DNA from: Escherichia coli | GTDB lineage: Bacteria; Pseudomonadota; Gammaproteobacteria; Enterobacterales; Enterobacteriaceae | Strand: one strand, 5' to 3' | Length of the DNA: 64,000 nucleotides | NCBI RefSeq assembly: GCF_050320075.1 | Contig: NZ_CP190018.1 | Shown here: positions 1 through 64,000 of the stretch, one piece after another | How the letters are laid out: each line of letters starts with the position of its first letter | Position numbering within the stretch: position 1 is the first letter of the stretch | The notes under the pieces: model-generated | Seen by the model: the letters and a program-made list of their open reading frames with translations, nothing else | The model's database searches: none | What the model was told of the DNA's origin: nothing | Program-made: the position numbers and the translations under genes

Positions 1-442
1 CGAAGTGAAAAAAGAAGATATGTCGATGCAGGCGATTCGTCACTGGGGCGAAACACACAGTGAAGCCGAGGTTCGCGAGCTGTTGGAACAGAACCCGTCT
101 TTCGTCTTCTTTAAACCGCAATCTTTTGCACCGGTGAAAGGGGCAAGTGCGGTGCCGCTGGTTGGCCGTGCTTCTGTTGCCTCCGATCGTTCAATTATTC
201 CGCCAGGTACTACCTTGCTGGCAGAAGTGCCGCTGCTGGATAATAACGGCAAATTTAACGGTCAGTACGAATTGCGTCTGATGGTGGCGCTGGATGTCGG
301 TGGCGCAATCAAAGGCCAACACTTCGATATCTATCAAGGGATCGGGCCGGAAGCCGGGCACCGCGCAGGTTGGTACAACCACTATGGACGTGTCTGGGTG
401 CTGAAAACGGCTCCGGGCGCAGGTAACGTCTTTAGCGGCTGA
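1..442 (+). CDS. mltA: membrane-bound lytic murein transglycosylase A, C-terminal part (5' end outside window)
   Basis: Frame open from window start to stop at 440-442; translation recognised as MltA C-terminus; followed by tcdA as in E. coli. Confidence 0.8.
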   Translation, partial: EVKKEDMSMQAIRHWGETHSEAEVRELLEQNPSFVFFKPQSFAPVKGASAVPLVGRASVASDRSIIPPGTTLLAEVPLLDNNGKFNGQYELRLMVALDVGGAIKGQHFDIYQGIGPEAGHRAGWYNHYGRVWVLKTAPGAGNVFSG

Positions 443-517
443 TGTGATATTCTGTATGCCGTTTTTACGGATACGACAGGGTGAGGGATAACCTCGCCCT
501 TTTTATTCTGAGGTGCT

Positions 518-1324
518 ATGTCTGTGGTAATTAGTGATGCATGGCGTCAGCGTTTTGGTGGCACAGCGCGTCTGTATGGTGAAAAAGCGTTGCAACTGTT
601 TGCTGACGCGCATATTTGTGTGGTCGGTATTGGCGGTGTCGGTTCCTGGGCGGCGGAAGCGCTGGCGCGCACAGGGATTGGCGCAATCACGCTTATCGAT
701 ATGGATGATGTGTGCGTCACCAATACCAATCGGCAAATTCATGCCCTGCGCGATAACGTTGGGCTGGCAAAAGCGGAAGTTATGGCGGAGCGTATTCGCC
801 AGATTAACCCGGAGTGCCGTGTAACGGTGGTGGATGATTTCGTGACGCCGGATAACGTAGCGCAGTATATGAGCGTGGGTTATTCATACGTGATTGATGC
901 CATTGATAGTGTACGGCCCAAAGCGGCGCTGATTGCTTATTGTCGGCGCAATAAAATCCCGCTGGTCACGACTGGTGGCGCGGGTGGGCAGATTGACCCG
1001 ACGCAGATTCAGGTTACCGATCTGGCGAAAACGATTCAGGACCCGCTGGCGGCGAAGTTGCGCGAGCGCCTGAAAAGCGATTTTGGCGTAGTGAAAAACA
1101 GCAAAGGTAAGCTCGGCGTGGATTGCGTGTTCTCTACCGAAGCGCTGGTGTACCCGCAGTCAGATGGCACGGTCTGTGCAATGAAAGCTACGGCGGAAGG
1201 GCCAAAGCGGATGGATTGTGCATCTGGATTTGGTGCCGCGACGATGGTGACCGCCACCTTTGGTTTTGTTGCGGTTTCTCATGCGCTGAAGAAGATGATG
1301 GCGAAAGCGGCCCGTCAGGGGTAA
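518..1324 (+). CDS. tcdA: tRNA threonylcarbamoyladenosine dehydratase (ThiF/MoeB-like E1 fold)
   Basis: 268-aa ORF with Rossmann GxGxxG motif (VVGIGGVGSW); recognised as TcdA/CsdL. Confidence 0.9.
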   Translation: MSVVISDAWRQRFGGTARLYGEKALQLFADAHICVVGIGGVGSWAAEALARTGIGAITLIDMDDVCVTNTNRQIHALRDNVGLAKAEVMAERIRQINPECRVTVVDDFVTPDNVAQYMSVGYSYVIDAIDSVRPKAALIAYCRRNKIPLVTTGGAGGQIDPTQIQVTDLAKTIQDPLAAKLRERLKSDFGVVKNSKGKLGVDCVFSTEALVYPQSDGTVCAMKATAEGPKRMDCASGFGAATMVTATFGFVAVSHALKKMMAKAARQG

Positions 1325-1374
1325 ACAATCAGGTCGAATGCGACGCGAACGTCTTATCCGACCTGGTTCTGTGC

Positions 1375-1818
1375 TTAAACCTGCTTCGCCACAGCGATAA
1401 TCGCCTCGCTTAACGCATTCAACCCCTGGCTTCGTGAGGCGCTAAGCTGCGCACGCAATCCCAGCTCATCAAACAATGCCAGCGGCGACTGTGCCTGCAA
1501 TTCGGCGGCGGTTTTCCCCTCAACGGCAGTCAACAACACCGCCAGCAGGCCGCGCACAATGCGCCCTTCGCTGTCGCCAAAGAAATGCATCTTGCCGTTT
1601 TCAGCCATGGTATATCCCAGCCAGACGCGGTTTTCGCATCCGGCAATCTCTTTAGCCTGCGCTTTTAACTCGTCTGGCAAAGCAGGAAGCTGTTTCCCCA
1701 GCATGATCAACTGGCGATATTTATCTTCCCATTGCGTCAACGGTGCGAAGGTATTGCGTAACGTTTCTGCGGTTACGGTTGTGCCGAACGGATGTCCGGC
1801 GAATTGCGGGTTCGTCAT
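1375..1818 (-). CDS. csdE: sulfur acceptor protein CsdE (SufE-like)
   Basis: 147-aa ORF recognised as CsdE; start overlaps csdA stop by 1 nt. Confidence 0.9.
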
Positions 1819-3023
1819 TAATCCACCAATAATTCCAGCGCGCGGTCAACGGCATTCACCAGCGCATCCACATCACTCTTTGTATTATATGGCGCAAAAG
1901 AGGCGCGCAGTGTGCCGGTTACGCCTAATTCTGCCAGTAGCGGCTGAGCGCAATGCTGCCCGGCCCGCAGGGCAATACCGTACTCCGCCAGCAGCGTCAC
2001 CATATCGCTGTGATGAACGCCAGCAAAATCAAAGGCCAGCAGGCTGGAATCCTGGCAGCGAAATGAGCGGAAGCCAGGACGTTTTGCCAGCGCATCTTCC
2101 GCTAGCGTTGCTAAGCTACGGCTCCAGCTTTCGGCCTGGTTGATATCGTAATCTGCCAGCCATTCCAGCGCCGCGCTTAATCCTATGACACCAGCGACAT
2201 TTGGCGTTCCGGCTTCCAGTTTCCACGGCGCAGATTGAGTCGTGAAGCCGTCAAAACTCACTTCGTGAATCATTTTGCCGCCACCCAGCCAGGGTGACAT
2301 CGCTTCCAGCAGTTCTGATTTGCCATACAGCACGCCGATACCCGTCGGGCCATACAGTTTGTGACCAGAGAAAGCATAGAAATCAATATCCAGTTGCTGA
2401 ACATCCGCAGGGAAATGCACCGCCCCCTGAGCACCATCAACCATCACCACCATCCCGGCTGAATGAGCAAAGGTAATCGCTCGCGCCAGATCCGGGCAAC
2501 CGCCAGTCACGTTCGACATCTGACCCAACGCCAGAATCCGACTACGGGGAGTAATCAGTTCTGGCAACAAATCGACATCCGGCAGTCGCTGCGCATTAAG
2601 CGGCAATTTCACCACTTTGGCTCCCGTTTGTTGGGCGACCATCAGCCAGGGGACGAGGTTGGCGTGGTGTTCTGCCACGCTGACAATAATCTCATCGCCC
2701 GGTTGCAGACGTGGACGCGCATAGCATTGTGCCACCATGTTGATGGATTCAGTGGTGCCGCGCGTCCAGACGATAGTTTTGTCATCTGGTGCATTCAGTA
2801 ATTGCGCCACTTTCTCTCGTGCAGCTTCATAACGCGCGGTCAGGCGTTGGGCTTCGGCAAACTGGCTGCGATGGACGTTTCCGGCGCTCAGGCTGTAAAA
2901 CTGTCGGGTGGCTTCAACCACGGCTTCAGGTTTAAGCGCGGTCGCGGCGCTGTCGAGATAGACGCCCGCATCCTGAAGTGCGGGAAACTGGGCGCGAAAC
3001 TGCGCGGGATTAAAAACGTTCAT
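1818..3023 (-). CDS. csdA: cysteine desulfurase CsdA (PLP-dependent)
   Basis: ORF 1818..3059; start placed at ATG 3021-3023 (MNVFNPAQF...) giving 401 aa; upstream extension likely an alternative-start artefact. Confidence 0.9.
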
Positions 3024-3211
3024 GGTACTCCTCGGCTTGATGAACCGATCGTGACGCAAAATTCACTTTGATACAAGGAGAGTGCTAACCATCAGAATTA
3101 TCTGGATATCCTGGCGAAGCCGCGTAAGTAACATATGCTGAATAGTGTTAGGCGTTAATTTTAGCCTGTTAATCAATACTATTAAGATTTATTAATCGCT
3201 TTAAGGAGAAG

Positions 3212-3442
3212 ATGATGAAAAAGACTGCCGCAATTATTTCTGCCTGTATGCTGACTTTTGCCCTGAGCGCCTGTTCCGGTTCGAACTATGTGATGCACAC
3301 CAATGACGGACGTACCATCGTCTCTGACGGCAAACCACAGACTGATAACGATACCGGTATGATTTCGTATAAAGACGCTAATGGCAACAAACAGCAGATC
3401 AACCGTACTGACGTGAAAGAGATGGTCGAACTGGATCAGTAA
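3212..3442 (+). CDS. ygdI: small lipoprotein (DUF903 family) with lipobox LSAC
   Basis: 76-aa ORF with signal peptide and lipobox cysteine (FALSACSGS); position between csdA and gcvB. Confidence 0.75.
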
Positions 3443-3458
3443 TTCGCGATCGCAAGGT

Positions 3459-3664
3459 AAAAAAAAGCACCGCAATTAGGCGGTGCTACATTAATCACTA
3501 TGGACAGACAGGGTAAATGTACAGGAAGTGAAAAAAGGTAGCTTTGCTACCATGGTCTGAATCGCAGACCAATTGCAAACACAACAACACAACATCACAA
3601 CCGTAAGCCAAAAGTTCACCAGAACACGCATTCCGATAAAACTTTTCGTTCCGGCTCAGGAAGT
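3459..3664 (-). ncRNA. gcvB: GcvB small regulatory RNA (Hfq-dependent, represses amino-acid and peptide transporters)
   Basis: Reverse complement begins ACTTCCTGAGCCGGAACGAAAAG and ends in hairpin GCACCGCCTAATTGCGGTGC plus T8; GU-rich stretch GTTGTGATGTTGTGTTGTTGTGTTTGC present; divergent from gcvA. Confidence 0.9.
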
Positions 3665-3792
3665 GCCGCCACTATAGGTATTTGCTGGTAGAAGCTCAAC
3701 GGACAATTTATAATGGCTCAGATTAAAAAAACTAATAGGTTACACAGTGTGATCTAATTGTTAAATTCATTTAACATCAAAGTTTAAAAGCC
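3665..3792. promoter_or_regulatory. divergent gcvB / gcvA promoter region
   Basis: 128-bp AT-rich interval between the gcvB 5' end and the gcvA start; location only, sites not mapped. Confidence 0.5.
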
Positions 3793-4710
3793 ATGTCTAA
3801 ACGATTACCACCGCTAAATGCCTTACGAGTTTTTGATGCCGCAGCACGCCATTTAAGTTTCACTCGCGCAGCAGAAGAGCTTTTTGTGACCCAGGCCGCA
3901 GTAAGTCATCAAATCAAGTCTCTTGAGGATTTTCTGGGGCTAAAACTGTTCCGCCGCCGTAATCGTTCACTCCTGCTGACCGAGGAAGGGCAAAGCTATT
4001 TCCTCGATATCAAAGAGATATTTTCGCAATTAACCGAAGCGACGCGTAAACTCCAGGCCCGTAGCGCCAAGGGGGCGTTGACGGTCAGTTTACTCCCCAG
4101 TTTCGCCATTCATTGGTTGGTTCCGCGACTTTCCAGCTTTAATTCAGCTTATCCGGGAATTGACGTTCGAATCCAGGCGGTTGATCGTCAGGAAGATAAG
4201 CTGGCGGATGATGTTGATGTGGCGATATTTTATGGTCGGGGCAACTGGCCGGGGCTACGGGTGGAAAAACTGTACGCCGAATATTTATTGCCGGTGTGTT
4301 CGCCGCTACTGCTGACTGGCGAAAAACCCTTGAAGACCCCGGAAGATCTGGCTAAACATACGTTATTACATGATGCGTCGCGCCGTGACTGGCAGACATA
4401 TACCCGACAGTTGGGGTTAAATCATATCAACGTTCAGCAAGGGCCAATTTTTAGCCATAGCGCCATGGTGCTGCAAGCGGCTATCCACGGGCAGGGAGTG
4501 GCGCTGGCAAATAACGTGATGGCGCAATCTGAAATTGAGGCTGGACGTCTTGTTTGCCCGTTTAATGATGTACTGGTCAGTAAAAACGCTTTTTATCTGG
4601 TTTGTCATGACAGCCAGGCAGAACTGGGTAAAATAGCCGCCTTTCGCCAATGGATCCTGGCGAAAGCCGCTGCTGAACAAGAAAAATTCCGCTTTCGTTA
4701 TGAACAATAA
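3793..4710 (+). CDS. gcvA: LysR-family transcriptional regulator of the glycine cleavage system
   Basis: 305-aa ORF with N-terminal LysR HTH (LNALRVFDAAARHLSFTRAAEELFVTQAAVSHQIKSLE); recognised as GcvA. Confidence 0.92.
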   Translation: MSKRLPPLNALRVFDAAARHLSFTRAAEELFVTQAAVSHQIKSLEDFLGLKLFRRRNRSLLLTEEGQSYFLDIKEIFSQLTEATRKLQARSAKGALTVSLLPSFAIHWLVPRLSSFNSAYPGIDVRIQAVDRQEDKLADDVDVAIFYGRGNWPGLRVEKLYAEYLLPVCSPLLLTGEKPLKTPEDLAKHTLLHDASRRDWQTYTRQLGLNHINVQQGPIFSHSAMVLQAAIHGQGVALANNVMAQSEIEAGRLVCPFNDVLVSKNAFYLVCHDSQAELGKIAAFRQWILAKAAAEQEKFRFRYEQ

Positions 4711-4728
4711 TTTACGTAGGGTACGACC

Positions 4729-5124
4729 ATGACCAGCCGTTTTATGCTGATTTTCGCCGCCATTAGCGGCTTCATTTTTGTGGCTCTGGGCGCTTTTGGC
4801 GCGCATGTGTTAAGTAAAACCATGGGGGCCGTTGAGATGGGCTGGATCCAGACCGGTCTCGAATATCAGGCGTTCCATACGCTGGCGATCTTAGGTCTGG
4901 CGGTGGCAATGCAGCGTCGCATCAGTATCTGGTTTTACTGGAGTAGCGTTTTCCTCGCGTTAGGCACGGTGCTGTTCAGCGGCAGCCTTTATTGCCTGGC
5001 GCTGTCCCATCTGCGTTTGTGGGCATTTGTCACACCGGTTGGCGGCGTGAGCTTCCTCGCGGGCTGGGCGTTAATGTTAGTTGGTGCTATCCGTTTAAAG
5101 CGCAAGGGCGTAAGTCATGAATAA
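4729..5124 (+). CDS. ygdD: DUF423 inner membrane protein
   Basis: 131-aa hydrophobic ORF with about four predicted TM segments; K-12-like position. Confidence 0.8.
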
Positions 5125-6217
5125 GGTTGTATTGCTGTGCCGTCCGGGCTTTGAAAAAGAGTGCGCCGCAGAAATTACCGATAAAGCCGGCCAGCGGGAA
5201 ATTTTCGGTTTTGCCCGCGTGAAAGAGAATGCGGGTTATGTCATTTATGAATGTTATCAACCTGATGATGGCGATAAGTTAATCCGTGAGCTGCCGTTCA
5301 GTTCATTAATTTTTGCCCGCCAGTGGTTTGTGGTGGGGGAACTCCTGCAGCATTTGCCGCCAGAAGATCGTATTACTCCCATTGTCGGCATGTTACAGGG
5401 CGTAGTAGAGAAGGGCGGTGAACTGCGTGTTGAAGTTGCCGATACCAACGAAAGCAAAGAGTTGCTGAAATTCTGCCGTAAATTCACCGTGCCGCTACGC
5501 GCTGCCTTGCGCGATGCGGGTGTGCTGGCGAACTATGAAACGCCGAAGCGTCCGGTTGTGCATGTATTCTTTATTGCACCAGGCTGCTGCTATACCGGTT
5601 ACTCATACAGCAACAATAATTCGCCGTTCTATATGGGCATTCCGCGCCTGAAATTTCCGGCAGATGCGCCGAGTCGTTCCACGCTCAAACTGGAAGAGGC
5701 ATTTCATGTGTTTATTCCTGCGGATGAGTGGGATGAACGCCTGGCGAACGGGATGTGGGCGGTGGATTTGGGCGCTTGCCCTGGTGGCTGGACCTACCAA
5801 CTGGTGAAGCGCAACATGTGGGTTTATTCCGTCGACAACGGCCCGATGGCGCAAAGTCTGATGGATACCGGGCAGGTGACGTGGCTGCGGGAAGATGGTT
5901 TCAAATTCCGTCCGACACGCAGCAATATTTCCTGGATGGTATGCGATATGGTTGAAAAACCGGCGAAAGTTGCGGCATTGATGGCGCAGTGGCTGGTTAA
6001 TGGCTGGTGCCGTGAAACCATTTTCAACCTCAAACTGCCGATGAAAAAACGCTACGAAGAAGTGTCACACAATCTGGCGTATATTCAGGCACAGCTTGAT
6101 GAACATGGCATAAATGCTCAGATTCAGGCGCGGCAGTTGTATCACGATCGCGAAGAAGTGACGGTGCACGTCCGCCGTATCTGGGCTGCGGTGGGTGGTC
6201 GTCGCGACGAGCGATAA
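5117..6217 (+). CDS. rlmM: 23S rRNA 2'-O-ribose C2498 methyltransferase
   Basis: 366-aa ORF recognised as RlmM (YgdE); 8-nt overlap with ygdD. Confidence 0.88.
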
Positions 6218-6225
6218 CAGGCAAG

Positions 6226-6250
6226 GCCGGGGCGTCGTCTCCGGCCTGCT
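6226..6250. terminator. intergenic hairpin between convergent rlmM and fucR (possible bidirectional terminator)
   Basis: AGGCCGG-10 nt loop-CCGGCCT stem-loop at 6224-6247; no strong U-tract on either strand. Confidence 0.3.
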
Positions 6251-6260
6251 ACCCTTTCCG

Positions 6261-6992
6261 TCAGGCTGTTACCAAAGAAGTTGCAACCTGGCGCTCATCA
6301 GAAATAATGTGCGTTACCTCATCCAGATGCCCGATGCGGGCTTCCCCTGAACGATTAAATTTACTTTTATCAATCAATAACAACGATTGCGCGGCGCGTT
6401 TTAATAGCATTGATTTGTAATCAGCGTTGATGGCATTGGAGTCCCACAGTGCGCCGCTGCTATCGATCCCTTCACAAGAAAAAATAAACAGATCGATTTC
6501 CAGCGATTTAAGTTGGGAAATCAGCGAGGGATTGACGTAACAGCCATATTTGCGCTCAAGTGTGCCGCCGGAACTGATTAGTTGAATGCGTTCGCGTTTA
6601 CCGAGTTCATGGCAAATCGGATGGCTATTGGTGAAGACCTGGATGTTGATGTCAGGCAACTGGCGTGCCAGATACCAGCAGGTTGAACTGGCGTCTAAGG
6701 CTATTACCATCCCTTCTTCAATCCACGCGAGCGCCTCGCGCGCGATATCTGCTTTATGCGCATAATGGCTTTTCAGCCGGATGTGAAAGGGATCGCCACT
6801 GTCTTGATTTTGACGGTGGATATATTTAGCGCGCCCATGATTGCGCAGAATTTTACCCTGCGTCTGTAATTCATTGAGATCGCGACGAATGGTTTCTTTA
6901 CTGACCTTTAGCTGTTCAGAGAGAGCTTCCGTGGTCAGGCTGGTATGGTTCAGCAGCAGGTCGACTATCGCTTGCTGGCGTGCCGCTTTCAT
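6261..6992 (-). CDS. fucR: DeoR-family L-fucose operon activator
   Basis: ORF 6261..7001; start placed at second ATG (MKAARQQAIVDLL) giving 243 aa; DeoR-type HTH near N-terminus. Confidence 0.9.
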   Translation of the reverse strand: MKAARQQAIVDLLLNHTSLTTEALSEQLKVSKETIRRDLNELQTQGKILRNHGRAKYIHRQNQDSGDPFHIRLKSHYAHKADIAREALAWIEEGMVIALDASSTCWYLARQLPDINIQVFTNSHPICHELGKRERIQLISSGGTLERKYGCYVNPSLISQLKSLEIDLFIFSCEGIDSSGALWDSNAINADYKSMLLKRAAQSLLLIDKSKFNRSGEARIGHLDEVTHIISDERQVATSLVTA

Positions 6993-7049
6993 ATTTTTCA
7001 CCCCATCATTCGATAACCGCCCGCGTCATGCGGGCGTACCGGTATGAGA

Positions 7050-7472
7050 TTACGGTGTTACCCCTTTTTTTAAAAGAATATTCCCGTACTTCGCTCGTTC
7101 GCCTGTGATAACGATCGCAAAGGCTTTTTGTGCCCGTTCATAAAACGCAAAACGATTGATGCGGATGATGTCAGGACACGGGGCTTGTAGTGAAAGCGCA
7201 TTACGATAACGTCGTTCTACTTCAGGATCGAGAGTGTCACCTTCTACCGCCGCCATCATCACCAGCGGCGGTGCATAACTGTCCAGTTCAAATAACGGGA
7301 TTATCGCCTGGAGCAAGTCGCTCACCAACAGGCCATCAGCGCGGATCACCTGCGGTCCCATCGAATGGGCGGGAAAGTGAGCATCGGAAAAAATAATTTC
7401 ATCTCCATGTCCCATCTCTGCCAGCACTTTCAATAGTTCGGGAGAAATTAACGGCGAAATTGTTTTCAGCAT
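7050..7472 (-). CDS. fucU: L-fucose mutarotase
   Basis: 140-aa ORF recognised as FucU (RbsD/FucU family). Confidence 0.9.
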
Positions 7473-7473
7473 T

Positions 7474-8892
7474 TCACACTTCCTCTATAAATTCAGGTTC
7501 AGTTTGCGGGTAGAAATAACGGTACTGATAATGAATCTGCGCGCGAGCTTCTTCCGGGCTGTTAAATTCCCCTACGCCATACCAACCGAACAGCGCAGCT
7601 CCTGCGACGGTCGTTTCGGCGTCGTCGAGAACTTTTACCGGAATATCAAGCATATTGGCTTTAATCTGATTCCACAATGTGTTGCGACTTCCTCCACCTA
7701 CTAACAATAATTCAGAGGCTTTAAAGTGCCCGATTTTTTCCAGCATCTGTAGATTGCGCTGTAATTGCGCGGTTAACCCTTCCAGCGCCGCGCGATAGAA
7801 ATGCCCCCGCGTGGTATTAAGCGTCACTCCTTGCCAGCCAGCGTTCTGACACGACAATAAATCACACTGCATTTTCACGCCATCCGCGCCAGGCGCGATC
7901 AGACGAGCCTCTTCAATCAACATTTGCCAGGGAGTTTCAGCCGTCCAGAACAGCTTTCTCACCCATTCCAGCACGCCGGATGCCAGCCATTGCATACCTG
8001 GGTTATACAACCCTGCCTGACTATCCAGTTCGCAGGTCGAACCGGCGTACTGACTTAACAGCGAAGTATCAACCTGGGCGCTACGGACCATTAAAATTTC
8101 CCATGTACCGGAAGAGAGCACGGGTTCATTTTGTTCGGCACCAGCGCCAAAAAGGGCGAACTGGGTATCGTGACCTGCGGAAATCACCGGTATGCCAACG
8201 GGTAAGCCGAGCATTGCTGCGGCGCTGTTCTGTAACGTACCAATCTGTTCACCCGCTTCCACCAGACGAGGGAAGAGTCGGCGTGGAATACCGGTGGCTT
8301 GTAAAATTTGCGGACTGAAATCGCGTTGCTGGATATCCAGCATCTGGCTGGTTCCGGCCATCGTGATATCAGTAGTGAATTCGCCGGTTAAACGGTGGTT
8401 AATCAGCGACGAAATAAACAGCCAGGCGTGCGCGCGTTCCAGCAGTTGTGGATGATTTTCTTTCAACCACACCAACTTATATAACGTATTGAAACTAAAG
8501 GCTCCGACGCCAGAAATAGCCTGCAACTGCTGTGCGGAGATCAACCGTTCAATATTGTCCATTACCGCTGCTGTTCGCGGACATTTCCAGCTAATGATCG
8601 GATAGAGCAGATTGCCTTGCTTATCTACCAGAGCGCCATCCACACCAAAGGTGGTGACGGCGATACCGCGGATGTGGCATTCAGTCAGTTTACTATTGAT
8701 TTGCCGACAGCAATCAGCAAAGCGTTGCAAAATGGCGTCTAAAGACCACTGGTGCCAGGTGTTGTTTTCCATCGCGATATCGCTGGCATTAGGCGTTGAG
8801 GCGCGGGCAACAATTTTTCCCTGCCGATTAACCGCGATGGTCCTGACATTGGTCGCGCCACAGTCGAGTACCAGGATAACTTCTTGTTTCAT
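7474..8892 (-). CDS. fucK: L-fuculokinase (FGGY kinase)
   Basis: ORF 7474..8922; start placed at [15 protein letters not shown] giving 472 aa. Confidence 0.9.
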
Positions 8893-8910
8893 AATCGCTC
8901 CTGCAATATA

Positions 8911-8978
8911 GCCGGATAACATTGCTTATCCGGCTAACCACTCTTGCTTGTTCAGGCCCGGTAGCCGGAGCGACCGGG
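8911..8978. repeat. REP-like palindromic hairpins in the fucI-fucK intergenic region
   Basis: GCCGGATAA-cattgc-TTATCCGGC (8911-8934) and CCCGGT-10 nt-ACCGGG (8957-8978). Confidence 0.45.
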
Positions 8979-9000
8979 CATCACATCAGGGAGTAATGTA

Positions 9001-10776
9001 TTAACGCTTGTACAACGGGCCGTAGTTCTGGCAAGCGCGATAATCCTGGCCTTCAATATCCATGCCGTGCGCGGCCCAGGCAGAAGGACGATACACTTTG
9101 GTCTCTTCAACGTTGTGCATACATACCGGGATACGCAGCATGGAGGCAAGAGTGATAAAGTCTGCGCCAACGTGGCCGATGGTTAGAACCCCGTGGTTAG
9201 CGCCCCAGTTCGCCATTACCGAGTACACATCCGTAAACGGCCCTTTACCGGTGAGGCGCGGTGCAAACCAGGTGGTTGGCCAGGTTGAGTTGGTGCGTTT
9301 GTTGAGGATGTCATGCACATCCTTCGGCAATTCCACGCTCCAGCCTTCCGCGATTTGCAGTACCGGTCCCAGGCCTTTGATGATGTTGACACGAGTCATG
9401 GTGAACGGGACGCCGCCTTCGGTAAGGAAGCGGGAAGAGTAACCGCCGCCACGGAAGTATTCGTGGATCGCCGGGCACCATTCGGTAGCGGCGAGGCAAG
9501 CGTCAGCCTCTTGCTGAGAGATTTCCCAGTGCGGCTTCATCGTCGGGTTACCTTCGCTGTCGCGTTGTTTACAGGAACCGTCCAGCGCAGCAGAACCGGA
9601 GTTGATCAAATGGATGATGCCGTGTTCTGCCAGTCCGTCCAGTTTATGCCCCGTTACACGCTCAATTGCTTCTGGTGACCAGTAGGTACGCACATCAGCA
9701 AATACCTGAGCGGTGCCGGTGAGCTGGTGACCCATTAGCATTGCCACGCCGTTAAGACTGTCGTTTTCGGTCGCCACGACAAAGGGTTCGCGCACGCCAT
9801 TCCAGTCAAATGAACTGTTAAGGATCGCTTCGGCGGTGTCGCCATTGGGATATTGATCGGTCCAGTGACGTTGTCCCTGGAAGCCCGCAGCGATGGCGTT
9901 GTAGCCAAGTGATTCTTCCACGCGACCAATATCGGCCAGTTTGCTGTTGCCTTGCATCATGTCGCGGATACACATTGCCATCAGTAAACTTTCGCGCAGA
10001 ACTGCGCGGCTTTGCTCGGCATTGCGTTGATACTGTTTGTTATTTTCATCTTCGCCATAGCGGAAGTTTTTATCAGCCCAGGCCAGCGCCATTTCCAGTT
10101 CGGCTTCGTCGTAAATCTTCTGATCGATACGGCGACGCAGTTCGGTCATATCCACCGCCTGGACTTTCATTCCCAGCCAGGATTCAAAGAAGTTGTGATC
10201 AACAATAGAACCGGCGATACCCATCGAAACGCCGCCCAGCGACAGATAGCTTTTACCTTTCATGCTGGCGACGGCCAAACCGGCGCGGGCAAAGCGCAGC
10301 AGTTTTTCTTCAACATCAGCAGGAATCGATGTGTCATCGGCATCCTGAACGTCATGACTGTAAATGGAGAATGCCGGGATACCTTTCTGGCTGTGAGCTG
10401 CCAGAGCCGCTGCCAGGTAAACAGCGCCGGGACGTTCAGTGCCGTTAAAGCCCCAAATGGCTTTCGGGCGGGTTGGATCCATGTCGATGGTTTCACTGCC
10501 ATAGCACCAGCAAGGCGTTACCGTAATGGTGAGGCCTACATTCTGGCTGCTGAATTTTTCTTCGCAAGCAGCGGCTTCAGCCATACCCGCGATACAGGTA
10601 TCGGAAATGACACACTCGACGGCAGCTCCGCAGGCATGGCGCAGTTTCTCGGTCAGCAGTGCGGCCGTAGCTTTCGCCATATTCATTGTTTGTTCTTCAA
10701 GCGACTCACGAACACCCATGCGACGACCGTCAATAACCGGGCGGATACCAATTTTCGGTAAGCTGATTTTTTTCAT
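9001..10776 (-). CDS. fucI: L-fucose isomerase
   Basis: 591-aa ORF recognised as FucI. Confidence 0.93.
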
Positions 10777-10808
10777 TACAGATTCCTCACTTTATTCGGA
10801 AAATATGT

Positions 10809-12125
10809 TCAGTTAGTTGCCGTTTGAGAACGGAAACGGGCAAAGATAAAGATGACTGCGAAGCAGAGTGCCGGGATCAGTTCGGCAGTGGGGATGTTGC
10901 CCGCTGCATCACTGACAAACCCCATGACCGGAGTGACAATACCGCCGCCAATAATGGTCATAACGATGAAGGACGAACCGTATTTGGTGTCCTGGCCGAG
11001 ATTTTTAATGCCCAGCGAGAAGATTGTTGGGTACTGAATCGACATAAAGGCACTGCATAAAGTCAGGGCTATTAAGCCCACATGACCGCCAGCGAAGGCT
11101 GAGATCAGGCACAGTGCCATAGCGATTAATGCGTAGGCTGCCAGGACTTTGTGTGGTGCGAAGCGACTGATGAGCCAGGTACCGGTGAAACGACCAATAA
11201 AGAAGCACACCATGGTTCCGGTTAAATAGTTAGCGGCAAAGCCTGCGGTCATACCTGGAATTTCTTCTACAGCGTAGCGAATCAAATAGCTCCAGCAGGC
11301 CGTTTGCGCGCCGACATAGCAGAATTGCGCTAATACCGCCCAGCGCCAGTGACGAATACGCGCCAGACGAGAAAGCGATGCGGAGAACGATCCTTGTTTG
11401 GCGTCACTGTGATTATCACTCTGCAATGCCGGGAATTTCGTCAGCATGATCAGCAGGGCGACCAGTAACACGATAGCCACGATGATCATATAAGGTGTCT
11501 GTACCGATAATACCAGGCTGTGTTTATACGCACTCAATTGCTCTGGAGACATTTTATCGAGAACGTCTTGCGATTGATGTGGCACGTTAGACAAAATAAG
11601 ACTTTGTCCAAAGACAACCGCGATAATTGCGCCAAACGAGTTAAATGTTTGCGCAAGATTTAAGCGGAAGTGACCACTGCTTTCCGGCCCTAATACCGTA
11701 ACAAAAGGGTTTGCGGCAGTTTCCAGACAACCTAATCCGGCTGCAATAATAAATAGGCCAACTAAAAATAAGGTGTAGTTCATTATTTCTGCAGCAGGCC
11801 AGAATAATGCAGCGCCCAAGGCATATAAAAATAATCCGGTAATAATCCCTGCTTTATAACTGAGTTTTTTCATCAATATCCCAGCAGGGATTGGGATAAT
11901 GAAATAACCAAAGTAAAAGGCCGATTGGATCAGGCCAGCCTGGAAATTTGTCAGCGTAAAAGCCTGCTGGAATTGAGGTAATAAAATGTCGTTAAGGTTA
12001 TTGGCTACCGCCCAAAGAAAAAACAGTGAGCACAGCAGCGCGAATGGAATAATGTAACTTCTGCTTTGCCCTGCATCTTTATCTACCGCACGGTAACTCT
12101 GCGTTTGTATTGATGTGTTTCCCAT
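10809..12125 (-). CDS. fucP: L-fucose:H+ symporter (MFS)
   Basis: 438-aa polytopic membrane ORF recognised as FucP. Confidence 0.92.
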   Translation of the reverse strand: MGNTSIQTQSYRAVDKDAGQSRSYIIPFALLCSLFFLWAVANNLNDILLPQFQQAFTLTNFQAGLIQSAFYFGYFIIPIPAGILMKKLSYKAGIITGLFLYALGAALFWPAAEIMNYTLFLVGLFIIAAGLGCLETAANPFVTVLGPESSGHFRLNLAQTFNSFGAIIAVVFGQSLILSNVPHQSQDVLDKMSPEQLSAYKHSLVLSVQTPYMIIVAIVLLVALLIMLTKFPALQSDNHSDAKQGSFSASLSRLARIRHWRWAVLAQFCYVGAQTACWSYLIRYAVEEIPGMTAGFAANYLTGTMVCFFIGRFTGTWLISRFAPHKVLAAYALIAMALCLISAFAGGHVGLIALTLCSAFMSIQYPTIFSLGIKNLGQDTKYGSSFIVMTIIGGGIVTPVMGFVSDAAGNIPTAELIPALCFAVIFIFARFRSQTATN

Positions 12126-12671
12126 AGCATCCTCTTAGGTTCAGAAGCTTAAGCACGTAATCGGTTATGTTTTCAAAAGTGCAAAACCAGCGAGTTCGGG
12201 CTTCATATCAGTGAATATTTGCCTGTCAGAAATGAACTCATGGATTCATTTTCAAATAAAAAACGCTCTGTAATATGACGGCGGTCACACTTATTAGCTG
12301 GGAGGTGACTTTATGTGACTACCATCACTTTAATAATCGAAATTTCATGCCCGTTTCAGAAAATAAATCATAAAAAACACAAACCCGATGACCGTATTAA
12401 TTGTTTGTGCCGAAAACGGGCATTTCTGGCGAGGGGGAATGGAAAAATGACCGTTTTGATAAATATTTTTAAGAGCGGTCATTTTTAATAGGGTTATAAA
12501 AAGAGAACTTGCGGTTATTTACTATGATTAGTTGAACCAGGTCACAAAATATAAGCTTGTGAATTTCTTTCTGGTTAATCAGGAAGAAGATGGTGGGTAA
12601 TTAAACGGCTAATTCAATAGTGTGAAAGGAACAACATTATTGCCCTGTTTTGAATCAGAGAGAGGTAGCTA
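12126..12671. promoter_or_regulatory. divergent fucPIKUR / fucAO control region
   Basis: 546-bp AT-rich interval between divergently oriented fucP and fucA; individual FucR/CRP sites not mapped here. Confidence 0.6.
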
Positions 12672-13319
12672 ATGGAACGAAATAAACTTGCTCGTCAGAT
12701 TATTGACACTTGCCTGGAAATGACCCGCCTGGGACTGAACCAGGGGACAGCGGGTAACGTCAGTGTACGTTATCAGGATGGGATGCTGATTACGCCTACA
12801 GGTATTCCATATGAAAAACTGACGGAGTCGCATATTGTCTTTATTGATGGCAACGGTAAACATGAGGAAGGAAAGCTCCCCTCAAGCGAATGGCGTTTCC
12901 ATATGGCGGCCTATCAAAGCAGACCGGATGCCAACGCGGTTGTTCACAATCATGCCGTTCATTGCACGGCAGTTTCCATTCTTAACCGACCAATCCCCGC
13001 TATTCACTACATGATTGCGGCGGCTGGCGGTAATTCTATTCCTTGCGCGCCTTATGCGACCTTTGGAACACGTGAACTTTCTGAACATGTTGCGCTGGCT
13101 CTCAAAAATCGTAAGGCAACTTTGTTACAACATCATGGGCTTATCGCTTGTGAGGTGAATCTGGAAAAAGCGTTATGGCTGGCGCATGAAGTTGAAGTGC
13201 TGGCGCAACTTTACCTGACGACCCTGGCGATTACGGACCCGGTGCCAGTGCTGAGCGATGAAGAGATTGCCGTAGTGCTGGAGAAATTCAAAACCTATGG
13301 GTTACGGATTGAAGAGTAA
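12672..13319 (+). CDS. fucA: L-fuculose-phosphate aldolase (class II)
   Basis: 215-aa ORF recognised as FucA. Confidence 0.93.
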   Translation: MERNKLARQIIDTCLEMTRLGLNQGTAGNVSVRYQDGMLITPTGIPYEKLTESHIVFIDGNGKHEEGKLPSSEWRFHMAAYQSRPDANAVVHNHAVHCTAVSILNRPIPAIHYMIAAAGGNSIPCAPYATFGTRELSEHVALALKNRKATLLQHHGLIACEVNLEKALWLAHEVEVLAQLYLTTLAITDPVPVLSDEEIAVVLEKFKTYGLRIEE

Positions 13320-13343
13320 TTTCGTAAAGCAACAAGGAGAAGG

Positions 13344-14495
13344 ATGATGGCTAACAGAATGATTCTGAACGAAACGGCATGGTTTGGTCGGGGTGCTGTT
13401 GGGGCTTTAACCGATGAGGTGAAACGCCGTGGTTATCAGAAGGCGCTGATCGTCACCGATAAAACGCTGGTGCAATGCGGCGTGGTGGCAAAAGTGACCG
13501 ATAAGATGGATGCTGCAGGGCTGGCATGGGCGATTTACGACGGCGTAGTGCCCAACCCAACAATTACTGTCGTCAAAGAAGGGCTCGGTGTATTCCAGAA
13601 TAGCGGCGCGGATTACCTGATCGCTATTGGTGGTGGTTCTCCACAGGATACTTGTAAAGCGATTGGCATTATCAGCAACAACCCGGAGTTTGCCGATGTG
13701 CGTAGCCTGGAAGGACTTTCCCCGACCAATAAACCCAGTGTACCGATTCTGGCAATCCCCACCACAGCAGGCACTGCGGCAGAAGTGACCATTAACTACG
13801 TGATCACTGACGAAGAAAAACGGCGCAAGTTTGTTTGCGTTGATCCGCATGATATCCCGCAGGTGGCGTTTATTGACGCTGACATGATGGATGGTATGCC
13901 TCCAGCGCTGAAAGCTGCGACGGGTGTCGATGCGCTCACTCATGCTATTGAGGGGTATATTACCCGTGGCGCGTGGGCGCTAACCGATGCACTGCACATT
14001 AAAGCGATTGAAATCATTGCTGGGGCGCTGCGAGGATCGGTTGCTGGTGATAAGGATGCCGGAGAAGAAATGGCGCTCGGGCAGTATGTTGCGGGTATGG
14101 GCTTCTCGAATGTTGGGTTAGGGTTGGTGCATGGTATGGCGCATCCACTGGGCGCGTTTTATAACACTCCACACGGTGTCGCGAACGCCATCCTGTTACC
14201 GCATGTCATGCGCTATAACGCTGACTTTACCGGTGAGAAGTACCGCGATATCGCGCGCGTTATGGGCGTGAAAGTGGAAGGTATGAGCCTGGAAGAGGCG
14301 CGTAATGCCGCTGTTGAAGCTGTGTTTGCTCTCAACCGTGATGTCGGTATTCCGCCACATTTGCGTGATGTTGGGGTACGCAAGGAAGACATTCCGGCAC
14401 TGGCGCAGGCGGCACTGGATGATGTTTGTACCGGTGGCAACCCGCGTGAAGCAACGCTTGAGGATATTGTAGAGCTTTACCATACCGCCTGGTAA
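13344..14495 (+). CDS. fucO: L-1,2-propanediol oxidoreductase / lactaldehyde reductase (iron-dependent ADH)
   Basis: 383-aa ORF (MMANRMILNE...) recognised as FucO; true start may be the second ATG at 13347. Confidence 0.92.
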   Translation: MMANRMILNETAWFGRGAVGALTDEVKRRGYQKALIVTDKTLVQCGVVAKVTDKMDAAGLAWAIYDGVVPNPTITVVKEGLGVFQNSGADYLIAIGGGSPQDTCKAIGIISNNPEFADVRSLEGLSPTNKPSVPILAIPTTAGTAAEVTINYVITDEEKRRKFVCVDPHDIPQVAFIDADMMDGMPPALKAATGVDALTHAIEGYITRGAWALTDALHIKAIEIIAGALRGSVAGDKDAGEEMALGQYVAGMGFSNVGLGLVHGMAHPLGAFYNTPHGVANAILLPHVMRYNADFTGEKYRDIARVMGVKVEGMSLEEARNAAVEAVFALNRDVGIPPHLRDVGVRKEDIPALAQAALDDVCTGGNPREATLEDIVELYHTAW

Positions 14496-14513
14496 ATGCG
14501 CTGATGTGATAAT

Positions 14514-14543
14514 GCCGGATGCGACGTTTGCGCCGTATCCGGC
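14514..14543. repeat. REP / palindromic unit between convergent fucO and xni
   Basis: GCCGGATGCGACGTTTGCGCCGTATCCGGC imperfect palindrome. Confidence 0.6.
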
Positions 14544-14549
14544 ACGCCG

Positions 14550-16783
<2,234 letters not shown>

Positions 16784-16840
16784 AGGAAATACATCGCGTT
16801 AAAACGGAGGAAGCGCCGCCCGAAAGCGGCGCGAAAGGAC

Positions 16841-18130
16841 TTAGTTGAACAGAGAGTAGAAGATTGCGGAGATTGCAATCAGACCCATCACGACAACGAA
16901 TACGTTGCTGATGTGACCGCTGTACTTACGCATTGCCGGTACTTTCTGAATTGCGTACATCGGCATCAGGAACAGGATCATCGCGATGATTGGGCCGCCC
17001 AGGGTTTCAATCATACCCAGGATGCTCGGGTTCAGGGTGGCAACAATCCAGGTCGTTACCAGCATGAACAGCGCAGTGATACGGTTCAGCTTGTTGATTT
17101 CGATAGACTTACCTTTACCACGCAGAGATTTAATCACCATACCGTTGAAGCCTTCACGTGCGCCCAGGTAGTGGCCGAGGAAGGATTTGGTGATAGCGAT
17201 AATCGCGATAATCGGAGCCATCCACGCGATAACCGGTGCGTTAAAGTGGTTAGCCAGGTAAGACAGAATCGAGATGTTCTGCTCTTTAGCCGCAGCCAGG
17301 TCTGCCGGAGTCAGGCTCAGTACGCAGCTGAAGACGAAGAACATTACGGTCAGCACCATCATGATGTGTGCGAATGCCAGGATCTTCGAACATTTCTGTT
17401 CTGCCATATCGCCGTACTCTTCACGCTTCGCAACGGCGAAAGAAGAGATGATCGGAGAGTGGTTGAACGAGAACACCATTACCGGAATTGCCAGCCACAG
17501 GGTCATCCACAGACCGTTTCCGGTTGCCGATGCAGTGTCCAGAGACAGCGTTTCCAGTGCTGCGCCGTTCCACTGCGGGATCAGGTACAGAGCCAGCAGC
17601 ATCAGTACGCCAACAAACGGGAATACCAGAATACTCATCGCTTTAACGATCATCTGCTCACCGAAGCGAACGATGGTCATCATACCCACGATCAGGATCA
17701 GCGACAGAATCGCACGCGGCGGTGGTGTCATACCCAGCTGGTGAGACATGAAGCTTTCAACTGTATTGGTGATTGCCACGCTATAAACCAGCAGGATCGG
17801 GTAGATAGCGAAGAAGTAGAGCAGGGTAATCAGTTTACCTGCGCCAATACCAAAGTGTTCTTCTACAACCTCGGTGATGTCTTCGCCTGGGTTTTTACCA
17901 GACAGTACGAAGCGAGTCAGGCCGCGGTGAGCAAAAAATGTCATCGGGAACGCAAGGATAGCCATGATGATCAGCGGGATCATACCGCCAACACCGGCGT
18001 TGATTGGCAGGAACAGCACGCCCGCGCCGATTGCCGTGCCGTAAAGGCCCAGCATCCACATGGTGTCTGTCTTGCGCCAGGCACTACGAGAGTCTTTCGA
18101 CGCAATCGTGCTGGTTTGAGTCGTTTCCAT
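16841..18130 (-). CDS. sdaC: serine:H+ symporter
   Basis: 429-aa polytopic membrane ORF recognised as SdaC; upstream of sdaB on the same strand. Confidence 0.92.
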
Positions 18131-18685
18131 CTATTTCTCCTGGAGGAATGCAAATAATTCAGCTTTTAGCCAGTTCAGCCCGGGAAGGTGCCTGACCGTA
18201 AAAATGAAATCTGTCTATCGGCGATGGCTTAATCATTTACCGCCGTAATAATTTGAGGGCGGAAAGATACACACAAGTTATGTATCTATCAGTGATCTTG
18301 ATCCCAAATACAATAATCTACTTGGAAGATAGATTATCCCAACGCTTTACTCTGTAAATCAAAAGTAAAAGAGAATTTAAGGGCAATATTTGCCCATTAA
18401 ACGACATCTGACTTCTTCCGGGGCGCGCAATATATGTAGGTTGAACTGAAAAAATCAATACTTTTAGTTAATCATGGCGATAATTTCTTTTTCGTAGCGA
18501 TAAAATGTGGTTTATGAAAATAGGGAAACGTTTGCGTTACGACATAAATTGTATGACATATTAACTGTAATGATATTTATCGCGTGAGGGTGGTAAGAAA
18601 CATTCATATAACAAATGAAATAAATTGATGGGTATGTGACCAAAAACGAGAAAACCCGGCAACAAACGTCACCGGGGGAGGGAGA
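18131..18685 (-). promoter_or_regulatory. long AT-rich sdaCB upstream / leader region
   Basis: 555-bp non-coding AT-rich interval upstream of sdaC with no ORF of 60 aa or more. Confidence 0.4.
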
Positions 18686-20050
18686 TTACGTGCAGATTTC
18701 GTAGCAAGGGATGTAGGCTGAGCCTGGCAACTTCATACGATGCTGGGCAACAAAACCCTGTAGCAGGTCATCCATACGACGCATAATCTCTTTATCGCCG
18801 TTGATTTTATAAGGACCAAACTCTTCAATGGCGCGAATACCGACTTCTTTTACGTTACCCGCCACAATACCGGAGAACGCACGGCGCAGGTCGGCAGCCA
18901 GCACTTCAACGGGTTGATCCGGGTAAAGCTTCAGATTAGCCATATTCTCGTGAGAGGGCTCAAACGGCATTTGCAAATCTGGCGCAATGCGCATTGACCA
19001 GTTAAAGCTGTAGGCATCGCCTGTGTCGCGGCGATTTTCTTTCACCAGCGGCATCGATTTTTTCATCTGACGAGCGACTTCAGCGGCGTCATCAATGATG
19101 ATGCGGTAATGGCGGCGCGCGTTTTCACCCAACGTATGCACGACAAACTCGTCCAGTACGCGGAAGTAGTCGGCGCTCTCTTTCGGGCCGGTGAGGATCA
19201 ATGGTAAAACCTGATCTTTGTTGGCCGGGTTCATTAAAATTCCCAGCAAATACAGCAACTCTTCTGCCGTACCCACACCGCCAGGGAAGATAATGATACC
19301 GTGAGCGATACGGACAAACGCTTCCAGACGTTTTTCGATATCCGGCATGATGATCAATTCGTTGACCAGCGGGTTAGGCGGTTCAGCGGCGATAATCGAC
19401 GGCTCTGTCATACCAATAAAACGACTGTCTTTGTAACGCTGCTGTGCGTGTCCGACCGCAGCACCTTTCATTGGCGCTTCCATCGCTCCCGGACCACAGC
19501 CGGTGCAGATATTCAGCTCACGCAGGCCCAGCTGATTCCCGACGCGACGGGCATACAAATATTCGTTTTCGTTAATTGAGTGCCCGCCCCAGCAGACCAC
19601 CATATTTGGCGCTTCACCGACATGCAGCGCACGAGCGTTACGCAAGATGGAAAAGACCAGGTTAGTGATGTGGACGGAGTTGTCGAGATTCAGGTTGGGA
19701 AAACGAACGGTGTTATGGATTTGCCCGTAAACGAAGAGAATGTCACGCAGAACCGCGAACAAGTTGGCCTGCAAAGCGCGAATAATTCGCCCATCGACAA
19801 AAGCCTCTTCCGGGGGATTAATCAGTTCCAGCTTTACGCCGCGTTCACGGCGCAGGACGTTAATATCGAAATTTTCAAAACGAGACAGCAATTCTTTGCT
19901 GTTATCGGTCAAGCTACCGGAGTTCAGTACGGCAAGTGAACAGTTGCGAAACAGTTGATAGAGGTCGCTGCTGGCGGTGCGTTTAAGCATATCCACTTCC
20001 AGCTGCGACAACATATCCATGGAGCCAAGCGGGCTAATATGTGTAATCAA
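18686..20050 (-). CDS. ppnN: pyrimidine/purine nucleotide 5'-monophosphate nucleosidase (LOG family)
   Basis: 454-aa ORF recognised as PpnN (YgdH); LOG-type PGGxGTxEE motif ([10 protein letters not shown]). Confidence 0.88.
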
Positions 20051-20161
20051 GAAAAACTCCTTATGGGACGAATATCGTCATTCCCTTTGATTACAATAGC
20101 CCTGCCTGATGACCTTTCACAACCTTCTGCGTGAATCCAGCACGCAAAATTGAGAAAAAAT

Positions 20162-21010
20162 TTATTGCCGAACCAGTCTTGTGGTCGATGGGACAAAATC
20201 GCTATTACTGCGCCACGGGTTAATGTCCAGACCGCCACGACGGGTATAACGTGCGTAAACGCTCAATTTCTCTGGCTGGCAGAAGCGTAACAGGTCATTA
20301 AAGATGCGTTCCACGCACTGTTCGTGGAACTCGTTGTGATGGCGGAAAGAAACCAGGTAACGCAGCAGTTTTTCTCTGTCAATTTGGCGTCCACGATACT
20401 GAATTTGGATCGAACCCCAATCTGGTTGATGGGTGATCAGGCAGTTTGATTTCAGCAGGTGGCTGACAAGCGTCTCTTCCACTACTTTTTCACCACTGGT
20501 GGCATTCTCCAGATAGTCAGTAGTGAATTCATAGTTATCGATAGTGATATCCTGGTCATCAATGCAAGTGCCATTGAAATGACCTATCGGTTGGCCTTCC
20601 AGTTCATCAAGACGATATAACGCCACGCTAACCTTACCCTGAGCGCAGGTGCTTAAGTCGCGCTCCAGCGTCTGGCGCACCTCATCCCAGTTATTAAAAC
20701 GCGTCTGGTTAAAACTGTTGAGATAGAGCTTAAAACTCTTCGACTCAATCAGATTTGCGCTGGTGTAATCAAGTTCAACATGACCGACGGCGACCTGCGG
20801 CAAACCTTTCGCATTCAGCCAGGAAAGTTCATATAGCGTCCAGATATCCGTACCGTGAAAAGGCAGGTTATCCGCTTTCAGACCCAGCGGATCGCGATTC
20901 AGACTACGCGGAACGCCTTGCAGTAGGCTGGCGTCATAGGTATCCCGGTAATCGGTTGATTTTCCAAGAGTCAGGCCCGCAAGTGCCTGATGGTTTGCAT
21001 AAGAAGACAT
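20162..21010 (-). CDS. queF: NADPH-dependent 7-cyano-7-deazaguanine reductase (queuosine biosynthesis)
   Basis: 282-aa ORF recognised as QueF (YqcD). Confidence 0.9.
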
Positions 21011-21077
21011 GTTTCACCGTCATAAACCAGATAAACTAAACGACAAGTGTATCTGGTTTAAGTGAAGAGAGAAATTA

Positions 21078-21623
21078 GTGGACGATTTGACCGCACAAGC
21101 CCTGAAAGATTTTACTGCACGCTACTGCGATGCGTGGCATGAAGAGCATAAAAGCTGGCCGTTGAGTGAGGAACTGTACGGCGTTCCTTCACCGTGCATT
21201 ATTTCAACCACCGAAGACGCCGTATACTGGCAACCCCAGCCGTTTACCGGGGAACAAAATGTAAACGCGGTTGAACGCGCTTTTGATATTGTGATACAAC
21301 CCACAATTCATACCTTTTATACGACTCAGTTTGCCGGGGATATGCACGCGCAGTTTGGCGATATTAAACTGACATTGCTGCAAACCTGGAGTGAAGACGA
21401 CTTCCGTCGGGTGCAGGAAAATCTGATTGGTCATCTGGTGACTCAGAAAAGGCTAAAATTGCCGCCCACGCTATTTATCGCGACGCTGGAAGAAGAGTTA
21501 GAGGTGATCTCGGTGTGTAATCTCTCCGGTGAAGTGTGTAAAGAGACGCTGGGAACACGTAAACGGGCGCATTTAGCCTCAAATCTTGCGGAATTCCTTA
21601 ATCAACTTAAGCCTCTTCTGTAA
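21078..21623 (+). CDS. syd: SecY-interacting protein Syd
   Basis: 181-aa ORF recognised as Syd. Confidence 0.9.
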
Positions 21624-21833
21624 TCCAAATACCCCATCTGGTTGTGAGAGATCTCTTACAGACTCTGTAGGAGATCGCCAGGAAATAAGCGATTACTTAA
21701 AAAGATAAGAATCGTTATTTTCATTTAAAATCAATATATTGCTTGTAAATCCTTAACTTTCATATGAAATTTTCCTTAAGGCATTGTCTGTAAGCGCCTT
21801 GTAAGACTTCGCGAAAAAGACGATTCTATCTTC

Positions 21834-22200
21834 GTCGACAGGGAGTCAGACAACGAAGTGAACATCAGGATGATGACACTTCTGAAGGACACACCAGGAT
21901 GGTGTTTCAGGGAAAGGCTTCTGGATGAAGCGAAGAGGATGACGCAGGACGCGTTAAAGGACACCTCCAGGATGGAGAATGAGAACCGGTCAGGATGATT
22001 CGGTGGGTCAGGAAGGCCAGGGACACTTCAGGATGAAGTATCACATCGGGGTGGTGTGAGCAGGAAGCAATAGTTCAGGATGAACGATTGGCCGCAAGGC
22101 CAGAGGAAAAGTTGTCAAGGATGAGCAGGGAGCAACAAAAGTAGCTGGAATGCTGCGAAACGAACCGGGAGCACTGTGAATACAGTGCTCCCTTTTTTTA
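21834..22200 (+). ncRNA. csrB: CsrB sRNA (CsrA-sequestering)
   Basis: About 365 nt with reiterated CAGGATG/AGGATG/AGGA motifs (at least 8 exact AGGATG plus many GGA variants); ends in intrinsic terminator GGGAGCACTGTGAATACAGTGCTCCC plus T7 (22163-22199); 5' end approximate. Confidence 0.9.
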
Positions 22201-22244
22201 TTCCTGCTATCCTTCGCGGCAGTTTTTCTTATTGAGGTTGCTTT

Positions 22245-22574
22245 ATGACCACTCATGACCGCGTTCGTCTCCAGCTGCAGGCGCTTGAAGCATTACTGCG
22301 TGAACATCAGCACTGGCAAAACGATGAACCCCAGCCGCATCAATTTAACAGTACCCAACCGTTCTTTATGGACACCATGGAACCACTGGAGTGGTTGCAG
22401 TGGGTGCTGATCCCGCGAATGCACGATTTGTTAGAAAACAACCAGCCGTTACCGGGCGCTTTTGCCGTTGCTCCCTATTATGAAATGGCGCTGGCGACGG
22501 ACCACCCGCAACGCGCGCTTATTCTGGCTGAGCTGGAAAAACTGGATGCTCTTTTTGCGGATGATGCGAGCTAA
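22245..22574 (+). CDS. yqcC: DUF446 family protein
   Basis: 109-aa ORF recognised as YqcC; stop overlaps truC start. Confidence 0.85.
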   Translation: MTTHDRVRLQLQALEALLREHQHWQNDEPQPHQFNSTQPFFMDTMEPLEWLQWVLIPRMHDLLENNQPLPGAFAVAPYYEMALATDHPQRALILAELEKLDALFADDAS

Positions 22575-23356
22575 TGCTGGAAATACTCTATCAGGATGAA
22601 TGGCTGGTTGCGGTAAATAAACCCTCCGGCTGGCTGGTTCACCGTAGCTGGCTGGATCGCGACGAGAAAGTAGTGGTCATGCAAACCGTGCGTGACCAGA
22701 TAGGCCAGCATGTGTTTACTGCTCATCGTCTGGACCGACCCACTTCTGGTGTGTTGTTGATGGGATTATCCAGCGAGGCCGGACGGCTGCTGGCACAACA
22801 GTTTGAACAGCACCAAATCCAGAAACGTTACCATGCGATTGTGCGCGGCTGGTTGATGGAAGAAGCAGTTCTGGATTATCCACTGGTGGAAGAACTGGAC
22901 AAAATCGCTGATAAATTTGCCCGCGAAGATAAAGGCCCACAGCCAGCAGTGACGCATTATCGCGGTCTGGCGACCGTAGAAATGCCGGTAGCGACCGGAC
23001 GTTACCCGACCACGCGCTACGGCCTGGTGGAACTGGAGCCGAAAACCGGACGTAAGCACCAGCTCCGTCGCCATCTTGCCCATTTGCGCCACCCGATTAT
23101 TGGCGACAGCAAACATGGTGATTTACGCCAGAATCGCAGCGGTGCTGAACATTTTGGCCTTCAGCGGTTAATGCTGCATGCCAGTCAGTTGTCATTGACG
23201 CATCCTTTTACTGGCGAGCCGTTGACTATTCACGCGGGCCTGGACGACACCTGGATGCAGGCGTTATCACAATTTGGCTGGCGGGGTCTGCTTCCTGAAA
23301 ATGAAAGGGTTGAGTTCAGTGCGCCATCGGGTCAGGATGGAGAGATAAGTTCCTAA
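22574..23356 (+). CDS. truC: tRNA pseudouridine(65) synthase
   Basis: 260-aa ORF with RluA-family catalytic motif ([13 protein letters not shown]). Confidence 0.9.
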
Positions 23357-23373
23357 TCCAGGGAGAAAACGGT

Positions 23374-23823
23374 ATGGCGGAAATTGGTATTTTTGTCGGC
23401 ACTATGTACGGAAATTCGCTGTTAGTGGCGGAAGAAGCGGAAGCAATTCTGACCGCGCAGGGCCACAAAGCAACGGTATTTGAAGATCCTGAATTAAGCG
23501 ACTGGCTGCCCTATCAGGATAAGTATGTTCTGGTGGTTACGTCCACGACCGGGCAGGGCGACCTTCCTGATAGCATTGTGCCGCTCTTTCAGGGAATCAA
23601 AGATACCCTGGGCTTCCAGCCGAATCTGCGTTATGGCGTGATTGCGCTCGGCGACAGTAGTTATGTGAATTTCTGCAATGGTGGCAAACAGTTCGATGCC
23701 TTGTTGCAGGAACAGAGCGCTCAGCGGGTTGGCGAAATGCTGTTGATTGACGCCAGTGAGAACCCGGAACCGGAAACGGAATCAAATCCGTGGGTCGAAC
23801 ATTGGGGCACGCTGCTGTCCTGA
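23374..23823 (+). CDS. yqcA: flavodoxin-like FMN-binding protein
   Basis: 149-aa ORF recognised as YqcA; flavodoxin fold motifs. Confidence 0.88.
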
Positions 23824-24257
23824 TACGTTCAGCGAGCGGTAAATGCCGTTTTAGCGGTGCTGAATCGAATCTTTTCAGGCAAATGCCAGTAAAAACTGCT
23901 TCATAGCGCGGATTTTTACTGGCGTTTGCCTGGAGTCAAGCGATCCATTTCATACTCTTCTTTATTTCTTCGTTTTAACCCTTCCTTTCTTGTTCTTGTT
24001 TTCATTTCCGTGAAGTGGATTCCACCGTCCAGGGCTAATGCCAAAATCGGGCCTCATTGAACGCATTAATGTTGTGTTGTTGCACGGTGAGCCGCTATGG
24101 CGCGCTTTTTATACTGCTATTGCCAGATATAAACACGCGCCGTATTCGGCGAACGACCTATAAAAACGGCAAAAAACACCCTACGTCACCTCTGATTTCC
24201 TGGCGATGTCGCAGTCCAGAGTGAGCGTGGCTAACGCGAATTTTCAGGAGTGCAACA

Positions 24258-25610
24258 ATGAGTTCTTTAAGTCAGGCTGCGAGCAGTGTGGAAAAACGCA
24301 CAAATGCTCGTTACTGGATAGTGGTGATGTTGTTTATCGTCACATCCTTCAACTACGGCGACCGCGCTACGCTCTCTATCGCCGGTTCGGAAATGGCCAA
24401 AGATATCGGCCTTGATCCTGTGGGAATGGGCTATGTGTTCTCTGCTTTCTCATGGGCTTATGTTATCGGGCAGATCCCAGGTGGTTGGTTGCTGGATCGT
24501 TTTGGTTCAAAACGCGTCTACTTCTGGTCGATCTTTATCTGGTCGATGTTTACCTTGCTGCAAGGCTTCGTCGATATCTTTAGTGGATTCGGCATTATCG
24601 TTGCCCTGTTTACGCTGCGCTTCCTGGTCGGGCTTGCTGAAGCGCCATCTTTCCCCGGCAACAGTCGCATTGTTGCGGCCTGGTTTCCGGCGCAGGAAAG
24701 GGGAACGGCGGTGTCTATTTTTAACTCCGCTCAATACTTCGCAACGGTGATCTTCGCGCCGATTATGGGCTGGCTGACTCATGAAGTGGGCTGGTCACAC
24801 GTCTTCTTCTTTATGGGCGGTCTGGGCATTGTCATCAGCTTTTTCTGGCTGAAAGTCATCCACGAGCCAAATCAACATCCGGGTGTAAATCAGAAAGAGC
24901 TGGAGTACATCGCCGCGGGTGGCGCGCTGATCAATATGGATCAGCAAAACACCAAAGTTAAAGTACCGTTCAGCGTGAAGTGGGGGCAGATCAAACAGCT
25001 GCTAGGGTCACGGATGATGATCGGCGTTTATATCGGTCAGTACTGTATCAACGCCCTGACTTACTTCTTTATTACCTGGTTCCCGGTTTATCTGGTGCAG
25101 GCACGCGGGATGTCGATTCTGAAAGCGGGCTTTGTGGCTTCCGTTCCGGCGGTTTGCGGTTTTATCGGCGGTGTGCTGGGTGGGATTATTTCCGACTGGC
25201 TGATGCGCCGCACGGGATCGCTGAACATTGCGCGTAAAACACCGATCGTAATGGGCATGTTGCTGTCGATGGTGATGGTGTTCTGCAACTACGTCAACGT
25301 TGAGTGGATGATCATCGGCTTTATGGCGCTGGCCTTCTTCGGTAAGGGCATCGGGGCGCTGGGTTGGGCAGTAATGGCAGATACCGCGCCAAAAGAGATC
25401 AGCGGTCTTTCCGGTGGCCTGTTCAACATGTTCGGTAACATTTCTGGCATCGTCACGCCAATCGCAATTGGTTATATCGTTGGCACGACTGGCTCGTTTA
25501 ATGGGGCGCTGATTTATGTTGGTGTTCATGCCTTAATCGCGGTACTGAGCTACCTGGTGCTGGTGGGCGATATCAAGCGTATCGAGCTGAAACCTGTCGC
25601 GGGGCAATAA
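24258..25610 (+). CDS. gudP: D-glucarate/galactarate MFS transporter
   Basis: 450-aa polytopic ORF recognised as GudP. Confidence 0.9.
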
Positions 25611-25611
25611 G

Positions 25612-26952
25612 ATGACGACACAATCCAGTCCTGTTATTACTGATATGAAAGTCATTCCGGTCGCCGGGCACGATAGCATGTTGCTTAATATTGGTGGGGC
25701 GCATAACGCATATTTCACTCGCAATATTGTGGTACTCACCGATAACGCCGGGCATACCGGCATTGGTGAAGCGCCAGGCGGAGAGGTGATTTATCAGACG
25801 CTTGTCGATGCTATTCCGATGGTGTTGGGCCAGGAAGTTGCGCGCCTGAATAAAGTGGTTCAGCAGGTGCATAAAGGTAATCAGGCAGCCGATTTTGATA
25901 CCTTCGGCAAAGGTGCCTGGACTTTTGAATTGCGCGTTAATGCCGTGGCGGCGCTGGAAGCCGCCTTGCTTGACCTGCTAGGTAAGGCGCTGAATGTTCC
26001 GGTCTGCGAACTGTTGGGGCCAGGCAAGCAACGCGAGGCTATTACCGTCCTCGGTTATCTGTTTTATATCGGTGATCGGACCAAAACCGATCTTCCTTAT
26101 CTGGAAAATACGCCGGGCAACCATGAGTGGTATCAGTTGCGCCATCAGAAAGCGATGAACAGCGAAGCCGTTGTGCGTCTGGCGGAAGCTTCACAGGATC
26201 GTTATGGCTTTAAAGATTTCAAACTTAAGGGCGGAGTGTTACCTGGCGAGCAAGAAATCGACACTGTTCGTGCATTGAAGAAACGCTTCCCGGATGCGCG
26301 GATTACCGTTGATCCCAACGGTGCATGGCTGCTTGATGAAGCCATTTCTTTGTGCAAAGGGCTGAATGATGTTCTTACCTATGCCGAAGATCCATGCGGC
26401 GCAGAACAGGGTTTCTCCGGTCGTGAAGTGATGGCGGAGTTTCGGCGGGCGACCGGCTTGCCCGTCGCGACTAACATGATCGCCACCAACTGGCGTGAAA
26501 TGGGTCATGCGGTAATGCTCAATGCAGTAGATATTCCACTTGCCGATCCGCACTTCTGGACGCTTTCCGGTGCAGTCCGCGTGGCGCAGCTTTGCGACGA
26601 CTGGGGGCTGACCTGGGGCTGTCATTCCAACAACCACTTTGATATCTCTCTGGCGATGTTTACCCATGTGGGTGCGGCGGCACCGGGTAATCCTACCGCT
26701 ATCGATACCCACTGGATTTGGCAGGAGGGAGATTGTCGCCTGACCCAAAATCCGCTGGAGATTAAAAACGGAAAAATTGCAGTTCCTGATGCGCCCGGTC
26801 TGGGCGTGGAACTGGACTGGGAACAGGTACAAAAGGCACATGAGGCCTATAAACGTCTGCCTGGCGGTGCGCGTAACGACGCAGGTCCGATGCAGTACCT
26901 GATCCCCGGCTGGACCTTTGACCGTAAACGTCCCGTTTTCGGCCGTCATTGA
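25612..26952 (+). CDS. gudX: glucarate dehydratase-related protein (enolase superfamily)
   Basis: 446-aa ORF, paralogous to the following gudD. Confidence 0.9.
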
Positions 26953-26972
26953 TTCTGAAAAAGGACATAAAT

Positions 26973-28313
26973 ATGAGTTCTCAATTTACGACGCCTGTTG
27001 TTACTGAAATGCAGGTCATCCCGGTGGCGGGTCATGACAGTATGCTGATGAATCTGAGTGGTGCACATGCACCGTTCTTCACGCGTAATATTGTGATTAT
27101 CAAAGATAATTCCGGTCACACTGGCGTAGGGGAAATTCCCGGCGGCGAGAAAATCCGTAAAACGCTGGAAGATGCGATTCCGCTGGTGGTGGGTAAAACG
27201 CTGGGTGAATACAAAAACGTTCTGACGCTGGTACGTAATACATTTGCCGATCGTGATGCCGGCGGGCGCGGTTTGCAGACATTTGACCTGCGGACCACTA
27301 TTCATGTGGTTACCGGGATAGAAGCGGCAATGCTGGATCTGCTGGGGCAGCATCTGGGGGTTAACGTGGCATCCCTGCTGGGCGATGGTCAACAGCGTAG
27401 CGAAGTCGAAATGCTCGGTTATCTGTTCTTCGTCGGTAATCGCAAAGCCACACCGCTGCCGTATCAAAGCCAGCCGGATGATAAATGTGACTGGTATCGC
27501 CTGCGTCACGAAGAAGCGATGACGCCGGATGCGGTGGTGCGCCTGGCGGAAGCGGCGTATGAAAAATATGGCTTCAACGATTTCAAACTGAAAGGCGGTG
27601 TACTGGCCGGGGAAGAAGAAGCCGAGTCTATTGTGGCACTGGCGAAACGTTTCCCGCAGGCGCGTATTACGCTCGATCCTAACGGTGCCTGGTCGCTGAA
27701 CGAAGCGATTAAAATTGGTAAATACCTGAAAGGGTCGCTGGCTTATGCAGAAGATCCGTGTGGTGCGGAGCAAGGTTTCTCCGGGCGTGAAGTGATGGCG
27801 GAGTTCCGTCGCGCGACTGGCCTGCCGACCGCAACCAATATGATCGCCACCGACTGGCGGCAGATGGGCCATACGCTCTCGTTACAATCCGTTGATATCC
27901 CGCTGGCGGATCCGCATTTCTGGACGATGCAAGGTTCGGTACGTGTGGCGCAAATGTGCCATGAATTTGGGCTGACCTGGGGTTCACACTCTAACAACCA
28001 CTTCGATATTTCCCTGGCGATGTTTACCCATGTAGCCGCTGCTGCACCGGGTAAAATTACTGCTATTGATACGCACTGGATCTGGCAGGAAGGCAATCAG
28101 CGTCTGACCAAAGAACCGTTTGAGATCAAAGGCGGGCTGGTACAGGTGCCGCAAAAACCAGGATTGGGCGTAGAAATCGATATGGATCAGGTGATGAAAG
28201 CCCACGAGCTGTATCAGAAACATGGGCTTGGTGCGCGTGACGATGCGATGGGAATGCAGTACCTGATTCCTGGCTGGACGTTTGATAACAAGCGCCCGTG
28301 CATGGTGCGTTAA
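26973..28313 (+). CDS. gudD: D-glucarate dehydratase
   Basis: ORF 26949..28313; start placed at [13 protein letters not shown] giving 446 aa. Confidence 0.92.
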
Positions 28314-28385
28314 GACAGAAAACCAAAACCGGCTTCATAAGAAGTCGGTTTGAGATTACTGACGAAGTGGTTTACGGGGCCGGTT

Positions 28386-28490
28386 TTCCCCCTCGCCCTT
28401 TCAGGGAGAGGGGCGGGGTGAGGGTAATCATTCGCACTTGCGTTGGCCTGTTCCCCTCACCCTAACCCTCTCCCCGGAGGGGCGAGGGGA
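28386..28490. repeat. GC-rich composite palindromic element between convergent gudD and barA
   Basis: Two inverted units of about 40 bp (28386-28427 and 28451-28490), each rich in CCCTC/GAGGG runs and mutually complementary; family not assigned. Confidence 0.5.
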
Positions 28491-28553
28491 CTGTCTGTGC
28501 TGCTCCCAGCATTGGCATTGGACGGAACCTATTTTGACTCGACAAGACGTCCA

Positions 28554-31310
28554 TTACCCGAGAATTTTGCTGGCTTCGCGCGCGACATTATCCATCTCGT
28601 CCAACAGTTCCAGCAGCTCCGGCTCCAAATCTTCTTCTTTAGTACCGCTACGTAGCTGTTGTTCGATCAGCTGGCAGAGATTCTTCATACGCGGCACACC
28701 GCTATAGCCGCAACTGCCATGCAGTTTATGAATCAAATCAACCAGGCCTTCCGGGTTTTCTCCAACCAGCTGTTCCTCAACTTTGTTGCGAACTTCAGGC
28801 AGGAAATCGAGTAACATTTGCAGCATATCGCGCGCTAAATCGGTTTTTCCTGCTGCCTGGCGTAGTGCCAGTTGCCAGTCGAGGGTCGCATTCGGGTTCA
28901 CCACAATTTCGTTGACTTCGGGCGTCACGACGCGAGACGAAATACCGCTGCCAGGCTTGTAGCGCAACAACAAATTATGCAATCGCTCTTCTTCAATCGG
29001 TTTCGCCAGATAATCGCTCATCCCTGCGCCAAGCAGCTTCTCTTTTTGCCCGGCCATTGCATGCGCCGTTACCGCGATAACTGGCGTTTGTTGCTGATGG
29101 GGGAGCTGGTGGATGAGTTCGCAGGCCCGAATGCCGTCCATGTCCGGCATTTGAATATCCATTAAGATCAAATCGAACGGCATCTGTTTCGCCCGTTCAA
29201 CCGCCTGATGCCCGCTATCGCAAAGTTCCACATGTTGCACCATATCTTCCAGCAATGCGCCGATAAGTTTCAGGTTAGCGGGGTTGTCATCAACCGCCAT
29301 GACTGTCATTGCCAGCTTACTTTCATCGGTTACAGGCAAAAGCGTGTTTTGTTTGTGATGACAAAATTCCGTCAGGGCAGGTAACAGGCGCGTAGGTGTT
29401 AATGGTTTCAGCAGACACGCGCCGATACCATCTTGCTTAAGTTTTTCAGCATTGACTTGTGCATGGCAAGGAAGTGCCAGCATCAGAAAATCGGTCATCG
29501 ATACCGCTTTCGCTAATCGCTCATGTTGCATTGTTAGCGGCTCGCGGAAGGTCACCGCAATGCCTAATAACATCATGTCGTAATGCGCGGGAGGCAGCGC
29601 GGAGAACGTTGGGCTATAAACCACTTCCAGCGGCGTTTCACTTAAAATATCCAGCGTGCATTGCGCTGCTGCGGAGTTTGGTTCGACATAGGCCAGGCGC
29701 TTGCCGGCTAGGCACTGGGTGGATGGCCCTTCGATAATAATGTTCGGGTTCAGATCGAGATTAATGTGGAACCAGAAAGTTGAACCGCGATTCGGCTGGC
29801 TATGGAACGAAATATCGCCGCCCATTTCATTAACCAGTTTTTGTGTAATCACCAGCCCCAGCCCGGTGCCACCATGACGGCGGGAAATACTGGCATCAGC
29901 CTGTCGGAAGGCCTGGAATAAGCGCGATTGATCGCGTTCAGGAATACCAATGCCGGTATCCCGAATCTGCACTTCAATCTGCACTTTGGTATTACTCAGC
30001 GCACGTTTTTCTACCAGAATATCAATGTTGCCATTCTCGGTGAATTTAATTGCATTCCCTACCAGGTTAGTGATGATTTGCTGTAATCGCAGTGGGTCGC
30101 CAATTACGTTATCGGGCACGTCGCTCTTAATATTGAGCGTCAGTTCCAGCCCTTTATCGTGAGAAGAATGTGCCAGCAGGGTAACGACTTCATCCAGCGT
30201 GCTGCGTAGTGGGAATGGAATACTTTCCAGAATCAGCTTACCTGCTTCCAGTTTCGAGAAGTCGAGAACATCATTAATAATTGCCAGCAAATTATTTGCC
30301 GAACGTTCAATCGTATTCAGGTGATCGCGCTGCGTTGGTGTTAATTCTGTTTTCAGCGTCAGGCGAGTAAAGCCAATAACACCATTCAGTGGTGTACGCA
30401 GCTCGTGTGACATATTTGCCAGAAACTCGGATTTAATACGCGCCGCTTCCTGGGCACGCTTTTTCGCCAGATCCAACTCAACGTTCTGAATTTCCATCTG
30501 CTCCAGCGTTTCACGCAGATCGGACGTCGCCTGGTCGATATTGTGCTGCATCTCTTCGTGATAAGCAGCCAGCGACATTGCCATCGAGTTGATACCGTTT
30601 TTCAGCATATCCAGCTCGCCGAGCATAAATCCTTCCACCCGGCTGTCGAGTTGCCCGCGACGGATGCGGTCGACGGTATTCACCATGTTGCGAATCGGAC
30701 CGGTTACATCGCGCATTAAGCGCCAGCCAAAAATAAGCGCAATACCGATACAAAACAGCATCATCACGCTGGAAATAAAGATCTCTTTATATTGCTGCAA
30801 GCGAACCGATTTAAGATCCAGCTCAAGCGCAATATATCCCAACATATTTTGACTATTTTTGGCATCGCTACTGGGCGATTCGTCGGGGGAGTAACTCTCA
30901 GAAATAATCGGCGTGCGGAGGATCATAATATCGCCGTCACGAGTGACAGTGAGCTGGCGAGGAAACGGCACGTTGCTGCCGAGCTGCATTGATGAGGGAT
31001 CAAGATGAAAATTGGAGGTGACAAAGAGTCGGTTATTTTCATCATAAACCGAAATCGCGCGAACAATATCGGAATGGCGACGATGCAGTACGCTTATTAA
31101 CTGACCGATAGATTCGCGATTTTGCAGGCTCATGCCATATTCAGTAGAAACTGCAAGCGGCTCAATAATGCTGGCTCCGGCATCTTCCAGTTGACGCTGC
31201 AAGTCGTTATAGCGATGCACAACGAAAAAGATACTCAGCAATAAACCAATAAGGACGGTCGGTGCCAGGATCAGAATCATCATGCGTGCGCGCAGGCTGT
31301 AGTTGGTCAT
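28554..31310 (-). CDS. barA: hybrid sensor histidine kinase BarA (BarA/UvrY two-component system)
   Basis: 918-aa ORF with TM, HAMP, HisKA (H-box SHELRTPLN), HATPase, receiver and HPt regions; recognised as BarA. Confidence 0.93.
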
Positions 31311-31366
31311 GGAGTTCCGTTATGGGACAATTAAGGTCACACTGTTAAATTGAGAAAGTCTCGCCA

Positions 31367-32668
31367 ATGGCGCAATTCTACTCTGCAAAACGACGCACGA
31401 CGACGCGTCAGATCATAACTGTTTCAGTCAACGACCTCGACTCTTTTGGTCAGGGCGTGGCACGACATAACGGCAAAGCGTTATTTATTCCTGGATTATT
31501 GCCACAGGAAAACGCGGAAGTTACTGTTACTGAAGATAAAAAACAATACGCCCGCGCTAAAGTCGTACGCCGGTTAAGCGATAGCCCGGAACGCGAAACG
31601 CCACGCTGCCCTCATTTTGGCGTATGCGGCGGCTGTCAGCAACAACACGCCAGCGAGGATTTACAGCAGCGAAGCAAAAGTGCGGCACTCGCCCGATTAA
31701 TGAAACACGAGGTCTCTGAAGTGATCGCCGATGTTCCCTGGGGCTATCGCCGTCGCGCGCGTTTAAGTTTGAACTACTTACCGAAAACACAGCAACTTCA
31801 GATGGGCTTTCGCAAAGCGGGCTCCAGTGACATTGTCGACGTTAAACAATGCCCCATTTTAGTGCCCCAACTTGAAGCATTGCTGCCCAAAGTCAGGGCA
31901 TGCCTGGGCAGCTTACAAGCTATGCGCCATCTTGGTCATGTTGAACTGGTACAGGCAACCAGCGGCACGCTGATGATTTTGCGCCATACCGCACCGCTAA
32001 GTTCGGCAGATCGCGAAAAACTGGAACGCTTTTCGCATTCTGAAGGCCTGGATCTGTATCTCGCCCCCGATAGTGAGATACTCGAAACCGTCGCTGGTGA
32101 GATGCCCTGGTATGACTCAAACGGGTTGCGCTTAACTTTTAGCCCGCGCGATTTTATTCAGGTCAATGCGGGTGTGAACCAAAAAATGGTAGCGTGTGCG
32201 TTGGAATGGCTGGATGTGCAACCTGAAGATCGCGTACTGGATCTGTTCTGCGGTATGGGCAACTTTACACTGCCATTGGCGACACAAGCTGCCAGTGTGG
32301 TGGGTGTAGAAGGTGTTCCGGCGCTGGTGGAAAAAGGCCAGCAGAATGCGCGTCTTAATGACTTACACAATGTGACGTTTTATCACGAAAATCTTGAAGA
32401 AGATGTCACAAAGCAGCCGTGGGCGAAAAACGGCTTCGATAAAGTGTTGCTGGACCCCGCGCGAGCAGGTGCCGCAGGTGTTATGCAGCAAATTATAAAA
32501 CTGGAACCTATTCGTATAGTTTATGTATCCTGTAACCCTGCAACGCTGGCTCGGGATAGCGAAGTGTTATTAAAAGCAGGATATACCATTGCGCGACTGG
32601 CGATGCTGGATATGTTCCCACACACGGGACATCTGGAATCGATGGTACTTTTCTCGCGCGTTAAATAG
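31367..32668 (+). CDS. rlmD: 23S rRNA m5U1939 methyltransferase (RumA)
   Basis: 433-aa ORF with TRAM domain and four-Cys Fe-S cluster ([14 protein letters not shown]); recognised as RlmD. Confidence 0.92.
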
Positions 32669-32715
32669 TTACGATTTGCCGATTTCGGCAGGTCTGGTCC
32701 CTAAAGGAGAGGACG

Positions 32716-34950
32716 ATGGTTGCGGTAAGAAGTGCACATATCAATAAGGCTGGTGAATTTGATCCGGAAAAATGGATCGCAAGTCTGGGTATTACCAGCC
32801 AGAAGTCGTGTGAGTGCTTAGCCGAAACCTGGGCGTATTGTCTGCAACAGACGCAGGGGCATCCGGATGCCAGTCTGTTATTGTGGCGTGGTGTTGAGAT
32901 GGTGGAGATCCTCTCGACATTAAGTATGGACATTGACACGCTGCGGGCGGCGCTGTTGTTCCCTCTGGCCGATGCCAACGTAGTCAGCGAAGATGTGCTG
33001 CGTGAGAGCGTCGGTAAGTCGGTCGTTAACCTTATTCACGGCGTGCGTGATATGGCGGCGATCCGCCAGCTGAAAGCGACGCATACCGATTCTGTTTCCT
33101 CCGAACAGGTCGATAACGTTCGCCGGATGTTATTGGCGATGGTCGATGATTTTCGCTGCGTGGTCATCAAACTGGCAGAGCGTATTGCTCATCTGCGCGA
33201 AGTAAAAGATGCGCCGGAAGATGAACGTGTACTGGCGGCAAAAGAGTGCACCAATATCTACGCGCCGTTGGCGAACCGTCTTGGGATTGGACAACTGAAA
33301 TGGGAGCTGGAAGATTACTGCTTCCGTTATCTCCACCCGACCGAATACAAACGCATCGCAAAACTGCTGCATGAACGCCGTCTCGACCGCGAACACTATA
33401 TCGAAGAGTTTGTCGGCCATCTGCGCGCTGAGATGAAAGCTGAAGGCGTTAAAGCTGAAGTGTATGGTCGACCGAAACACATCTACAGCATCTGGCGCAA
33501 AATGCAGAAAAAGAACCTCGCCTTCGATGAGCTGTTTGATGTGCGTGCGGTACGTATTGTCGCCGAGCGTTTACAGGATTGCTATGCCGCACTGGGGATA
33601 GTGCACACTCACTATCGCCACCTGCCGGATGAGTTTGACGATTACGTCGCTAACCCGAAACCAAACGGTTATCAGTCTATTCATACCGTGGTTCTGGGAC
33701 CAGGTGGCAAAACCGTTGAGATCCAAATCCGCACTAAACAGATGCATGAAGATGCAGAGTTGGGTGTTGCTGCGCACTGGAAATATAAAGAGGGCGCGGC
33801 AGCTGGCGGCGCACGTTCGGGACATGAAGACCGGATTGCCTGGCTGCGTAAACTGATTGCGTGGCAGGAAGAGATGGCTGATTCCGGCGAAATGCTCGAC
33901 GAAGTACGCAGCCAGGTCTTTGACGACCGGGTGTACGTCTTTACGCCGAAAGGTGACGTCGTTGATTTGCCTGCGGGATCAACGCCGCTGGACTTCGCTT
34001 ACCACATCCACAGTGATGTCGGGCACCGCTGCATCGGGGCAAAAATTAGCGGGCGCATTGTGCCGTTCACCTACCAGCTGCAGATGGGCGACCAGATTGA
34101 AATTATCACCCAGAAACAGCCGAACCCCAGCCGTGACTGGTTAAACCCAAACCTCGGTTACGTCACAACCAGCCGTGGGCGTTCGAAAATTCACGCCTGG
34201 TTCCGTAAACAGGACCGTGACAAAAACATTCTGGCTGGGCGGCAAATCCTTGACGACGAGCTGGAACATCTGGGGATCAGCCTGAAAGAAGCAGAAAAAC
34301 ATCTGCTGCCGCGTTACAACTTCAATGATGTCGACGAGTTGCTGGCGGCAATTGGTGGCGGGGATATCCGTCTCAATCAGATGGTGAACTTCCTGCAATC
34401 GCAATTTAATAAGCCGAGTGCCGAAGAGCAGGATGCCGCCGCGCTGAAGCAACTTCAGCAAAAAAGCTATACGCCGCAAAACCGCAGTAAAGATAACGGT
34501 CGTGTGGTGGTTGAAGGTGTCGGTAACCTGATGCACCACATCGCGCGCTGCTGCCAGCCGATTCCTGGAGATGAGATTGTCGGCTTCATTACCCAGGGAC
34601 GCGGTATTTCAGTGCATCGTGCAGACTGTGAGCAACTGGCGGAACTGCGCTCCCATGCGCCAGAACGCATTGTTGACGCGGTATGGGGCGAGAGCTACTC
34701 CGCCGGATATTCGCTAGTGGTCCGCGTGGTGGCTAATGATCGTAGTGGGTTGTTACGTGATATCACGACCATTCTCGCCAACGAGAAGGTGAACGTGCTT
34801 GGCGTTGCCAGCCGTAGCGACACCAAACAGCAACTGGCGACCATCGACATGACCATTGAGATTTACAACCTGCAGGTGCTGGGTCGCGTGCTGGGTAAAC
34901 TCAACCAGGTGCCGGATGTTATCGACGCGCGTCGGTTGCACGGGAGTTAG
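32716..34950 (+). CDS. relA: GTP pyrophosphokinase ((p)ppGpp synthetase I)
   Basis: 744-aa ORF recognised as RelA. Confidence 0.95.
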   Translation: MVAVRSAHINKAGEFDPEKWIASLGITSQKSCECLAETWAYCLQQTQGHPDASLLLWRGVEMVEILSTLSMDIDTLRAALLFPLADANVVSEDVLRESVGKSVVNLIHGVRDMAAIRQLKATHTDSVSSEQVDNVRRMLLAMVDDFRCVVIKLAERIAHLREVKDAPEDERVLAAKECTNIYAPLANRLGIGQLKWELEDYCFRYLHPTEYKRIAKLLHERRLDREHYIEEFVGHLRAEMKAEGVKAEVYGRPKHIYSIWRKMQKKNLAFDELFDVRAVRIVAERLQDCYAALGIVHTHYRHLPDEFDDYVANPKPNGYQSIHTVVLGPGGKTVEIQIRTKQMHEDAELGVAAHWKYKEGAAAGGARSGHEDRIAWLRKLIAWQEEMADSGEMLDEVRSQVFDDRVYVFTPKGDVVDLPAGSTPLDFAYHIHSDVGHRCIGAKISGRIVPFTYQLQMGDQIEIITQKQPNPSRDWLNPNLGYVTTSRGRSKIHAWFRKQDRDKNILAGRQILDDELEHLGISLKEAEKHLLPRYNFNDVDELLAAIGGGDIRLNQMVNFLQSQFNKPSAEEQDAAALKQLQQKSYTPQNRSKDNGRVVVEGVGNLMHHIARCCQPIPGDEIVGFITQGRGISVHRADCEQLAELRSHAPERIVDAVWGESYSAGYSLVVRVVANDRSGLLRDITTILANEKVNVLGVASRSDTKQQLATIDMTIEIYNLQVLGRVLGKLNQVPDVIDARRLHGS

Positions 34951-34959
34951 GCCGAAATT

Positions 34960-35012
34960 AGCTCGTATCTACAATGTAGATTGATATATACTGTATCTAC
35001 ATATGATAGCGG
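34960..35012 (+). promoter_or_regulatory. mazEF promoter region with alternating palindrome
   Basis: ATCTACAATGTAGAT and TATCTACATAT palindromic elements 15-60 bp upstream of mazE. Confidence 0.6.
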
Positions 35013-35027
35013 TTTGAGGAAAGGGTT

Positions 35028-35276
35028 ATGATCCACAGTAGCGTAAAGCGTTGGGGAAATTCACCGGCGGTGCGGATCCCGGCTACGTTAATGCAGGCGC
35101 TCAATCTGAATATTGATGATGAAGTGAAGATTGACCTGGTGGATGGCAAATTAATTATTGAGCCAGTGCGTAAAGAGCCCGTATTTACGCTTGCTGAACT
35201 GGTCAACGACATCACGCCGGAAAACCTCCACGAGAATATCGACTGGGGAGAGCCGAAAGATAAGGAAGTCTGGTAA
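35028..35276 (+). CDS. mazE: type II antitoxin MazE
   Basis: 82-aa ORF recognised as MazE (AbrB/SpoVT fold); stop overlaps mazF start. Confidence 0.95.
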
Positions 35277-35611
35277 TGGTAAGCCGATACGTACCCGATA
35301 TGGGCGATCTGATTTGGGTTGATTTTGACCCGACAAAAGGTAGCGAGCAAGCCGGACATCGTCCGGCTGTTGTCCTGAGTCCGTTCATGTACAACAACAA
35401 AACAGGTATGTGTCTGTGTGTTCCTTGTACAACGCAATCAAAAGGATATCCGTTCGAAGTTGTTTTATCCGGTCAGGAACGTGATGGCGTAGCGTTAGCT
35501 GATCAGGTAAAAAGTATCGCCTGGCGGGCAAGAGGAGCAACGAAGAAAGGAACGGTTGCCCCAGAGGAATTACAGCTCATTAAAGCCAAAATTAACGTGC
35601 TGATTGGGTAG
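35276..35611 (+). CDS. mazF: type II toxin MazF (ACA-specific mRNA interferase)
   Basis: 111-aa ORF recognised as MazF (PemK/CcdB fold). Confidence 0.95.
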   Translation: MVSRYVPDMGDLIWVDFDPTKGSEQAGHRPAVVLSPFMYNNKTGMCLCVPCTTQSKGYPFEVVLSGQERDGVALADQVKSIAWRARGATKKGTVAPEELQLIKAKINVLIG

Positions 35612-35682
35612 GTGTTACTAACTCACTTCTATTCTGGTCACAGGTTTCCACCTGACGGACCCGCAATTTTCAGGACATTCTA

Positions 35683-36474
35683 ATGAATCAAATCGACCGT
35701 TTGCTCACCATCATGCAGCGCCTGCGCGATCCGGAAAACGGCTGCCCGTGGGATAAAGAGCAGACATTTGCCACCATTGCGCCTTACACCCTTGAAGAAA
35801 CCTACGAGGTGCTGGACGCCATCGCCCGTGAAGATTTTGACGATCTTCGCGGTGAACTGGGCGATCTGCTGTTCCAGGTGGTGTTTTACGCACAAATGGC
35901 TCAGGAAGAAGGGCGCTTTGACTTTAATGATATATGCGCCGCGATCAGCGATAAATTAGAACGTCGCCATCCGCATGTTTTTGCTGACAGTTCTGCCGAA
36001 AACAGTAGTGAAGTGCTTGCCCGTTGGGAGCAAATCAAAACCGAAGAGCGCGCGCAGAAAGCGCAGCATTCGGCGCTGGACGATATTCCTCGTAGTTTAC
36101 CGGCTTTAATGCGTGCGCAAAAAATCCAGAAACGTTGCGCCAACGTTGGTTTTGACTGGACGACGCTTGGTCCGGTAGTCGATAAAGTCTACGAAGAGAT
36201 CGACGAGGTGATGTACGAGGCACGGCAGGCTGTTATCGACCAGGCTAAACTGGAGGAGGAAATGGGCGACCTGCTGTTTGCCACGGTCAATCTGGCTCGT
36301 CATTTAGGGACAAAAGCGGAAATCGTATTGCAAAAAGCGAACGAAAAATTCGAGCGTCGTTTTCGCGAAGTGGAGCGTATTGTTGCCGCGCGTGGACTGG
36401 AAATGACAGGTGTTGACCTCGAAACAATGGAAGAAGTCTGGCAACAGGTAAAACGGCAGGAAATTGATCTCTAA
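35683..36474 (+). CDS. mazG: nucleoside triphosphate pyrophosphohydrolase
   Basis: 263-aa ORF recognised as MazG (tandem MazG domains). Confidence 0.92.
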   Translation: MNQIDRLLTIMQRLRDPENGCPWDKEQTFATIAPYTLEETYEVLDAIAREDFDDLRGELGDLLFQVVFYAQMAQEEGRFDFNDICAAISDKLERRHPHVFADSSAENSSEVLARWEQIKTEERAQKAQHSALDDIPRSLPALMRAQKIQKRCANVGFDWTTLGPVVDKVYEEIDEVMYEARQAVIDQAKLEEEMGDLLFATVNLARHLGTKAEIVLQKANEKFERRFREVERIVAARGLEMTGVDLETMEEVWQQVKRQEIDL

Positions 36475-36487
36475 GGGAATTACGTGG

Positions 36488-36533
36488 TCAAGCGCGATTT
36501 GTGTCATTTTTTAAATGACAAGCGCTTGATTTG
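36488..36533 (+). terminator. hairpin downstream of mazG (terminator or attenuator ahead of pyrG)
   Basis: Nested inverted repeat TCAAGCGC...GTCATT-tttta-AATGAC...GCGCTTGA followed by TTTGCG. Confidence 0.4.
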
Positions 36534-36686
36534 CGTCAAAAACATTTACCCCAAAGGGGCTATTTTCTCACTCCTGATTTCAATAGTGCGCTGGCGAAGA
36601 GGAGGGATAATGAAAGTTTGTGGCACTGGTCATGTTCGGGTATACTGCTTTCCCGTCCTGGTTATTCCATCGTCTTTTCAACCTAA

Positions 36687-38339
<1,653 letters not shown>

Positions 38340-38411
38340 GTAAAAAAGTTAGAACGGCAACGCGTACCCTGGGTACGCGTTGTTTGTCTGGAGTTTCAGT
38401 TTAACTAGTGA

Positions 38412-39725
<1,314 letters not shown>

Positions 39726-39750
39726 GTCTGACTTTATCTGATTTAAAAAT

Positions 39751-39776
39751 GCCAGCCTTCGGGCTGGCATTTTTTA
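39751..39776 (+). terminator. intrinsic terminator after eno
   Basis: GCCAGCC-ttcg-GGCTGGC stem-loop followed by ATTTTTTAT. Confidence 0.8.
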
Positions 39777-39784
39777 TGGTTGAG

Positions 39785-40657
39785 TTACCAGCGACCGGAC
39801 GCGCCGCCACCGCCAGAAGAACCGCCCCCGCCGCTAAATCCGCCGCCACTTGAGCCGCCACCGGAACCGCTGTTGTCTGAATGATAACTTCTACCAGATG
39901 CTTTTTTCTGAAGTACACATAAACAGGTAAAGACCATAATGGTGGTGAAAGTAAAAAAGAAGAAAAATACAGCACTGGAAAAAGTTTTATCGGAGAACAG
40001 GAATAAATCTAAAAGATAGATTGCTGAAATACAGACACTGCTTTTACATGCGCGACAAAAATTACTGCCTTGATGAAAAAACCAGAAAGGGAAGAACATC
40101 ACTGCAAATACCCAAAAAATAGCAAAGTAATAATGATCACTGGAAGACGCTGATTCAATTTCTGAAGGATTAGCCGGATATTGGTGTTGTGAAGTGAGTT
40201 GGTTATTCAAAGCGTTTATAGCTAGCTCTAATCCCTGAGCTAATTTTTGTTGTTTAAATGCGGGTATCATGTTGCTACGGATGATATCTCCAGCCAGAGC
40301 ATCGGTTACCTTTTCTTCCAGCCCATAACCTACCTGGATGCGGACAGTACGATCCGACCAGGCAACAATGATCAGTATCCCATCATTACGTTTGGCATCT
40401 CCTAAACGCCAATTGTCAAAAACCCGTGTAGCATATTTTTCAATTGTCTCGTCTTTGGTTGTGGGAACAATTAATACAGCAATTTGCACTTGGGTATTAT
40501 TGAAAATAGATTCTAACTTGTACGTCAGTTCTTTCTTTTCTTGTGAGTTTAAGCTACTCGTAAGATCCGTAACTTGTTGCTGTAATGATGGGACAATAGT
40601 TGGTTGGGCTGCAACAAAGGAACACACGAATGTGAATATTAGTATGAAATAGCGCAT
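39785..40657 (-). CDS. ygcG: TPM-domain membrane protein with Gly/Ser-rich C-terminal tail
   Basis: ORF 39785..40702; start placed at [10 protein letters not shown] giving 290 aa; signal/anchor, TPM-like region, TM segments, C-terminal [23 protein letters not shown]. Confidence 0.8.
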
Positions 40658-40950
40658 TATAAATGTCCCATTAAAGCTGGATAAATAAATTGACGGCGGC
40701 ATCGGTAATTTGAGATTCGTTATAATTAAAAACGAACACAGAAAAAATAAGTATAATTTTGGTGAATGTTTTTGACATGATTAAATCCCTTTACTTTATT
40801 TATTTCTGACATAATACGTTACTCCCTTTTATTATTAACGATCTGTTTCTCATTTTTCTTTAAACCTGCCTGTAACAGAATGTTAATAAGACATGATTGT
40901 TGTGGCAGGATCTGCAATAATTAACAATTATCCACTTCACAGAGAATGCT

Positions 40951-41622
40951 ATGCAGTACCCGATTAACGAGATGTTCCAGACCCTGCAAGGTGAGGGTTA
41001 CTTTACCGGCGTCCCCGCCATTTTTATTCGTTTACAGGGATGCCCGGTTGGCTGTGCCTGGTGCGACACCAAACACACCTGGGAAAAGCTTGAGGATCGG
41101 GAAGTCTCCCTTTTCAGCATTCTGGCGAAGACCAAAGAGAGTGATAAGTGGGGGGCGGCGAGCAGTGAAGACTTGCTGGCTGTCATTGGTCGCCAGGGAT
41201 ACACCGCGCGGCATGTGGTGATTACGGGTGGTGAGCCTTGCATTCATGATTTGCTGCCACTTACTGACCTGCTCGAAAAGAACGGTTTTAGCTGCCAGAT
41301 AGAAACCAGCGGTACTCATGAAGTGCGTTGTACGCCGAATACCTGGGTCACCGTGTCGCCAAAGCTAAATATGCGTGGTGGTTATGAAGTATTGTCGCAA
41401 GCCCTGGAGCGAGCTAACGAAATCAAACACCCAGTTGGACGCGTACGTGATATCGAAGCACTGGATGAATTGCTTGCGACGCTGACCGATGATAAACCGC
41501 GAGTCATTGCACTGCAGCCGATTAGCCAAAAGGATGATGCCACACGTTTGTGCATTGAAACCTGCATTGCGCGTAATTGGCGTTTGTCGATGCAAACACA
41601 TAAATATTTAAATATTGCCTGA
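40951..41622 (+). CDS. queE: 7-carboxy-7-deazaguanine synthase (radical SAM)
   Basis: 223-aa ORF with radical-SAM Cys motif (CPVGCAWCDTKHT); recognised as QueE (YgcF). Confidence 0.9.
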   Translation: MQYPINEMFQTLQGEGYFTGVPAIFIRLQGCPVGCAWCDTKHTWEKLEDREVSLFSILAKTKESDKWGAASSEDLLAVIGRQGYTARHVVITGGEPCIHDLLPLTDLLEKNGFSCQIETSGTHEVRCTPNTWVTVSPKLNMRGGYEVLSQALERANEIKHPVGRVRDIEALDELLATLTDDKPRVIALQPISQKDDATRLCIETCIARNWRLSMQTHKYLNIA

Positions 41623-41960
41623 TTACACATTTATAAGCGTTATAAATGGGTGGAACCTGTAAAGACTTCTACTCATTTATATTCTTTGTCGCCTCTAAAA
41701 AACCTCCATTTTGCCCATCCTGGACTAATCATTATCATTTTCTACAAATTCTGTGGCGTTAATTTTTCGTTGGAGTGAAAATTATTACGTCGGAGTTTGG
41801 TGGATTTTAGTCGGTATAGAATTACTTTAAATATTTGGCTTTTCAATCAATGAATTAAGTGCTCTTTAACATAATGGATGTGTTGTTTGTGTGTTTCTGT
41901 TAAGTTGGTAGATTGTGACTGACTTAAAAAATCAATAATTAATAATAGGTTATGTTTAGT
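41623..41960 (+). promoter_or_regulatory. CRISPR leader (AT-rich), inferred promoter side of the array
   Basis: 338-bp AT-rich non-coding region immediately 5' of the first consensus repeat; degenerate repeat lies at the opposite end of the array. Confidence 0.6.
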
Positions 41961-43209
41961 GAGTTCCCCGCGCCAGCGGGGATAAACCGTTTGCTGAGTG
42001 TGCATACACACTTGAACATCAGAGTTCCCCGCGCCAGCGGGGATAAACCGCTATCAGTAACAACCTGGTAAATATCGGTTTTGAGTTCCCCGCGCCAGCG
42101 GGGATAAACCGTTTTCGGGGCCATAAATGGCGCTCATTTATGTGAGTTCCCCGCGCCAGCGGGGATAAACCGGGAAAATAAACGCGTTATTCCTTGATGG
42201 GTGCGAGTTCCCCGCGCCAGCGGGGATAAACCGAGCAACAGGTATTTCATATGGCCTGCCGTGCTGAGTTCCCCGCGCCAGCGGGGATAAACCGGCCAGC
42301 GGCGCTGAGTACGACGACCTGATTAAGAGTTCCCCGCGCCAGCGGGGATAAACCGTCAATACAACAGCAATGCTGGAGCTGGAAAAAGAGTTCCCCGCGC
42401 CAGCGGGGATAAACCGTGGTGGGATAGCTGCTCTGCCAGCGTGTCGCGGAGTTCCCCGCGCCAGCGGGGATAAACCGTGGGCGCAGCTCATGTATTCCAA
42501 TAAGGATATGAGTTCCCCGCGCCAGCGGGGATAAACCGAGATTCGCGCAATGTACGGTAAAGACAGCACCGAGTTCCCCGCGCCAGCGGGGATAAACCGC
42601 CATTCTTGTTGTCGTTCATCAAGCGCAGGGGGAGTTTCCCGCGCCAGCGGGGATAAACCGTTTGTTTTGATGATTTATCAGTATATGAATTGGAGTTCCC
42701 CGCGCCAGCGGGGATAAACCGATTTTTGCGCGGCCTGCATGAAACCAGTGGCAAAGTTCCCCGCGCCAGCGGGGATAAACCGGTACCGTTGAGCAATGGT
42801 GGGTAAATGGTGCTGAGTTCCCCGCGCCAGCGGGGATAAACCGATTTAGATACGGCACACAGGAATGCGCTGGATGAGTTCCCCGCGCCAGCGGGGATAA
42901 ACCGCATGGGAGTCCAGATTACAAATTCCAGAATGGGAGTTCCCCGCGCCAGCGGGGATAAACCGCGCCAGTCTGAGGTTTTCCGGTCATACATCGTGAG
43001 TTCCCCGCGCCAGCGGGGATAAACCGACCGTTGCTACACATATGATCAGGCATGTGCCGAGTTCCCCGCGCCAGCGGGGATAAACCGGACGATGAGACGC
43101 CCTGGTGTGCCGCGTTCGTGAGTTCCCCGCGCCAGCGGGGATAAACCGCGTTTAGCTCCGCAATGTTGGATATCACTGATGAGTTCCCCGCACCAGCGGG
43201 AATAAACCA
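41961..43209 (+). CRISPR. type I-E CRISPR array, 21 repeats and 20 spacers
   Basis: 29-bp repeat GAGTTCCCCGCGCCAGCGGGGATAAACCG recurring with exact 61-bp periodicity (41961 + 61n); all spacers 32 bp and unique; last repeat (43181-43209) degenerate. Confidence 0.98.
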
Positions 43210-43680
43210 CCATATAACCCGTTATCTCTTTCTCAAGTTTTTATATTAGCAGTACTCGTATTAAGCAACATATCCACGTAACACCTCATGTTCAAAATAG
43301 CTCTCCATATATGAGAAGTTCACAATTATCGATACAAAAAATCAAATTTAATCAAAGTGTTATTTGTATAATCCTTAAACCGTTAAGAAATTTTAACATA
43401 TTATTTTTTTAATATTAATTAATGCCTGTTAATTTTTTCTTTAGAATAACAGTGTATTTTTTAAGCTTGTTATTCATTGATTAAGTAATAAATCTGGAAA
43501 TTTGTCTTTGTTTTGAGGCTAATGAGTGGTTTTACATAATCGCCTCTATACGCTGTTGATGAATAGTTCTTATGAATAAAGATATCCAGTTCATACTTTA
43601 AGTGAAAATTGATAAAGTGCGATTCGTATTGTCTTTTATTCTAAAGACATCGAGTGTAGTTAATATTCCTTGTAAAAACA

Positions 43681-43800
43681 GGGATAAACCGAACTAGTTA
43701 AAGTTTTTATTATGTTCCCTGCATCAGCGGGGATAAACCGGACTTGTTATCATTTTTTAAGTTGTCGAACTTATGTTCCCCGCGCCAGCGGGGATAACCA
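43681..43800 (+). CRISPR. remnant mini-array (partial repeat, two degenerate repeats, two spacers)
   Basis: GGGATAAACCG fragment (43681-43691), degenerate repeat ATGTTCCCTGCATCAGCGGGGATAAACCG (43712-43740), 32-bp spacer (43741-43772), degenerate repeat ATGTTCCCCGCGCCAGCGGGGATAACCA (43773-43800). Confidence 0.8.
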
Positions 43801-43846
43801 TTCAGGTATGTTCAGGCCGGGCAGTTTCCCGCCCGGTCTTCCTCAC

Positions 43847-45325
43847 TTACGCATTCGACCAGCTCTGGATCGAATCCGCATTCCCCAATTCCCCATGCAT
43901 CACTTCATACGATTTTTTCAGGATTACATCAGTATGTTTGGTTAACTCCTTGAAAATGCCTTTATTCATCGCGTTGTAGCGTTTGGCGTTGCTCTCAACA
44001 GGCATAAAGATATCTTTCACGCGAACCATTTTGTCGACAGCCGTTGCGTAATCCGGGTATAGCCCCAGACCTACCGCCGTATTAATCGCTGCCCCCAGGC
44101 TTGCACAACCATTAATGGCGTTACGGCGTGCCGGAAGGTTGAACACGTCGGCAAAAATCTGCATAAACAGATCGCTGTTCGAACCGCCGCCAGTAATGAT
44201 CACATGCTTTGCAAAGTGATTCATTTCATTACACATATTGTCGTAATTGTTCTTCAGCGTCAGCGCCACGCTTTCCAGTATCGAACGATATATCCATGCG
44301 TAATCCATGCTGGAATCAAAGCCAATCATAATCCCGCGTTTGTACGGTTCCCACGGATTGGTCAGCCAGTCCAGCACCGTCATCAGACCATTACAGCCTG
44401 GCGGCACACAAGACGCTTTTTTGTTGAGCAAATCTTCCGGTGAAAGATCCTGTGCTTTGGCATCCTGAATTAACGACTCGCCTAACATGTCGCGTAGCCA
44501 GCTCACCGTCCACATGCCTTTGCGAATACCGTAACCTTCATACAGCAAGGTTTGCGGAATAGAAGACATAATCGGCCAGTACGCTACCGGATCTTTCGGT
44601 AGTAATTTGCCGTTCATCATCAACGCGATGTAAGTGCCAAGAGAAATTACCGCAGTTTCATCATCCAGTAACCCGGCTCCCAGTGCTTCTACCGGTTTAT
44701 CACTGGTGGTACAAACAACCGGCAGCCCAGCCGGGAAATGTGTCGCCAGCGCGGCTTGAGGAGTGATATGCCCAAGAACAGTGCCCGGCATTTGCACATC
44801 AAACAGCATATGACGGGGGATATTAAACTTCTCCATGACTGCGGCATCTTCACTCCATGCCCAGGTCTTATAATCCACCGGCCACTGACCAAAATAGTTG
44901 GCGATATTGTCTTTAAACTCGCCGGTTAAGCGATGCGTCAGATAACCCGAAAAAGAGGTGACATATGCCACGTCAGGATTCGTATGTTCGTAAGGGCGTG
45001 TAACGCGTGCATCCTGCCAGCTAATCAACGGCGCAGCTGGCGTGCCATCGGCTTTCAATAACGCACGGCAGCAACGGATGGATCCCAGACCAATACCGAC
45101 AATATCTTCTTTATTTCCGGCAAACTGACTCATCAAATCGTGACCGGCAAAGCATAATGATGCCCATAAATCGTCGTCAGGATGTTCTGCGGTATCGGCA
45201 TCTGGCGTGTGCATCGGCTGCAATAAGCCTTTGCCTTCGCAAACCACATTACCTTCCAGATCGTACATCACCACTTTTGTGCTCTGACTTCCACCATCAA
45301 TCCCTATGATGTATTTTTTCGACAT
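43847..45325 (-). CDS. ygcE: FGGY-family carbohydrate kinase
   Basis: 492-aa ORF with FGGY kinase N- and C-terminal domain signatures. Confidence 0.85.
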   Translation of the reverse strand: MSKKYIIGIDGGSQSTKVVMYDLEGNVVCEGKGLLQPMHTPDADTAEHPDDDLWASLCFAGHDLMSQFAGNKEDIVGIGLGSIRCCRALLKADGTPAAPLISWQDARVTRPYEHTNPDVAYVTSFSGYLTHRLTGEFKDNIANYFGQWPVDYKTWAWSEDAAVMEKFNIPRHMLFDVQMPGTVLGHITPQAALATHFPAGLPVVCTTSDKPVEALGAGLLDDETAVISLGTYIALMMNGKLLPKDPVAYWPIMSSIPQTLLYEGYGIRKGMWTVSWLRDMLGESLIQDAKAQDLSPEDLLNKKASCVPPGCNGLMTVLDWLTNPWEPYKRGIMIGFDSSMDYAWIYRSILESVALTLKNNYDNMCNEMNHFAKHVIITGGGSNSDLFMQIFADVFNLPARRNAINGCASLGAAINTAVGLGLYPDYATAVDKMVRVKDIFMPVESNAKRYNAMNKGIFKELTKHTDVILKKSYEVMHGELGNADSIQSWSNA

Positions 45326-45351
45326 GATTTTTCTCCTGTAATTTTCTGGAC

Positions 45352-46629
45352 TTACTTGCTGCTAGCCATAGCAGGGGCGCTATCAGCAGTACGAATTTTT
45401 TGGAACAGCAAAAAGGTAAAGACGATCACCATGGCAAGCGCCGCCATGCCCATCAGCCACATATTGCGGTAGGCTTCTGCAGCGGGCAGGGTGTCTTGCC
45501 AGTAGCCGATAATCGGGTAAACGAAGACATCCGGCAGGAATCCAATCACCGAACAAATACCTACCGTGGTGCCCATAATGTAAGACGGTGTTCTCGCTTC
45601 GCCAGGGCAGGCCCAGTACAGCCCGCGTGAGGCGTAACAGGTGAATCCCAGCAGTAAAATCAGGCCAATCCCCATCGCGACCGATTGCGGGTTAGAGTTC
45701 GTGACGAGCAGGGCAGTTAACGCCAGCAAGCCGAGTACGGAAAGGATTTGGATCACGCGGGTAGGGGATTTCACTTTGCTGTAGGTGGTGATAATGCCGC
45801 CAAGTGGGCCGCACAGCGCGCGGAAGATTTTGTTGATCACAATCCCCATGTAGCTCGCCGCCACCAGCGACATGCCGTACATTTCGGTCAGATAGTTGGT
45901 GGAGTAACTCAGAATGGCGTAGATGGTGAAGACGCCAAAAATCACCATGCTGCAATACCAGGTGGTGCTGATGCGCAAAACGGCCAGGATGTCGCTAAGC
46001 TGGAATGACTGTTTTTCTTCGTTATTGGCACTGCGCAGATTGTTGTTATCGCTAACAAAAAACCAGCACAGAATCCCCAACAAGATGTAAACCACACTAT
46101 AGATGATGATGACCGTTTTCAGACTGGCGCTGTCATCCGGAGCGAAGCGAGAAAAGACCCACATGGTAAACACCGCCAGCGACATTACACCGACGCCGCG
46201 CAGCCCTTCCATCCAGCCCATAATTTTCCCTTGCTCGCTATGATCGCCCAGCAATGAGGCGGCTTTAATCGACACCGACCACAGCATTAAAATAGTGGTT
46301 ATCGCAAAGGCGACCTGAATACAGAGCATTACCCACAGCGGTGGATATGTTGCCATTAACAGACCCAGTAATCCGGTAATGATCATCGCGGAAGTAATCA
46401 TTTTGCGGTGTGAAAATTTATCGGCAATAACGCCGCTGGGGGCATAAAGAATAATGGCCGCAATACCAAATGTACTCATTATTAAACCTATCTCGGTATT
46501 GCTGAATCCCATAAATTTCGCTATGGGAATTTGATAAATATAACGTAAATAAGCCAGGTCGAAACTAACGCCGCCGCTAAAACTAATTATCGCGAGGGTT
46601 ATCCAACGGCGATATGAGTTGTGTTGCAT
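45352..46629 (-). CDS. yqcE: MFS transporter
   Basis: 425-aa polytopic membrane ORF, 26 bp upstream of ygcE on the same strand. Confidence 0.85.
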   Translation of the reverse strand: MQHNSYRRWITLAIISFSGGVSFDLAYLRYIYQIPIAKFMGFSNTEIGLIMSTFGIAAIILYAPSGVIADKFSHRKMITSAMIITGLLGLLMATYPPLWVMLCIQVAFAITTILMLWSVSIKAASLLGDHSEQGKIMGWMEGLRGVGVMSLAVFTMWVFSRFAPDDSASLKTVIIIYSVVYILLGILCWFFVSDNNNLRSANNEEKQSFQLSDILAVLRISTTWYCSMVIFGVFTIYAILSYSTNYLTEMYGMSLVAASYMGIVINKIFRALCGPLGGIITTYSKVKSPTRVIQILSVLGLLALTALLVTNSNPQSVAMGIGLILLLGFTCYASRGLYWACPGEARTPSYIMGTTVGICSVIGFLPDVFVYPIIGYWQDTLPAAEAYRNMWLMGMAALAMVIVFTFLLFQKIRTADSAPAMASSK

Positions 46630-46653
46630 ATCGTATTCCCATTTGTAATAGAC

Positions 46654-46701
46654 AAAAAAAAGAGAAAAGTAAGCCGCCCTTTCAGGTGGATTACTTTTCT
46701 C
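46654..46701 (-). terminator. intrinsic-terminator-like hairpin in the yqcE leader
   Basis: On the minus strand GAGAAAAGTAA-18 nt loop-TTACTTTTCTC followed by U8, ending 25 nt upstream of the yqcE ATG. Confidence 0.6.
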
Positions 46702-46876
46702 AGGTCTCTAGTAATTGCAATAAGAAATAACATGGAAAGCAGTGGTGTTGTGTGAGAGTAATCACGCTTCTGCTTTTTAAAATTATTTGACAATTCGAAT
46801 ATCACACTGTGATTACGATCACATTAGCGATTATGCCCTTATGATAAAAATTATCTCCAGTTACCAGAGATAATGA

Positions 46877-46923
46877 GAAAGGTAACTTCCCTCTCGCGGG
46901 GGAAGTTACCTTTCTTTTTTTTT
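46877..46923 (+). terminator. intrinsic-terminator-like hairpin in the ygcW leader
   Basis: Perfect 15-bp stem GAAAGGTAACTTCCC / GGGAAGTTACCTTTC with 8-nt loop, followed by T9; ends 25 nt upstream of the ygcW ATG. Confidence 0.65.
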
Positions 46924-46947
46924 GCCTTACGGAAATTGGAGCTAACT

Positions 46948-47733
46948 ATGTCAATCGAATCTCTCAATGCGTTCTCAATGGATTTTTTCTCCCTGAAAGG
47001 TAAAACCGCAATTGTTACCGGCGGGAATAGCGGTTTAGGCCAGGCATTTGCCATGGCGCTGGCCAAAGCAGGCGCAAATATCTTTATTCCAAGCTTCGTT
47101 AAAGATAACGGCGAAACAAAGGAAATGATTGAAAAACAGGGTGTTGAGGTGGACTTCATGCAGGTGGATATCACCGCAGAAGGCGCGCCGCAGAAGATAA
47201 TCGCCGCCTGTTGCGAACGTTTCGGTACCGTCGATATTCTGATTAACAATGCCGGTATTTGTAAGCTGAATAAGGTGCTGAACTTCGGTCGTGCCGACTG
47301 GGACCCGATGATTGATGTGAACCTGACCGCCGCATTCGAGTTAAGCTATGAAGCTGCAAAAATTATGATCCCGCAGAAAAGCGGTAAAATCATTAATATC
47401 TGTTCATTATTCTCTTACTTAGGTGGACAATGGTCACCTGCATATTCTGCCACTAAACATGCTCTTGCCGGATTCACCAAAGCTTACTGTGATGAACTAG
47501 GTCAATATAATATTCAGGTAAATGGTATTGCCCCTGGCTATTATGCAACAGATATTACGCTGGCGACACGCAGTAATCCAGAAACCAATCAGCGCGTTCT
47601 TGATCATATTCCGGCAAACCGTTGGGGCGATACTCAGGATTTAATGGGCGCAGCCGTATTCCTCGCAAGTCCGGCATCGAATTATGTCAACGGACATTTA
47701 TTAGTGGTTGATGGTGGTTATTTAGTGCGCTAA
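46948..47733 (+). CDS. ygcW: short-chain dehydrogenase/reductase (KduD / gluconate-5-dehydrogenase-like)
   Basis: ORF 46873..47733; start placed at MSIESLNAF giving 261 aa; SDR motifs TGGNSGLG and YxxxK. Confidence 0.85.
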   Translation: MSIESLNAFSMDFFSLKGKTAIVTGGNSGLGQAFAMALAKAGANIFIPSFVKDNGETKEMIEKQGVEVDFMQVDITAEGAPQKIIAACCERFGTVDILINNAGICKLNKVLNFGRADWDPMIDVNLTAAFELSYEAAKIMIPQKSGKIINICSLFSYLGGQWSPAYSATKHALAGFTKAYCDELGQYNIQVNGIAPGYYATDITLATRSNPETNQRVLDHIPANRWGDTQDLMGAAVFLASPASNYVNGHLLVVDGGYLVR

Positions 47734-47802
47734 TCCATAACGGTGGTTTCTGTTTTCTCTTATTAATGATTATTCCATTTTTATTATCAGGAAGGAATTA
47801 CT

Positions 47803-49257
47803 ATGTCTTTATCTCGCGCAGCGATTGTCGACCAGCTAAAGGAAATTGTTGGTGCAGATCGCGTAATTACCGATGAAACAGTATTAAAGAAGAACAGTAT
47901 TGACCGTTTTCGCAAATTTCCGGATATTCATGGCATTTATACTTTGCCGATTCCGGCAGCGGTCGTAAAACTCGGTTCCACAGAACAAGTATCCCGTGTG
48001 CTGAATTTTATGAATGCGCACAAAATTAACGGTGTGCCGCGTACCGGTGCTTCCGCTACCGAAGGTGGGCTGGAAACCGTTGTGGAAAACTCGGTGGTGC
48101 TCGACGGCTCTGCCATGAATCAAATCATTAATATTGATATTGAGAATATGCAGGCCACGGCGCAATGCGGAGTTCCGCTGGAAGTGCTGGAAAACGCGTT
48201 GCGTGAAAAAGGTTACACCACGGGGCATTCTCCGCAGTCAAAGCCGCTGGCGCAGATGGGCGGCCTGGTAGCAACCCGCAGTATCGGGCAGTTCTCCACA
48301 CTCTACGGCGCAATCGAAGATATGGTCGTTGGTCTGGAAGCAGTATTGGCTGATGGCACCGTAACACGCATTAAAAACGTACCACGCCGCGCGGCAGGCC
48401 CGGACATTCGTCACATCATCATCGGCAACGAAGGTGCATTGTGCTATATCACTGAAGTAACTGTGAAAATCTTTAAGTTCACCCCGGAAAACAACCTCTT
48501 CTACGGCTATATCCTGGAAGACATGAAAACCGGCTTCAACATCCTGCGTGAAATCATGGTGGAAGGGTATCGTCCGTCGATCGCTCGTTTGTATGACGCT
48601 GAAGATGGCACCCAACACTTCACCCATTTTGCTGACGGAAAATGCGTGCTGATCTTTATGGCTGAAGGTAACCCTCGCATTGCGAAGGCGACGGGCGAAG
48701 GGATTGCTGAAATCGTGGCACGTTACCCGCAATGCCAGCGAGTGGACAGCAAGCTGATCGAAACCTGGTTTAACAACCTGAACTGGGGACCGGATAAAGT
48801 AGCTGCCGAACGTGTGCAGATCCTCAAAACCGGCAACATGGGCTTTACCACCGAAGTGTCCGGCTGCTGGAGCTGCATTCACGAAATCTACGAAAGCGTT
48901 ATTAACCGTATTCGTACCGAGTTCCCGCACGCCGACGACATCACCATGCTGGGCGGTCACTCCTCTCACAGCTACCAGAACGGCACCAACATGTACTTCG
49001 TTTACGACTACAACGTTGTTGACTGTAAGCCGGAAGAGGAAATCGACAAGTACCACAATCCGCTCAACAAAATCATCTGCGAAGAAACCATTCGCCTCGG
49101 TGGTTCGATGGTGCACCACCACGGCATTGGTAAACATCGCGTTCACTGGAGCAAGCTGGAACACGGCAGCGCGTGGACGTTGCTGGAAGGTCTGAAAAAG
49201 CAGTTCGATCCTAACGGCATTATGAATACGGGTACTATCTATCCGATTGAAAAATAA
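47803..49257 (+). CDS. ygcU: FAD-linked oxidase (GlcD / alkyl-DHAP-synthase-like)
   Basis: 484-aa ORF with FAD-binding PCMH-type domain. Confidence 0.85.
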   Translation: MSLSRAAIVDQLKEIVGADRVITDETVLKKNSIDRFRKFPDIHGIYTLPIPAAVVKLGSTEQVSRVLNFMNAHKINGVPRTGASATEGGLETVVENSVVLDGSAMNQIINIDIENMQATAQCGVPLEVLENALREKGYTTGHSPQSKPLAQMGGLVATRSIGQFSTLYGAIEDMVVGLEAVLADGTVTRIKNVPRRAAGPDIRHIIIGNEGALCYITEVTVKIFKFTPENNLFYGYILEDMKTGFNILREIMVEGYRPSIARLYDAEDGTQHFTHFADGKCVLIFMAEGNPRIAKATGEGIAEIVARYPQCQRVDSKLIETWFNNLNWGPDKVAAERVQILKTGNMGFTTEVSGCWSCIHEIYESVINRIRTEFPHADDITMLGGHSSHSYQNGTNMYFVYDYNVVDCKPEEEIDKYHNPLNKIICEETIRLGGSMVHHHGIGKHRVHWSKLEHGSAWTLLEGLKKQFDPNGIMNTGTIYPIEK

Positions 49258-49298
49258 TGTGTCAGGCAGCGTTCCGCGATGACGGGGCGTTGCCTTTT

Positions 49299-49328
49299 CG
49301 GCTTCTCAGGCGAGAAGCCGTTCTTATT
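49299..49328 (+). terminator. hairpin between ygcU and ygcS (weak terminator or attenuator)
   Basis: CGGCTTCTC-aggc-GAGAAGCCG followed by TTCTTATT. Confidence 0.45.
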
Positions 49329-49350
49329 ACCGGACAATGAAGGGATAAAG

Positions 49351-50688
49351 ATGAACACTTCACCGGTGCGAATGGATGATTTACCACTTAACCGTTTTCA
49401 CTGCCGCATTGCTGCGCTCACTTTCGGCGCACACCTGACCGACGGTTATGTCCTCGGCGTCATTGGTTACGCCATTATTCAGCTTACGCCCGCCATGCAA
49501 CTGACGCCGTTTATGGCGGGAATGATTGGCGGCTCAGCACTCCTTGGTTTGTTTCTTGGCAGCCTGGTTCTGGGCTGGATCTCCGACCATATTGGGCGAC
49601 AAAAAATCTTCACCTTCAGCTTTTTGCTGATTACGCTTGCTTCGTTTTTACAATTTTTTGCCACCACGCCAGAGCATCTTATTGGACTGCGCATTTTGAT
49701 TGGCATTGGTCTGGGAGGCGATTACTCAGTCGGTCACACCTTGCTGGCTGAATTTTCCCCGCGCCGCCACCGCGGTATTTTGCTGGGCGCGTTCAGCGTG
49801 GTGTGGACTGTAGGCTATGTGCTGGCAAGTATTGCCGGACATCACTTTATTAGCGAAAGCCCGGAGGCCTGGCGCTGGCTGCTGGCATCGGCAGCTCTGC
49901 CCGCATTGTTGATTACGTTATTACGCTGGGGAACGCCAGAATCGCCACGCTGGCTACTGCGCCAGGGGCGTTTTGCAGAAGCTCACGCTATCGTGCATCG
50001 CTATTTTGGTCCCCATGTTTTACTGGGCGATGAAGTGGCAACGGCGACCCATAAACACATCAAAACCTTGTTCTCTTCGCGCTACTGGCGGCGCACAGCG
50101 TTTAACAGCGTCTTCTTTGTCTGCCTCGTAATCCCATGGTTTGTGATTTATACCTGGCTGCCAACTATCGCCCAGACTATTGGTCTGGAAGATGCGTTGA
50201 CCGCTAGCCTGATGCTTAATGCGTTGTTAATTGTGGGTGCGCTGCTGGGATTAGTTCTGACGCACCTGCTGGCACATCGCAAATTTTTGCTGGGAAGTTT
50301 TTTGCTGCTGGCGGCAACGCTGGTAGTGATGGCTTGTTTGCCTTCCGGCAGTTCATTAACGCTGCTGCTTTTTGTTCTCTTCAGCACCACCATTTCGGCA
50401 GTCAGTAATCTGGTGGGCATTTTGCCTGCGGAAAGTTTTCCTACTGACATTCGCTCGCTGGGCGTCGGTTTTGCCACCGCCATGAGTCGGTTGGGCGCGG
50501 CGGTAAGTACTGGCCTGCTGCCGTGGGTGCTGGCGCAGTGGGGAATGCAAGTCACCTTATTGCTCCTGGCGGCAGTGTTGTTGGTTGGTTTTGTCGTGAC
50601 CTGGCTATGGGCACCAGAAACCAAAGCACTCCCGCTGGTGGCGGCGGGAAATGTTGGAGGTGCGAATGAACATTCTGTTAGCGTTTAA
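49351..50688 (+). CDS. ygcS: MFS sugar-porter-type transporter
   Basis: ORF 49279..50688; start placed at MNTSPVRMDDL giving 445 aa; 12-TM profile. Confidence 0.85.
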   Translation: MNTSPVRMDDLPLNRFHCRIAALTFGAHLTDGYVLGVIGYAIIQLTPAMQLTPFMAGMIGGSALLGLFLGSLVLGWISDHIGRQKIFTFSFLLITLASFLQFFATTPEHLIGLRILIGIGLGGDYSVGHTLLAEFSPRRHRGILLGAFSVVWTVGYVLASIAGHHFISESPEAWRWLLASAALPALLITLLRWGTPESPRWLLRQGRFAEAHAIVHRYFGPHVLLGDEVATATHKHIKTLFSSRYWRRTAFNSVFFVCLVIPWFVIYTWLPTIAQTIGLEDALTASLMLNALLIVGALLGLVLTHLLAHRKFLLGSFLLLAATLVVMACLPSGSSLTLLLFVLFSTTISAVSNLVGILPAESFPTDIRSLGVGFATAMSRLGAAVSTGLLPWVLAQWGMQVTLLLLAAVLLVGFVVTWLWAPETKALPLVAAGNVGGANEHSVSV

Positions 50689-51445
50689 AGCCGAACCGGA
50701 TGCCGGAATGCTGGCGGAAAAAGAGTGGCAGGCGGCGGCTCAGGGTAATAGCGGACCGGATGTTTCGCTTCTGCGAAGTTTGCTCGGTGCTGATGAACAG
50801 GCTGCCGCCGCGCTGCTGTTGGCGCAGAGAAAAAACGGTACGTCGATGTCTTTAACCGCGTTGAGCATGGGGGATGAACGGGCGTTGCACTGGCTGCGCT
50901 ATCTTATGGCTCTTGGGTTTGAGGAAGCTGTATTGCTGGAGACGGCGGCAGATCTGCGCTTTGCGCCGGAATTTGTCGCTCGCCATATTGCCGAATGGCA
51001 GTACCAGAATCCGCTGGAGCTGATAATTACTGGCTGCCAAAGCAGCGAAGGGCAGAATGGGCAAACGCCATTTTTGCTGGCGGAAATGCTGGGCTGGCCC
51101 TGCTTCACCCAGGTGGAGCGTTTTACTCTCGACGCGCCGTTTATCACCCTTGAACAGCGTACTGAAAACGGGCTGCGCTGTTGCCGGGTTCGCTTGCCTG
51201 CGGTGATTGCCGTGCGTCAGTGCGGTGAAGTGGCCTTGCCAGTACCGGGAATGCGTCAGCGAATGGCGGTGGGGAAAGCAGCAATTATCCGTAAAACTGT
51301 TGCTGCCGAATCGCCAGCGATGCAGTGTCTGCAACTGGCAAGAGCAGAGCAACAACGCGGAGCGACGCTGATTGATGGGCAAACGGTAGCAGAAAAAGCG
51401 CAAAAGCTATGGCAGGACTATTTACGCCAAAGGATGCAGCCATGA
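50666..51445 (+). CDS. ygcR: electron-transfer flavoprotein beta-subunit-like (FixA-like)
   Basis: ORF 50651..51445; start placed at MNILLAFK giving 259 aa; overlaps ygcS 3' end. Confidence 0.8.
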   Translation: MNILLAFKAEPDAGMLAEKEWQAAAQGNSGPDVSLLRSLLGADEQAAAALLLAQRKNGTSMSLTALSMGDERALHWLRYLMALGFEEAVLLETAADLRFAPEFVARHIAEWQYQNPLELIITGCQSSEGQNGQTPFLLAEMLGWPCFTQVERFTLDAPFITLEQRTENGLRCCRVRLPAVIAVRQCGEVALPVPGMRQRMAVGKAAIIRKTVAAESPAMQCLQLARAEQQRGATLIDGQTVAEKAQKLWQDYLRQRMQP

Positions 51446-52302
51446 ATATCGCAATTGTGACAATAAATCAGGAGAATGCCGCAACAGCGAGCTGGCAGGC
51501 GGCGCAGGATTTCAGCGGTTGTACCCTGGCGCACTGGAAGATTGAACCTCAGCCCGCTGTGGCGGAACAGGTGCTGGATGCGCTGGTGGAACAGTGGCAG
51601 CGAACGCCAGCGGACGTTGTTCTCTTTCCGCCGGGAACGTTTGGCGATGAACTGTCGACCCGGCTGGCCTGGCGTTTACATGGTGCAAGCATCTGCCAGG
51701 TGACTTCGTTAGATATTCCAACCGTAAGCGTGCGCAAATCCCACTGGGGAAATGCGCTAACGGCGACGCTGCAAACAGAAAAACGCCCGCTATGCCTTTC
51801 GCTGGCACGTCAGGCGGGAGCAGATAAAAACGCCACGTTGCCCTCTGGTATGCAGCAACTGAACATTGTCCCAGGTGCGCTTCCCGACTGGCTGGTTAGC
51901 ATAGAAAACCTGAAAAATGTTACCCGCGACCCATTAGCTGAGGCCAGACGGGTGCTGGTGGTGGGGCAGGGCGGAGAGGCAGATAACCAGGAAATCGCTA
52001 TGCTGGCAGAAAAGCTGGGAGCCGAAGTGGGCTACAGTCGGGCACGAGTGATGAACGGTGGCGTTGATGCCGAAAAAGTGATTGGTATTTCTGGACATCT
52101 GCTGGCACCTGAGGTGTGTATTGTTGTTGGCGCTTCCGGCGCAGCAGCGTTAATGGCGGGCGTACGCAATAGCAAGTTTGTGGTGGCGATTAATCATGAC
52201 GCCAGCGCAGCGGTATTTTCACAGGCAGATGTTGGCGTGGTTGATGACTGGAAAGTGGTGCTGGAGGCACTGGTGACAAACATTCACGCAGAATGCCAAT
52301 AA
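51442..52302 (+). CDS. ygcQ: electron-transfer flavoprotein alpha-subunit-like (FixB-like)
   Basis: ORF 51409..52302; start placed at MNIAIVTINQ giving 286 aa; ATGA overlap with ygcR. Confidence 0.8.
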   Translation: MNIAIVTINQENAATASWQAAQDFSGCTLAHWKIEPQPAVAEQVLDALVEQWQRTPADVVLFPPGTFGDELSTRLAWRLHGASICQVTSLDIPTVSVRKSHWGNALTATLQTEKRPLCLSLARQAGADKNATLPSGMQQLNIVPGALPDWLVSIENLKNVTRDPLAEARRVLVVGQGGEADNQEIAMLAEKLGAEVGYSRARVMNGGVDAEKVIGISGHLLAPEVCIVVGASGAAALMAGVRNSKFVVAINHDASAAVFSQADVGVVDDWKVVLEALVTNIHAECQ

Positions 52303-52350
52303 CGTGCAGCCGGATGATCCTGCCTACGGTTTCGGGCTGGGGACTTGTAA

Positions 52351-53124
<774 letters not shown>

Positions 53125-53228
53125 ATCAGCATACTTGTCCTTAGCCTTCTGCAGTGACAGCTGGTAGTACAGCGTGCTTCTGGCCAGCCCTGCAGCCTTT
53201 AACAGGTCAGACTGGCAGTGTCCGCACC

Positions 53229-53750
53229 TCAGGCTCCGGATGACTTTCGTTTTTTCTCCAGCTCCTGGCGCTTTTTTTCCAGGAGATGCTCCTGCATGGC
53301 TTTCAGATATGCATTTTCTGCGCGAAGATAACGTAGCTCATTCTTCATCTCTTCCGGCGTCATGTTTGCCTCGTTTTCATGGGTATCATCAGAACGGGTC
53401 ATGCTTTTCTCCTTCCTGCGCCTGATAAAGGCCTCATTACCAGATTTGCGGTAGCCTTTTATCCAGTTTTTAACCGTGTTGTGGCTGGGAATGTTAAACC
53501 GGGCAGCTACCCGGGGTAGAGACTCAGAATGCCCGAGAGCATAAAGAACCACGCAAAGTTTATCTTCAGGAGAATAGCTACGCTTGTGTCTGCAATCCAG
53601 TGCCCGAGGACCGTGAAGAAGAAAAAGATTAATCCAGTGTGAGAGGCTGGTGTGAGAAAGTTGAAAGAGTTTTGCCGTAGAAATGATGCCTGCATGACCA
53701 GCCAGGTAATGATTTACAGCGGCAAGTTTTACTTCAAATGAATGTTTCAT
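53229..53750 (-). CDS. IS3-family transposase OrfA (HTH DNA-binding, leucine-zipper region)
   Basis: ORF 53229..53759; likely ATG start at 53748-53750 (MKHSFEVKLAAVNHY) giving 173 aa. Confidence 0.85.
   Translation of the reverse strand: MKHSFEVKLAAVNHYLAGHAGIISTAKLFQLSHTSLSHWINLFLLHGPRALDCRHKRSYSPEDKLCVVLYALGHSESLPRVAARFNIPSHNTVKNWIKGYRKSGNEAFIRRRKEKSMTRSDDTHENEANMTPEEMKNELRYLRAENAYLKAMQEHLLEKKRQELEKKRKSSGA
53271..53278 (-). other. candidate -1 programmed ribosomal frameshift site (A AAA AAG)
   Basis: Minus-strand A7G run about 45 nt upstream of the orfA stop, at the orfA/orfB overlap. Confidence 0.6.
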
Positions 53751-53801
53751 AAACTGCACCTTCAGATGTCAGATTATGTCCAACATTTGGGGTGCAGTTC
53801 A

Positions 53802-53819
53802 TCAAGCGTCGCATCAGGC
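53802..53819. repeat. right half of the REP split by the IS insertion (TCAA plus arm)
   Basis: TCAA + GCGTCGCATCAGGC, complementary to the left half at 52351-52365. Confidence 0.7.
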
Positions 53820-53884
53820 GCTGAATGTCGGATGTGGCGTGCAGCCTACAAATCACACAAATTCAACTCGTTACGAGTATCCCG

Positions 53885-54460
53885 TCAAAGCAATTTTTTC
53901 GCTAACGTCCAGACCCCGGTATTCGTGGTGGAAAGCGCCACAACACCCGCGTTAATCGCATTACGCGCATCTTCTTCATCGCACACCAGCCCGCCGGCAA
54001 TCAGCGGTTGGCGGATTTTCTCCGTCACCCAGCCCAGCACTTTAGGCATACAGCCTGGCAGGATCTCAATACAATCCGGATTCGATTGCGCAACTTGCTT
54101 ATCAATGTTGTGAAACGAAATCGAATCAACAATAAACAGGCGATGAATACAGAAAAAACCTTCCGCTCTTGCCGCTTTCAGCATCGATGCTTTCGTGCTG
54201 ATAATGCCGTCCGCCTCGGTCACCAGTTTCAGAAACTGAATCACCACTTCTTTGTTCGATGCGCCTTCCAGCAAATCAACATGAATAAAGGCATATTTTC
54301 CGGCGTTTTTAATCTTTTTAACGATATTACTGATGGTGCAGATATTGCCGTACAACACTGAAATAAACTGGCATTCAGAATCGATTGCCAGTTGCAGGCT
54401 GGCATTATCTTTAACGGCAGCAATCACCGGATTCTGGCGGAGCAGGTGTAAGAGGGGCAT
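53885..54460 (-). CDS. ygcP: GlpP-like glycerol-3-phosphate-responsive antiterminator family protein
   Basis: 191-aa ORF recognised as YgcP (G3P-antiterminator family). Confidence 0.8.
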   Translation of the reverse strand: MPLLHLLRQNPVIAAVKDNASLQLAIDSECQFISVLYGNICTISNIVKKIKNAGKYAFIHVDLLEGASNKEVVIQFLKLVTEADGIISTKASMLKAARAEGFFCIHRLFIVDSISFHNIDKQVAQSNPDCIEILPGCMPKVLGWVTEKIRQPLIAGGLVCDEEDARNAINAGVVALSTTNTGVWTLAKKLL

Positions 54461-54476
54461 AAATTATCCTTATTAT

Positions 54477-54737
54477 TTATCCAAAGCGGTAGGTGATGCC
54501 GAATCCGGAAGGCGGATAGCGCCACTGTTGTAGTGTTGATTCGTCGCACAGCAAACGGCAGGTGCCACACTCCAGGCAGCCGCGATAATCAACGCGTAAG
54601 TCACCTTCCGGTGTGAGCGAAAAAAGACCAGCCGGACAAGCGTTAATCAACCGTTGTACCGTCTGGCGCTCAACGGAGTCAGCCGGAACAATGTGCGGCG
54701 CATCGGCAACGCGCCAGAGATTACGGGCTACAGACAT
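54477..54737 (-). CDS. ygcO: FixX-like ferredoxin
   Basis: ORF 54477..54773; start placed at MSVARNLW giving 86 aa; Cys cluster CLECGTCRLLC. Confidence 0.8.
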   Translation of the reverse strand: MSVARNLWRVADAPHIVPADSVERQTVQRLINACPAGLFSLTPEGDLRVDYRGCLECGTCRLLCDESTLQQWRYPPSGFGITYRFG

Positions 54738-55999
54738 CGCAGACTCCTGATAACATCGCCCGCCAGATGCCACAGGCCGTGACGACGTAAATGACGCCAG
54801 AATAACTGGCGCAGCGGTGGAACAGGTTTATCACCCTGATCCCATAAATCGCGGGAAATATCCTGCATTAACGCAGGCCACGCACGGTACCAGCCAGGGC
54901 GTTGCAAAAGCGCCGGAACATGCTGATAACGTTGTAGAACATCCCATAGCAGGCTGCGCTCGACGTTGTGATGATAAAGCGGAAACAGATTTTGCGGCTC
55001 GCGGTGCTGGCAGGCGCTTATCAGCGTTTGTGCCGCCGCCTGCGCGCCAGTTAGCGCCATATCCATGCCGCGCACGGAAATTCCGGTATTGACGCAACTG
55101 CGCAACGCATCGCCCAGCAGCAGCCAGCCGTTACCGGCGTATTGCACCGGCATACTGTGCAAGCCACCTTCTGGCACCAGATGCGCACCATACTCCAGTG
55201 ATTCCGTGTTTTTGATAAGCGGGCGCACTGCCGGATGCGTTTTAAAGCGAGCCAGCAGCTCGCTTGCCGGAACACGACTTTGCGTAAGGGAAGAGAGCGG
55301 GCAAACAATCCCTAACGAGAGCGTTTGTTGATTAGTATAAAGAAATGCGCCGCCGGGTAAGTCATCACAGATCCCGCCGCTGAACAGCAACGCTGCGTCT
55401 TCGTTATTCTCCAGATGAAAACGTTCTTCAATAGCGGATGTTTCCAGCGACAGCACTTCTTTGATCCCCAACGCCATCGCTTCGCCAGCAGGACGAGTCA
55501 CTAACCCGTGACGTTCAGCCAGGACGCTGTTGGCACCTTCTGCCAGCACCACATAACGGGCGCGGAGAATATCGTCACCACAAATGACACCACACACCCT
55601 GCCGTTTTCTTCATACAGCGCATCCACCGTCGCACCGGGGATGCATTCGACACCTTCTTTTTCGGCTTCGGCAACCAGCCACGGATCGAACCGTGCACGT
55701 AATACACTCCAGGATTCACCGCCGGGCTGTAAGCTGGAAAACGTCGTTGCGCCATCCGGCGTTAGCAGAGAAAGGCTTTCGTGAGTGATGCGTCGTTCAA
55801 GAGGCGCGGTCAGATGAAATTGCGGGAGGAGTTCCGCGAGCGCATGGGTGTATAAACGCCCGCCGGAAAGATTTTTGCTGCCGGGGATTTCAGCGCGTTC
55901 CAGTAACAGAACGGACAAACCTGCCCGCGCGCAGCGTAAAGCACAAGCGGTACCTGCTATACCGGCACCAATAATAATAATGTCGCAGTTGTCTTCCAT
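54728..55999 (-). CDS. ygcN: FixC-like FAD-dependent oxidoreductase (ETF-quinone oxidoreductase family)
   Basis: ORF 54728..56029; start placed at MEDNCDIIIIGAGIAG giving 423 aa; FAD-binding GxGxxG. Confidence 0.82.
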   Translation of the reverse strand: MEDNCDIIIIGAGIAGTACALRCARAGLSVLLLERAEIPGSKNLSGGRLYTHALAELLPQFHLTAPLERRITHESLSLLTPDGATTFSSLQPGGESWSVLRARFDPWLVAEAEKEGVECIPGATVDALYEENGRVCGVICGDDILRARYVVLAEGANSVLAERHGLVTRPAGEAMALGIKEVLSLETSAIEERFHLENNEDAALLFSGGICDDLPGGAFLYTNQQTLSLGIVCPLSSLTQSRVPASELLARFKTHPAVRPLIKNTESLEYGAHLVPEGGLHSMPVQYAGNGWLLLGDALRSCVNTGISVRGMDMALTGAQAAAQTLISACQHREPQNLFPLYHHNVERSLLWDVLQRYQHVPALLQRPGWYRAWPALMQDISRDLWDQGDKPVPPLRQLFWRHLRRHGLWHLAGDVIRSLRCL

Positions 56000-56076
56000 G
56001 TCATGCCCCAGATATCCAGAACACAACACCCTAACATGGCGTTACTTAAGGGAAATTGACCGCCGACACACTCTTA

Positions 56077-56442
56077 TCATTCGCCGCGATAGATACAGCC
56101 TGCAGTACAGGTTTCTTTTACCATCACCGCACTTAACAGCGGCACAACGGGTTTAACCTGATCCCAAATCCATTTTGCTAAAACTTCGCTGGTTGGGTTT
56201 TCCAGACCTGGAATATCATTGAGATAATGGTGATCGAGGCGCTCGTAGGTTGGCTTAAACGCCGCTTTCAGTTCAGCGAAATCGATAATCCAGCCCGTAT
56301 GCGGATCGACTTCCCCGGTAATTTCCAGTCGCACCATAAAGGAATGCCCGTGCAGGCGACCACATTTATGCCCTTCCGGGACGTGTGGTAAGCGGTGAGC
56401 GGCTTCGAAGGTGAAATCTTTAAATAACGTGGTGGACATCAT
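56077..56442 (-). CDS. queD: 6-carboxy-5,6,7,8-tetrahydropterin synthase (queuosine biosynthesis)
   Basis: ORF 56077..56526; start placed at [10 protein letters not shown] giving 121 aa; PTPS His motifs (CGRLHGHSF). Confidence 0.88.
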
Positions 56443-56757
56443 AATTTCTCTACAGGACGATAAAACCGCCGTAGAGTACCGGAAAGGCTGTTTTTTCGCA
56501 TTATCTAAAACGACTTTGTTGCGCAAAATCGCTGATTTATCTTATTGATGGGCAATATTCATTTGTTTTTCATTGGGTTGGTTAATCTATTTTGTTGTTA
56601 AAGACTATTGCTAAAACAGGTTAGTCGATTTGGTTATTAGTTATCGCTATCCCGTCTTTAATCCACACCGTTCACCCCGTTAACCTTATCTTCTCTTCTG
56701 TTTTATGGGCGCTGACAGGGCGCAGAAACAGCTTTGCTTACTGGAACATAACGACGC
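56443..56757. promoter_or_regulatory. cysJIH promoter region (divergent from queD)
   Basis: 315-bp AT-rich interval upstream of cysJ; CysB sites expected from established knowledge but not mapped here. Confidence 0.5.
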
Positions 56758-58557
56758 ATGACGACACAGGTCCCACCTTCCGCGTTGCTTCCGTTGAACC
56801 CGGAGCAACTGGCACGCCTTCAGGCGGCCACGACCGATTTAACTCCCACCCAGCTTGCCTGGGTTTCTGGCTATTTCTGGGGCGTGCTCAACCAGCAGCC
56901 AGCTGCGCTTGCAGCGACGCCAGCGCCCGCCGCAGAAATGCCGGGTATAACTATTATCTCCGCTTCGCAAACCGGCAATGCGCGCCGGGTTGCTGAAGCA
57001 TTACGCGATGATTTATTGGCGGCAAAACTGAACGTTAAGCTGGTGAACGCGGGCGACTATAAATTCAAACAAATCGCCAGCGAAAAACTGCTTATCGTGG
57101 TGACGTCAACGCAAGGAGAAGGGGAACCGCCGGAAGAAGCCGTCGCGCTGCATAAGTTCCTGTTCTCCAAAAAAGCGCCGAAGCTGGAAAACACCGCATT
57201 TGCCGTGTTTAGCCTCGGCGATAGCTCTTATGAATTTTTCTGCCAGTCCGGGAAAGATTTTGACAGCAAGCTGGCGGAACTGGGCGGTGAACGCCTGCTC
57301 GACCGTGTCGATGCCGACGTTGAATACCAGGCTGCTGCCATCGAGTGGCGCGCCCGCGTGGTTGATGCGCTTAAATCGCGTGCGCCTGTCGCGGCACCTT
57401 CGCAATCCGTCGCTACTGGCGCGGTAAATGAAATCCACACCAGCCCGTACAGCAAAGACGCGCCGCTGGTGGCGAGCCTCTCTGTTAACCAGAAAATTAC
57501 CGGGCGTAACTCTGAAAAAGACGTTCGCCATATCGAAATTGACTTAGGTGACTCGGGCCTGCGTTACCAGCCGGGTGACGCGCTGGGCGTCTGGTATCAG
57601 AACGATCCGGCACTGGTGAAAGAACTTGTCGAACTGCTGTGGCTGAAAGGTGATGAACCTGTCAACGTTGAGGGCAAAACCCTGCCGCTGAACGAAGCGC
57701 TACAGTGGCACTTCGAACTGACCGTCAACACCGCCAACATTGTTGAGAACTATGCCACGCTTACCCGCAGCGAAACGCTGCTGCCGCTGGTGGGCGATAA
57801 AGCGAAGTTACAGCATTACGCCGCGACGACGCCGATTGTCGACATGGTGCGTTTCTCTCCGGCGCAACTGGATGCCGAAGCGCTGATTAACCTGCTGCGC
57901 CCGCTGACCCCGCGCCTGTATTCCATCGCCTCCTCGCAGGCGGAAGTCGAGAACGAAGTACACGTCACCGTTGGCGTGGTGCGTTACGACGTGGAAGGCC
58001 GCGCCCGTGCCGGTGGTGCCTCCAGCTTCCTCGCGGATCGCGTGGAAGAAGAGGGTGAAGTCCGCGTCTTTATCGAACATAACGATAACTTCCGCCTGCC
58101 CGCTAACCCGCAAACGCCGGTGATTATGATTGGCCCAGGCACCGGCATCGCGCCGTTCCGCGCCTTTATGCAGCAACGCGCCGCCGACGAAGCGCCGGGG
58201 AAAAACTGGCTGTTCTTTGGCAACCCGCACTTTACGGAAGATTTCCTCTACCAGGTGGAATGGCAGCGCTACGTCAAAGAGGGCGTGCTGACGCGTATCG
58301 ATCTTGCCTGGTCGCGCGATCAAAAAGAAAAAATTTACGTACAAGACAAACTGCGCGAACAGGGCGCAGAGCTGTGGCGCTGGATCAATGACGGTGCCCA
58401 CATTTATGTCTGCGGCGACGCTAATCGCATGGCGAAAGACGTTGAGCAGGCACTTCTGGAAGTGATTGCCGAATTTGGTGGCATGGACACCGAAGCGGCG
58501 GATGAATTTTTAAGTGAGCTGCGCGTAGAGCGCCGTTATCAGCGAGATGTCTACTAA
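56758..58557 (+). CDS. cysJ: sulfite reductase [NADPH] flavoprotein alpha component
   Basis: 599-aa ORF recognised as CysJ (flavodoxin and FNR-like domains). Confidence 0.95.
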
Positions 58558-60269
58558 TGAGCGAAAAACATCCAGGGCCTTTAGTGGTCGAAGGAAAACT
58601 GACAGACGCCGAGCGCATGAAGCTTGAAAGCAACTACCTGCGCGGCACCATTGCGGAAGATTTAAACGACGGTCTGACCGGCGGCTTTAAGGGCGATAAC
58701 TTCCTGCTGATCCGCTTCCACGGCATGTATCAGCAGGATGACCGCGACATCCGCGCCGAACGTGCTGAACAGAAGCTGGAGCCACGTCATGCAATGCTGT
58801 TGCGCTGCCGTCTGCCGGGTGGCGTGATTACCACCAAACAGTGGCAGGCGATCGATAAATTTGCCGGTGAAAACACCATCTATGGCAGCATTCGCCTGAC
58901 CAACCGCCAGACGTTTCAGTTCCACGGCATTCTGAAAAAGAACGTCAAACCGGTGCACCAGATGCTGCACTCGGTCGGTCTTGATGCGCTGGCGACTGCT
59001 AACGACATGAACCGTAACGTACTCTGCACCTCGAACCCTTACGAGTCGCAGCTACACGCGGAAGCGTATGAATGGGCGAAGAAAATCTCTGAACATCTGC
59101 TGCCGCGTACCCGCGCGTATGCGGAGATCTGGCTCGATCAGGAAAAAGTCGCCACCACCGATGAAGAACCGATCCTCGGTCAGACTTATTTGCCGCGTAA
59201 ATTCAAAACTACGGTAGTGATCCCGCCGCAGAACGATATCGATCTGCATGCCAACGACATGAACTTCGTGGCAATCGCCGAAAACGGCAAGCTGGTGGGC
59301 TTTAACCTGTTGGTGGGCGGTGGGCTTTCTATCGAACACGGCAACAAGAAAACCTACGCCCGCACGGCGAGTGAGTTTGGCTATCTGCCGCTGGAGCATA
59401 CGCTGGCGGTGGCAGAAGCCGTCGTGACGACTCAGCGCGACTGGGGTAACCGTACCGATCGTAAAAATGCCAAAACCAAATACACGCTGGAGCGCGTGGG
59501 GGTTGAGACGTTTAAAGCGGAAGTGGAGCGTCGCGCGGGGATCAAATTTGAACCGATCCGTCCATATGAGTTCACCGGACGCGGCGATCGTATTGGCTGG
59601 GTTAAAGGCATTGATGATAACTGGCACCTGACGCTGTTTATCGAAAATGGTCGCATCCTTGATTATCCTGGGCGTCCGCTGAAAACCGGCCTGCTGGAGA
59701 TCGCGAAGATCCACAAAGGCGATTTCCGCATTACGGCGAACCAGAATCTGATCATCGCCGGTGTGCCGGAAAGCGAGAAAGCGAAGATCGAGAAGATTGC
59801 CAAAGAGAGCGGGTTAATGAATGCCGTCACGCCGCAGCGTGAAAACTCAATGGCCTGCGTGTCATTCCCGACTTGCCCGCTGGCGATGGCCGAAGCCGAG
59901 CGTTTCCTGCCGTCTTTTATCGACAACATCGATAATTTAATGGCGAAACATGGTGTCAGCGATGAGCATATCGTGATGCGTGTAACAGGCTGCCCGAACG
60001 GTTGTGGTCGCGCGATGCTGGCGGAAGTGGGCCTGGTGGGTAAAGCGCCGGGTCGCTACAACCTGCATCTTGGCGGCAACCGCATTGGGACACGTATCCC
60101 ACGGATGTATAAAGAAAACATCACCGAACCGGAAATCCTGGCGTCGCTTGATGAACTGATAGGGCGCTGGGCGAAAGAGCGCGAAGCGGGTGAAGGCTTC
60201 GGCGACTTTACGGTGCGTGCGGGCATCATTCGCCCGGTGCTCGATCCGGCGCGCGATTTGTGGGATTAA
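58557..60269 (+). CDS. cysI: sulfite reductase [NADPH] hemoprotein beta component
   Basis: 570-aa ORF recognised as CysI; TAATG overlap with cysJ. Confidence 0.95.
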
Positions 60270-60288
60270 CCATCAGCCCGGTCTTGTA

Positions 60289-60321
60289 GGCCTGATAAGA
60301 CGCGTGAGCGTCGCATCAGGC
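60289..60321. repeat. REP / palindromic unit between cysI and cysH
   Basis: GGCCTGATAAGACGCGTGAGCGTCGCATCAGGC, same arms as the REP split by the IS. Confidence 0.7.
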
Positions 60322-60342
60322 AAGGCAAACAGTGAGGAATCT

Positions 60343-61077
60343 ATGTCCAAACTCGATCTAAACGCCCTGAACGAACTGCCGAAGGTAGATCGCATTCTGG
60401 CGCTGGCAGAAACTAACGCCGAACTGGAAAAACTGGACGCTGAAGGCCGCGTTGCCTGGGCGCTGGATAATCTGCCCGGTGAATATGTACTTTCTTCCAG
60501 TTTCGGCATTCAGGCGGCGGTGAGCCTGCATCTGGTGAATCAGATTCGCCCGGATATTCCAGTGATCCTCACCGATACGGGTTACTTGTTCCCGGAAACC
60601 TACCGCTTTATTGACGAGTTAACGGACAAACTCAAGCTCAACCTGAAAGTGTACCGCGCTACCGAAAGCGCCGCCTGGCAGGAAGCACGTTACGGAAAAC
60701 TGTGGGAGCAGGGTGTTGAAGGCATTGAAAAGTACAATGACATCAACAAAGTCGAACCGATGAACCGGGCGCTGAAAGAACTGAATGCGCAAACCTGGTT
60801 TGCTGGCCTGCGCCGTGAACAATCCGGCAGCCGCACCAATTTACCGGTGCTGGCAATTCAGCGTGGCGTATTTAAAGTGCTGCCGATTATCGACTGGGAT
60901 AACCGAACTATTTATCAGTACCTGCAAAAACATGGCCTGAAATATCACCCATTATGGGATGAAGGATATTTATCGGTCGGTGATACCCATACAACCCGTA
61001 AATGGGAACCCGGCATGGCGGAAGAAGAAACGCGTTTCTTTGGCTTAAAAAGAGAATGTGGGTTACACGAAGGGTAA
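60343..61077 (+). CDS. cysH: phosphoadenosine phosphosulfate (PAPS) reductase
   Basis: ORF 60190..61077; start placed at [12 protein letters not shown] giving 244 aa; upstream extension overlaps the REP and is rejected. Confidence 0.93.
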
Positions 61078-61094
61078 ATATTGCCGGATAAATT

Positions 61095-61128
61095 AAACGC
61101 CTCTGTCAGAAATGATGGGGGCGTTTTT
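61095..61128 (+). terminator. putative terminator after cysH
   Basis: AAACGCC...GGCGTTT stem with TTTTT run; loop is long, so only moderate support. Confidence 0.4.
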
Positions 61129-61341
61129 ATTTTGCGAGCAGCATTCCTGATTTTAAACGTGAACGCCGCTGGAAGAATTATCAGGTATAGAATGGCGTTG
61201 GGTGCTTGAGGCTGTCTGGCGTTAAGCATTCGCGAGGTTCCAGATGGACAAAAGCCCCAGGCGATATTTCTATCAACCTGAGGCCAGCGTTCGAACCTAA
61301 GCAATTCGAATGTTAGTCTCTTCTTTGCAGGGAGGCAAGAC

Positions 61342-61494
61342 ATGCTGACAAAATATGCCCTTGTGGCAATCATCGTACTGTGTTGTACAGTACTGGGATT
61401 CACGCTGATGGTAGGCGACTCGTTGTGTGAGTTGAGTATCAGAGAACGTGGTATGGAGTTTAAGGCAGTTCTCGCTTACGAATCGAAGAAGTAG
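61342..61494 (+). CDS. Hok-family type I toxin (50 aa, HokE/HokX-like)
   Basis: ATG 61342 preceded by GGGAGG; product [50 protein letters not shown] has one TM helix and the conserved Hok C-terminal region; below the ORF-track size cutoff. Confidence 0.8.
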
Positions 61495-61688
61495 CCACCA
61501 CGCGGGGGTAAAACCCCGCGTATTGAATTGTGATGGTTTGGTCTCCTGCACCCTTTTTTAATTTATATTGTTTATGTGAATATTATGCCTATGTTTATTA
61601 TTCATATATATTACGGATGAAAATTATTTGATTATTCATAATGTAAATATTTTATTGAACGATATATATCACAGATAATTTTTAATAT
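61495..61688 (+). promoter_or_regulatory. AT-rich cas3 upstream region
   Basis: About 190 bp of more than 75 percent A+T immediately upstream of cas3; expected H-NS-silenced promoter from established knowledge of I-E cas loci. Confidence 0.4.
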
Positions 61689-64000
61689 ATGCGTAAATAT
61701 CCTTTAAGTTTACTGAAGGATAAAAATATTGTGACTTTTTTTGATTTCTGGGGAAAAACCCGACGCGGCGAGAAAGACGGGGGCGACGACTATCACCTTC
61801 TTTGCTGGCATTCGCTGGATGTAGCCGCGATGGGCTATTTAATGGTTAAAAGCAATTGCTTCGGGCTGACTGACTATTTTCGTCAACTAGGTTTCGCTGA
61901 TACGGAGCAGGCAGCACAATTTTTCGCCTGGCTATTGTGCTGGCACGATACTGGAAAATTTGCCCGCTCTTTTCAGCAACTTTACCTGCACCCACAACTC
62001 AAGGTTCCGGAAGGCGCAAGAAAGAATTACGAAAAGATCTCTCATTCAACGCTGGGCTACTGGCTGTGGCATCATTATTTAAGTGAATACGAAGAATTGC
62101 TTCCTTCATCTTCACTCTCTCCGCGCAAACTTAAACGGGTGATGGAGATGTGGATGCCCATGACTACCGGGCATCATGGTCGGCCCCCTGACCGTATTGA
62201 TGAACTGGATAATTTTCTGCCTGAAGACAAAGCTGCCGCACGAGATTTTCTCCTTGAAATCAAGGTACTGTTTCCGCTCATCGAGATCCCCGCATTCTGG
62301 GATGATGACGAGGGCATTGAACTTTTAAAACAACTTTCCTGGTATATCTCTGCAACCGTCGTACTCGCAGACTGGACGGGATCGTCAACGCGGTTTTTTC
62401 CACGCGTTGCACAGGCAATGGATATTAAAGATTACTGGCAGAAGGCTTTAGTTCAGGCTCAAAACGCCTTAACCGTCTTTCCTCCAAAAGCACAAACCGC
62501 GCCTTTCACCGGAATTAATACGCTGTTTCCTTTTATTGAGCACCCGACACCGTTACAGCAAAAGGTGCTGGATCTGGATATCAGCCAGCCTGGGCCACAG
62601 TTATTTATTCTGGAGGATGTGACTGGCGCAGGTAAAACAGAAGCGGCGCTTATCCTGGCCCACAGGTTGATGGCTGCGGGGAAAGCACAGGGTTTGTTTT
62701 TTGGCCTGCCAACAATGGCAACGGCCAATGCCATGTACGATCGGCTGGTAAAAACCTGGCTTGCTTTCTATTCGCCAGAATCCCGCCCCAGCCTGGTGCT
62801 GGCACACAGTGCCCGCACATTAATGGACCGCTTTAATGAATCACTCTGGTCCGGTGATTTAGTCGGGTCAGAAGAACCGGATGAACAAGCGTTCAGTCAG
62901 GGATGTGCGGCCTGGTTTGCCGACAGTAACAAGAAGGCGTTGCTGGCTGAAATTGGCGTCGGCACGCTGGATCAGGCGATGATGGCGGTGATGCCGTTTA
63001 AACATAATAATCTGCGGCTTCTGGGACTGAGTAACAAAATCCTGCTGGCTGATGAGATCCATGCCTGTGACGCTTACATGTCGTGCATTCTTGAAGGATT
63101 GATTGAGCGGCAGGCGCGTGGAGGAAACAGCGTTATTTTGCTTTCTGCCACGTTATCTCAACAGCAGCGCGACAAACTCGTTGCTGCCTTTGCGCGTGGT
63201 GCAGAGGGCCAGCAAGAAGCTCCGTTCCTGGAAAAGGATGATTACCCCTGGCTGACGCACGTTACGAAATCGGATGTGCATTCACACCGGGTAGCAACGC
63301 GCAAAGACGTTGAGCGTAGCGTGAGCGTGGGTTGGCTTCATAGCGAACAAGAATGTATTGCGCGTATCGAATCGGCAGTAAGTCAGGGGAAATGCATCGC
63401 CTGGATCCGGAATTCTGTCGATGACGCTATTAAGGTTTATCGTCAGTTGCTTGCCCGCGGCGTCATTCCTGCTTCCAGCCTTTCTCTGTTTCATAGCCGC
63501 TTTGCTTTTAGCGATCGCCAGCGAATTGAAACGGAAACGCTGGCACGCTTCGGTAAAAGTTGTAGTTTACAGAGATCATCGCAAGTCATTGTTTGTACAC
63601 AAGTAATTGAACAAAGTGTGGATATTGACCTGGACGAAATGATATCCGACCTGGCCCCTGTTGATTTGCTGATCCAACGGGCGGGGCGATTACAGCGGCA
63701 TATCCGCGATATTAATGGTCAGTTAAAGCGTGACGGAAAAGACGAGCGTTCCCCTCCTGAATTGCTGATTCTGGCCCCCGTCTGGGACGACGCTCCAGGT
63801 GACGAATGGTTCGGCAGTGCCATGCGTAACAGTGCATATGTCTATCCCGATCATGGACGAATCTGGCTGACGCAGCGTGTACTGCGTGAGCAAGGCGCGA
63901 TTCAAATGCCACACGCAGCCCGCCTTCTTATTGAATCAGTCTACGGTGAGGACGTGGTAATGCCGGAAGGATTTGCCCGCAGCGAGCAGGAACAAGTGGG
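61689..64000 (+). CDS. cas3: type I-E Cas3 (HD nuclease plus DExH helicase), 3' end outside window
   Basis: Frame open from ATG 61689 (alternative GTG 61731 with AGGA upstream) to the window end; HD-domain motifs (HLLCWHSLDVAAMG, LLCWHDTGKF), Walker A GAGKTEAA, DExH-like LADEIHACD. Confidence 0.9.
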   Translation, partial: MRKYPLSLLKDKNIVTFFDFWGKTRRGEKDGGDDYHLLCWHSLDVAAMGYLMVKSNCFGLTDYFRQLGFADTEQAAQFFAWLLCWHDTGKFARSFQQLYLHPQLKVPEGARKNYEKISHSTLGYWLWHHYLSEYEELLPSSSLSPRKLKRVMEMWMPMTTGHHGRPPDRIDELDNFLPEDKAAARDFLLEIKVLFPLIEIPAFWDDDEGIELLKQLSWYISATVVLADWTGSSTRFFPRVAQAMDIKDYWQKALVQAQNALTVFPPKAQTAPFTGINTLFPFIEHPTPLQQKVLDLDISQPGPQLFILEDVTGAGKTEAALILAHRLMAAGKAQGLFFGLPTMATANAMYDRLVKTWLAFYSPESRPSLVLAHSARTLMDRFNESLWSGDLVGSEEPDEQAFSQGCAAWFADSNKKALLAEIGVGTLDQAMMAVMPFKHNNLRLLGLSNKILLADEIHACDAYMSCILEGLIERQARGGNSVILLSATLSQQQRDKLVAAFARGAEGQQEAPFLEKDDYPWLTHVTKSDVHSHRVATRKDVERSVSVGWLHSEQECIARIESAVSQGKCIAWIRNSVDDAIKVYRQLLARGVIPASSLSLFHSRFAFSDRQRIETETLARFGKSCSLQRSSQVIVCTQVIEQSVDIDLDEMISDLAPVDLLIQRAGRLQRHIRDINGQLKRDGKDERSPPELLILAPVWDDAPGDEWFGSAMRNSAYVYPDHGRIWLTQRVLREQGAIQMPHAARLLIESVYGEDVVMPEGFARSEQEQV

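Follow-up and report, generated by a model that had tools for sequence, protein, structure and literature searches.

In Bacillus subtilis, expression of glpD, and also of glpFK and glpTQ, is controlled by GlpP, a protein of the PF04309 family (Pfam G3P_antiterm) within which we know of RNA-binding data for B. subtilis GlpP only. The glpD 5' UTR carries an intrinsic terminator immediately after the promoter and it confers GlpP- and glycerol-dependent control, induction being lost upon deletion of glpP (PMC9604022). In this leader, a short helix (GGUC/GACC) closes a loop of GAGA repeats, CUGAGAUGAGGAGA, and the 3' strand of the helix starts the 5' arm of the terminator. The system is joined to catabolite control. 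No nucleotide-level definition of what GlpP-family proteins recognise in RNA was found in the literature consulted.

Another described arrangement is that of the bgl operon of Escherichia coli, a cryptic locus bound by H-NS in which transcription starts from a CRP-dependent promoter and then meets a terminator in the leader. The RAT, a weak stem-loop of the RNA, overlaps the 5' arm of this terminator and a protein is needed to hold it; this protein, BglG, is of the CAT-PRD type and is controlled by the PTS (SacY, SacT and LicT belong to comparable systems). HutP and TRAP are oligomeric proteins binding NAG triplet repeats, and TRAP promotes termination rather than preventing it. To our knowledge, very few systems of E. 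coli K-12 rely on a protein for antitermination at intrinsic terminators.

Here, two matched leaders of the E. coli ygc cluster are described, together with the GlpP-family protein YgcP, which most likely switches both operons on in the Bacillus manner. Literature searches on ygcP, ygcW, yqcE and the glycerol-3-phosphate responsive antiterminator found no account of such a circuit in E. coli, in line with the first-pass annotation of this DNA, which had held it to be undescribed. The ygc leader is absent from Rfam and unannotated in RefSeq.

The ygc locus

The window, that is the whole 64-kb stretch of DNA that was analysed, is E. coli DNA with 100% identity to strain CFSAN061763. It contains a ten-gene ygc cluster that about 93% of E. 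coli genomes carry and whose conservation extends from Enterobacterales to Clostridia. Two of its operons diverge from a 318-bp spacer (46630-46947), yqcE starting at the ATG at 46629 on the minus strand and ygcW at the ATG at 46948 on the plus strand. According to the annotation and NCBIfam, the minus-strand operon (43847-46629) encodes an MFS transporter (yqcE) and an FGGY sugar/polyol kinase (ygcE), while the plus-strand operon (46948-52302) encodes an SDR protein (ygcW), a FAD-linked oxidase (ygcU), an MFS transporter (ygcS) and the electron-transfer flavoprotein beta and alpha (ygcR and ygcQ). The only regulator-like product of the cluster in the annotation, NCBIfam and Pfam is YgcP, encoded on the minus strand at 53885-54460. 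In E. coli, ygcP sits in a separate operon, ygcNOP, in which the covariance model of the leader finds no copy of the motif; likewise, no third leader copy lies before ygcN, where the queD-ygcN spacer is 77 bp long.

Two matched terminators in divergent leaders

The first-pass annotation had placed one intrinsic-terminator-like hairpin in front of each of the two genes and read both as leader attenuators. Folding and a terminator scan recovered both of them where they had been reported, with their U9 and U8 tails. On the plus strand, the ygcW-leader terminator (46875-46923) consists of a 19-bp stem (46875-46916) and a U9 tract (46915-46923), its core being a perfect 15-bp Watson-Crick helix (46877-46891 with 46900-46914) closed by a TCGC loop. 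On the minus strand, the yqcE-leader terminator (46654-46701) has its stem at 46701-46662 and a U8 tract at 46661-46654, with an 11-bp base (46701-46691 with 46672-46662) and an imperfect G/C-rich top. The T9 and T8 runs both end 24 nt before the respective ATG. The predicted free energies are -31 kcal/mol (z = -7.4) for the ygcW hairpin and -22.1 kcal/mol (z = -3.5) for the yqcE hairpin, and 0 of 200 shuffles were as stable in either case. Both thus combine a G/C-rich stem with a U tract directly after it, as intrinsic terminators do, and since the opposite strand of each hairpin has no T-run, each acts as a terminator only in the direction of its own gene. A terminator consensus scan of the region returned 8 terminator-like sites for 1.8 expected.

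The two hairpins resemble each other not only in shape but also in sequence. Both contain the pattern GAGAAARGTAA..TTACYTTTCT, which is found nowhere else in the window (0.00 expected from shuffles), and the covariance model scores them almost identically, at 88 bits for ygcW and 87 bits for yqcE. They are paralogous copies of one conserved leader, and the 318-bp spacer is best explained as an inverted duplication of a single regulatory cassette, one for each divergent ygc operon. A mobile element or dispersed repeat was also considered and rejected: across 5,063 E. coli genomes, the motif was confined to the ygc locus (median 2 places in each genome), and plasmids had no copy. A scan of 45000-48500 against Rfam 15 with E values up to 10 gave noise; the best match, rliE (E = 0.26), reached 26 bits for a gathering score of 90.

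Both terminators are active in vivo. Short terminated leader transcripts, which had been named as a check of the attenuator reading, are visible in K-12 Term-seq data (LB, OD 0.4) as 3' ends, one of them 38 nt before ygcW, with 40,640 reads, and the other 36 nt before yqcE, with 1,557 reads (PMC7815308). Their Rho scores are 0.50 and 0.61, respectively ('No'), they are not bicyclomycin-sensitive, and their intrinsic-terminator scores are 15.8 and 11.4 (PMC7815308, supplementary file 3). In the same file the two ends, lying upstream of ygcW and of yqcE, are classed as orphan and have no regulatory element assigned to them, and the main text is silent on them (Adams et al. 2021, eLife 10:e62438). 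Mapped onto the present sequence, the ygcW-leader end (K-12 2900311, minus) corresponds to window position 46910 and the yqcE-leader end (K-12 2900556, plus) to 46665. These positions fall inside the A/U-rich lower stem, 13 nt short of the end of the U-run, which we attribute to putative 3' trimming. The two hairpins are hence genuine Rho-independent terminators situated in 5' leaders.

Promoters and CRP sites

CRP site 2 (46808-46823, TGTGATTACGATCACA), a perfect consensus centred at 46815.5, is placed at about -41.5 of the ygcW promoter, of which it would be the activator site. Earlier predicted by PhyloScan, it is bound by CRP in vivo, as seen by ChIP-seq in ETEC (PMC4287617), as well as in vitro, where Footprint-seq gave a Kd of ~1.7 nM (PMC12871828). 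A putative CRP site 1 (46751-46766, TGTGAgagtaaTCACG; centre 46758.5) takes the same place, about -41.5, in the yqcE promoter. An extended -10 element is found for both genes, TGaTAAAAA at 46842-46850 on the plus strand for ygcW and TGtTATTTC at 46724-46732 on the minus strand for yqcE, with predicted start sites at ~46857-46859 and ~46717, respectively. In K-12 coordinates, these predictions correspond to ~2900362-2900364 (minus) and ~2900505 (plus). In an alignment of 74 sequences, TGnTA is invariant or nearly so, and a CRP-like site is located 29.5-30.5 nt upstream of its -12 T in essentially every enterobacterial leader. The sequences thus point to two conserved class II CRP promoters, each combining CRP at about -41.5 with an extended -10 (TGnTA), from which we infer the start sites.

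Genomic SELEX has reported RNA polymerase holoenzyme and H-NS at the yqcE-ygcW spacer. The SELEX-based hexamers (TTGACA-16-TGTGAT for ygcW and TTCTCA-18-GATAAT for yqcE) are pattern guesses, to which TGnTA with CRP at -41.5 was preferred; with either assignment, transcription would start before reaching the hairpins. The Cappable-seq supplements hold no entry for the yqcE-ygcW region. In its putative CRP-dependent promoters followed by leader terminators, and as a cryptic locus with H-NS at its regulatory region, ygc resembles bgl. The CRP promoters and the antiterminator element considered below were not part of the first-pass annotation.

A conserved candidate antiterminator stem-loop

A second helix can form at the 5' end of each leader. 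In the ygcW leader, AGUUACC (46859-46865) pairs with GGUAACU (46881-46887) to give a stem-loop at 46859-46887 on the plus strand, with a loop of 15 nt (AGAGAUAAUGAGAAA); folded on its own, the 5' segment adopts this stem-loop as its minimum-free-energy structure (-6.7 kcal/mol, z = -3.6). In the yqcE leader, AUUACU (46715-46710) pairs with AGUAAU (46695-46690) on the minus strand around a 14-nt loop, AGAGACCUGAGAAA (46690-46715). This is again the minimum-free-energy fold of the 5' segment, a weak one at -1.4 kcal/mol that is no better than shuffles, made of 6 A/U-rich pairs; compared with the consensus, its helix carries a G:C to A:U double change that keeps the pairing. The common form is a weak stem-loop of 6-7 bp around a conserved 14-15-nt loop, AGAGA-N3-4-GAGAAA. 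Its 3' strand, (A/G)GUAA(C/U), is at the same time the start of the G/C-rich part of the terminator and lies within the terminator 5' arm, so that the two structures are mutually exclusive. By eye and by folding, this layout resembles that of the B. subtilis glpD leader, in which the helix is GGUC/GACC instead of GUUAC/GUAAC, and it recalls bgl, where the weak stem-loop also overlaps the 5' arm of the terminator but where the RAT differs in sequence and structure.

The helix is maintained by covariation. In the 74 sequences, 92.9% of the cells are paired, as against 15-54% in slid controls, and two pairs show double changes, with 16 U.G cells. Among 17 lineage representatives, 99.2% of the cells are paired, with double changes at 3 of the 7 pairs and 5 U.G cells; these representatives were picked by hand, and the covariation amounts to a handful of independent events in a helix most of whose positions are invariant. 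The variants comprise GUUACC/GGUAAC, AUUACU/AGUAAU and GUUGCC/GGCGAC as well as AGUUGCU/AGCGACU, AAUUACU/AGUAAUU and GUUUC/GAAAC. In 10 of 12 lineages, folding of the 5' segment gives this helix as the minimum-free-energy structure. The terminator covaries too, with compensatory changes at 6 of its 15 pairs. Along its 5' arm GAGAAAAGUAAC is invariant whereas the middle of the facing 3' arm is variable and often mismatched, which points to a constraint on the 5' arm beyond terminator pairing. The leaders therefore possess a conserved, covarying alternative helix that shares the terminator 5' arm, as in a terminator/antiterminator attenuator, and this speaks for the earlier attenuator reading.

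Between about +3 and +30, both promoters have a 7-bp inverted repeat that could also be read as DNA. In such a reading, AGTTACT-N15-AGTAACT would be the operator of a dimeric repressor just downstream of the start sites and the hairpins would be ordinary terminators, and a protein with shifting specificity could change both half-sites symmetrically. This appears highly improbable, the least probable of the readings weighed here, given that the tolerated variants are of the U.G type (T opposite G; the 16 and 5 cells given above) and pair only in the RNA of this strand, that the 3' half-site overlaps the terminator arm in every lineage, and that a DNA-binding regulator is encoded in none of the clusters examined.

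Two further candidate elements of the leaders were discarded. A leader peptide from the ATG at 46873, in frame with ygcW (286-aa ORF), was set aside as this ATG is not conserved, many species having GAAGAG or GACGAG in its place in the alignment. A hairpin at 46850-46874, taken as a possible anti-antiterminator, shows no conservation beyond Escherichia, and the predicted start site is downstream of its 5' half.

Distribution of the leader

Of 50 Enterobacterales loci, 49 have the leader in front of ygc operons. About 100 instances were collected in ~50 loci, two per locus and always before yqcE and ygcW, also in rearranged clusters. Outside Enterobacterales, it was found in Vibrio, Listeria, Bacillus, Thalassobacillus, Clostridium and Sporomusa. 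The conservation in orthologous regions that the first-pass annotation had asked for is thus found, with compensatory changes, in ~50 Enterobacterales species and several Firmicutes. The positions include internal ones in Clostridium and one ahead of a BCCT transporter in Sporomusa.

The motif and ygcP go together. Wherever the flank is long enough to tell, a ygcP gene (PF04309) is near the motif. When loci of Vibrio, Clostridium and Sporomusa were retrieved through the protein, all had two motif copies at operon 5' ends, scoring 43-78 bits; conversely, a metagenome scan made with the motif only returned ygc clusters only, with ygcP present where the flank allowed. One species, Serratia microhaemolytica, has a ygcP gene but lacks the motif within 17 kb. 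On these sequence comparisons, a co-occurrence that holds across phyla and in both search directions suggests that the link between the leader and the GlpP family is more than adjacency.

This distribution also bears on two explanations that dispense with YgcP. In the first, the leaders would be constitutive attenuators or insulators silencing a horizontally acquired, H-NS-bound cluster, with CRP, H-NS or another factor setting expression. The strong termination in LB, the presence of H-NS at the spacer in genomic SELEX and the great stability of the terminators relative to the alternative helix all agree with it. Nevertheless, it leaves unexplained why the upstream strand and the GAGA loop are invariant, why the upstream strand changes in step with the terminator 5' arm and why the same cassette was kept across phyla together with ygcP, and we regard it as unlikely. 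In the second, which we hold to be a little less likely still, the leaders would act mainly as stand-alone, CRP-activated small RNAs of ~55-65 nt working in trans, their position before operons being secondary. A strong terminator with a long U tail would suit Hfq, the ygcW-leader 3' end is abundant (the 40,640 reads), the single-stranded GAGA-rich sequence is highly conserved and putative CRP-dependent promoters lie at both leaders. Against this, the element lies directly upstream of a ygc gene, in sense orientation, in every genome, the terminator/antiterminator logic is that of a cis element, and no target is known. A small-RNA role would be compatible, as a second function, with control of the leaders by YgcP.

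YgcP and the GlpP family

The assignment of YgcP to the GlpP family, made at first from the sequence alone, is borne out by a full-length PF04309 match (E = 1.6e-62) and by a match to PDB 3kts (E = 1.2e-27). Among the cluster products there is no CAT-PRD protein and the element has no Rfam match, which sets it apart from BglG/SacY-RAT systems. The likeness to the B. subtilis glpD leader is architectural, established by eye and by folding, and is not a significant sequence match. Clostridial leaders before glpD-like genes beside glpP show the same layout, with marginal covariance-model matches (E = 8e-4 and 0.67). The comparative alignment also suggests what GlpP-family proteins may recognise in RNA. 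The GAG triplets repeated in the conserved loop, together with PF04309 crystal entries of 4-8 chains, make it conceivable that an oligomer reads repeated triplets, as HutP and TRAP do; however, the folds are unrelated and the ygc loop has only two or three GAG repeats.

The mutually exclusive layout and the strongly conserved loop would also fit a protein-independent riboswitch, in which the small stem-loop itself binds a metabolite and blocks the terminator. We find this very unlikely, as the element is a plain 7-bp hairpin with an open 14-15-nt loop and no more conserved structure, matches no Rfam family and is linked to a PF04309 gene, and as the analogous glpD leader needs GlpP, without which there is no induction (PMC9604022).

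The ygc system also has features of its own compared with that of B. subtilis. Its targets are not glycerol genes (an SDR, a FAD-linked oxidase, an electron-transfer flavoprotein, an FGGY kinase and MFS transporters), its host is Gram-negative, and it has two outward-facing copies in one divergent region with putative class II CRP promoters. As in B. subtilis, it is joined to catabolite control and a kinase could make the inducer.

Proposed mechanism

We consider it likely that CRP activates the promoters and that transcription ends within the leader except when YgcP, with its ligand bound, stabilises the antiterminator stem-loop. In each cassette, a class II CRP-dependent promoter having an extended -10 would drive a leader of ~65 nt, in which the weak stem-loop comes almost directly at the start and the terminator after it. 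By default, the terminator, with predicted energies of -31 and -22 kcal/mol, would win over the stem-loop, with -6.7 and -1.4 kcal/mol, and RNA polymerase would stop ~25 nt before the start codon, as is seen in LB. By analogy with GlpP, YgcP loaded with its ligand would bind the 5' stem-loop on the nascent RNA and stabilise it; by the same analogy, with glycerol-3-phosphate, this ligand is probably a phosphorylated product of the FGGY kinase YgcE. With the stem-loop held, the terminator would be blocked and RNA polymerase would read into yqcE-ygcE and ygcW-U-S-R-Q. Under this proposal, expression would need both cAMP-CRP and the inducer.

Significance for E. coli and the GlpP family

A bolder reading, whose three parts are to be taken jointly, seems possible to us rather than probable. 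It holds that the ~30-nt AGAGA-N3-4-GAGA stem-loop is a general recognition element of PF04309 proteins, B. subtilis GlpP included; that ygc is a second protein-RNA antitermination system of E. coli beside Bgl, previously unrecognised; and that the ligand is a phosphorylated polyol or sugar made by YgcE, other than glycerol-3-phosphate. In addition, the abundant terminated leaders might serve as CRP-dependent small RNAs. Were this reading true, the ligand would show which substrate the orphan ygc pathway uses.

If confirmed, the proposed control of both operons by YgcP would add a GlpP-family system to E. coli, along with an RNA target motif suited to a new RNA family, and would account for two unassigned, abundant 3' ends in K-12 Term-seq data. 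The compact pair of leader and protein may lend itself to a portable inducible switch, as was done with glpD/GlpP in Bacillus. Finally, the system gives a direct experimental handle on the ten-gene ygc cluster, whose inducer would point to its substrate.

Terminator hairpins in the divergent leaders

The yqcE/ygcW spacer (318 bp) carries one terminator hairpin in each of its two leaders. On the plus strand, the ygcW-side hairpin (46875-46916) is made of 19 pairs including a perfect 15-bp core followed by T9, and folds at -31 kcal/mol (z = -7.4). On the minus strand, the yqcE-side hairpin (46701-46662) consists of an 11-bp base and an imperfect G/C-rich top followed by T8, and folds at -22.1 kcal/mol (z = -3.5). 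Both T-runs stop 24 nt ahead of the facing start codon, and no T-run was found on the opposite strand at either hairpin. Both stem bases contain the sequence GAGAAARGUAA...UUACYUUUCU, one copy having A:U where the other has G:C, and this sequence is unique to these two stems in the 64 kb window, where none is expected by chance. The positions, stems and T9 and T8 runs given for both hairpins in the first-pass annotation were thereby reproduced.

Two other features overlap this region. A 286-aa ORF (46873-47733) opens with an ATG at 46873, within the terminator 5' arm and in the same frame as ygcW, but this start is not conserved and is probably spurious; a GGAG Shine-Dalgarno sequence precedes the annotated ygcW start at 46948. 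On the minus strand, an 11-pair hairpin at 46850-46874 (ATTATCTCTGG TAA CTGGAGATAAT, then TTTTAT) was flagged as terminator-like by the consensus scan. The G.U pairs of this hairpin are possible only on the minus strand. It is not conserved outside Escherichia, and the inferred ygcW start site overlaps with it.

The window is E. coli: over 46400-47200 it matches strain CFSAN061763 at 100% identity and K-12-like strains at 98%. The gene layout was taken from the annotation of the CFSAN061763 record together with ORFs. The ygc cluster (43847-55999) comprises ygcE (43847-45325) and yqcE (45352-46629) on the minus strand, ygcW (46948-47733) on the plus strand with ygcU, ygcS, ygcR and ygcQ 3' of it (last end 52302), then an IS3-family insertion and, on the minus strand, ygcP (53885-54460), followed by ygcO and ygcN. 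The insertion, whose transposase (52402-53750) has a programmed frameshift, lies in the convergent ygcQ/ygcP spacer and is absent from K-12 and most other loci; ygcQ and ygcP appear intact. A CRISPR array (about 42327-43209, annotated as direct_repeat in the identical RefSeq record) is located between queE and ygcE, directly downstream of the yqcE-ygcE operon.

Termination in vivo

Term-seq of MG1655 grown in LB to OD 0.4 detected two 3' ends in the spacer (Adams et al. 2021, PMC7815308, supplementary file 3). The first (K-12 2900311, minus strand, 38 nt upstream of ygcW) had 40,640 mean reads, a Rho score of 0.50 and an intrinsic-terminator score of 15.8, and the second (K-12 2900556, plus strand, 36 nt upstream of yqcE) had 1,557 mean reads and scores of 0.61 and 11.4, respectively. 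That study assigns no regulatory element to either end and its main text is silent on both. Mapped through the K-12 sequence, they correspond to window positions 46910 on the plus strand (...GAAGUUACC) and 46665 on the minus strand (...GGCUUACUUUU). Rather than in the U tract, both fall at the top of the A/U-rich lower stem, and the U-run ends 13 nt further on. The U-rich tail was probably trimmed as far as the G/C-rich stem, perhaps by a 3' exonuclease; an effect of mapping in U-rich sequence may also account for these positions. Whichever way they arise, transcripts run into both hairpins from upstream and stop there. The first-pass annotation had read the hairpins as leader attenuators and had named start sites downstream of them as counter-evidence; the 3' ends show transcripts entering from upstream. 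Both hairpins are almost certainly leader terminators active in vivo.

Conservation of the leader

Sixty-four loci were retrieved around YgcP relatives, with one genome per species, and leader copies were sought by blastn of the spacer, motif scan and gene mapping. Of the 50 Enterobacterales loci with a ygcW-yqcE spacer, 49 carry two copies of the element, in genera including Escherichia, Citrobacter, Klebsiella, Enterobacter, Yokenella, Pluralibacter, Buttiauxella and Serratia as well as Rahnella, Ewingella, Budvicia, Limnobaculum, Pantoea, Erwinia, Izhakiella and Enterobacillus. In every case the copies are directed towards yqcE and ygcW, even in rearranged clusters such as those of Serratia, Pantoea and Erwinia in which ygcP abuts ygcE.

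The consensus of a 74-sequence alignment reads rTGnTA - about 12 nt - (C)AGUUACU AGAGAC nAU GAGAAAAGUAACUUCCC - loop - GGGGAGnUUrCUUUUCUC U8-9 G. The terminator is recovered by RNAalifold, and 6 of its 15 pairs show compensatory changes. The hairpins are conserved at orthologous loci; the first-pass annotation had named a lack of such conservation as counter-evidence. No variation is seen in the terminator 5' arm GAGAAAAGUAAC, whereas the middle of the 3' arm drifts (CUUAC, CUUGC, UCUGC, GGCGAC, CAGAC...) and is often mismatched, which argues for a constraint on the 5' arm besides the terminator.

Two loci depart from this arrangement. In Limnobaculum eriocheiris (L032, 13859-13979) the spacer has collapsed to about 160 bp and holds one hairpin flanked by A9 and T9, with promoters, CRP sites and antiterminator strands all absent. 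This suggests a deletion between the two inverted leader copies, and the ygc cluster may be transcriptionally dead there. In Serratia microhaemolytica (L045), a ygcP homologue (7431-7988, 70% identity) has neither other ygc genes nor the leader motif within the 17 kb around it, and is either an orphan copy or has its cluster elsewhere.

A proposed antiterminator helix

A conserved upstream AGUUACU is complementary to AGUAACU within the terminator 5' arm, the two flanking a conserved loop (AGAGAC-nAU-GAGAAA). The resulting helix pairs 46859-46865 with 46881-46887 in the ygcW leader (plus strand) and 46715-46710 with 46695-46690 in the yqcE leader (minus strand). Across the 74-sequence alignment this pairing holds in 92.9% of cells, against 15-54% with the partner shifted by 1-3 columns. 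Double changes were observed at two pairs, from G:C to A:U in the yqcE-type leaders of Enterobacteriaceae and from U:A to C:G in ygcW-type leaders, so that the covariation analysis proposed at the outset yielded paired changes in this upstream helix as well as in the terminator. A DNA operator is one rival to antitermination by YgcP; the one-sided helix changes are U.G wobbles, which pair only in the RNA of the leader strand. A constitutive silencer is another; an A-to-G change at position 56 of the 5' arm is accompanied by U-to-C changes in both its terminator partner and its upstream partner, the outcome expected of two competing helices.

Further independent paired variants come from more remote lineages: they occur in an Enterobacteriaceae metagenome-assembled genome (GUUGCC/GGCGAC), in Listeria and Bacillus (AGUUGCU/AGCGACU), in Sporomusa (AAUUACU/AGUAAUU) and in Faecalibacterium (GUUUC/GAAAC). 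In a hand-picked set of 17 lineage representatives, pairing holds in 99.2% of cells, with double changes at 3 of 7 pairs. We consider it likely that this competing helix regulates both terminators.

In 10 of 12 lineages, the minimum-free-energy fold of the 5' segment is this stem-loop. Its stability is low, at -6.7 kcal/mol (ygcW) and -1.4 kcal/mol (yqcE), compared with the terminators (-31 and -22 kcal/mol). A weak stem-loop facing a strong terminator fits the profile of a protein-stabilised antiterminator. A protein-free riboswitch was considered as a further rival.

Promoters and CRP sites

The TGnTA element is conserved about 12 nt upstream of the antiterminator helix. Practically all enterobacterial leaders also have a CRP-like site whose centre is 29.5-30.5 nt upstream of the -12 T of TGnTA, a spacing that would put CRP at about -41.5 in both promoters. 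CRP site 2 (46808-46823, ygcW promoter) is bound in vivo (ChIP-seq, ETEC) and in vitro (Kd about 1.7 nM) in published data. Putative CRP site 1 (46751-46766) is attributed to the yqcE promoter from its spacing to TGnTA. Published genomic SELEX found RNA polymerase holoenzyme binding to the spacer, with H-NS also noted. Judging from these elements, start sites would lie at about 46857-46859 for ygcW and about 46717 for yqcE, which would put the antiterminator at the extreme 5' end of the RNA. Firmicute homologues have a TTGACA/TTGACT-17-TATACT promoter at an equal distance.

Association with YgcP across phyla

YgcP is a full-length PF04309 protein and the sole regulator-like product of the cluster. 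A covariance model built on the enterobacterial leaders found in the window only the two leaders (88 and 87 bits) and their reverse-strand echoes. Matches were also present 5' of ygc-like operons in Thalassobacillus (63 bits), five Listeria species and a Bacillus. Vibrio, Clostridium and Sporomusa loci were retrieved through the YgcP-like protein alone, and each of these lineages has two motif copies: in the divergent spacer of Vibrio hannami (78 and 66 bits), before the SDR and FAD-linked oxidase genes of Clostridium sediminicola, and before the SDR and BCCT transporter genes of Sporomusa. Within the gene array, one Clostridium copy (L069, 7263-7352) separates the FGGY kinase gene from the FAD-linked oxidase gene, and the Sporomusa copy at L071 18102-18194 stands in front of the BCCT-family transporter gene. 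BCCT transporters replace or join MFS transporters in these three lineages and may hint at the substrate class. Finally, a metagenome scan with the motif only returned five contigs, all ygc clusters, with ygcP in 4 of the 4 that had sufficient flanking DNA.

The co-travelling module comprises an SDR, an FAD-linked oxidase, ETF subunits, an FGGY kinase, a transporter, YgcP and the leader(s). Compared with E. coli, loci L056-L071 (Firmicutes and Vibrio) show unusually high identity (YgcW 71-80%, YgcU 61-73%, YgcP 54-62%, YgcE 45-59%), which suggests that the whole module moved laterally together with its leader RNA.

Relation to GlpP antitermination

In B. subtilis, GlpP with glycerol-3-phosphate relieves the 5' UTR terminator of glpD, glpFK and glpTQ, and the glpD 5' UTR alone gives foreign promoters GlpP-dependent glycerol induction (PMC9604022). 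This 5' UTR reads ...ACGGUC CUGAGAUGAGGAGA GACCACAGC..., then a long terminator and U5 (PMC9604022 Table S4). As in the ygc leaders, a short helix (GGUC/GACC), which is the minimum-free-energy fold of the 5' segment, closes a loop with GAGA repeats, and its 3' strand starts the terminator 5' arm. The same design recurs in Lachnoclostridium and Faecalibacterium, in leaders of glycerol-3-phosphate-dehydrogenase-like genes beside glpP.

GlpP antitermination is already known as a kind of system. The first-pass annotation held an attenuation circuit here to be undescribed, and this still stands: the element has no match in Rfam and no feature in RefSeq E. coli annotations, and no literature was found on ygcP, ygcW or yqcE regulation beyond CRP/SELEX site lists and the unassigned Term-seq ends. 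As far as found, neither this instance nor the conserved RNA motif has been described, nor has the presence of such a system in E. coli.

It is reasonably likely that YgcP with a ligand is the factor stabilising the antiterminator helix. Since GlpK makes glycerol-3-phosphate for GlpP, the ligand would by analogy be a phosphorylated product of the FGGY kinase YgcE, from a substrate taken up by YqcE. Trans-acting small RNAs are a rival to YgcP antitermination, and a role for them would also be compatible with it as an extra function. With an architectural likeness and no statistically significant alignment, the ygc leaders appear to belong to a wider class of GlpP-family targets. There is good reason to expect that they are CRP-activated leaders that terminate unless ligand-bound YgcP stabilises the antiterminator.

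Follow-up and report, generated by a model that had tools for sequence, protein, structure and literature searches.

Genes and features of the locus

The hairpin described here lies between ygcU and ygcS of Escherichia coli, within a 64,000-nucleotide stretch of contig NZ_CP190018.1 that is referred to below as the window. The region is 100% identical to the chromosome of E. coli strain 7/2. The genes ygcW, ygcU and ygcS follow one another on the plus strand (Table 1), and ygcU ends with a TAA stop codon at 49255-49257. On the same strand, 3' of ygcS, are ygcR and ygcQ, which encode electron-transfer flavoprotein (ETF) subunits. The yqcE-ygcE genes are divergent from ygcW, and ygcP-ygcO-ygcN are convergent on ygcQ. 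YgcP, which is encoded in the locus as well, is a full-length member of the GlpP family (PF04309 G3P_antiterm, 210.6 bits). The ygcWUSRQ genes form a poorly studied, putative operon of sugar catabolism.

Table 1. Positions of genes and RNA features in the window
Feature	Position	Strand	Basis
yqcE leader element	46716-46654	-	Leader covariance model
ygcW leader element	46859-46923	+	Leader covariance model
ygcW	46948-47733	+	ORF list, RefSeq annotation
ygcU CDS, FAD-linked oxidoreductase	47803-49257	+	ORF list, RefSeq, Pfam FAD_binding_4 and FAD-oxidase_C
Hairpin 1, AGGCAGCGUUCCG-CGAUGA-CGGGGCGUUGCCU	49264-49295	+	Folding; Escherichia loci
Hairpin 2, 9 bp and 4-nt loop, CGGCUUCUC-AGGC-GAGAAGCCG	49299-49320	+	Scan, folding, conservation
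Interrupted U-rich tail, UUCUUAUUA	49321-49329 (MG1655 2897892-2897900)	+	Terminator-like criterion of scan
ygcS ribosome-binding region (AAGGGA) and true ATG (49351)	49340-49353	+	Cross-genus conservation, K-12 record
ygcS CDS, MFS sugar-porter-type transporter, 445 aa	49351-50688	+	ORF list, RefSeq, Pfam, curated K-12 record

Two hairpins between ygcU and ygcS

On the plus strand, hairpin 2 reads CGGCTTCTC-AGGC-GAGAAGCCG, followed by TTCTTATTACC; it corresponds to positions 2897901-2897922 on the minus strand of MG1655. The first-pass annotation had described a 9-bp stem with a 4-nt loop and a pyrimidine-rich tail, and both the sequence and its predicted folding bear this out. The arms (49299-49307 and 49312-49320) form a perfect stem of nine Watson-Crick pairs, six of them G-C. 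Folded alone, the segment reached -15.6 kcal/mol, compared with -5.65 +/- 2.06 kcal/mol for a background of 200 dinucleotide shuffles (z = -4.83), and none of the shuffled sequences folded as well. Hairpin 2 is far beyond what chance would produce. A stem-breaking variant of its 5' arm would be CGGCTTCTC changed to CGGGAACTC.

The stem is followed by the tail TTCTTATTA. The same annotation had placed the hairpin 22 nt before ygcS. This figure holds when counting starts at the last tail nucleotide (49328) and runs to the ATG at 49351, whereas the stem itself stops 30 nt short of that ATG. The U-rich part of the tail, UUCUUAUUA, has 6 U within its first 8 nt and is broken after two U. A consensus terminator scan flagged hairpin 2 as terminator-like on the basis of 9 pairs, 6 G-C pairs and 6 T in an 8-nt tail, and the GC-rich stem-loop on the transcribed strand that is expected of an intrinsic terminator is present.

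Directly upstream of hairpin 2, a second hairpin had been overlooked. This hairpin 1 begins 7 nt past the ygcU stop codon. Its stem of 13 bp includes three G.U pairs, the loop measures 6 nt, and UUUU comes after the stem. With an energy of -22.4 kcal/mol (z = -4.5), it is stronger than hairpin 2. Hairpin 1 was present in all Escherichia loci and in no other genus. We considered that it might be a repeat or a mobile palindrome; this was ruled out, as the segment is single-copy in E. coli, with a median of one place per genome. The minimum-energy fold of the whole 93-nt ygcU-ygcS spacer retains both hairpins, and the spacer folds at z = -4.3, compared with z = -0.86 for the 69-nt ygcW-ygcU spacer.

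Conservation in the Enterobacterales

A protein-guided scan with one genome per species recovered 46 Enterobacterales loci, ranging from Escherichia to Serratia, Rahnella, Budvicia and Limnobaculum. In every recovered locus that holds both genes, ygcS comes directly after ygcU. The spacer between them is mostly 52-62 nt long and is filled by a hairpin, its tail and the ribosome-binding site.

In 43 usable ygcU-ygcS spacers, we searched for hairpins with 6 or more base pairs, 4 or more of them G-C. Such a hairpin was found in all 43 spacers, compared with only 5 of the 43 ygcW-ygcU spacers used as a control and an average of 8.6 of 43 in mononucleotide shuffles. The median energy of the best hairpin was -19.9 kcal/mol between ygcU and ygcS and -5.2 kcal/mol in the control spacer. 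In most loci, the first hairpin was located 6-10 nt past the ygcU stop codon. The tail was less uniform than the stem. A strict terminator-tail criterion was passed by 20 of the 43 spacers, compared with 0.4 of 43 in shuffles, and failed by the other 23; in Rahnella and in Serratia sp. DD3, no U-rich tail directly follows the first hairpin.

Within the Enterobacteriaceae, the conserved hairpin is homologous to hairpin 2 and has the consensus GGCTTCYC...GRGAAGCC. In the alignment, which includes five mis-registered rows, standard pairs still make up 91.7% of the pair cells, and double-sided changes occur at five of the nine pairs. Identity by column is 83-87% in the stem, compared with 46% in the loop and 41% in the 5' flank. 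Among the 26 in-register sequences, the cells that depart from Watson-Crick pairing comprise 22 G.U and 3 A.C combinations. As G.U pairs far outnumber A.C mismatches, we conclude that pairing is selected in the sense-strand (plus-strand) RNA.

In the distant genera Serratia, Rahnella, Limnobaculum and Budvicia, the same place is taken by GC-rich hairpins of unrelated sequence, several of them with U-runs after the stem. Many relatives have cleaner U-tracts than E. coli, in the manner of textbook terminators, for example Citrobacter sedlakii (GGTGGCTTCCCGCTCGGGAAGCCAC-TTTTTTT), Pluralibacter (ACGGCTTCCCGTGCGGGAAGCCG-TTTTTT), Mixta (...GGCCGATTTTTT) and Limnobaculum (...GGCCCGGTTTTTGTTT). An upstream A-tract is also present in several of the relatives with such terminators.

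Within E. coli, a 42-nt segment around hairpin 2 was identical in 5,008 of 5,092 genomes (98%). The surrounding 601 nt were at least 99% identical in only 411 E. coli genomes, and about 96.5% identical in most. Like hairpin 1, the hairpin 2 segment occurs at a median of one place per E. coli genome.

A putative intercistronic terminator

A consensus scan of 49000-49400 did not identify any promoter-like site, and none was recognized between the hairpin and ygcS on reading the sequence. The short spacers and the lack of a promoter-like site suggest that ygcU and ygcS are co-transcribed, and therefore that ygcS is transcribed through the hairpin. On balance, and with modest confidence, we take the hairpin to be a leaky intercistronic intrinsic terminator within the ygcW-ygcU-ygcS-ygcR-ygcQ unit, which would also stabilize the 3' end of the upstream message.

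The proposed mechanism is as follows. Once RNA polymerase has passed the ygcU stop codon, a GC-rich hairpin would form in the nascent RNA, with a U-rich stretch behind it; in Escherichia there would be a tandem pair of hairpins. Because the U-tract UUCUUAUUA of E. coli is interrupted, only a fraction of the polymerases would be expected to be released, and the 3' ends of the released transcripts would be expected within this tail. The remaining polymerases would read into ygcS, the ribosome-binding site of which lies about 20 nt beyond. RNAs ending at the site, whether terminated there or cut within the AU-rich tail, would keep a hairpin at the 3' end, and this hairpin would shield the ygcW-ygcU message from 3' exonucleases. 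The net effect would be a fixed, graded output, with the two dehydrogenases made in excess over the transporter and the ETF subunits. The structure, its conservation in the sense RNA, the terminator-like tails of many relatives and the lack of a promoter-like site downstream are observed here; that termination occurs, that it is partial, and that it shapes the expression ratio is inferred.

Such an arrangement could explain why the dehydrogenases of ygcWUSRQ would be expressed above the transporter and the ETF subunits. It would also mean that polar or stability effects on ygcSRQ, mediated by the hairpin, are to be expected when ygcU is expressed or knocked out.

Published maps of transcript ends were inspected for the site. 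No 3' end is listed between 28978xx and 28980xx of MG1655 in the Term-seq data tabulated by Adams et al. 2021 (PMC7815308), and neither a 3' end nor processing at hairpin 2 is recorded in the TERMITe 2025, TRS 2023 and SRPS 2023 supplements. The same Term-seq tables contain a strong 3' end at 2900311 on the minus strand, 38 nt upstream of ygcW, and another at 2900556 on the plus strand, 36 nt upstream of yqcE; both are located in the U-tracts of the leaders (PMC7815308). Given how prominent the 3' end in the ygcW leader is, the silence of the Term-seq data at hairpin 2 is weak evidence: under the conditions used, most transcripts would have stopped in the ygcW leader, and little would have reached hairpin 2.

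A possible role in RNA stability or processing

The hairpin might instead act on RNA stability or processing only. Polymerase would then not stop, and an RNase E cut in UUCUUAUUA, or the stalling of 3' exonucleases at the stem, would let the ygcW-ygcU message outlive ygcSRQ, a case of selective processing and stabilization. A stem followed by an AU-rich single strand is the usual setting of RNase E cleavage. The distribution of stems and tails among the relatives is in keeping with this explanation, since a hairpin is found in every locus, and a good U-tract is not: more than half of the spacers fail the strict tail test, and some of the tails are not U-rich. For these spacers, including those of the relatives without a U-rich tail, a pure stability or processing role fits equally well. 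The lack of a reported Term-seq 3' end at hairpin 2 would also be expected.

Against this explanation, U-rich tails are strongly enriched over the shuffled sequences, and several relatives combine an A-tract, a stem and a run of 6-7 T in the manner of textbook terminators. Moreover, the hairpin 2 site is absent from the genome-wide RNase-target tables that were searched. The expected outcome also overlaps with that of the leaky terminator, as a terminated RNA would be stabilized by the same hairpin. We therefore consider a role in stability or processing alone unlikely, while still the most credible of the alternatives. RNase III acts on RNA duplexes that run almost unbroken for about 20 bp or more; as the two stems are 9 bp and 13 bp long and fold separately, an RNase III processing site was ruled out.

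The first-pass annotation had proposed an internal attenuator or an mRNA-processing site. Both halves of this proposal gain from a conserved sense-strand hairpin with a U-rich tail between co-directional genes that have no promoter-like site between them, and the in silico evidence appears to fit termination as well as processing or stabilization at hairpin 2.

Relationship to the ygcW and yqcE leaders

The leaders of ygcW and yqcE have a sequence element in common, conserved in about 40 loci, of the form RTTACYAGAGA - N4-5 - GAGAAARGTRA - variable upper stem - TYRCYTTTCTC - U8. Its terminator helix is 98.8% paired, and in the ygcW leader the terminator occupies 46875-46916 of the window. An alternative helix, in which an upstream GTTACC pairs with the GGTAAC of the terminator 5' arm, is 99.1% paired, and three of its six pairs covary. 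Judged from these alignments, both leaders are classic terminator/antiterminator switches.

It had been suggested that hairpin 2 may share the regulatory logic of these leaders. This suggestion did not hold up. A covariance model built from 53 ygcW/yqcE leaders (R1) detected both leaders of the window, with scores of 81.4 and 77.2 bits. It had no match at hairpin 2, neither in the window nor in the 46 loci, and all of its 170 matches were in the yqcE-ygcW spacer. A hidden Markov model (HMM) of the invariant 5' half of the leaders (TTACYAGAGA...GAGAAARGTRA) had no hit to any of the ygcU-ygcS spacers, even with the threshold relaxed to E <= 100. Membership of hairpin 2 in the leader family was rejected accordingly, as R1 finds both leaders at 77-81 bits and hairpin 2 nowhere.

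Two fainter resemblances were also followed. Downstream of the hairpin, TTACCGGAC...GGGGTAA resembles TTACCAGAGA...AGGTAA of the leaders, which raised the idea of a degenerate leader 5' box. This idea is unsupported: searched as a gapped pattern, it picks out the two leaders and one site in the coding sequence of ygcE and does not match downstream of the hairpin, and the 8-mer class of TTACCGGAC is common in the window (19 copies compared with 4.2 expected). Hairpin 1 gave a partial match of 11.2 bits to the leader-terminator model, confined to the upper stem, with an E value of 2.2 over the whole window and 0.0076 in a 221-nt search. It lacks the invariant parts of the leaders and was not accepted as a copy of the leader terminator; the weak resemblance is left unexplained.

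These observations bear on a further explanation, namely that the hairpin is a conditional terminator within the leader control system. YgcP, or ribosomes finishing ygcU, would decide whether the hairpin forms, and the site would be a second checkpoint for the transporter and the ETF subunits. The presence in the locus of a full-length PF04309 protein (YgcP, 210 bits) would fit. GlpP of B. subtilis acts on several 5'-UTR terminators in one regulon (PMC9604022). That both leaders of the locus are apparent terminator/antiterminator switches with Term-seq 3' ends (PMC7815308) would fit as well. In addition, with the first hairpin 6-10 nt past the ygcU stop codon in most loci, its 5' arm could be covered by a ribosome that terminates on ygcU, and hairpin 1 has at least its weak likeness to the upper leader terminator. 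If this explanation were correct, YgcP would open the ygcW leader, and read-through would then require ribosomes on ygcU or YgcP itself, so that the doses of enzyme and transporter would be set separately.

What speaks against it is that the leader models are silent at hairpin 2, that the resemblance of TTACCGGAC is unsupported, and that the match of hairpin 1 has the high window-wide E value given above. No antiterminator partner was evident in the 6-10 nt that separate the ygcU stop codon from the hairpin. We consider this explanation quite improbable. The literature searched does not describe any E. coli target of YgcP. The two leaders are probably YgcP targets, with hairpin 2 probably outside that design. 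The leader elements together with YgcP are a more promising lead than hairpin 2.

Transcription and translation starts of ygcS

A further alternative is that ygcS, ygcR and ygcQ have a transcript of their own, starting from a promoter in the 3' end of ygcU, and that the hairpin lies in its 5' UTR, where it would stabilize this mRNA or tune ygcS translation. An A/T-rich stretch, GATTGAAAAATAATG, does overlap the ygcU stop codon, and in most strains and in Citrobacter-type sequences the tail (UCUU..UACC) is predicted by RNAfold to pair weakly with the Shine-Dalgarno region of ygcS (GGUAAAGA). However, the promoter scan described above was negative in this region, and the candidate -10 lies within conserved coding sequence. 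Its conservation is uninformative because the coding sequence is itself conserved. In the window, the helix between tail and Shine-Dalgarno region is weakened by a G-to-A change at 49346. Furthermore, the U-rich tails and A-tracts seen in relatives are in keeping with a terminator and not with a 5' cap structure. A separate ygcS transcript with the hairpin in its 5' UTR is therefore very unlikely.

Whether the hairpins are intergenic depends on the start codon of ygcS. RefSeq/PGAP places it at ATG 49279, which gives a protein of 469 aa and would put both hairpins within the coding sequence. This start is carried by the RefSeq annotation of thousands of genomes. In the curated K-12 record, the start is the equivalent of 49351 and the protein has 445 aa.

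The comparison of the 46 related loci favors the shorter form. The start sequence MNTSPVRMDDLP is conserved across genera, and the protein opens with M-N/S-T/A-S-P-V-R-M-D-D-L-P. Its ribosome-binding region is AAGGGA in the window and AAGGGG in K-12 and most strains. In most other genera among the 46 loci compared, there is no in-frame start codon upstream of MNTSPVRMDDLP, and in several there is an in-frame stop three codons upstream of the conserved start. The supposed extension peptide is not conserved in the cross-genus comparison, and substitutions within Escherichia alter its amino acids and keep the base pairing. ATG 49279 itself is located in the loop of hairpin 1, and no Shine-Dalgarno-like sequence was seen at a usable distance upstream of it on reading the sequence. 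As the cross-genus comparison indicates that the start at 49279 is over-extended, we conclude that the true start is 49351 and that the hairpins are intergenic. An N-terminal extension of YgcS was thus ruled out, and ygcS as annotated by RefSeq/PGAP in thousands of E. coli genomes probably carries 24 surplus codons at its 5' end.

A 27-codon ORF was also considered. It starts at a TAATG overlap with the ygcU stop codon (49257), and it ends at the ygcS ribosome-binding site with a TGA, the last base of which lies 10 nt before the ygcS ATG. The ORF is found in most Escherichia loci, is missing or different in most others, and encodes a peptide that is not conserved; it was rejected as a conserved gene and may have a local coupling role in Escherichia. 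That the hairpin is merely coding sequence, as a 24-codon N-terminal extension of YgcS or a small bridging ORF with no function at the RNA level, is extremely unlikely, even with an in-frame ATG opening a 469-aa ORF, in light of the missing upstream starts and the upstream stops in other genera, the 445-aa K-12 protein, and the Escherichia changes that spare the pairing.

Comparison with known systems

No Rfam family matched the hairpin site. A REP/BIME, ERIC or other repeat was ruled out, as each of the two hairpins is single-copy in E. coli and neither has a REP consensus. Intercistronic stabilizer hairpins of the REP/BIME type, as between malE and malF, shield the upstream mRNA from 3' exonucleases and lead to differential expression. 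Like the malE-malF stabilizers, the ygcU-ygcS hairpin is a stable stem-loop that comes after the proximal cistron.

Compared with the ygcW and yqcE leaders, the hairpin belongs to the same locus, is likewise a terminator-type hairpin of the sense RNA, and has a pyrimidine-rich 5' arm (with a CUUCCC / GGGAAG core in many species). The TTACYAGAGA box, the lower stem GAGAAARGTRA/TYRCYTTTCTC, the U8 tract, the covarying antiterminator and mapped 3' ends are confined to the leaders, and none is shared by the ygcU-ygcS hairpin. The glpD, glpFK and glpTQ leader terminators of B. subtilis, which are controlled by GlpP, share with the present locus the GlpP-family protein and the presence of several terminators per cluster. 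GlpP targets are 5' UTRs directly after promoters and contain a GlpP-binding site (PMC9604022). Unlike these, hairpin 2 is intercistronic and has no motif in common with the two probable YgcP targets. A GlpP-type antitermination target is improbable on account of the intercistronic position and the absent leader motif.

The closest parallels appear to be partial intrinsic terminators or attenuators within E. coli operons, such as the rplL-rpoB attenuator and the rpsU-dnaG terminator. As in these systems, a GC-rich stem-loop with a U-rich tail is located between presumably co-transcribed genes with no promoter-like site after it, and a lower dose of the distal genes and a protected 3' end of the proximal message would be expected. 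The ygcU-ygcS element differs from them in that termination is predicted, the U-tract UUCUUAUUA is interrupted, the hairpins are in tandem in Escherichia, and the operon is itself gated by a leader terminator. The hairpin would thus be an ordinary, newly found case of a conserved intra-operon element of the terminator type, unrelated to the regulated leaders of the same locus.

Insertions and a deletion between ygcU and ygcS

Two hairpins lie between the ygcU stop codon and ygcS. Hairpin 1 (49264-49295) is an insertion of about 35 nt that is found in Escherichia only; it follows the ygcU stop and precedes the ancestral hairpin (hairpin 2, 49299-49320). Its resemblance to the ygcW leader terminator, in the upper stem and the 3' arm (GTTGCCTTT), scored 11.2 bits, which is weak and non-significant.

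In four of the related loci, long imperfect palindromic insertions separate the ygcU stop from the ancestral hairpin, and in all four the hairpin is kept beside the insertion. Similar palindromic insertions are present in the yqcE leaders of K. spallanzanii (L011) and C. youngae (L012). By their sequence (…GTGACTGGGG…AGCCAAC…) and the ERIC consensus, these insertions resemble ERIC/IRU elements. Further downstream, a transposase gene of IS1397, an insertion sequence known to target REP/BIME sequences, is annotated in the matching strain 7/2.

A deletion was seen in one strain, E. coli 2015C-4136CT1, in which the sequence from the last ygcU codons into ygcS codon 25 (equivalent to about 49246-49420 of the window) is missing, taking out both hairpins; ygcU of this strain is annotated as a pseudogene.

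Features of the window and of related loci (insertions in the coordinates of the respective locus)
Feature	Location	Position	Strand	Remark
yqcE leader element	window	46716-46654	-	RNA element of about 65 nt common to both leaders
ygcW leader element	window	46859-46923	+	RNA element of about 65 nt common to both leaders
27-codon ORF	window	49257-49340	+	start at TAATG overlap with ygcU stop; TGA in ygcS ribosome-binding region
IS1397 transposase gene (IS3 family)	window	52402-53750	-	annotation in matching strain 7/2; between ygcQ and ygcP
ygcP	window	53885-54460	-	GlpP-family "glycerol-3-phosphate responsive antiterminator", full-length, PF04309
Palindromic insertion	L011, Klebsiella spallanzanii	3816-3950
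Palindromic insertion	L014, Enterobacter sp. 10-1	3748-3950
Palindromic insertion	L041, Raoultella terrigena	3828-3950
Palindromic insertion	L051, Citrobacter koseri	3689-3750

Start of ygcS and a short ORF across the hairpins

In the E. coli genomes examined, RefSeq/PGAP annotates ygcS as a protein of 469 aa starting at 49279. This model is probably 24 codons too long (49279-49350), because cross-genus sequence comparison and the curated K-12 record favour a start at 49351 and a product of 445 aa. The Shine-Dalgarno region of ygcS reads AAGGGAT in the window strain and AAGGGGT in K-12 and most E. coli, owing to an A instead of a G at 49346. The A weakens both the Shine-Dalgarno sequence and a weak helix that this region is predicted to form with the hairpin tail.

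The 27-codon ORF spans both hairpins. Most Escherichia loci have it, while most other genera lack it or have a different version; comparison of its peptide across loci revealed no conservation.

The ygcW and yqcE leaders and YgcP

The leader element has a conserved layout, RTTACYAGAGA-N4-5-GAGAAARGTRA-variable upper stem-TYRCYTTTCTC-U8, and is also carried by loci L007-L051, at about 1000-1650 of each locus. Among related loci, pairing reaches 98.8% in the terminator helix and 99.1% in the alternative antiterminator helix, where 3 of 6 pairs covary. RNA 3' ends have been mapped to the U-tracts of both leaders by Term-seq in K-12 (Adams 2021). Rfam contains no family for the element.

The yqcE-ygcW divergent spacer also contains a near-perfect palindrome, TGTGATTACGATCACA (46808-46823), which by its sequence looks like a CRP site. 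In the literature, yqcE-ygcE is listed among CRP-activated genes, and sites in this spacer are discussed.

The ygcP product matches PF04309 over its full length with 210.6 bits. The literature searched on GlpP-type antiterminators contained no joint mention of ygcP and antitermination. The targets of the GlpP-like YgcP are probably the ygcW and yqcE leader elements.

Follow-up and report, generated by a model that had tools for sequence, protein, structure and literature searches.

Background

The closest described systems for the locus analysed here are the insertion sequences IS1397 and IS150, together with IS911 and the cellular gene dnaX. In IS150 (Vögele et al. 1991, cited in PMC4066793), A_AAA_AAG is followed by a 3′ stem-loop, with the same −1 arrangement of reading frames and the same fusion logic as in the element considered below. 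IS1397 itself is listed by Sharma et al. 2014 in Table S4, cluster A_AAA_AAG_5, as "orfA, Fam IS3/grpIS150/IS1397", with 59 genes (PMC4066793); its entry gives Y for a Shine-Dalgarno (SD) sequence, Y for a structure, a longer frameshift product and the value true, and footnote 6 of that work states that −1 programmed ribosomal frameshifting (PRF) of the IS1397 cluster "can be safely inferred" (PMC4066793). According to the same survey, A_AAA_AAG or A_AAA_AAA make up 72% of the heptamers in IS1/IS3-family elements, the single tRNA-Lys(UUU) of E. coli makes A_AA.R motifs prone to shifting, and an upstream SD has a stimulatory role in frameshifting (PMC4066793). IS911 and dnaX resemble IS1397 in combining an SD-like sequence, A_AAA_AAG and a 3′ structure, and Table S4 gives IS911, too, the score Y/Y (PMC4066793). 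Neither signal, however, is homologous in sequence to that of IS1397; dnaX is a gene of the cell and IS911 a member of another IS3 subgroup. Stimulation by SD and structure is experimental for IS911 and dnaX, whereas in IS1397 it is predicted.

IS1397 is described, in work cited in PMC1525189, as a REP/PU-specific insertion sequence that is active in E. coli K-12. Its frameshift signal is already known: the element is named, RefSeq annotates the frameshift and the published survey lists it. Here, we analyse the copy present in a stretch of 64,000 nucleotides from Escherichia coli (contig NZ_CP190018.1 of assembly GCF_050320075.1; hereinafter, the window), in which a programmed −1 frameshift within an insertion sequence transposase had been proposed from the sequence alone (the original prediction), and compare its signal with those of related elements.

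Results

The element and its insertion site

The A-run in question is hosted by an element of 1432 bp, delimited by the following features:

52370..53801, minus strand: IS1397 insertion sequence (IS3 family, IS150 subgroup), as judged by its ends, length and identity to a named copy
53777..53801, minus strand: left terminal inverted repeat TGAACTGCACCCCAAATGTTGGACA, matching the right repeat at 21 of 25 positions and starting with 5′-TG
52370..52394, minus strand: right terminal inverted repeat, 25 bp, reverse complement TGAACTGAACCCCAAAACCTGGACA
53802..53805, minus strand: left copy of the target-site duplication TTGA, in the loop of a REP/PU palindrome
52366..52369, minus strand: right copy of the target-site duplication TTGA

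In strain 28Eco12, the same locus carries a copy that is 100% identical to the window element and aligns exactly to positions 1214273..1215704, an interval tabulated as "IS3 ssgr IS150, IS1397, DR TCAA/TCAA" (PMC6963479); the 4-bp duplication given there as TCAA is the plus-strand reading of TTGA. On the basis of this identical, named copy, with the same length, insertion site, duplication and REP/PU target, and of the NCBI name of the exact OrfAB protein, the window element is assigned to IS1397. The RefSeq gene is a two-piece join labelled "IS3 family transposase; programmed frameshift", and newer RefSeq annotations read "IS3-like element IS1397 family transposase". The inverted repeats are imperfect, 25 bp long and of the TG…CA type, beginning with TGAACTG…, as in the IS3 family, and TTGA is within the 3–5 bp range of target duplications in that family. 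Membership in the IS3 family is indicated by these ends along with the match to the NCBIfam transpos_IS3 equivalog, the DDE/rve domain and the placement of orfB in the −1 frame.

When the element is removed, its flanks (52330..52365 and 53806..53835) combine into the palindrome GCCTGATGCGACGC-TTGA-CGCGTCTTATCAGGC, which is a REP/PU unit of the spacer between ygcP and ygcQ, in keeping with the published specificity of IS1397 for the REP/PU palindromes of BIMEs (cited in PMC1525189). Other E. coli genomes carry the empty site, with one TTGA, at 100% identity, and at least 80% of the reconstructed empty site is covered by one match in 4814 genomes. The ygcP–ygcQ site is empty in most E. coli genomes; the occupied site is common to at least 25 strains at 100% identity, 28Eco12 among them.

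Reading frames and the slippery heptamer

Two reading frames lie in the element, and the A-runs of interest are where they overlap:

53229..53750, minus strand: orfA, 173 aa, with HTH DNA-binding domains; ATG at 53750, stop TGA at 53231..53229 included
52402..53337, minus strand: orfB reading frame, −1 relative to orfA, with no internal stop; HTH_21, rve core and DDE triad
53271..53277, minus strand: slippery heptamer A_AAA_AAG in orfA phase, the predicted −1 shift site leading to the 449-aa OrfAB
53250..53255, minus strand: second A-run, GAG AAA AAA CGA, in a non-canonical phase and an unlikely shift site

OrfA contains the HTH_28 and HTH_Tnp_1 domains, and the exact protein is encoded on at least 1000 contigs in public collections. 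The overlap between orfA and orfB is 109 nt, at an offset of −1, which is the two-ORF organization of the IS3 family. Beyond its OrfA part, OrfAB matches HTH_21 and rve/rve_2/rve_3 in Pfam (2.3e-20 for rve), and the fusion covers the whole NCBIfam transpos_IS3 profile with a score of 383.6 bits (cut-off 160; 1e-114). The catalytic residues are intact (D-60-D-36-E, with K at E+7), and D, D, E and K are each kept in 71–72 of 72 relatives.

The original prediction had placed an A7G run on the minus strand at 53271-53278, about 45 nt upstream of the orfA stop, with the orfB frame open across it. We read AAAAAAAG at exactly this place (53278..53271, minus strand), and the distance is a fair estimate, given that 39 nt separate the last base of the heptamer from the orfA stop and 47 nt separate the first A of the run from the T of TGA. 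The orfA codons in this region are CTC CTG GAA AAA AAG CGC CAG GAG CTG GAG AAA AAA CGA AAG TCA TCC GGA GCC TGA, such that A_AAA_AAG (53277..53271), spread over the codons GAA AAA AAG, has the X_XXY_YYZ phase. The heptamer criterion of Sharma et al. 2014 is an in-phase motif within the overlap with the −1 frame open on its 3′ side, and this is the configuration observed: the orfB frame extends from 53337 to 52402 without a stop, and, specifically, no stop codon interrupts the −1 frame between the heptamer and orfB; the original prediction thereby withstands the refutation that it had itself named. Translation in the −1 frame from the heptamer onward, proposed as a check, yields a 449-aa OrfAB for which an identical protein exists in NCBI.

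AAAAAAG occurs 18 times in the window, compared to 16.5 occurrences expected, and the heptamer by itself is not beyond chance. Its placement, in contrast, is unlikely by chance, with about 0.005 in-phase, same-strand heptamers expected in the 109-nt overlap (by arithmetic from the window count). A further AAAAAAG inside orfB (52469..52475, minus strand, …WNQKRIK…) is not in the X_XXY_YYZ phase, lies where there is no overlapping frame and is probably incidental.

To locate the shift within the overlap, we built four candidate fusions, with the −1 shift at the A7G run, at the next codon, CGC, and at two codons at or just past the second A-run, and looked up each by exact sequence in public collections. 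Only the fusion at the A7G run (…LLEKK-APGAGEKTKV…, 449 aa) was present in NCBI, under several accessions, as an IS1397 family transposase, a record that shows where RefSeq puts the shift, this placement being computational and non-experimental. The three other candidate fusions were absent from NCBI and the public collections in the exact-sequence lookup.

The tail of OrfA (53244..53294, minus strand) reads QEHLLEKKR / QELEKKRK (CAGGAGCATCTCCTGGAAAAAAAGCGC / CAGGAGCTGGAGAAAAAACGA), which looks like an imperfect tandem repeat bearing both A-runs. A repeat of this kind may have been the route by which a new slippery site arose.

Candidate stimulatory elements

Four predicted elements flank the heptamer:

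53230..53267, minus strand: 3′ hairpin of 38 nt, predicted stimulator, CAGG..CUGGAGA…UC.AUCCGG..CCUG, from folding
53289..53293, minus strand: SD-like GGAG/AGGA, possible upstream stimulator by the criteria of Sharma et al. 2014
53280..53294, minus strand: small 5′ hairpin CAGGAG-CAU-CUCCUG with the SD-like sequence inside, predicted by folding
53204..53229, minus strand: second predicted hairpin directly 3′ of the first, on weak evidence (71-nt fold, z = −2.16)

The operational criteria for the SD and the hairpin were drawn from 271 IS3-family members (PMC4066793). Under the hairpin rule, a structure of 17–140 nt starts 4–10 nt past the motif, has a ΔG of at least 7.6 kcal/mol and opens with a G-C or C-G pair followed by at least 3 more pairs (PMC4066793). 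The 38-nt hairpin opens with C-G, A-U, G-C and G-C, has a ΔG of 12.4 kcal/mol and begins at the 4th base past the motif, the smallest spacing that the rule allows. Folded alone, this segment reaches −13.5 kcal/mol (z = −3.3), with 1 of 200 shuffles folding as well, and the hairpin probably enhances slippage. Upstream of the heptamer, GGAG (12 nt away) and AGGA (13 nt away) qualify as an SD under the same criteria, and GGAG possibly enhances slippage by pairing with 16S rRNA. Independent scoring of the two elements agrees with Table S4 (PMC4066793), with Y/Y for IS1397 and N/Y for IS150.

The small 5′ hairpin that would enclose the SD-like sequence folds at −7.9 kcal/mol (z = −2.86), and folding of the wider 151-nt region is unexceptional (z = −0.95). 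A stem extension, GCGCC/GGUGC, that appeared in the first fold was rejected as part of the stimulator; it starts within the heptamer and is broken by common variants. A pseudoknot was considered and dropped, as the hairpin loop (53256..53240) has no complementarity of at least 5 bp with the next 150 nt. A scan of 52300..53900 against Rfam at E ≤ 10 gave only chance-level matches (E ≥ 1.9), with no frameshift-element family among them; an Rfam match is not defining for frameshift signals of insertion sequences, few of which are in Rfam. The orfA stop UGA (53229..53231) straddles the junction of the two hairpins, overlapping the first at its 3′ end and the second at its 5′ end, so that ribosomes terminating at the end of orfA would need to unwind the first hairpin fully.

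Relatives and the displaced slippery site

For comparison, we collected 9 IS150-subgroup elements from plasmids, with 34–46% identity (IS150, ISKpn8, ISBth10, ISEnfa3, ISLla3 and others), and added 80 loci from species-representative genomes, with 49–57% OrfB identity, most of these from Bacillales and the rest from Pantoea, Kosakonia, Enterobacter and one Moraxellaceae MAG. An intact orfA/orfB pair was present in about 70 of the collected relatives, and no relatives with 60–95% OrfB identity were detected in the scan of species-representative genomes.

In the approximately 70 relatives, the conserved OrfA motif …ENAYLKK carries an in-phase A_AAA_AAG, or in some cases A_AAA_AAA or A_AAA_AAC. 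Downstream of the heptamer comes a long-range stem, GCCUUAGUUC…GAAYUAAGGC (GCCUUAG…CUAAGGC), whose arms pair in 59–61 of 61 unique sequences, with compensatory changes of the types CG↔UA, GC↔AU and UA↔CG. The stem begins at the 7th base past the motif for 48 of 59 relatives; the hairpin that it encloses is 48–72 nt long. Individual relatives depart from this pattern: ISLla3 (L010) has U_UUA_AAA on AYLK in place of A_AAA_AAG, another (L082) has A_AAA_AAC (YLKN) at the slippery position, a third (L078) keeps AYLKK, yet has no in-phase heptamer, and two more (L085 and L009) look degenerate.

The position that corresponds to the heptamer of the relatives can be identified in the window:

53298..53304, minus strand: homologous position of the relatives' heptamer (…YLKK), where IS1397 reads G AAA GCC (…ENAYLKA), which is non-slippery

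The heptamer of IS1397 is instead on …LLEKK, 9 codons (27 nt) downstream of the position used by the relatives; as a consequence, IS1397 still uses the 0 frame for nine codons at which the relatives have already passed into the −1 frame. Thus, IS1397 lacks the positional homology that characterizes the IS150 subgroup, namely, a heptamer on …(E)NAYLKK and a stem at about the 7th base. IS1397 and 61 of 72 relatives share a distance of 128 nt between the Y codon and the R-S-T-x-Y-Y motif of OrfB, which implies that the regions are collinear and that the site moved by substitution rather than by insertion or deletion. A 9-nt deletion of the ancestral heptamer was rejected on the strength of the same equal distance.

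The same contrast holds for IS150, whose proteins are only about 43% identical to those of IS1397. In IS150, the heptamer is on YLKK, the hairpin starts from the 7th base and is 48 nt long, and there is no SD; in IS1397, unlike IS150, the heptamer lies 27 nt downstream, a hairpin of 38 nt starts from the 4th base, and there is an SD-like sequence. Nevertheless, in both elements the 3′ arm of the hairpin lies on codons of the conserved '…E/S-L-R' of OrfB, and with respect to the relatives as a whole, the 3′ arm in IS1397 is on homologous codons (I-R-S-L vs Y-E-L-R). IS1397 has a new 5′ arm, 24 nt farther downstream, a spacer of 3 nt compared to 6 nt, and a hairpin shorter than that of any relative. 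By these alignments, the IS1397 signal has the mechanism and architecture of the subgroup at a site that is not homologous in position to that of IS150.

We are inclined, with some reservation, to regard IS1397 as a case of natural turnover of a frameshift site, whereby the old heptamer was lost (AAA AAG→AAA GCC) and a new A_AAA_AAG was gained 27 nt downstream. If such turnover occurred, the 5′ arm and the SD-like sequence would have been gained as well, with the old 3′ arm and the 128-nt length kept. The 27-nt displacement seems to be undescribed in the sources compared, which lie outside the primary IS1397 papers and ISfinder.

Variation among E. coli copies

The frameshift region of IS1397 is present at 5238 places in 1720 of 5426 complete E. 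coli genomes, with up to 40 per genome, and E. coli variants diverge from the window copy by up to about 4%. Six variant copies were sampled, differing from the window by 0.4–4% over the frameshift region of approximately 290 nt. The A7G run is invariant in all six, which vary elsewhere in the region; the second A-run is altered to AAAAAG in one sampled copy that is still annotated as intact. In the 38-nt hairpin, the commonest variant (53237 G→A) replaces a U·G pair with U-A, and one variant (A→T at 53266) breaks a stem pair. A C→T change at 53283 in the 5′ hairpin keeps the pairing as G·U. Among the variants in the second hairpin (53204..53229), one is in a bulge, one changes G-C to G·U and one breaks a pair.

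Not every IS1397 copy is intact, as indicated by a Nissle-type copy (L095; E. coli ESM2.2, NZ_CP069630.1 3608854..3609139) that lacks 5 nt (CTGGC) of orfB about 85 nt past the heptamer and is flagged by RefSeq as a frameshifted pseudogene. Another sampled copy is truncated. The window copy is intact with respect to its inverted repeats, target duplication, both reading frames, DDE+K residues and heptamer.

Discussion

We consider it highly probable that the A-run is the programmed −1 ribosomal frameshift signal of IS1397, acting by slippage on A_AAA_AAG, because an in-phase heptamer is combined with an open −1 frame, RefSeq joins the gene at this place, the relatives carry in-phase heptamers, a hairpin follows and the cluster is listed in Table S4. 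The anatomy of the site, its phase and open frame, the identity of the element, its intact ends and catalytic residues, and the conservation are established by the sequences and their comparison. In the proposed mechanism, most ribosomes would start at the ATG at 53750, terminate at TGA 53231 and release OrfA, the DNA-binding protein of 173 aa. A fraction would slip back by 1 nt with AAA in the P site and AAG in the A site of A_AAA_AAG; both lysyl-tRNAs would re-pair on AAA AAA, leaving GCG as the next codon, and translation in the orfB frame to 52402 would produce the 449-aa OrfAB, which unites the HTH domains of OrfA with the DDE core. Slippage would be helped by the hairpin (53267..53230) and, possibly, by the SD-like GGAG. 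We infer slippage itself, its efficiency and the roles of these two elements from the arrangement of the site. The rate of frameshifting would set the OrfAB:OrfA ratio, with OrfAB sub-stoichiometric, and so would limit transposition.

The same frame could in principle be reached through transcription, with RNA polymerase adding one A at the A7 run, in which case the product would be 450 aa long (…LLEKKK-APGAG…). The homopolymeric nature of the site is compatible with such a mechanism, and Baranov and colleagues are said to have documented, in 2005, transcriptional slippage in insertion sequences. Efficient transcriptional realignment in bacteria generally needs about nine or more A/T, however, and a run of seven falls short of this. 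Some IS3-family elements are reported to use transcriptional slippage, in a study of IS1447 (PMC6211511). In IS1397, the polymerase would have no need for the exact tandem-tRNA phase or for an SD-like sequence and a hairpin at distances appropriate for PRF, and the relatives with A_AAA_AAC (L082) or U_UUA_AAA (L010) have ribosomal motifs rather than long homopolymers; we therefore view an origin of OrfAB through transcription as very unlikely. That ribosomes shift elsewhere in the 109-nt overlap, for instance at the second A-run (53256..53250), with the A7G run being incidental, appears extremely unlikely to us. The −1 frame is indeed open over the whole overlap, and the second run also consists of six A's and belongs to the apparent imperfect tandem repeat QEHLLEKKR / QELEKKRK; but it is phased G_AAA_AAA, not X_XXY_YYZ, it varies in a copy annotated as intact, the corresponding fusions are absent from NCBI, and its location inside the loop of the predicted hairpin would leave it with no downstream stimulator at the proper distance.

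Recoding might also be non-functional, the element being a fixed, inert relic in which OrfA and OrfB are separate proteins, if made at all, and the heptamer is a leftover. The decay of some copies, through the 5-nt orfB deletion of the Nissle type and the truncation, would fit such a history, and the ygcP–ygcQ insertion is common to many strains and hence not very recent. Against this stand the integrity of the window copy in its repeats, duplication, frames, DDE+K and heptamer, its 100% identity to many other copies in a family with up to 40 per genome, and the transposition activity that Clément et al. 1999 report for IS1397 in their title (cited in PMC1525189), such that an inert relic is, in our assessment, exceedingly improbable.

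With programmed −1 frameshifting at A_AAA_AAG as the preferred reading, the proposal in the original prediction that the run belongs to the standard IS3-family arrangement for OrfAB is borne out by the transpos_IS3 match, the "programmed frameshift" label of RefSeq and the listing in Table S4 (PMC4066793). Its suggestion that the element is potentially active is reasonable as far as sequence can tell, considering the repeats, the 4-bp duplication, the intact DDE+K and the thousands of places occupied across E. coli genomes. The search that it recommended for a stem-loop or pseudoknot was answered by the 38-nt hairpin, but with no pseudoknot potential, and of the two elements that it named for comparison, IS1397 proved to be the element itself, whereas the site of IS150 is not homologous in position, being 27 nt off.

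In practical terms, gene callers that ignore recoding would miss the 449-aa transposase and report two separate ORFs, orfA and a fragment of orfB with a GTG start. With the signal, ends and catalytic residues intact, this IS1397 copy is best treated as potentially mobile and REP-targeting. Past correct annotation, the signal is of little importance, and any novelty would lie in the displacement of the slippery site alone, which would be a small, clean example of a recoding signal migrating along a gene at constant length.

Follow-up and report, generated by a model that had tools for sequence, protein, structure and literature searches.

The window analysed here is a 64-kb segment of the Escherichia coli chromosome. 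It shows three mismatches to strain YZLc1-3, which was taken as the reference strain, since it matches at all other positions, instead of AR_0067, which has about 99% identity to the window and carries indels. On the plus strand the window contains cysI, which encodes the 570-aa hemoprotein of sulfite reductase (58557..60269, with a TAA stop codon at 60267-60269), followed by cysH, which encodes the 244-aa PAPS (phosphoadenosine phosphosulfate) reductase (60343..61077). The operon order cysJ-cysI-cysH is common to the window and K-12. Within the 73-nt spacer between cysI and cysH we identified a single Z1-type REP (palindromic unit) at 60286..60321 and a Shine-Dalgarno sequence, GAGG, at 60334..60337 on the plus strand, 5 nt before the cysH ATG. 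A terminator scan also finds a terminator-like G+C-rich hairpin followed by TTATTTTG on the plus strand at 61095..61126, 18 nt after the cysH stop codon, which is likely the end of the cysJIH transcript. A weak match to ctRNA_p42d at the same position is probably just this hairpin.

A longest-ORF rule, under which an ORF is opened at the first ATG, GTG or TTG after a stop, places the beginning of cysH far upstream of its ATG. The preliminary description reported a 295-aa ORF from 60190, and the ORF list contains it (60190-61077, plus strand, GTG start). Its first 51 codons (60190..60342, plus strand) form an upstream extension that we regard as spurious and non-coding. They were said to overlap the 3' end of cysI and a REP, which is what the coordinates give: bases 60190-60269 are the last 80 nt of cysI read in another frame, through the cysI stop codon, and the remainder is the spacer with its inverted repeat.

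The start of cysH

The ATG at 60343 is in the frame of the ORF, 51 codons downstream of GTG 60190, and its product begins MSKLDLNAL. The six annotated E. coli records that were examined all have a 244-aa cysH in RefSeq with its start at this ATG, and genes of equal length are called in E. fergusonii, E. albertii, Salmonella, Citrobacter, and Klebsiella. The C-terminus of the protein reads ...KRECGLHEG, i.e. the ECGLH motif, which carries the catalytic cysteine of PAPS reductase, is present.

Alignment with characterised orthologues, suggested earlier as a check on the start, puts the N-termini of the PDB chains on ORF residue 52 or 53. Residues 1-244 of the E. coli chain 2o8v_A correspond to ORF residues 52-295, and the E. 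coli chain 1sur_A begins at ORF residue 53 (Ser2). For 6vpu_A, a second solved PAPS reductase, residues 9-251 correspond to ORF residues 52-294. CysH of K-12 (PDB 1SUR, 2O8V) has the same 244-aa length, MSKLDLNAL start, and ECGLH motif as the window protein, and differs from it at a single residue (Thr in the window versus Ala in K-12 at CysH residue 164). Two NCBIfam equivalogs recognise the ORF, TIGR02057 at 344.7 bits (above its cutoff of 254.2) and NF002537 at 321.4 bits (above 154). Both cover ORF residues 59-294 only; the NF002537 model has 244 positions, of which position 3 corresponds to ORF residue 59. In contrast, the APS_reductase model TIGR02055 scores 123.8, under its cutoff of 235.3, so the protein is not of the APS reductase type that contains an Fe-S cluster.

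Signals at the nucleotide level point to the same codon. ATG 60343 is the only candidate start with a good Shine-Dalgarno site, with a pairing energy of -6.5 kcal/mol versus -2.1 to -2.4 kcal/mol at three upstream GTGs, and the first 51 codons from this ATG have a codon-usage score of +0.636 bits/codon. The start ATG, the N-terminus MS(K/V)LDLNALN, and the Shine-Dalgarno region are kept in every relative compared, and E. coli through to Salmonella share the segment 60315-60339, which contains GAGG, without a single change. The exact 244-aa protein occurs on at least 1000 contigs, and the exact 295-aa form on one. We are therefore highly confident that the true start of cysH is ATG 60343 and that the 295-aa ORF is a longest-ORF artefact. 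The proposal that a start at 60343 gives the canonical 244-aa PAPS reductase is borne out by RefSeq, PDB, NCBIfam, the Shine-Dalgarno site, and the codon score, which all agree. The over-extension of cysH is an ordinary finding and holds no new biology.

A REP element between cysI and cysH

The REP was located using a fuzzy regular expression and direct alignment. Its stem consists of two 14-nt arms (60290-60303 and 60308-60321; 86% complementary) joined by a 4-nt loop (60304-60307). A REP pattern with a fixed 5-nt loop misses it, the loop being only 4 nt here and the inner stem longer. Inclusion of the conserved GTAG at 60286-60289 gives the span 60286-60321; the element had been correctly recognised as a REP in the preliminary description, which gave 60289-60321 and thus placed the left edge 3 nt off. 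In consensus orientation it lies on the minus strand and reads GCCTGATGCGACGCTCACGCGTCTTATCAGGCCTAC. In an ungapped comparison, 34 of 37 bases are identical to the published Z1-type REP GCCTGATGCGACGCTGGCGCGTCTTATCAGGCCTACG (quoted in PMC11208160), with which it shares an imperfect palindrome, an internal A-C/A-G bulge, and a GGCCTAC tail. The differences are two loop bases (TCAC versus TGGC) and the base after the tail. The match to Rfam naRNA4 is under threshold.

Like the published element, the window REP is extragenic inside an operon, being wholly contained in the cysI-cysH spacer, is multicopy, and carries a target of IS621. Using a 40-nt query, we found copies at no fewer than 32-79 places per genome among the matches listed, in 5425 of 5426 genomes. 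The natural target of IS621 in REPs is ATCAGGCCTAC (PMC11208160), and here it lies, with its CT core, at 60286..60296 on the minus strand. Strain 7.1994/NIST0056 carries an IS621-family element inserted in the cysI-cysH REP, with the CT core (AG on the plus strand) at both junctions, and cysH is still annotated as intact. A BIME comprises at least two REPs whose orientations alternate, with defined linker motifs between them; the window spacer has one REP and is not of this type. Three REPs are found at the cysI-cysH position in E. albertii. A second near-identical REP occurs elsewhere in the window, where it is split by an IS (52354-52372 and 53803-53819). A literature search on the cysI-cysH REP found nothing specific to it.

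The operon structure suggests that the REP is transcribed. In the predicted mRNA fold, which has an energy of -28.5 kcal/mol for the spacer, the REP pairs into its stem and GAGG is left mostly single-stranded. With 21 nt between the end of the stem and the ATG, and with the Shine-Dalgarno sequence free, the hairpin should not block initiation at cysH. The layout is that of the known cysJIH operon and runs from the end of cysI (60269) through the REP (60286-60321) to GAGG (60334-60337), with independent initiation of cysH at ATG 60343. In an alignment of the hairpin, 98.8% of cells are paired, no pair has changed on both sides, and there are three one-sided G-U changes; the covariation test does not differ from its shuffled controls. 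An intrinsic terminator at the REP was considered and rejected, as the hairpin is not followed by a T-run and the only site reported by the terminator scan is the one after cysH.

Intercistronic REPs at malE-malF and hisJ-hisQ stabilise upstream mRNA (Higgins et al. 1982, 1988, as cited in PMC12306157). The cysI-cysH REP resembles these in lying between cistrons, soon after the upstream stop codon, and in forming a stable predicted hairpin. By analogy, the hairpin would most likely act in the polycistronic mRNA as a barrier to 3'-to-5' exonucleases, shielding the upstream cysJI segment. REPs separated from a stop codon by fewer than 16 nt are described in PMC12306157 (ref. 17 therein) as stalling ribosomes. 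However, such ribosome-stalling REPs lie within 15 nt, whereas this one is 16 nt (counted to GTAG) or 20 nt (counted to the stem) after the cysI stop. Because it is at least 16 nt past that stop, it falls outside the class for which PMC12306157, in its account of stalling, reports an influence on how the upstream gene is translated.

An alternative is that the palindrome is not a REP and is instead a regulatory hairpin dedicated to the cys operon, such as a terminator or attenuator between cysJI and cysH. In its favour, Escherichia, Salmonella, Citrobacter, and Klebsiella all carry a hairpin in the same slot, with its end about 20 nt upstream of the cysH ATG, although the palindrome types differ. 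We consider this explanation improbable given the close match to the published REP, the many copies per genome, and the insertion of the REP-targeting IS621 in the palindrome. A REP could nevertheless influence the ratio of cysJI to cysH expression locally, and to that extent the regulatory explanation overlaps with the exonuclease barrier. It could also be that selection acts on the hairpin slot itself to set this ratio, with palindromes of different families occupying it in the four genera.

The open frame upstream of cysH

The mechanical ORF opens at GTG 60190 within cysI as a result of the cysH frame lacking, by chance, a stop codon for 183 nt. A pooled stop-codon frequency of 0.038 gives each gene a probability of about 0.10 of having 60 or more open codons, and the open frame is therefore compatible with chance. 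Among 51 genes, about five with 60 open upstream codons are expected, and two are seen in the window. The extension scores -0.245 bits/codon, under all 50 of the genuine first-51-codon starts scored in the window (minimum -0.003), and the part that overlaps cysI scores -0.52 bits/codon versus +0.55 in the cysI frame. A profile search for families with the 51-aa extension alone gave no match. Of the features that mark a genuine extension, namely a ribosome binding site, coding-like codon usage, and a conserved frame, the cysH extension has none.

Orthologous loci of five other species were fetched by exact-protein look-up. The extension is 51 codons in the window, 13 in K-12, 54 in E. fergusonii, 34 in E. 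albertii, 23 in Salmonella, 56 in Citrobacter, and zero in Klebsiella. The cysI-cysH spacer measures, in the same order, 73, 74, 73, 179, 75, 58, and 98 nt, and these lengths are out of register across the relatives. The K-12 REP carries a 1-nt insertion, which brings an in-frame TAA to 48 nt upstream of the cysH ATG, whereas the window frame is open for 183 nt.

We also weighed the possibility that an extended CysH is made at a low level in some strains, either as 295 aa from GTG 60190 or as 286 aa from GTG 60217, by ribosomes that start within cysI and continue across the REP. The upstream frame is open not only in the window but also in AR_0067, S14, AVS0096, and E. fergusonii, and a 295-aa form is annotated in one public record (OSK20621.1, from E. 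coli M056). That annotation is a gene-caller choice and provides no evidence for the extension. An extended protein would have to initiate within translated cysI at a GTG with no Shine-Dalgarno sequence (-2.1 kcal/mol), and the ribosome would then have to melt the hairpin of a spacer with the low predicted fold energy given above. Moreover, codon usage over cysI favours the cysI frame, the upstream frame is interrupted in K-12 and varies from genus to genus in both length and sequence, and the extension is covered by no family or structure. Taken together, these observations make production of an extended CysH very improbable. If it were made, it would be a CysH proteoform about 5-6 kDa larger, with a tail derived from out-of-frame cysI and REP sequence, and would represent a strain-polymorphic, repeat-encoded protein extension present in the open-frame strains and absent from K-12. 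Among the start-site supplements (PMC13245402, PMC4909307), those from TRAINSPOTTER N-terminomics have no entry for cysH or P17854, and those from TetRP have none for cysH, xni, or queD.

There is next to no likelihood that the last 13 codons of the extension, from GTG 60304 in the REP loop, mark a real or alternative start giving 257 aa: the 13-codon piece is open in all Escherichia examined, K-12 included, the GTG and its downstream frame exist in both the window and K-12, and the peptide ending SGKANSEE looks conserved to Salmonella, but this likeness is explained by nucleotide invariance at 60315-60339 (the right arm of the REP and the Shine-Dalgarno region), the final codon of the extension changes freely (TCT, CTT, or CCT, encoding S, L, or P), the GTG is in a 4-nt loop with the 17 nt upstream locked in a stem and a Shine-Dalgarno score of -2.4, it is lost in E. 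fergusonii, E. albertii, and AVS0096 (where the loop is GTAA), Klebsiella has a stop codon 51 nt upstream and no candidate start, and M52 is where the N-termini of the PDB chains and of the profile fall.

Other over-extended genes in the window

Eleven further genes had been listed as over-extended in the same way as cysH. Compared with RefSeq/PGAP starts, ten are confirmed, with extensions of 12 codons for csdA, 10 for fucK, 3 for fucR, 8 for gudD, 15 for ygcG, 25 for ygcW, 10 for ygcN, 12 for ygcO, 29 for queD, and 30 for xni. The exception is ygcS, which has no extension relative to PGAP in either the window strain or K-12, where the annotated 469-aa product is itself that of the longest ORF. 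A better Shine-Dalgarno sequence precedes an ATG that lies 24 codons inside ygcS and would give 445 aa. In addition, we identified four over-extended genes that were absent from that list: ygdI and fucO (1 codon each), ygcR (5 codons), and ygcQ (11 codons).

In total, the longest-ORF rule over-extends 15 of the 51 genes in the window (about 30%), by 1 to 51 codons, and in 13 of these 15 the annotated start has the strongest Shine-Dalgarno site among the in-frame candidates. The cysH extension is the longest in the window and the only one that crosses a canonical REP. This is a matter of quality control only, in that longest-ORF starts must not be taken as gene starts; the case of cysH illustrates that a chance-open frame can cross both the 3' end of a neighbouring gene and a REP, and that the resulting 295-aa form has reached one public record. 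The extension of fucK has its first codon within the loop of a REP-like palindrome (8911-8934).

The start of cysH

The window is E. coli chromosomal DNA that extends from mltA to cas3. It corresponds to the plus strand of NZ_CP123240.1 (strain YZLc1-3) at 1148605-1212604, and since only 3 mismatches occur in 64,000 bases, the RefSeq annotation of that sequence was transferred base for base. As the preliminary description claimed, the ORF list contains a mechanical 295-aa cysH ORF (60190..61077, plus strand) with a GTG start. By the RefSeq annotation of YZLc1-3, cysH is at 60343-61077 (244 aa), and it is annotated equivalently in AR_0067, K-12 W3110, S14, AVS0096 and NIST0056. The ATG at 60343 is in frame with the longer ORF and encodes MSKLDLNAL. 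Because the TAA stop of cysI lies at 60267-60269, the first 51 codons are made up of 80 nt of out-of-frame cysI sequence and the 73-nt cysI-cysH spacer with its palindrome; both the coordinates and the makeup of this stretch had been correctly described.

The start at 60343 and the canonical 244-aa product, also proposed earlier, are supported by RefSeq, solved protein chains, NCBIfam models, Shine-Dalgarno (SD) pairing, codon scores and comparison among genomes. When cysH was checked against characterised orthologues, their N-termini coincided with ORF residue 52 or 53: residues 1-244 of the solved E. coli enzyme (2o8v_A) align with ORF residues 52-295, the first residue of 1sur_A, Ser2, falls on ORF residue 53, and residues 9-251 of a second solved PAPS reductase (6vpu_A) align with ORF residues 52-294. 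The protein is an ordinary PAPS reductase family member that differs from the K-12 enzyme at one residue. The equivalogs TIGR02057 and NF002537 score far over their cut-offs with coverage limited to ORF residues 59-294, and the 51-aa extension searched alone against families gave no match. At least 1000 public contigs carry the exact 244-aa CysH, and one carries the exact 295-aa form; this sole match, OSK20621.1 (E. coli M056), is an over-extended gene call. Its 90%-identity cluster has a representative and listed members that are CysJ (599 aa) and share no sequence with it, probably a clustering artefact.

To gauge SD strength, we predicted how strongly the 3' end of 16S rRNA pairs with the 17 nt preceding each start. 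The ATG at 60343 gives -6.5 kcal/mol (GAGG at 60334-60337, spacing 5 nt); the three in-frame GTGs farther upstream give -2.1, -2.1 and -2.4 kcal/mol. Under a codon model built from the remaining 49 genes of the window, the extension scores -0.245 bits/codon. No genuine gene start scores so low over its first 51 codons (minimum -0.003, mean 0.40), and cysH itself reaches +0.636 over that length. Where the extension overlaps cysI, the score is -0.52 in the cysH frame versus +0.55 in the frame of cysI. Given a pooled stop frequency of 0.038, 60 open codons upstream of a start have a probability of about 0.10 per gene and are seen in 2 of 51 window genes, and such a stretch is not remarkable. The evidence supports the earlier interpretation, and the 51-codon extension is a bookkeeping artefact.

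The cysI-cysH junction in related genomes

Besides the window, the comparison of this junction covered four further E. coli strains, and E. fergusonii, E. albertii, Salmonella enterica, Citrobacter and Klebsiella with a single genome apiece. Conserved features are the start ATG, the N-terminus MS(K/V)LDLNALN(E/A)LPKV and the SD region, and no base changes between E. coli and Salmonella at window positions 60315-60339. The cysH frame upstream of the start is not conserved. Its longest extension is 51 codons in the window (spacer 73 nt), 13 in K-12 (74 nt), 54 in E. fergusonii (73 nt), 34 in E. albertii (179 nt), 23 in Salmonella (75 nt), 56 in Citrobacter (58 nt) and 0 in Klebsiella (98 nt), and the spacer length differences are not multiples of three. 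In K-12, a 1-nt insertion in the left arm of the palindrome (GATAAGAACGCG) brings a TAA into frame 48 nt ahead of the ATG. Apart from bases fixed by the palindrome arm and the SD, the "extension peptides" show no relationship from genome to genome, and the final extension codon varies freely (TCT, CTT, CCT). In 7.1994/NIST0056 an IS621-family element of about 1.3 kb splits the putative extension in two, with cysH annotated intact at 244 aa. The unconserved frame and spacer register, the K-12 stop, the unrelated peptides, the free last codon and the split together exclude that 60190-60342 has a conserved coding role.

A REP in the cysI-cysH spacer

The spacer palindrome comprises arms at 60290-60303 and 60308-60321 around a 4-nt loop, preceded by GTAG at 60286-60289, and reads GCCTGATGCGACGCTCACGCGTCTTATCAGGCCTAC on the minus strand. 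It is identical, ungapped, at 34 of 37 positions to GCCTGATGCGACGCTGGCGCGTCTTATCAGGCCTACG, a known REP query sequence (PMC11208160), the mismatches being in the loop (two bases) and just past the tail (one base). With a 40-nt query around its centre, 5425 of the 5426 complete E. coli genomes searched show 32-79 places each among the matches listed. Rfam naRNA4, which we take to be a REP-derived RNA family, matches below threshold (33.6 bits versus a gathering score of 59.5). The natural IS621 target ATCAGGCCTAC (PMC11208160) lies within the palindrome at 60296-60286 on the minus strand, the sole such site in the window. Judged by these matches, the palindrome is a genuine, ordinary REP of Z1 type, present as a single unit, and its identification as a REP in the preliminary description holds. 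With a single REP in the spacer, a BIME was rejected.

The genes cysJ, cysI and cysH are adjacent and co-oriented, with a one-base cysJ/cysI overlap; cysH has its own SD, and the only terminator-like site found (61095-61126) is 3' of cysH. In the predicted mRNA fold of a 99-nt region (-32.1 kcal/mol, z = -2.6), the REP stem forms and the GAGG is essentially unpaired. REP hairpins are barriers to 3'-to-5' exonucleases (Higgins et al., as cited in PMC12306157). From this established biology, the hairpin would block such enzymes and would tend to stabilise the cysJI portion of the transcript relative to cysH, most likely its role here. REPs reportedly lower translation of the upstream gene only when less than 16 nt from its stop codon (PMC12306157); since this one begins 16 nt (GTAG) or 20 nt (stem) past the cysI stop, it falls outside that class.

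All genera examined have a stable hairpin in this spacer that ends some 20 nt ahead of the cysH ATG, although the palindrome types differ: E. coli and E. fergusonii have a Z1-type REP, E. albertii has three REPs (L007, 1322-1500) versus the single REP of the window, Salmonella has a shorter Z2-like REP (L013, 7013-7087), and Citrobacter (L014, 7013-7070) and Klebsiella (L015, 7013-7110) have GCCGGGCAAACGCAGTGCC(A/G)CCCGGC-type palindromes. This could reflect a selected intercistronic hairpin slot, or the spacer could be a recurrent landing site for repeats. Stem pairing is retained in 98.8% of cells across seven aligned sequences. Covariation supports neither side, because just three pairs vary there, each one-sided with G-U on the plus strand, and none is compensatory. 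The three stem substitutions in S14 and AVS0096 are all C-to-T (window 60301, 60303 and 60312); these few events convert G-C or C-G pairs to G-U wobbles on the plus (mRNA) strand and would give A-C mismatches on the other.

Insertion sequences were also found in REPs. In L011, the NIST0056 locus (NZ_CP116241.1), an IS110-family IS621 occupies 1222-2500 within the cysI-cysH REP, equivalent to window 60288-60289. It is located exactly at ATCAGGCCTAC, with the CT core (AG on the plus strand) at both junctions, and the annotation treats its transposase as a frameshifted pseudogene. Here bridge-RNA-type REP targeting has occurred naturally within the cysJIH operon, and the insertion may be polar on cysH expression. 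Between ygcQ and ygcP, an IS3-family element in the interval 52354-53819 (transposase 52402-53750, minus strand), termed IS1397 family in the AR_0067 annotation, occupies the loop of a REP near-identical to the cysI-cysH REP. Its flanks are GCCTGATAAGACGCGTCAA and TCAAGCGTCGCATCAGGC, with an apparent TCAA duplication. The position fits the published REP-loop specificity of IS1397 (PMC1525189). K-12 lacks this element and has a ygcP-ygcQ spacer of just 147 nt.

Other over-extended ORFs and neighbouring features

Of 51 genes, 15, cysH among them, begin too far upstream under the longest-ORF rule when compared with RefSeq. Ten others had been listed: csdA (12 codons), fucR (3), fucK (10), xni (30), gudD (8), ygcG (15), ygcW (25), ygcO (12), ygcN (10) and queD (29). 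We add ygdI and fucO (1 codon each), ygcR (5) and ygcQ (11). For 13 of the 15, no in-frame candidate pairs more strongly at its SD than the annotated start. By RefSeq, ygcS did not belong on the earlier list: its PGAP start is that of the longest ORF (469 aa) in both the window strain and K-12, without an SD. In this start region (49279-49353), an ATG 24 codons inward, presumably that of the 445-aa curated K-12 product, is preceded by the much better SD-like AAGGGA. Two adjacent ATGs at 56436-56442 give queD 120 or 121 aa, and the RefSeq starts of ygcS and queD may be debatable.

The fucI-fucK spacer holds a REP-like palindrome (GCCGGATAAGCAATGTTATCCGGC, 8911-8934), and an ATG in its loop (8922, minus strand) opens the fucK over-extension, a second extension starting inside an intergenic palindrome. 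Further REP-like palindromes lie between convergent genes at 1333-1362 and 14512-14543.

A Hok/Gef family toxin gene (61342-61494, plus strand) lies between cysH and cas3, which begins at 61689 and continues past the window end at 64000. Sok is expected to be antisense to hok; however, Rfam places a strong sok match (61200-61357; 111.7 bits against a gathering score of 59) on the hok strand, which may be a consequence of how the family model was built. The annotated CRISPR array between queE and ygcE (41961-43209) is about 1.25 kb, versus a much shorter 334 bp in AR_0067.

Follow-up and report, generated by a model that had tools for sequence, protein, structure and literature searches.

The hok/sok system of plasmid R1 is controlled through closure of the mRNA by pairing between a 5' tac and a 3' fbi (fold-back inhibitory) element, 3' processing to a capped mRNA, a leader ORF (mok) for hok translation, and a Sok antisense RNA whose tail recognizes a loop. 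The R1 mok gene has 70 codons and a GAGG Shine-Dalgarno sequence, and overlaps nearly all of hok, and mutagenesis in R1 showed that translation of mok is required only up to the hok Shine-Dalgarno sequence. [quoted passage not shown] For Escherichia coli, all strains but those with the K-12-type cas variant, cas-E2, were reported to carry a hok sok system in the CRISPR-I region on the cysH side (Almendros et al., 2014), and the link of this locus to the variable CRISPR-I region has already been described in the literature. A 2025 study found hok together with sokX beside cysH in 90% of urinary isolates, the rest carrying sokX alone as in K-12, and a study of AIEC referred to the locus as hokX, which was first seen in E. 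coli B and is inactivated there by an insertion element.

The window analyzed here is a stretch of 64,000 nucleotides of E. coli DNA, in which a small ORF lies downstream of cysH (ending at 61077; its terminator was predicted by a promoter and terminator scan at 61095-61126) and upstream of type I-E cas3 (PGAP start at 61689). The flanking genes are named after their annotation in an E. coli chromosome with 100% identity across 61078-61740, where PGAP places a "Hok/Gef family protein" (WP_000956458.1) at the position of the ORF. A reading of the sequence alone had proposed that an intact type I toxin locus of the hok family lies between cysH and cas3, and this proposal stands, with "intact" referring to the sequence level. 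Every canonical hok/sok element can be placed at the locus (Table 1). According to the best explanation, which is highly probable, this is hokX/sokX, the type I toxin-antitoxin locus that E. coli carries on its chromosome beside cysH, complete in its sequence.

The comparison with the described systems is as follows. In E. coli O157:H7, the hokX/sokX locus encodes a peptide identical to that in the window and has the same position between cysH and the CRISPR-I region. The closest paralogue is hokE/sokE, with 40 of 50 residues identical and ~79% DNA identity over the mRNA, and it shares with hokX the tac element, Sok promoter, Sok-target hairpin, 3' hairpin, fbi layout, and a TACG motif at codon 46. 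It differs in adjoining entD and in a 4-nt insertion, through which its leader AUG shares the reading frame of hok; the hokX leader, by contrast, is an ORF of 12 codons in the +1 frame. A chromosomal Hok/Gef locus of Klebsiella pneumoniae (CP125156.1), which adjoins mutS, has 83% DNA identity over 90% of the mRNA and 43 of 50 identical residues, and likewise carries a 12-codon leader ORF and tac/fbi elements. The features of R1 outlined above recur at hokX as judged from sequence and predicted folds, although R1 hok/sok is located on a plasmid and hokX on the chromosome, and the hokX leader ORF differs from R1 mok in its length, its frame, and its weak Shine-Dalgarno sequence.

Table 1. Features of the hokX/sokX locus, with positions in the window (nt, positions counted from the 5' end of the mRNA where stated).
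Feature	Position	Strand	Remarks
Probable -10 box (TAGAAT) of the hokX promoter	61188-61193	+	6 nt upstream of the GGGTGC 5' end
hokX mRNA (probable ends)	61200-61559	+	5' end at G61200; 3' end at ~61554-61559, at a T6 run
tac element GGGUGCUUGAGGCU	61200-61213	+	Pairs with fbi in the full-length RNA; predicted local hairpin (nt 1-10 with 23-32) after 3' truncation
Rfam RF01794 "sok" match	61200-61357	+	111.7 bits (gathering score 59), E = 1.4e-24, model positions 1-157 of 157
SokX antisense RNA, 59 nt	61244-61302	-	MG1655 sokX (b4701) transferred by alignment; single-stranded 5' tail, strong hairpin, UUUUGU
Upstream ORF, 18 codons	61244-61300	+	GAGG Shine-Dalgarno sequence; same frame as the leader ORF; second candidate start at 61244
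Sok-target hairpin	61290-61310	+	UUCGAA/UUCGAA stem (61290-61295 with 61305-61310); 9-nt loop CCUAAGCAA at 61296-61304
Probable Sok promoter	61310-61338	-	-35 TTGCCT (61338-61333), 17-nt spacer, -10 TAACAT (61315-61310)
Candidate mok-equivalent leader ORF, 12 codons	61310-61348	+	Spans the hok Shine-Dalgarno sequence; TGA stop overlaps the hok ATG (AUGCUGA)
hok Shine-Dalgarno sequence (GGAGG)	61331-61335	+	6 nt before ATG; invariant in the homologue alignment; overlaps the Sok -35 box on the other strand
hokX (HokG) CDS	61342-61494	+	50 aa, ATG start, TAG stop; one N-terminal transmembrane helix; Cys14, Cys15, Cys29, Tyr46
TACG motif at codon Tyr46	61477-61480	+	Candidate TadA A-to-I site (A61478, Tyr46 to Cys); invariant in all homologues
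GC-rich 8-bp hairpin ACGCGGGG-GUAAAA-CCCCGCGU	61500-61521	+	96% paired, 2 compensatory pairs
3' segment pairing with 61293-61309	61523-61539	+	Helix 3 91% paired, 2 compensatory pairs; helix 2 only 62% paired
fbi element GGUCUCCUGCACCC	61540-61553	+	Pairs with the 5' tac element; followed by T6 at 61554-61559

The HokX toxin and its gene

The 50-codon ORF had been taken to encode a Hok-like peptide with a good Shine-Dalgarno sequence, and both parts were borne out by the GGAGG motif and by a match to HOK_GEF (PF01848, E = 6.3e-10), in which residues 5-46 of HokX cover model positions 1-42 of 42. The peptide also matched PHROG 251, "MokW-like host killing" (E = 8e-12), and contained a single hydrophobic segment (residues 6-24, mean Kyte-Doolittle value 2.76) followed by polar residues 25-50. 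HokX thus has the length of ~50 aa, the single N-terminal transmembrane helix, and the polar C-terminal (periplasmic) part expected of the Hok/Gef family, as well as the expected Cys29; at position 46, where Cys or an editable Tyr is expected, it has Tyr with the codon context TAC-G. Its scores were below the curated NCBIfam cut-offs for HokA (NF007290, 53 vs. 89 bits) and for the Hok subfamily NF007279 (39.5 vs. 73 bits); HokX is a member of the Hok family that belongs to neither of these two groups, and it clusters with HokE/HokX (cluster 46 of the preprint 10.1101/2025.08.07.668861). The exact peptide was present on at least 1000 contigs under the names Hok/Gef family protein or "Putative protein HokG" (HOKG_ECO57), HokG being the UniProt name of the hokX protein. 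The hokX coding sequence differed from the O157 allele by five synonymous and no non-synonymous changes, and its dN/dS against paralogues was ~0.2, which points to purifying selection on the peptide. An in-frame N-terminal extension of hok was considered for the window allele and rejected, as TGA at 61278-61280 is followed by no later start codon.

An identical peptide (46_982, plasmid LRP171) was included among 45 Hok homologues that were induced from an arabinose promoter, and was absent from the three non-toxic sequences of that panel (10.1101/2025.08.07.668861). Thus, the toxicity test that had been proposed from the sequence alone has in effect been done. The hokX mRNA is likely edited at codon 46, given the shared TACG motif, and by analogy with hokE such TadA editing of Tyr46 to Cys may tune the toxicity of HokX. 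The motif was located in the loop of the MFE fold when a tRNA-like hairpin around TACG was sought, but this hairpin was not significant (z = -0.09).

The hokX mRNA, SokX, and the leader ORFs

The ends of the hokX mRNA were placed from the start of the RF01794 match (61200) and from the block that is common to E. coli genomes with differing downstream regions, which ends at ~61560. A TAGAAT or TAAGAT box was found at a fixed distance from GGGTGC in all eight aligned hok loci. The full-length RNA (61200-61554) had an MFE of -128.9 kcal/mol (z = -3.2), and none of 100 shuffled sequences was as stable. In this predicted fold, nt 1-6 and 9-14 paired with nt 349-354 and 341-346, respectively, corresponding to the tac/fbi pairing, and nt 94-110 (61293-61309), which comprise the Sok target and the leader start region, paired with nt 324-340. 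The fbi position was constant in every homologue, at 35-60 nt past the stop codon. The best duplex between the 5' and 3' ends (-22.3 kcal/mol) was no better than those of shuffled 5' ends, 18% of which were as good; because duplex energy alone is therefore no evidence, the tac/fbi assignment rests on the conserved position and on pairing across homologues.

This pairing was assessed in a structure alignment of seven homologues, consisting of three hokX alleles, the Klebsiella locus, two hokE copies, and hok of an IncFII plasmid. The long-range structure was 88% paired, compared to 33-50% with slid partners, and the tac/fbi helix was 90% paired. The local hairpins were also 90% paired with 16 compensatory pairs, a level that none of 500 shuffles reached; these included the local tac stem (90%, 2 compensatory pairs), the Sok-target hairpin (80%, 6 compensatory pairs; z = -3.6), and the SokX hairpin (96%, 6 compensatory pairs), all counts that lean towards the structure, since the window sequence itself supplied the structures under test and three of the seven aligned rows are almost the same.

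The GC-rich stretch CCACCACGCGGGGGTAAAACCCCGCGT that follows the ORF (61495-61521) had been described as a fold-back region. It is present and folds into a hairpin, but the label does not apply, as the element that pairs with the 5' end is the segment at 61540-61553. By analogy with R1, the GC-rich hairpin is instead expected to be the stem-loop that caps the 3'-processed mRNA. When the RNA was cut in silico to this hairpin (61200-61528), the predicted probability that the Sok-target loop is unpaired increased from 0.34 to 0.96, the partner of the 5' end shifted from nt 341-354 to nt 23-32, and the Sok-target hairpin formed. The loop of this hairpin contains the YUNR motif CUAA (61297-61300), which is complementary to the 5' tail of SokX. 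The predicted refolding reproduces the hok/sok scheme of R1.

The homologues in hokE, Klebsiella, and the plasmid have a hairpin terminator after fbi, whereas in hokX no local terminator hairpin was found before the T6 run at 61554 (z = +0.56). The stretch upstream of cas3 is AT-rich, with 17-21% GC at 61550-61750, and the hokX transcript might read through towards it.

The Sok RNA and a candidate mok-type frame, both of which had escaped identification in the sequence-only reading, were located. K-12 aligns without gaps over 61078-61344, and the coordinates of sokX (NC_000913.3, 2887353-2887411) therefore carry over exactly to the minus strand of the window, from 61302 to 61244. The resulting RNA, GCUUAGGUUCGAACGCUGGCCUCAGGUUGAUAGAAAUAUCGCCUGGGGCUUUUGUCCAU, differs at two positions from K-12 sokX; K-12 itself lacks hok. 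It was predicted to fold with -22.7 kcal/mol (z = -3.6) into a 5' tail, a strong terminator hairpin, and a U-rich end. SokX is reportedly described in work by Kawano et al. from 2005 and by Fozo et al. from 2008. The start at 61302 is 7 nt downstream of the probable -10 box, which reads TAACAT, TACCAT, or TACAAT in homologues, and the complement of the -35 box, GGAGGCAA, is the invariant hok ribosome-binding sequence. A consensus scan for promoters and terminators returned only the cysH terminator and missed both the Sok and the hok promoters; consequently, both were placed from conservation and from the K-12 sokX start.

A search with a hok/sok RNA model, as had been suggested, returned RF01794 well above its gathering score. 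This match is on the hok-sense strand, and the annotated K-12 sokX is on the opposite strand, inside the match. The 157-nt model extends from the conserved GGGUGC 5' end to the start of hok; therefore, RF01794 is in practice a model of the hok mRNA leader. A permissive Rfam search of 61000-61800 otherwise yielded only sub-threshold matches on the cysH terminator.

A long mok of the R1 type was rejected, as the frame that mok occupies in R1 relative to hok lacks any start codon ahead of hok in the window. Each of the four hokX alleles compared, as well as the Klebsiella homologue, contains the 12-codon leader ORF, whose start at mRNA position +111 is close to that of R1 mok (+116). Since R1 mok needs to be translated only up to the hok Shine-Dalgarno sequence, a reach that the leader ORF has, the latter could fill the role of mok. 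Its own Shine-Dalgarno sequence is weak (UAAG), its AUG was paired in the predicted 3'-truncated fold (probability of being unpaired, 0.03), its frame and length are unlike those of R1 mok, and the upstream ORF provides a second candidate start. The upstream and leader ORFs are fused into 34 codons in E. coli B and K-12, which have CAA in place of the TAA at 61298 that splits the window allele into 18 and 12 codons. The upstream ORF is missing from the Klebsiella homologue.

Distribution and alternative readings

Some part of 61186-61560 was matched in 5415 of 5426 complete E. coli genomes, and at least 80% of the locus in 4146 of them (76%). Approximately a fifth (about 22%) were K-12-like and had kept the leader and sokX alone, their homology breaking off precisely at the hok ATG (61344). 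The state of hokX in relation to cas type was estimated from evenly spaced samples of the match lists, and some genomes were without both hok and cas3. In E. coli B, IS421 is inserted after 61516 and cuts off fbi, and the peptide carries a C15F change. Near-full-length matches labeled as plasmids were megabase-sized, chromosome-like records, and true plasmids had only partial, hokE-type matches (~79% identity); an IncFII plasmid hok was represented by one 45-nt match in the plasmid search. No relatives were found among 50,697 phage records.

It is conceivable, though judged somewhat improbable, that the locus is physiologically silent despite its complete sequence, a conserved relic that never sets its toxin free in nature and is kept by hitch-hiking or for the SokX/leader RNA alone. 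The loss of hok with retention of leader and sokX in K-12-type genomes and the severed fbi in E. coli B are in line with such silence, as are the weak Shine-Dalgarno sequence of the leader ORF and the low transcription of the region in O157. Chromosomal hokA, hokB, and hokC were also described as lacking post-segregational killing and activation by rifampicin. However, the peptide appears to be under purifying selection, all regulatory elements are conserved and show compensatory changes, about three quarters of the genomes still carry the locus in complete or near-complete form, and the identical peptide is toxic on induction (10.1101/2025.08.07.668861).

It is very unlikely that hokX works together with the CRISPR-Cas system beside it, whether as part of a defence island, as an abortive-infection back-up, or as an addiction module that stabilizes cas. 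The gene is directly upstream of cas3 on the same strand with no hairpin terminator in between, and R1 hok/sok is reported to exclude phage T4. Nevertheless, E. coli B, a strain devoid of cas genes, has the locus beside cysH, cas3 is inverted next to the locus in another strain, and only strains with the cas-E2 variant were reported to lack the system (Almendros et al., 2014). Moreover, its closest paralogues adjoin entD (hokE) or mutS (Klebsiella) rather than defence genes, the HokX peptide had no PADLOC match, and in a 2026 genome-wide survey 12% of hok genes were located within 20 kb of a defence system, compared to 9.4% at random. The earlier suggestion that a module of this kind, when it adjoins a cas operon, is a typical neighbor in defence islands is thus not supported: the locus follows cysH and not cas, hok is not enriched near defence systems, and the adjacency of cas3 does not make hokX a defence-island gene.

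The notion that the ORF arose by chance and is not a hok gene has practically no credibility, as 50-codon ORFs may be common (65 ORFs of at least 20 aa in 4 kb) but this one is refuted as a chance intergenic ORF by its Pfam (E = 6e-10), Rfam (E = 1e-24), and PHROG 251 (E = 8e-12) matches, by the identical annotated proteins on at least 1000 contigs, and by purifying selection.

Proposed control of HokX and implications

Taking the locus as a complete hokX/sokX system, its control may be pictured as follows. A weakly expressed mRNA of ~355 nt (61200 to ~61554) would code for HokX, a membrane toxin of 50 aa. As long as the mRNA has its full length, the tac-fbi pairing, together with the pairing of the Sok target and leader start with 61523-61539, would make it inaccessible to ribosomes as well as to Sok. 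Its 3' end would be slowly trimmed to the GC-rich hairpin, a step modeled on R1 that would remove fbi, so that the 5' end would refold into its local hairpin and the Sok-target hairpin would form with its CUAA loop exposed. SokX would be transcribed separately, from a promoter of its own overlapping the hok ribosome-binding site, and through its 5' tail would bind the loop, block the start region of the leader ORF, and mark the duplex for RNase III, whose cleavage is assumed from R1. Once Sok is exhausted, the leader ORF would be translated through the hok Shine-Dalgarno sequence to the UGA on the hok AUG, and hok would then be translated, a coupling that again follows R1. HokX would enter the inner membrane and stop growth, which agrees with the toxicity reported for the identical peptide.

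A more speculative idea, to which little probability is given, is that the hokX/hokE subfamily has swapped a long overlapping mok for a minimal coupling device, which in hokX would be the 12-codon ORF with termination and reinitiation at AUGCUGA, and in hokE the corresponding start fused in frame to hok; separately, without a hairpin terminator after fbi, read-through into the AT-rich stretch upstream of cas3 might link the expression of the toxin-antitoxin locus with that of cas3.

The locus is already known: it has been named in the literature, is annotated by PGAP, and occurs in most E. coli, and the toxicity of its peptide has already been assayed. It therefore carries little weight as a discovery, and the practical gain is a coordinate map of the regulatory elements for the allele in the window. 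For annotators of hok/sok loci, these results also suggest caution, as the Rfam "sok" model marks the hok-sense leader and not the Sok strand.

hokX in other Escherichia coli genomes

The alignment between the window and the K-12 locus ended precisely after the hok ATG, with the junction at 61344/61345 (positions 2767/2768 of the K-12 locus). In K-12, the hok coding sequence was replaced by the region upstream of the K-12-type cas3, and an orphan leader and sokX remained. The E. coli B locus harbored an IS421 element (IS4 family; 3439-4722 of that locus) at the equivalent of window position 61516, within the GC-rich hairpin downstream of the hok stop codon, and this insertion severed fbi, the element that pairs with the 5' end of the mRNA, from hokX. 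Downstream, E. coli B contained only a CRISPR remnant and iap, without cas genes.

In WP8-S18-CRE-02, cas3 (3481-6177 of its locus) was located on the opposite strand, immediately after the T-run of hokX, and the common hokX block stopped at window position ~61560, which places a junction of cas-module rearrangement right at the 3' end of the hok mRNA. NCCP 13918 (3001-3251 of its locus) retained just the first 85 nt past cysH; hokX/sokX and cas3 were deleted, and a short pseudogene fragment was followed by casA. An IS1A copy was also observed inside the 61078-61740 interval of NZ_CP180393.1 (1598383-1599822), a genome that was otherwise 100% identical.

No hairpin terminator was found after fbi in 61554-61750, where only the T6 run was present. 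Past this run, the GC content was 17-21% in a stretch that extended to and beyond the cas3 start at 61689, and this AT-rich composition resembles that of a silenced, H-NS-type promoter region.

Leader frames and antisense RNA models

The Rfam model RF01794 ("sok antitoxin") matched the hok-sense strand and covered the entire 157-nt leader of the hok mRNA, whereas the annotated sokX of K-12 lies on the opposite strand; the antitoxin would therefore be mislabelled if its strand were taken from RF01794 alone.

Features of the hokX/sokX locus (window positions)
Feature	Position	Strand	Basis
RF01794 match	61200-61357	+	Rfam model
Equivalent of K-12 sokX	61244-61302	-	K-12 annotation
Upstream ORF, 18 codons	61244-61300	+	good GAGG Shine-Dalgarno
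Candidate TadA A-to-I editing motif (Tyr46 codon TAC, then G)	61477-61480	+	sequence motif

The upstream ORF overlapped the SokX-complementary stretch almost exactly. In the B and K-12 alleles, a TAA to CAA change at 61298 joined this ORF to the 12-codon leader ORF, and the same substitutions that fuse the ORFs removed the U from the YUNR motif in the loop. The paralogous hokE beside entD was a tandem duplicate (1094-1246 and 1597-1749 of that locus), and in both copies a leader AUG lay in the hok frame, forming a 12-residue N-terminal extension; a 1-nt indel between the copies shifted the frame of another upstream AUG.

The Rfam model ctRNA_p42d matched the cysH terminator hairpin (61093-61135, +) below threshold, at 24.9 bits where the gathering score is 50, most likely through a chance likeness of the terminator. 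Elsewhere, the window contained full-length sRNA genes for CsrB (21843-22202, +; 382.9 bits) and GcvB (3459-3664, -; 199 bits), which together with cysJIH fit a segment of the E. coli chromosome.

A candidate editing motif at Tyr46

All seven hok loci in the alignment carried the TAC-G motif at codon 46 unchanged. A Cys29-Cys46 disulfide has been described in HokB, and TadA editing of the Tyr46 codon would yield the Cys46 that is required for a disulfide of this type.

Follow-up and report, generated by a model that had tools for sequence, protein, structure and literature searches.

A cas-E1 (O157:H7-type) cas3 gene at the usual type I-E locus of Escherichia coli

The cas3 gene that runs off the end of the 64 000-nucleotide stretch of Escherichia coli DNA analysed here (the window) is supported as belonging to the cas-E1 variant of the E. 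coli type I-E system, which is also known as the 'cas-EO' or O157:H7-type variant. It is very nearly certain that this is a cas-E1 type I-E cas3 at its usual site, with E1 being prevalent and probably ancestral and the E2 set being a replacement in K-12 and its relatives. The E1 variant at this locus has already been described, and the finding is thus an ordinary one without novelty. Two cas-E sets exist in E. coli; E1, the major cluster, groups with the sets of Salmonella and Escherichia albertii, and E2 is carried by K-12 and a minority of strains, mostly of phylogroup A (Almendros et al. 2014, PMC3903273). According to the same study, hok/sok is present in every strain except E2 carriers, the leader of the CRISPR2.1 array (L1 or L2) is variant-specific and the CRISPR-II locus is conserved; the published mean GC contents are 53.5 % for E1 and 45.6 % for E2 (PMC3903273). 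The cas-EK and cas-EO sets, along with their repeat types and acquisition motifs, were described by Diez-Villasenor et al. (2013, PMC3737337), and O157:H7 is the reference E1/'cas-EO' strain (PMC3903273, PMC3737337). Since nearly all biochemistry has been done on the K-12 set, and E1 rather than that set is found in most E. coli with type I-E, the case is a caution for annotation and for extrapolation from the model strain. Spacer acquisition, for example, follows the motif CTT in the K-12 set but CWT in that of O157:H7 type (PMC3737337). For the strain from which the window comes, the assignment identifies a carrier of E1 with an apparently intact cas3, and raises no new question.

Assignment to the E1 set

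The window cas3 groups with O157:H7-type strains and away from K-12. By BLASTP, its product is 30 % identical to K-12 Cas3 (YgcB, b2761; cas-E2) over 780 aligned positions (E 3e-77). The sequence-only reading had held Cas3 to be strongly divergent from K-12 and had named an identity above about 90 % as evidence against itself; the observed value is far under that figure, and the divergence stands. That reading had also proposed a comparison with other E. coli lineages, and here the gene is 93.5–100 % identical at the DNA level to cas3 of O157:H7, 95JB1, 5CRE51 and CFSAN061763. The O157:H7 E1 set has the same locus (cysH-hokX-cas3...iap), the same cas3 length of 2700 nt and an intact hokX, and cas3 of O157:H7 strain NE1127 is 93.5 % identical to the window gene in DNA and 94 % in protein. 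Megablast searches with the window cas3 and with the K-12 cas3 recovered separate sets of genomes: among 5426 complete E. coli genomes, 2777 have a window-type cas3 (at least 90 % DNA identity), always on the chromosome, and 1177 have a K-12-type cas3. The window carries a lineage-specific allele, as only 175 of the 2777 match it at 99 % identity or more, with 2301 falling at 90–95 %. A GC content near or above the genome mean is expected of E1 (PMC3903273), and that of the window cas3 is 50.5 %, versus 50.7 % for the whole window and 44.7 % for K-12 cas3.

The left flank is likewise of E1 type, with an intact Hok ORF and an Rfam sok match lying between cysH and cas3 (Table 1). Homology to K-12 runs at ~99 % across cysH and sokX and ends immediately 3' of the hokX ATG (61342-61344); the K-12 hokX is truncated directly after its ATG, so that the K-12 operon is without the hokX coding region that is intact in the window. 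The hokX-cas3 intergenic region is specific to E1 strains, contains a GC hairpin (ACGCGGGG-TAAA-CCCCGCGT) directly past the hokX stop, and is presumed to be the promoter or regulatory region of cas3. A sigma-70/terminator consensus scan of 61050-61800 returned no promoter-like site in this AT-rich spacer; its single sigma-70 site is inside hokX, fewer than in shuffles, and hence no promoter is claimed.

Table 1. Features of the CRISPR-II and cas3 regions of the window
Feature	Position	Strand	Basis or remark
CRISPR2.3 leader	~41760-41960		upstream of array
CRISPR2.3 array, CRISPR-II locus (queE/ygcF-ygcE)	41961..43209	+	21 repeats, 20 spacers
Degenerate repeats, CRISPR2.2 remnant	43663..43806	+	~0.5 kb downstream of main array
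cysH, conserved left flank	60343..61077	+	99.6 % aa identity to K-12
Terminator-like hairpin past cysH	61095-61126		
hok/sok regulatory region	61200..61357	+	Rfam 'sok', 111.7 bits (gathering score 59)
K-12 sokX annotation, mapped position	~61244-61302	minus	
hokX, intact	61342..61494	+	50-aa Hok/Gef type I toxin
hokX-cas3 intergenic region, AT-rich	61495..61688	+	28 % GC overall; 19 % GC over 61546-61688
cas-E1 cas3, 5' 770 codons	61689..64000	+	open frame past window end
HD nuclease domain, aa 21-237	61749..62399	+	Pfam Cas3_HD, E 4e-32
HD dyad H86/D87	61944-61949	+	alignment to K-12 H74/D75
TGHHG in HD domain	62166-62180	+	motif position
SF2 helicase core	62622..63704	+	Pfam, NCBIfam, alignment, motifs
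Helicase motif I, TGAGKTE	62622-62642	+	
Helicase motif II, DEIH	63051-63062	+	
Helicase motif III, SAT	63144-63152	+	
Second RecA-like lobe, Cas3-like_C_2, aa 566-672	63384-63704	+	Pfam, E 6e-33
Helicase motif VI, QRAGRLQRH	63675-63701	+	

Reading frame and domains of Cas3

Frame 1 of 61689-64000 comprises 770 codons with zero stops, and its translation begins MRKYPLSLLKDKNIVTFFDFWGKTRRGEKDGGDDYHLLCWHSLDVAAMGYL, exactly as had been quoted in the sequence-only reading. Thus, cas3 is apparently intact across the 5' portion contained in the window; identical alleles in annotated genomes have a full length of 2700 nt (899 aa), and the annotated Cas3 genes of complete genomes include 100 % DNA matches. 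The final 129 codons and the entire downstream operon lie beyond the window and are expected from near-identical genomes. Translation may start at the ATG at 61689 (the PGAP choice) or at a GTG at 61731, which has AAGGA 10 nt upstream. Among four alleles, the ATG and the 14 codons preceding the GTG are invariant; because the non-coding stretch just upstream of the ATG is also invariant, conservation cannot pick the start.

The HD and helicase motifs that had been noticed by eye are borne out by Pfam and NCBIfam domains and by the presence of all of the catalytic motifs, and the protein would therefore qualify as a type I Cas3, i.e. a fused HD nuclease and SF2 helicase. The N-terminal HD phosphohydrolase domain has the H...HD...H...H pattern, and motifs I and II of the helicase core are of Walker A and DExH type. 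The full-length identical allele passes the NCBIfam models cas3_core (TIGR01587; 224.6 bits, cutoff 102.45) and cas3_HD (TIGR01596; 88.8 bits, cutoff 43.45), and scores 423.9 bits against the K-12-type equivalog NF007248, below the cutoff of 569; with an identity of only 29–30 %, it thus appears to fall outside the K-12-type (NF007248/cas-E2) family. Nonetheless, K-12 Cas3 and the window-type protein share subtype I-E, chromosomal position, catalytic residues and domain order, with HD followed by the SF2 helicase and a C-terminal domain. In the alignment, window residues H86/D87 correspond to H74/D75 of K-12, K316 to K320, D455-E-I-H to D452-E-V-H, and S486/T488 to S483/T485. The K-12 residues aligned here are known from mutagenesis, their mutation abolishing activity (PMC6897959).

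When compared with solved structures, the protein has full-length matches to type I-E Cas3 entries 4Q2C/4Q2D (E 1.5e-80, aa 20-763) and 4QQW/6C66 (E 2e-64, aa 19-787), indicating a common architecture of HD, RecA1, RecA2, linker and C-terminal domain. Entries 4Q2C/4Q2D are Cas3 of Thermobaculum terrenum, and 4QQW, as well as 6C66 with Cascade, is that of Thermobifida fusca. Both are distant orthologues, belonging to other phyla, and the structure–sequence search found no structure of E. coli E1 Cas3. By analogy with the family, crRNA-loaded Cascade would form an R-loop on target DNA flanked by a PAM, Cse1/CasA would recruit Cas3, and the HD domain of Cas3 would nick the displaced strand; the SF2 helicase would then move 3'→5' on ATP while the HD site degrades DNA.

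Operon and CRISPR arrays

Positions 47689-64000 of the window (16.3 kb) match strain CFSAN061763 with 2 mismatches, and in this proxy cas3 is followed by casA-casB-cas7e-cas5e-cas6e-cas1e-cas2e, the CRISPR2.1 array and iap. The full I-E operon order is seen in CFSAN061763, O157:H7, 95JB1 and 5CRE51. Of this operon, the window contains cas3 alone; the downstream genes are likely to be present in its strain, judging from these near-identical genomes, and the locus would read cysJIH - hokX/sokX - cas3 - Cascade genes - cas1 - cas2 - CRISPR2.1 - iap. The divergence of the proxy from K-12 is modular. Protein identities for Cas3 through Cas6e are, in order, 29, 21, not detectable, 30, 35 and 27 %, the undetectable case being CasB, for which BLASTP gave no similarity between proxy and K-12. 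Cas1 and Cas2 are 85 % identical, versus 21–35 % for Cas3 and the Cascade proteins, and the flanking genes are 98.5–100 % identical. GC content of the operon genes is 49.7–55.0 % in the proxy and 43.5–51.3 % in K-12.

The sequence-only reading had suggested an alternate I-E variant next to a conserved array whose repeat was canonical. A non-K-12 variant is indeed present, but it is K-12 that carries the minority type, and what the window contains is the remote CRISPR-II array (CRISPR2.3), 18.5 kb upstream of cas3, the cas-adjacent array being beyond the window. The canonical nature of the repeat was upheld: CRISPR2.3 has 29-nt repeats and 32-nt spacers (61-nt spacing), and 18 of its 21 repeats are exactly GAGTTCCCCGCGCCAGCGGGGATAAACCG, the K-12 CRISPR-I repeat. 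The CRISPR-II array predates the swap of cas sets, and for this reason the same repeat occurs in both kinds of strain. The name CRISPR2.2 for the degenerate repeats follows PMC3737337 and PMC3903273. The array next to the cas genes changes together with the cas set, both in its leader and in the second base of its repeat; in CFSAN061763, its repeats are GTGTTCCCCGCG(C/T)CAGCGGGGATAAACCG ('type A', GTGTT...) and its leader is unlike that of K-12. Next to iap, the E1 and E2 variants have their oldest spacer and a degenerate terminal repeat in common. The CRISPR2.3 arrays of the window and of CFSAN061763 differ in internal spacers, and the strains are thus not identical. These differences were considered as recent spacer acquisition, and this was rejected, since the three leader-proximal spacers are common and the differences consist of internal blocks.

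Direction of replacement, gene integrity and allelic variation

E1 is the major and probably the ancestral set and the E2 of K-12 a minority replacement, a direction that rests on GC content, hokX truncation, prevalence and a published parsimony scenario rather than on a rooted phylogeny. The low-GC E2 segment would have replaced a stretch that begins a little way into hokX and ends in the CRISPR2.1 array, which accounts for Cas3 and the Cascade proteins being only 21–35 % identical between sets. An identity that low does mean that one of the two sets was imported instead of diverging in situ, and, with K-12 as the reference strain, the window cas3 might be taken for the recently imported cassette and the K-12 type for the native one. 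That reading is very unlikely, however, given that it is the window cas3 whose GC content is genome-like and the K-12 hokX that is cut after its ATG, as expected if a K-12 cassette overwrote hokX. Furthermore, window-type genomes outnumber K-12-type genomes, with many laboratory derivatives among the K-12-type matches listed, E1 is reported from Salmonella and E. albertii at this chromosomal position, and Almendros et al. likewise conclude that the K-12 set is the replacement (PMC3903273). Slightly less credible still is the idea of a pseudogene decaying within a silent CRISPR system. In its favour, some E. coli copies are truncated, with matches spanning only 67–76 % of the query, insertion sequences lie near cas3 in some genomes (IS421 in 5CRE51), and native I-E activity is generally low in E. 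coli, where these systems are commonly silent and H-NS repression is documented for K-12 (PMC3903273). Yet, the 770 codons are free of stops, the HD and helicase motifs are all intact, identical alleles are annotated at full length, and dN/dS against other E1 alleles is 0.14–0.19, which indicates purifying selection.

Within an E1 assignment, there is some small chance that cas3-casA of the window constitutes a sub-variant under diversifying or balancing selection, e.g. from anti-CRISPR proteins, that is moved by homologous recombination. The scarcity of genomes at 99 % identity or more relative to those at 90–95 % fits this, as does the finding that four E1 cas3 alleles are pairwise 93.5–96.3 % identical in DNA when their flanking genes are 96–98 % identical. 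In addition, the flanks of 5CRE51 are identical and its casB-cas6e genes nearly so, but over a 3.9-kb tract of cas3 and casA it differs by ~4 %, and this tract seems to have been exchanged among E1 lineages. Against it, dN/dS is well under 1, recombination among E1 genes has already been reported (PMC3903273), and the twofold excess of divergence would equally arise if constraint were relaxed on a gene that is seldom used. That the ~6 % divergence among E1 cas3 alleles (roughly double the value for the flanks) and the 3.9-kb exchange reflect selection for diversity at the Cas3–Cse1 interface, e.g. for escape from anti-CRISPRs, is similarly improbable. Relaxed constraint plus ordinary recombination is an alternative for both observations. 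The window allele, at ~94 % identity to most E1 genomes, was also considered as a third variant and rejected, as the E1 alleles compared are about equidistant from one another, the flanks in those genomes are 96–98 % identical, and the genes agree in length and order.

Divergence and integrity of the window cas3

The locus at the end of the window is the ordinary majority form of the two type I-E cas sets of Escherichia coli, cas-E1 (E1, O157:H7-type), and it is K-12, with its cas-E2 (E2) set, that is the unusual one. Translation of the cas3 frame gave 770 codons without a stop and the N-terminus MRKYPLSLLKDKNIVTFFDFWGKTRRGEKDGGDDYHLLCWHSLDVAAMGYL... quoted in the sequence-only reading; as the ORF extends past the window end, it is absent from the complete-ORF listing. 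Against K-12 Cas3 (b2761; reference MG1655 locus, NC_000913.3 2874000-2892000), the fragment shows 30% identity in BLASTP (780 columns, E 3e-77), far under a refutation line of 90%, which confirms the divergence that had been claimed. Pfam recovered the HD and helicase motifs, also noticed then, as Cas3_HD (aa 21-237, E 4e-32) and the C-terminal helicase lobe of Cas3 (aa 566-672, E 6e-33). With a full-length identical allele, the curated NCBIfam cutoffs of cas3_core (TIGR01587) and cas3_HD (TIGR01596) were passed, and that of the K-12-type equivalog NF007248 was not reached (423.9 bits vs a cutoff of 569). By sequence, the nearest solved structures are those of type I-E Cas3, namely 4Q2C (E 1.5e-80) and 4QQW/6C66 (E 2e-64).

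At the aligned functional positions of K-12 Cas3, the window protein carries the same residues, namely H86/D87, K316, D455 (DEIH) and S486/T488, and its motif VI reads QRAGRLQRH. In K-12, mutagenesis has shown the importance of H74 in the HD domain, K320 in motif I and S483/T485 in motif III (PMC6897959). D75 and D452 are further functional residues of K-12 Cas3. Since the catalytic residues match, the gene is a divergent but intact-looking orthologue; together with the lack of stops and a dN/dS of 0.14-0.19 vs other E1 alleles, their conservation argues that Cas3 has been kept functional. As in other members of its family, crRNA-loaded Cascade would bind a PAM-flanked protospacer and form an R-loop, Cse1 would next recruit Cas3, Cas3 would nick the displaced strand at its HD site, and its SF2 motor would travel 3'->5' during DNA degradation.

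The start of cas3 could be either of two codons: the annotated ATG (61689) is without a Shine-Dalgarno sequence, while an alternative GTG (61731) has AAGGA 10 nt upstream and gives an N-terminus nearer K-12 Cas3 in length; both candidates are unvarying across the four alleles compared. The spacer upstream of cas3 (19% GC) resembles the type of region silenced by H-NS in K-12, and a consensus scan of it gave no promoter call.

Features of the window and their counterparts in strain CFSAN061763 (L002, its cas locus; L003, its CRISPR2.3 array locus)
Feature	Window position	Strand	CFSAN061763 position	Description
CRISPR2.3 array	41961-43209		L003 4377-5259	window, 21 repeats, 20 spacers (32 nt each); CFSAN061763, 14 spacers
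Degenerate array remnant	43663-43806			~0.5 kb downstream of CRISPR2.3 array
IS3-family transposase	~52402-53750		L002 4714-6062	between ygcQ and ygcP
sok	61200-61357			Rfam model, 111.7 bits
hokX	61342-61494	+		intact, 50 codons, Hok/Gef; directly upstream of cas3
cas3	61689-64000	+		frame open to window end
Tract divergent in 5CRE51	~62139-64000		L002 14451-18317	runs on to casA end
CRISPR2.1 array			L002 22659-23419	cas-adjacent

The predicted operon beyond the window and the prevalence of its cas3

The final 16,312 window bases match CFSAN061763 (NZ_CP042899.1) with 2 mismatches and 0 gaps. There, cas3 has a length of 2700 nt (899 aa), and downstream of it lie casA, casB, cas7e, cas5e, cas6e, cas1e, cas2e, a CRISPR array and iap, a gene order identical in O157:H7 NE1127, 95JB1 and 5CRE51. 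The window strain and CFSAN061763 are not the same, as their CRISPR2.3 arrays differ, and the downstream operon of the window strain is therefore something that we infer, with good support from a near-identical genome, rather than observe. Comparing CFSAN061763 as proxy with K-12, identity is low in Cas3 (29%), CasA (21%), CasC (30%), CasD (35%) and CasE (27%), and CasB has no significant BLASTP match; Cas1 and Cas2 are each at 85%, and CysH, CysI, Iap and CysD at 98.5-100%. The GC content of cas3 is 50.6% (50.5% for the in-window part, 50.7% for the whole window) vs 44.7% for K-12 cas3.

When the 2312 nt of window cas3 were searched by megablast against 5426 complete E. coli genomes, 2777 matched, all chromosomally, with query coverage of at least 80% in 2472 of them. 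Identity was at least 99% in 175, 95-99% in 301 and 90-95% in 2301, and reached 100% in two genomes among the matches listed. K-12-type cas3 occurs in 1177 complete genomes, vs the 2777 with the E1 type; laboratory derivatives inflate the K-12 count, and several are among the matches listed.

This E1/E2 picture is all published and already known, and each published structural point was reproduced by the measurements made here. The major cluster, cas-E1, groups with Salmonella and E. albertii (mean GC 53.5%), and cas-E2 (mean GC 45.6%) is found in K-12, most cas-bearing phylogroup A strains, S. dysenteriae Sd197 and E. fergusonii; hok/sok is carried by all strains but those with E2, the CRISPR2.1 leaders L1/L2 co-vary with the cas set, both variants have an iap-proximal spacer and a degenerate repeat in common, and CRISPR-II is conserved whichever variant is present (Almendros et al. 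2014, mBio, PMC3903273). The same authors proposed that E2 replaced E1 by IS-mediated deletion, then insertion at the array. The two sets also differ in function, as spacers are acquired with a CTT motif by the K-12 set and a CWT motif by that of O157:H7 (Diez-Villasenor et al. 2013, PMC3737337).

Borders of the exchanged cassette

On the left, the window stays ~99% identical to K-12 past the cysH end and terminator and across the sokX region, and homology stops directly after the hokX ATG (61342-61344). K-12 retains just sokX and the hokX start, followed by ~90 nt of unrelated sequence and then its own cas3, so that the annotated K-12 sokX is an orphan left by cassette replacement. On the right, the oldest spacer and degenerate terminal repeat beside iap are common to the proxy and K-12, and the leaders and leader-proximal repeats of CRISPR2.1 are unlike. 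From these breakpoints, the swapped cassette starts within hokX and ends within the CRISPR2.1 array. In the window, hokX/sokX forms an intact type I toxin-antitoxin locus.

Arrays and variation within cas-E1

Lying between queE (ygcF) and ygcE, the window array is CRISPR2.3 of the CRISPR-II locus. Of its 21 units, 18 carry the repeat GAGTTCCCCGCGCCAGCGGGGATAAACCG, which matches that of K-12 CRISPR-I exactly, in agreement with the sequence-only reading, which called it canonical. That reading's suggestion of an alternate I-E variant beside a conserved array is supported in that the set is non-K-12 and CRISPR-II is conserved; however, the array lies 18.5 kb from cas3 and is thus not next to the cas genes, and the unusual form is that of K-12. 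The proxy CRISPR2.1 repeat is GTGTTCCCCGCG(C/T)CAGCGGGGATAAACCG, in which position 2 is T and the hairpin loop is polymorphic (C/T), a 'type A' repeat tied to the non-K-12 cas set, whereas the 'type T' repeat (GAGTT...) accompanies the K-12 set (Diez-Villasenor et al. 2013, PMC3737337). Two repeat types thus appear to coexist in one strain with one cas set. Position 2 and the hairpin loop distinguish the repeats of the two arrays, whose CCCCGC/GCGGGG stem is the same, so a single Cas6e could plausibly process both.

The CRISPR2.3 arrays of the window and CFSAN061763 have the leader, spacers 1-3 and the older spacers in common; where the window has spacers 4-10, CFSAN061763 has four others, and it lacks window spacers 14-16. 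Internal differences with a shared leader end indicate internal loss or recombination rather than recent leader-end acquisition.

Pairwise identity is 93.5-96.3% among four E1 cas3 alleles and 96-98% for cysJ, cysI and cysH in the genomes that carry them. The 5CRE51 locus (L006) and the window lineage have 100% identity in cysI, cysH, hokX and casB and 99.5-99.9% in cas7, cas5 and cas6e, and they differ by ~4% (dS 0.10-0.15) over ~3.9 kb that includes casA entirely and cas3 for the most part. The pattern resembles a homologous-recombination tract between E1 alleles; recombination among E1 genes was previously reported (Almendros et al. 2014, PMC3903273). In 5CRE51, IS421 is inserted between hokX and cas3, and in the window the IS3-family transposase, annotated in the matching genome, has a programmed frameshift.
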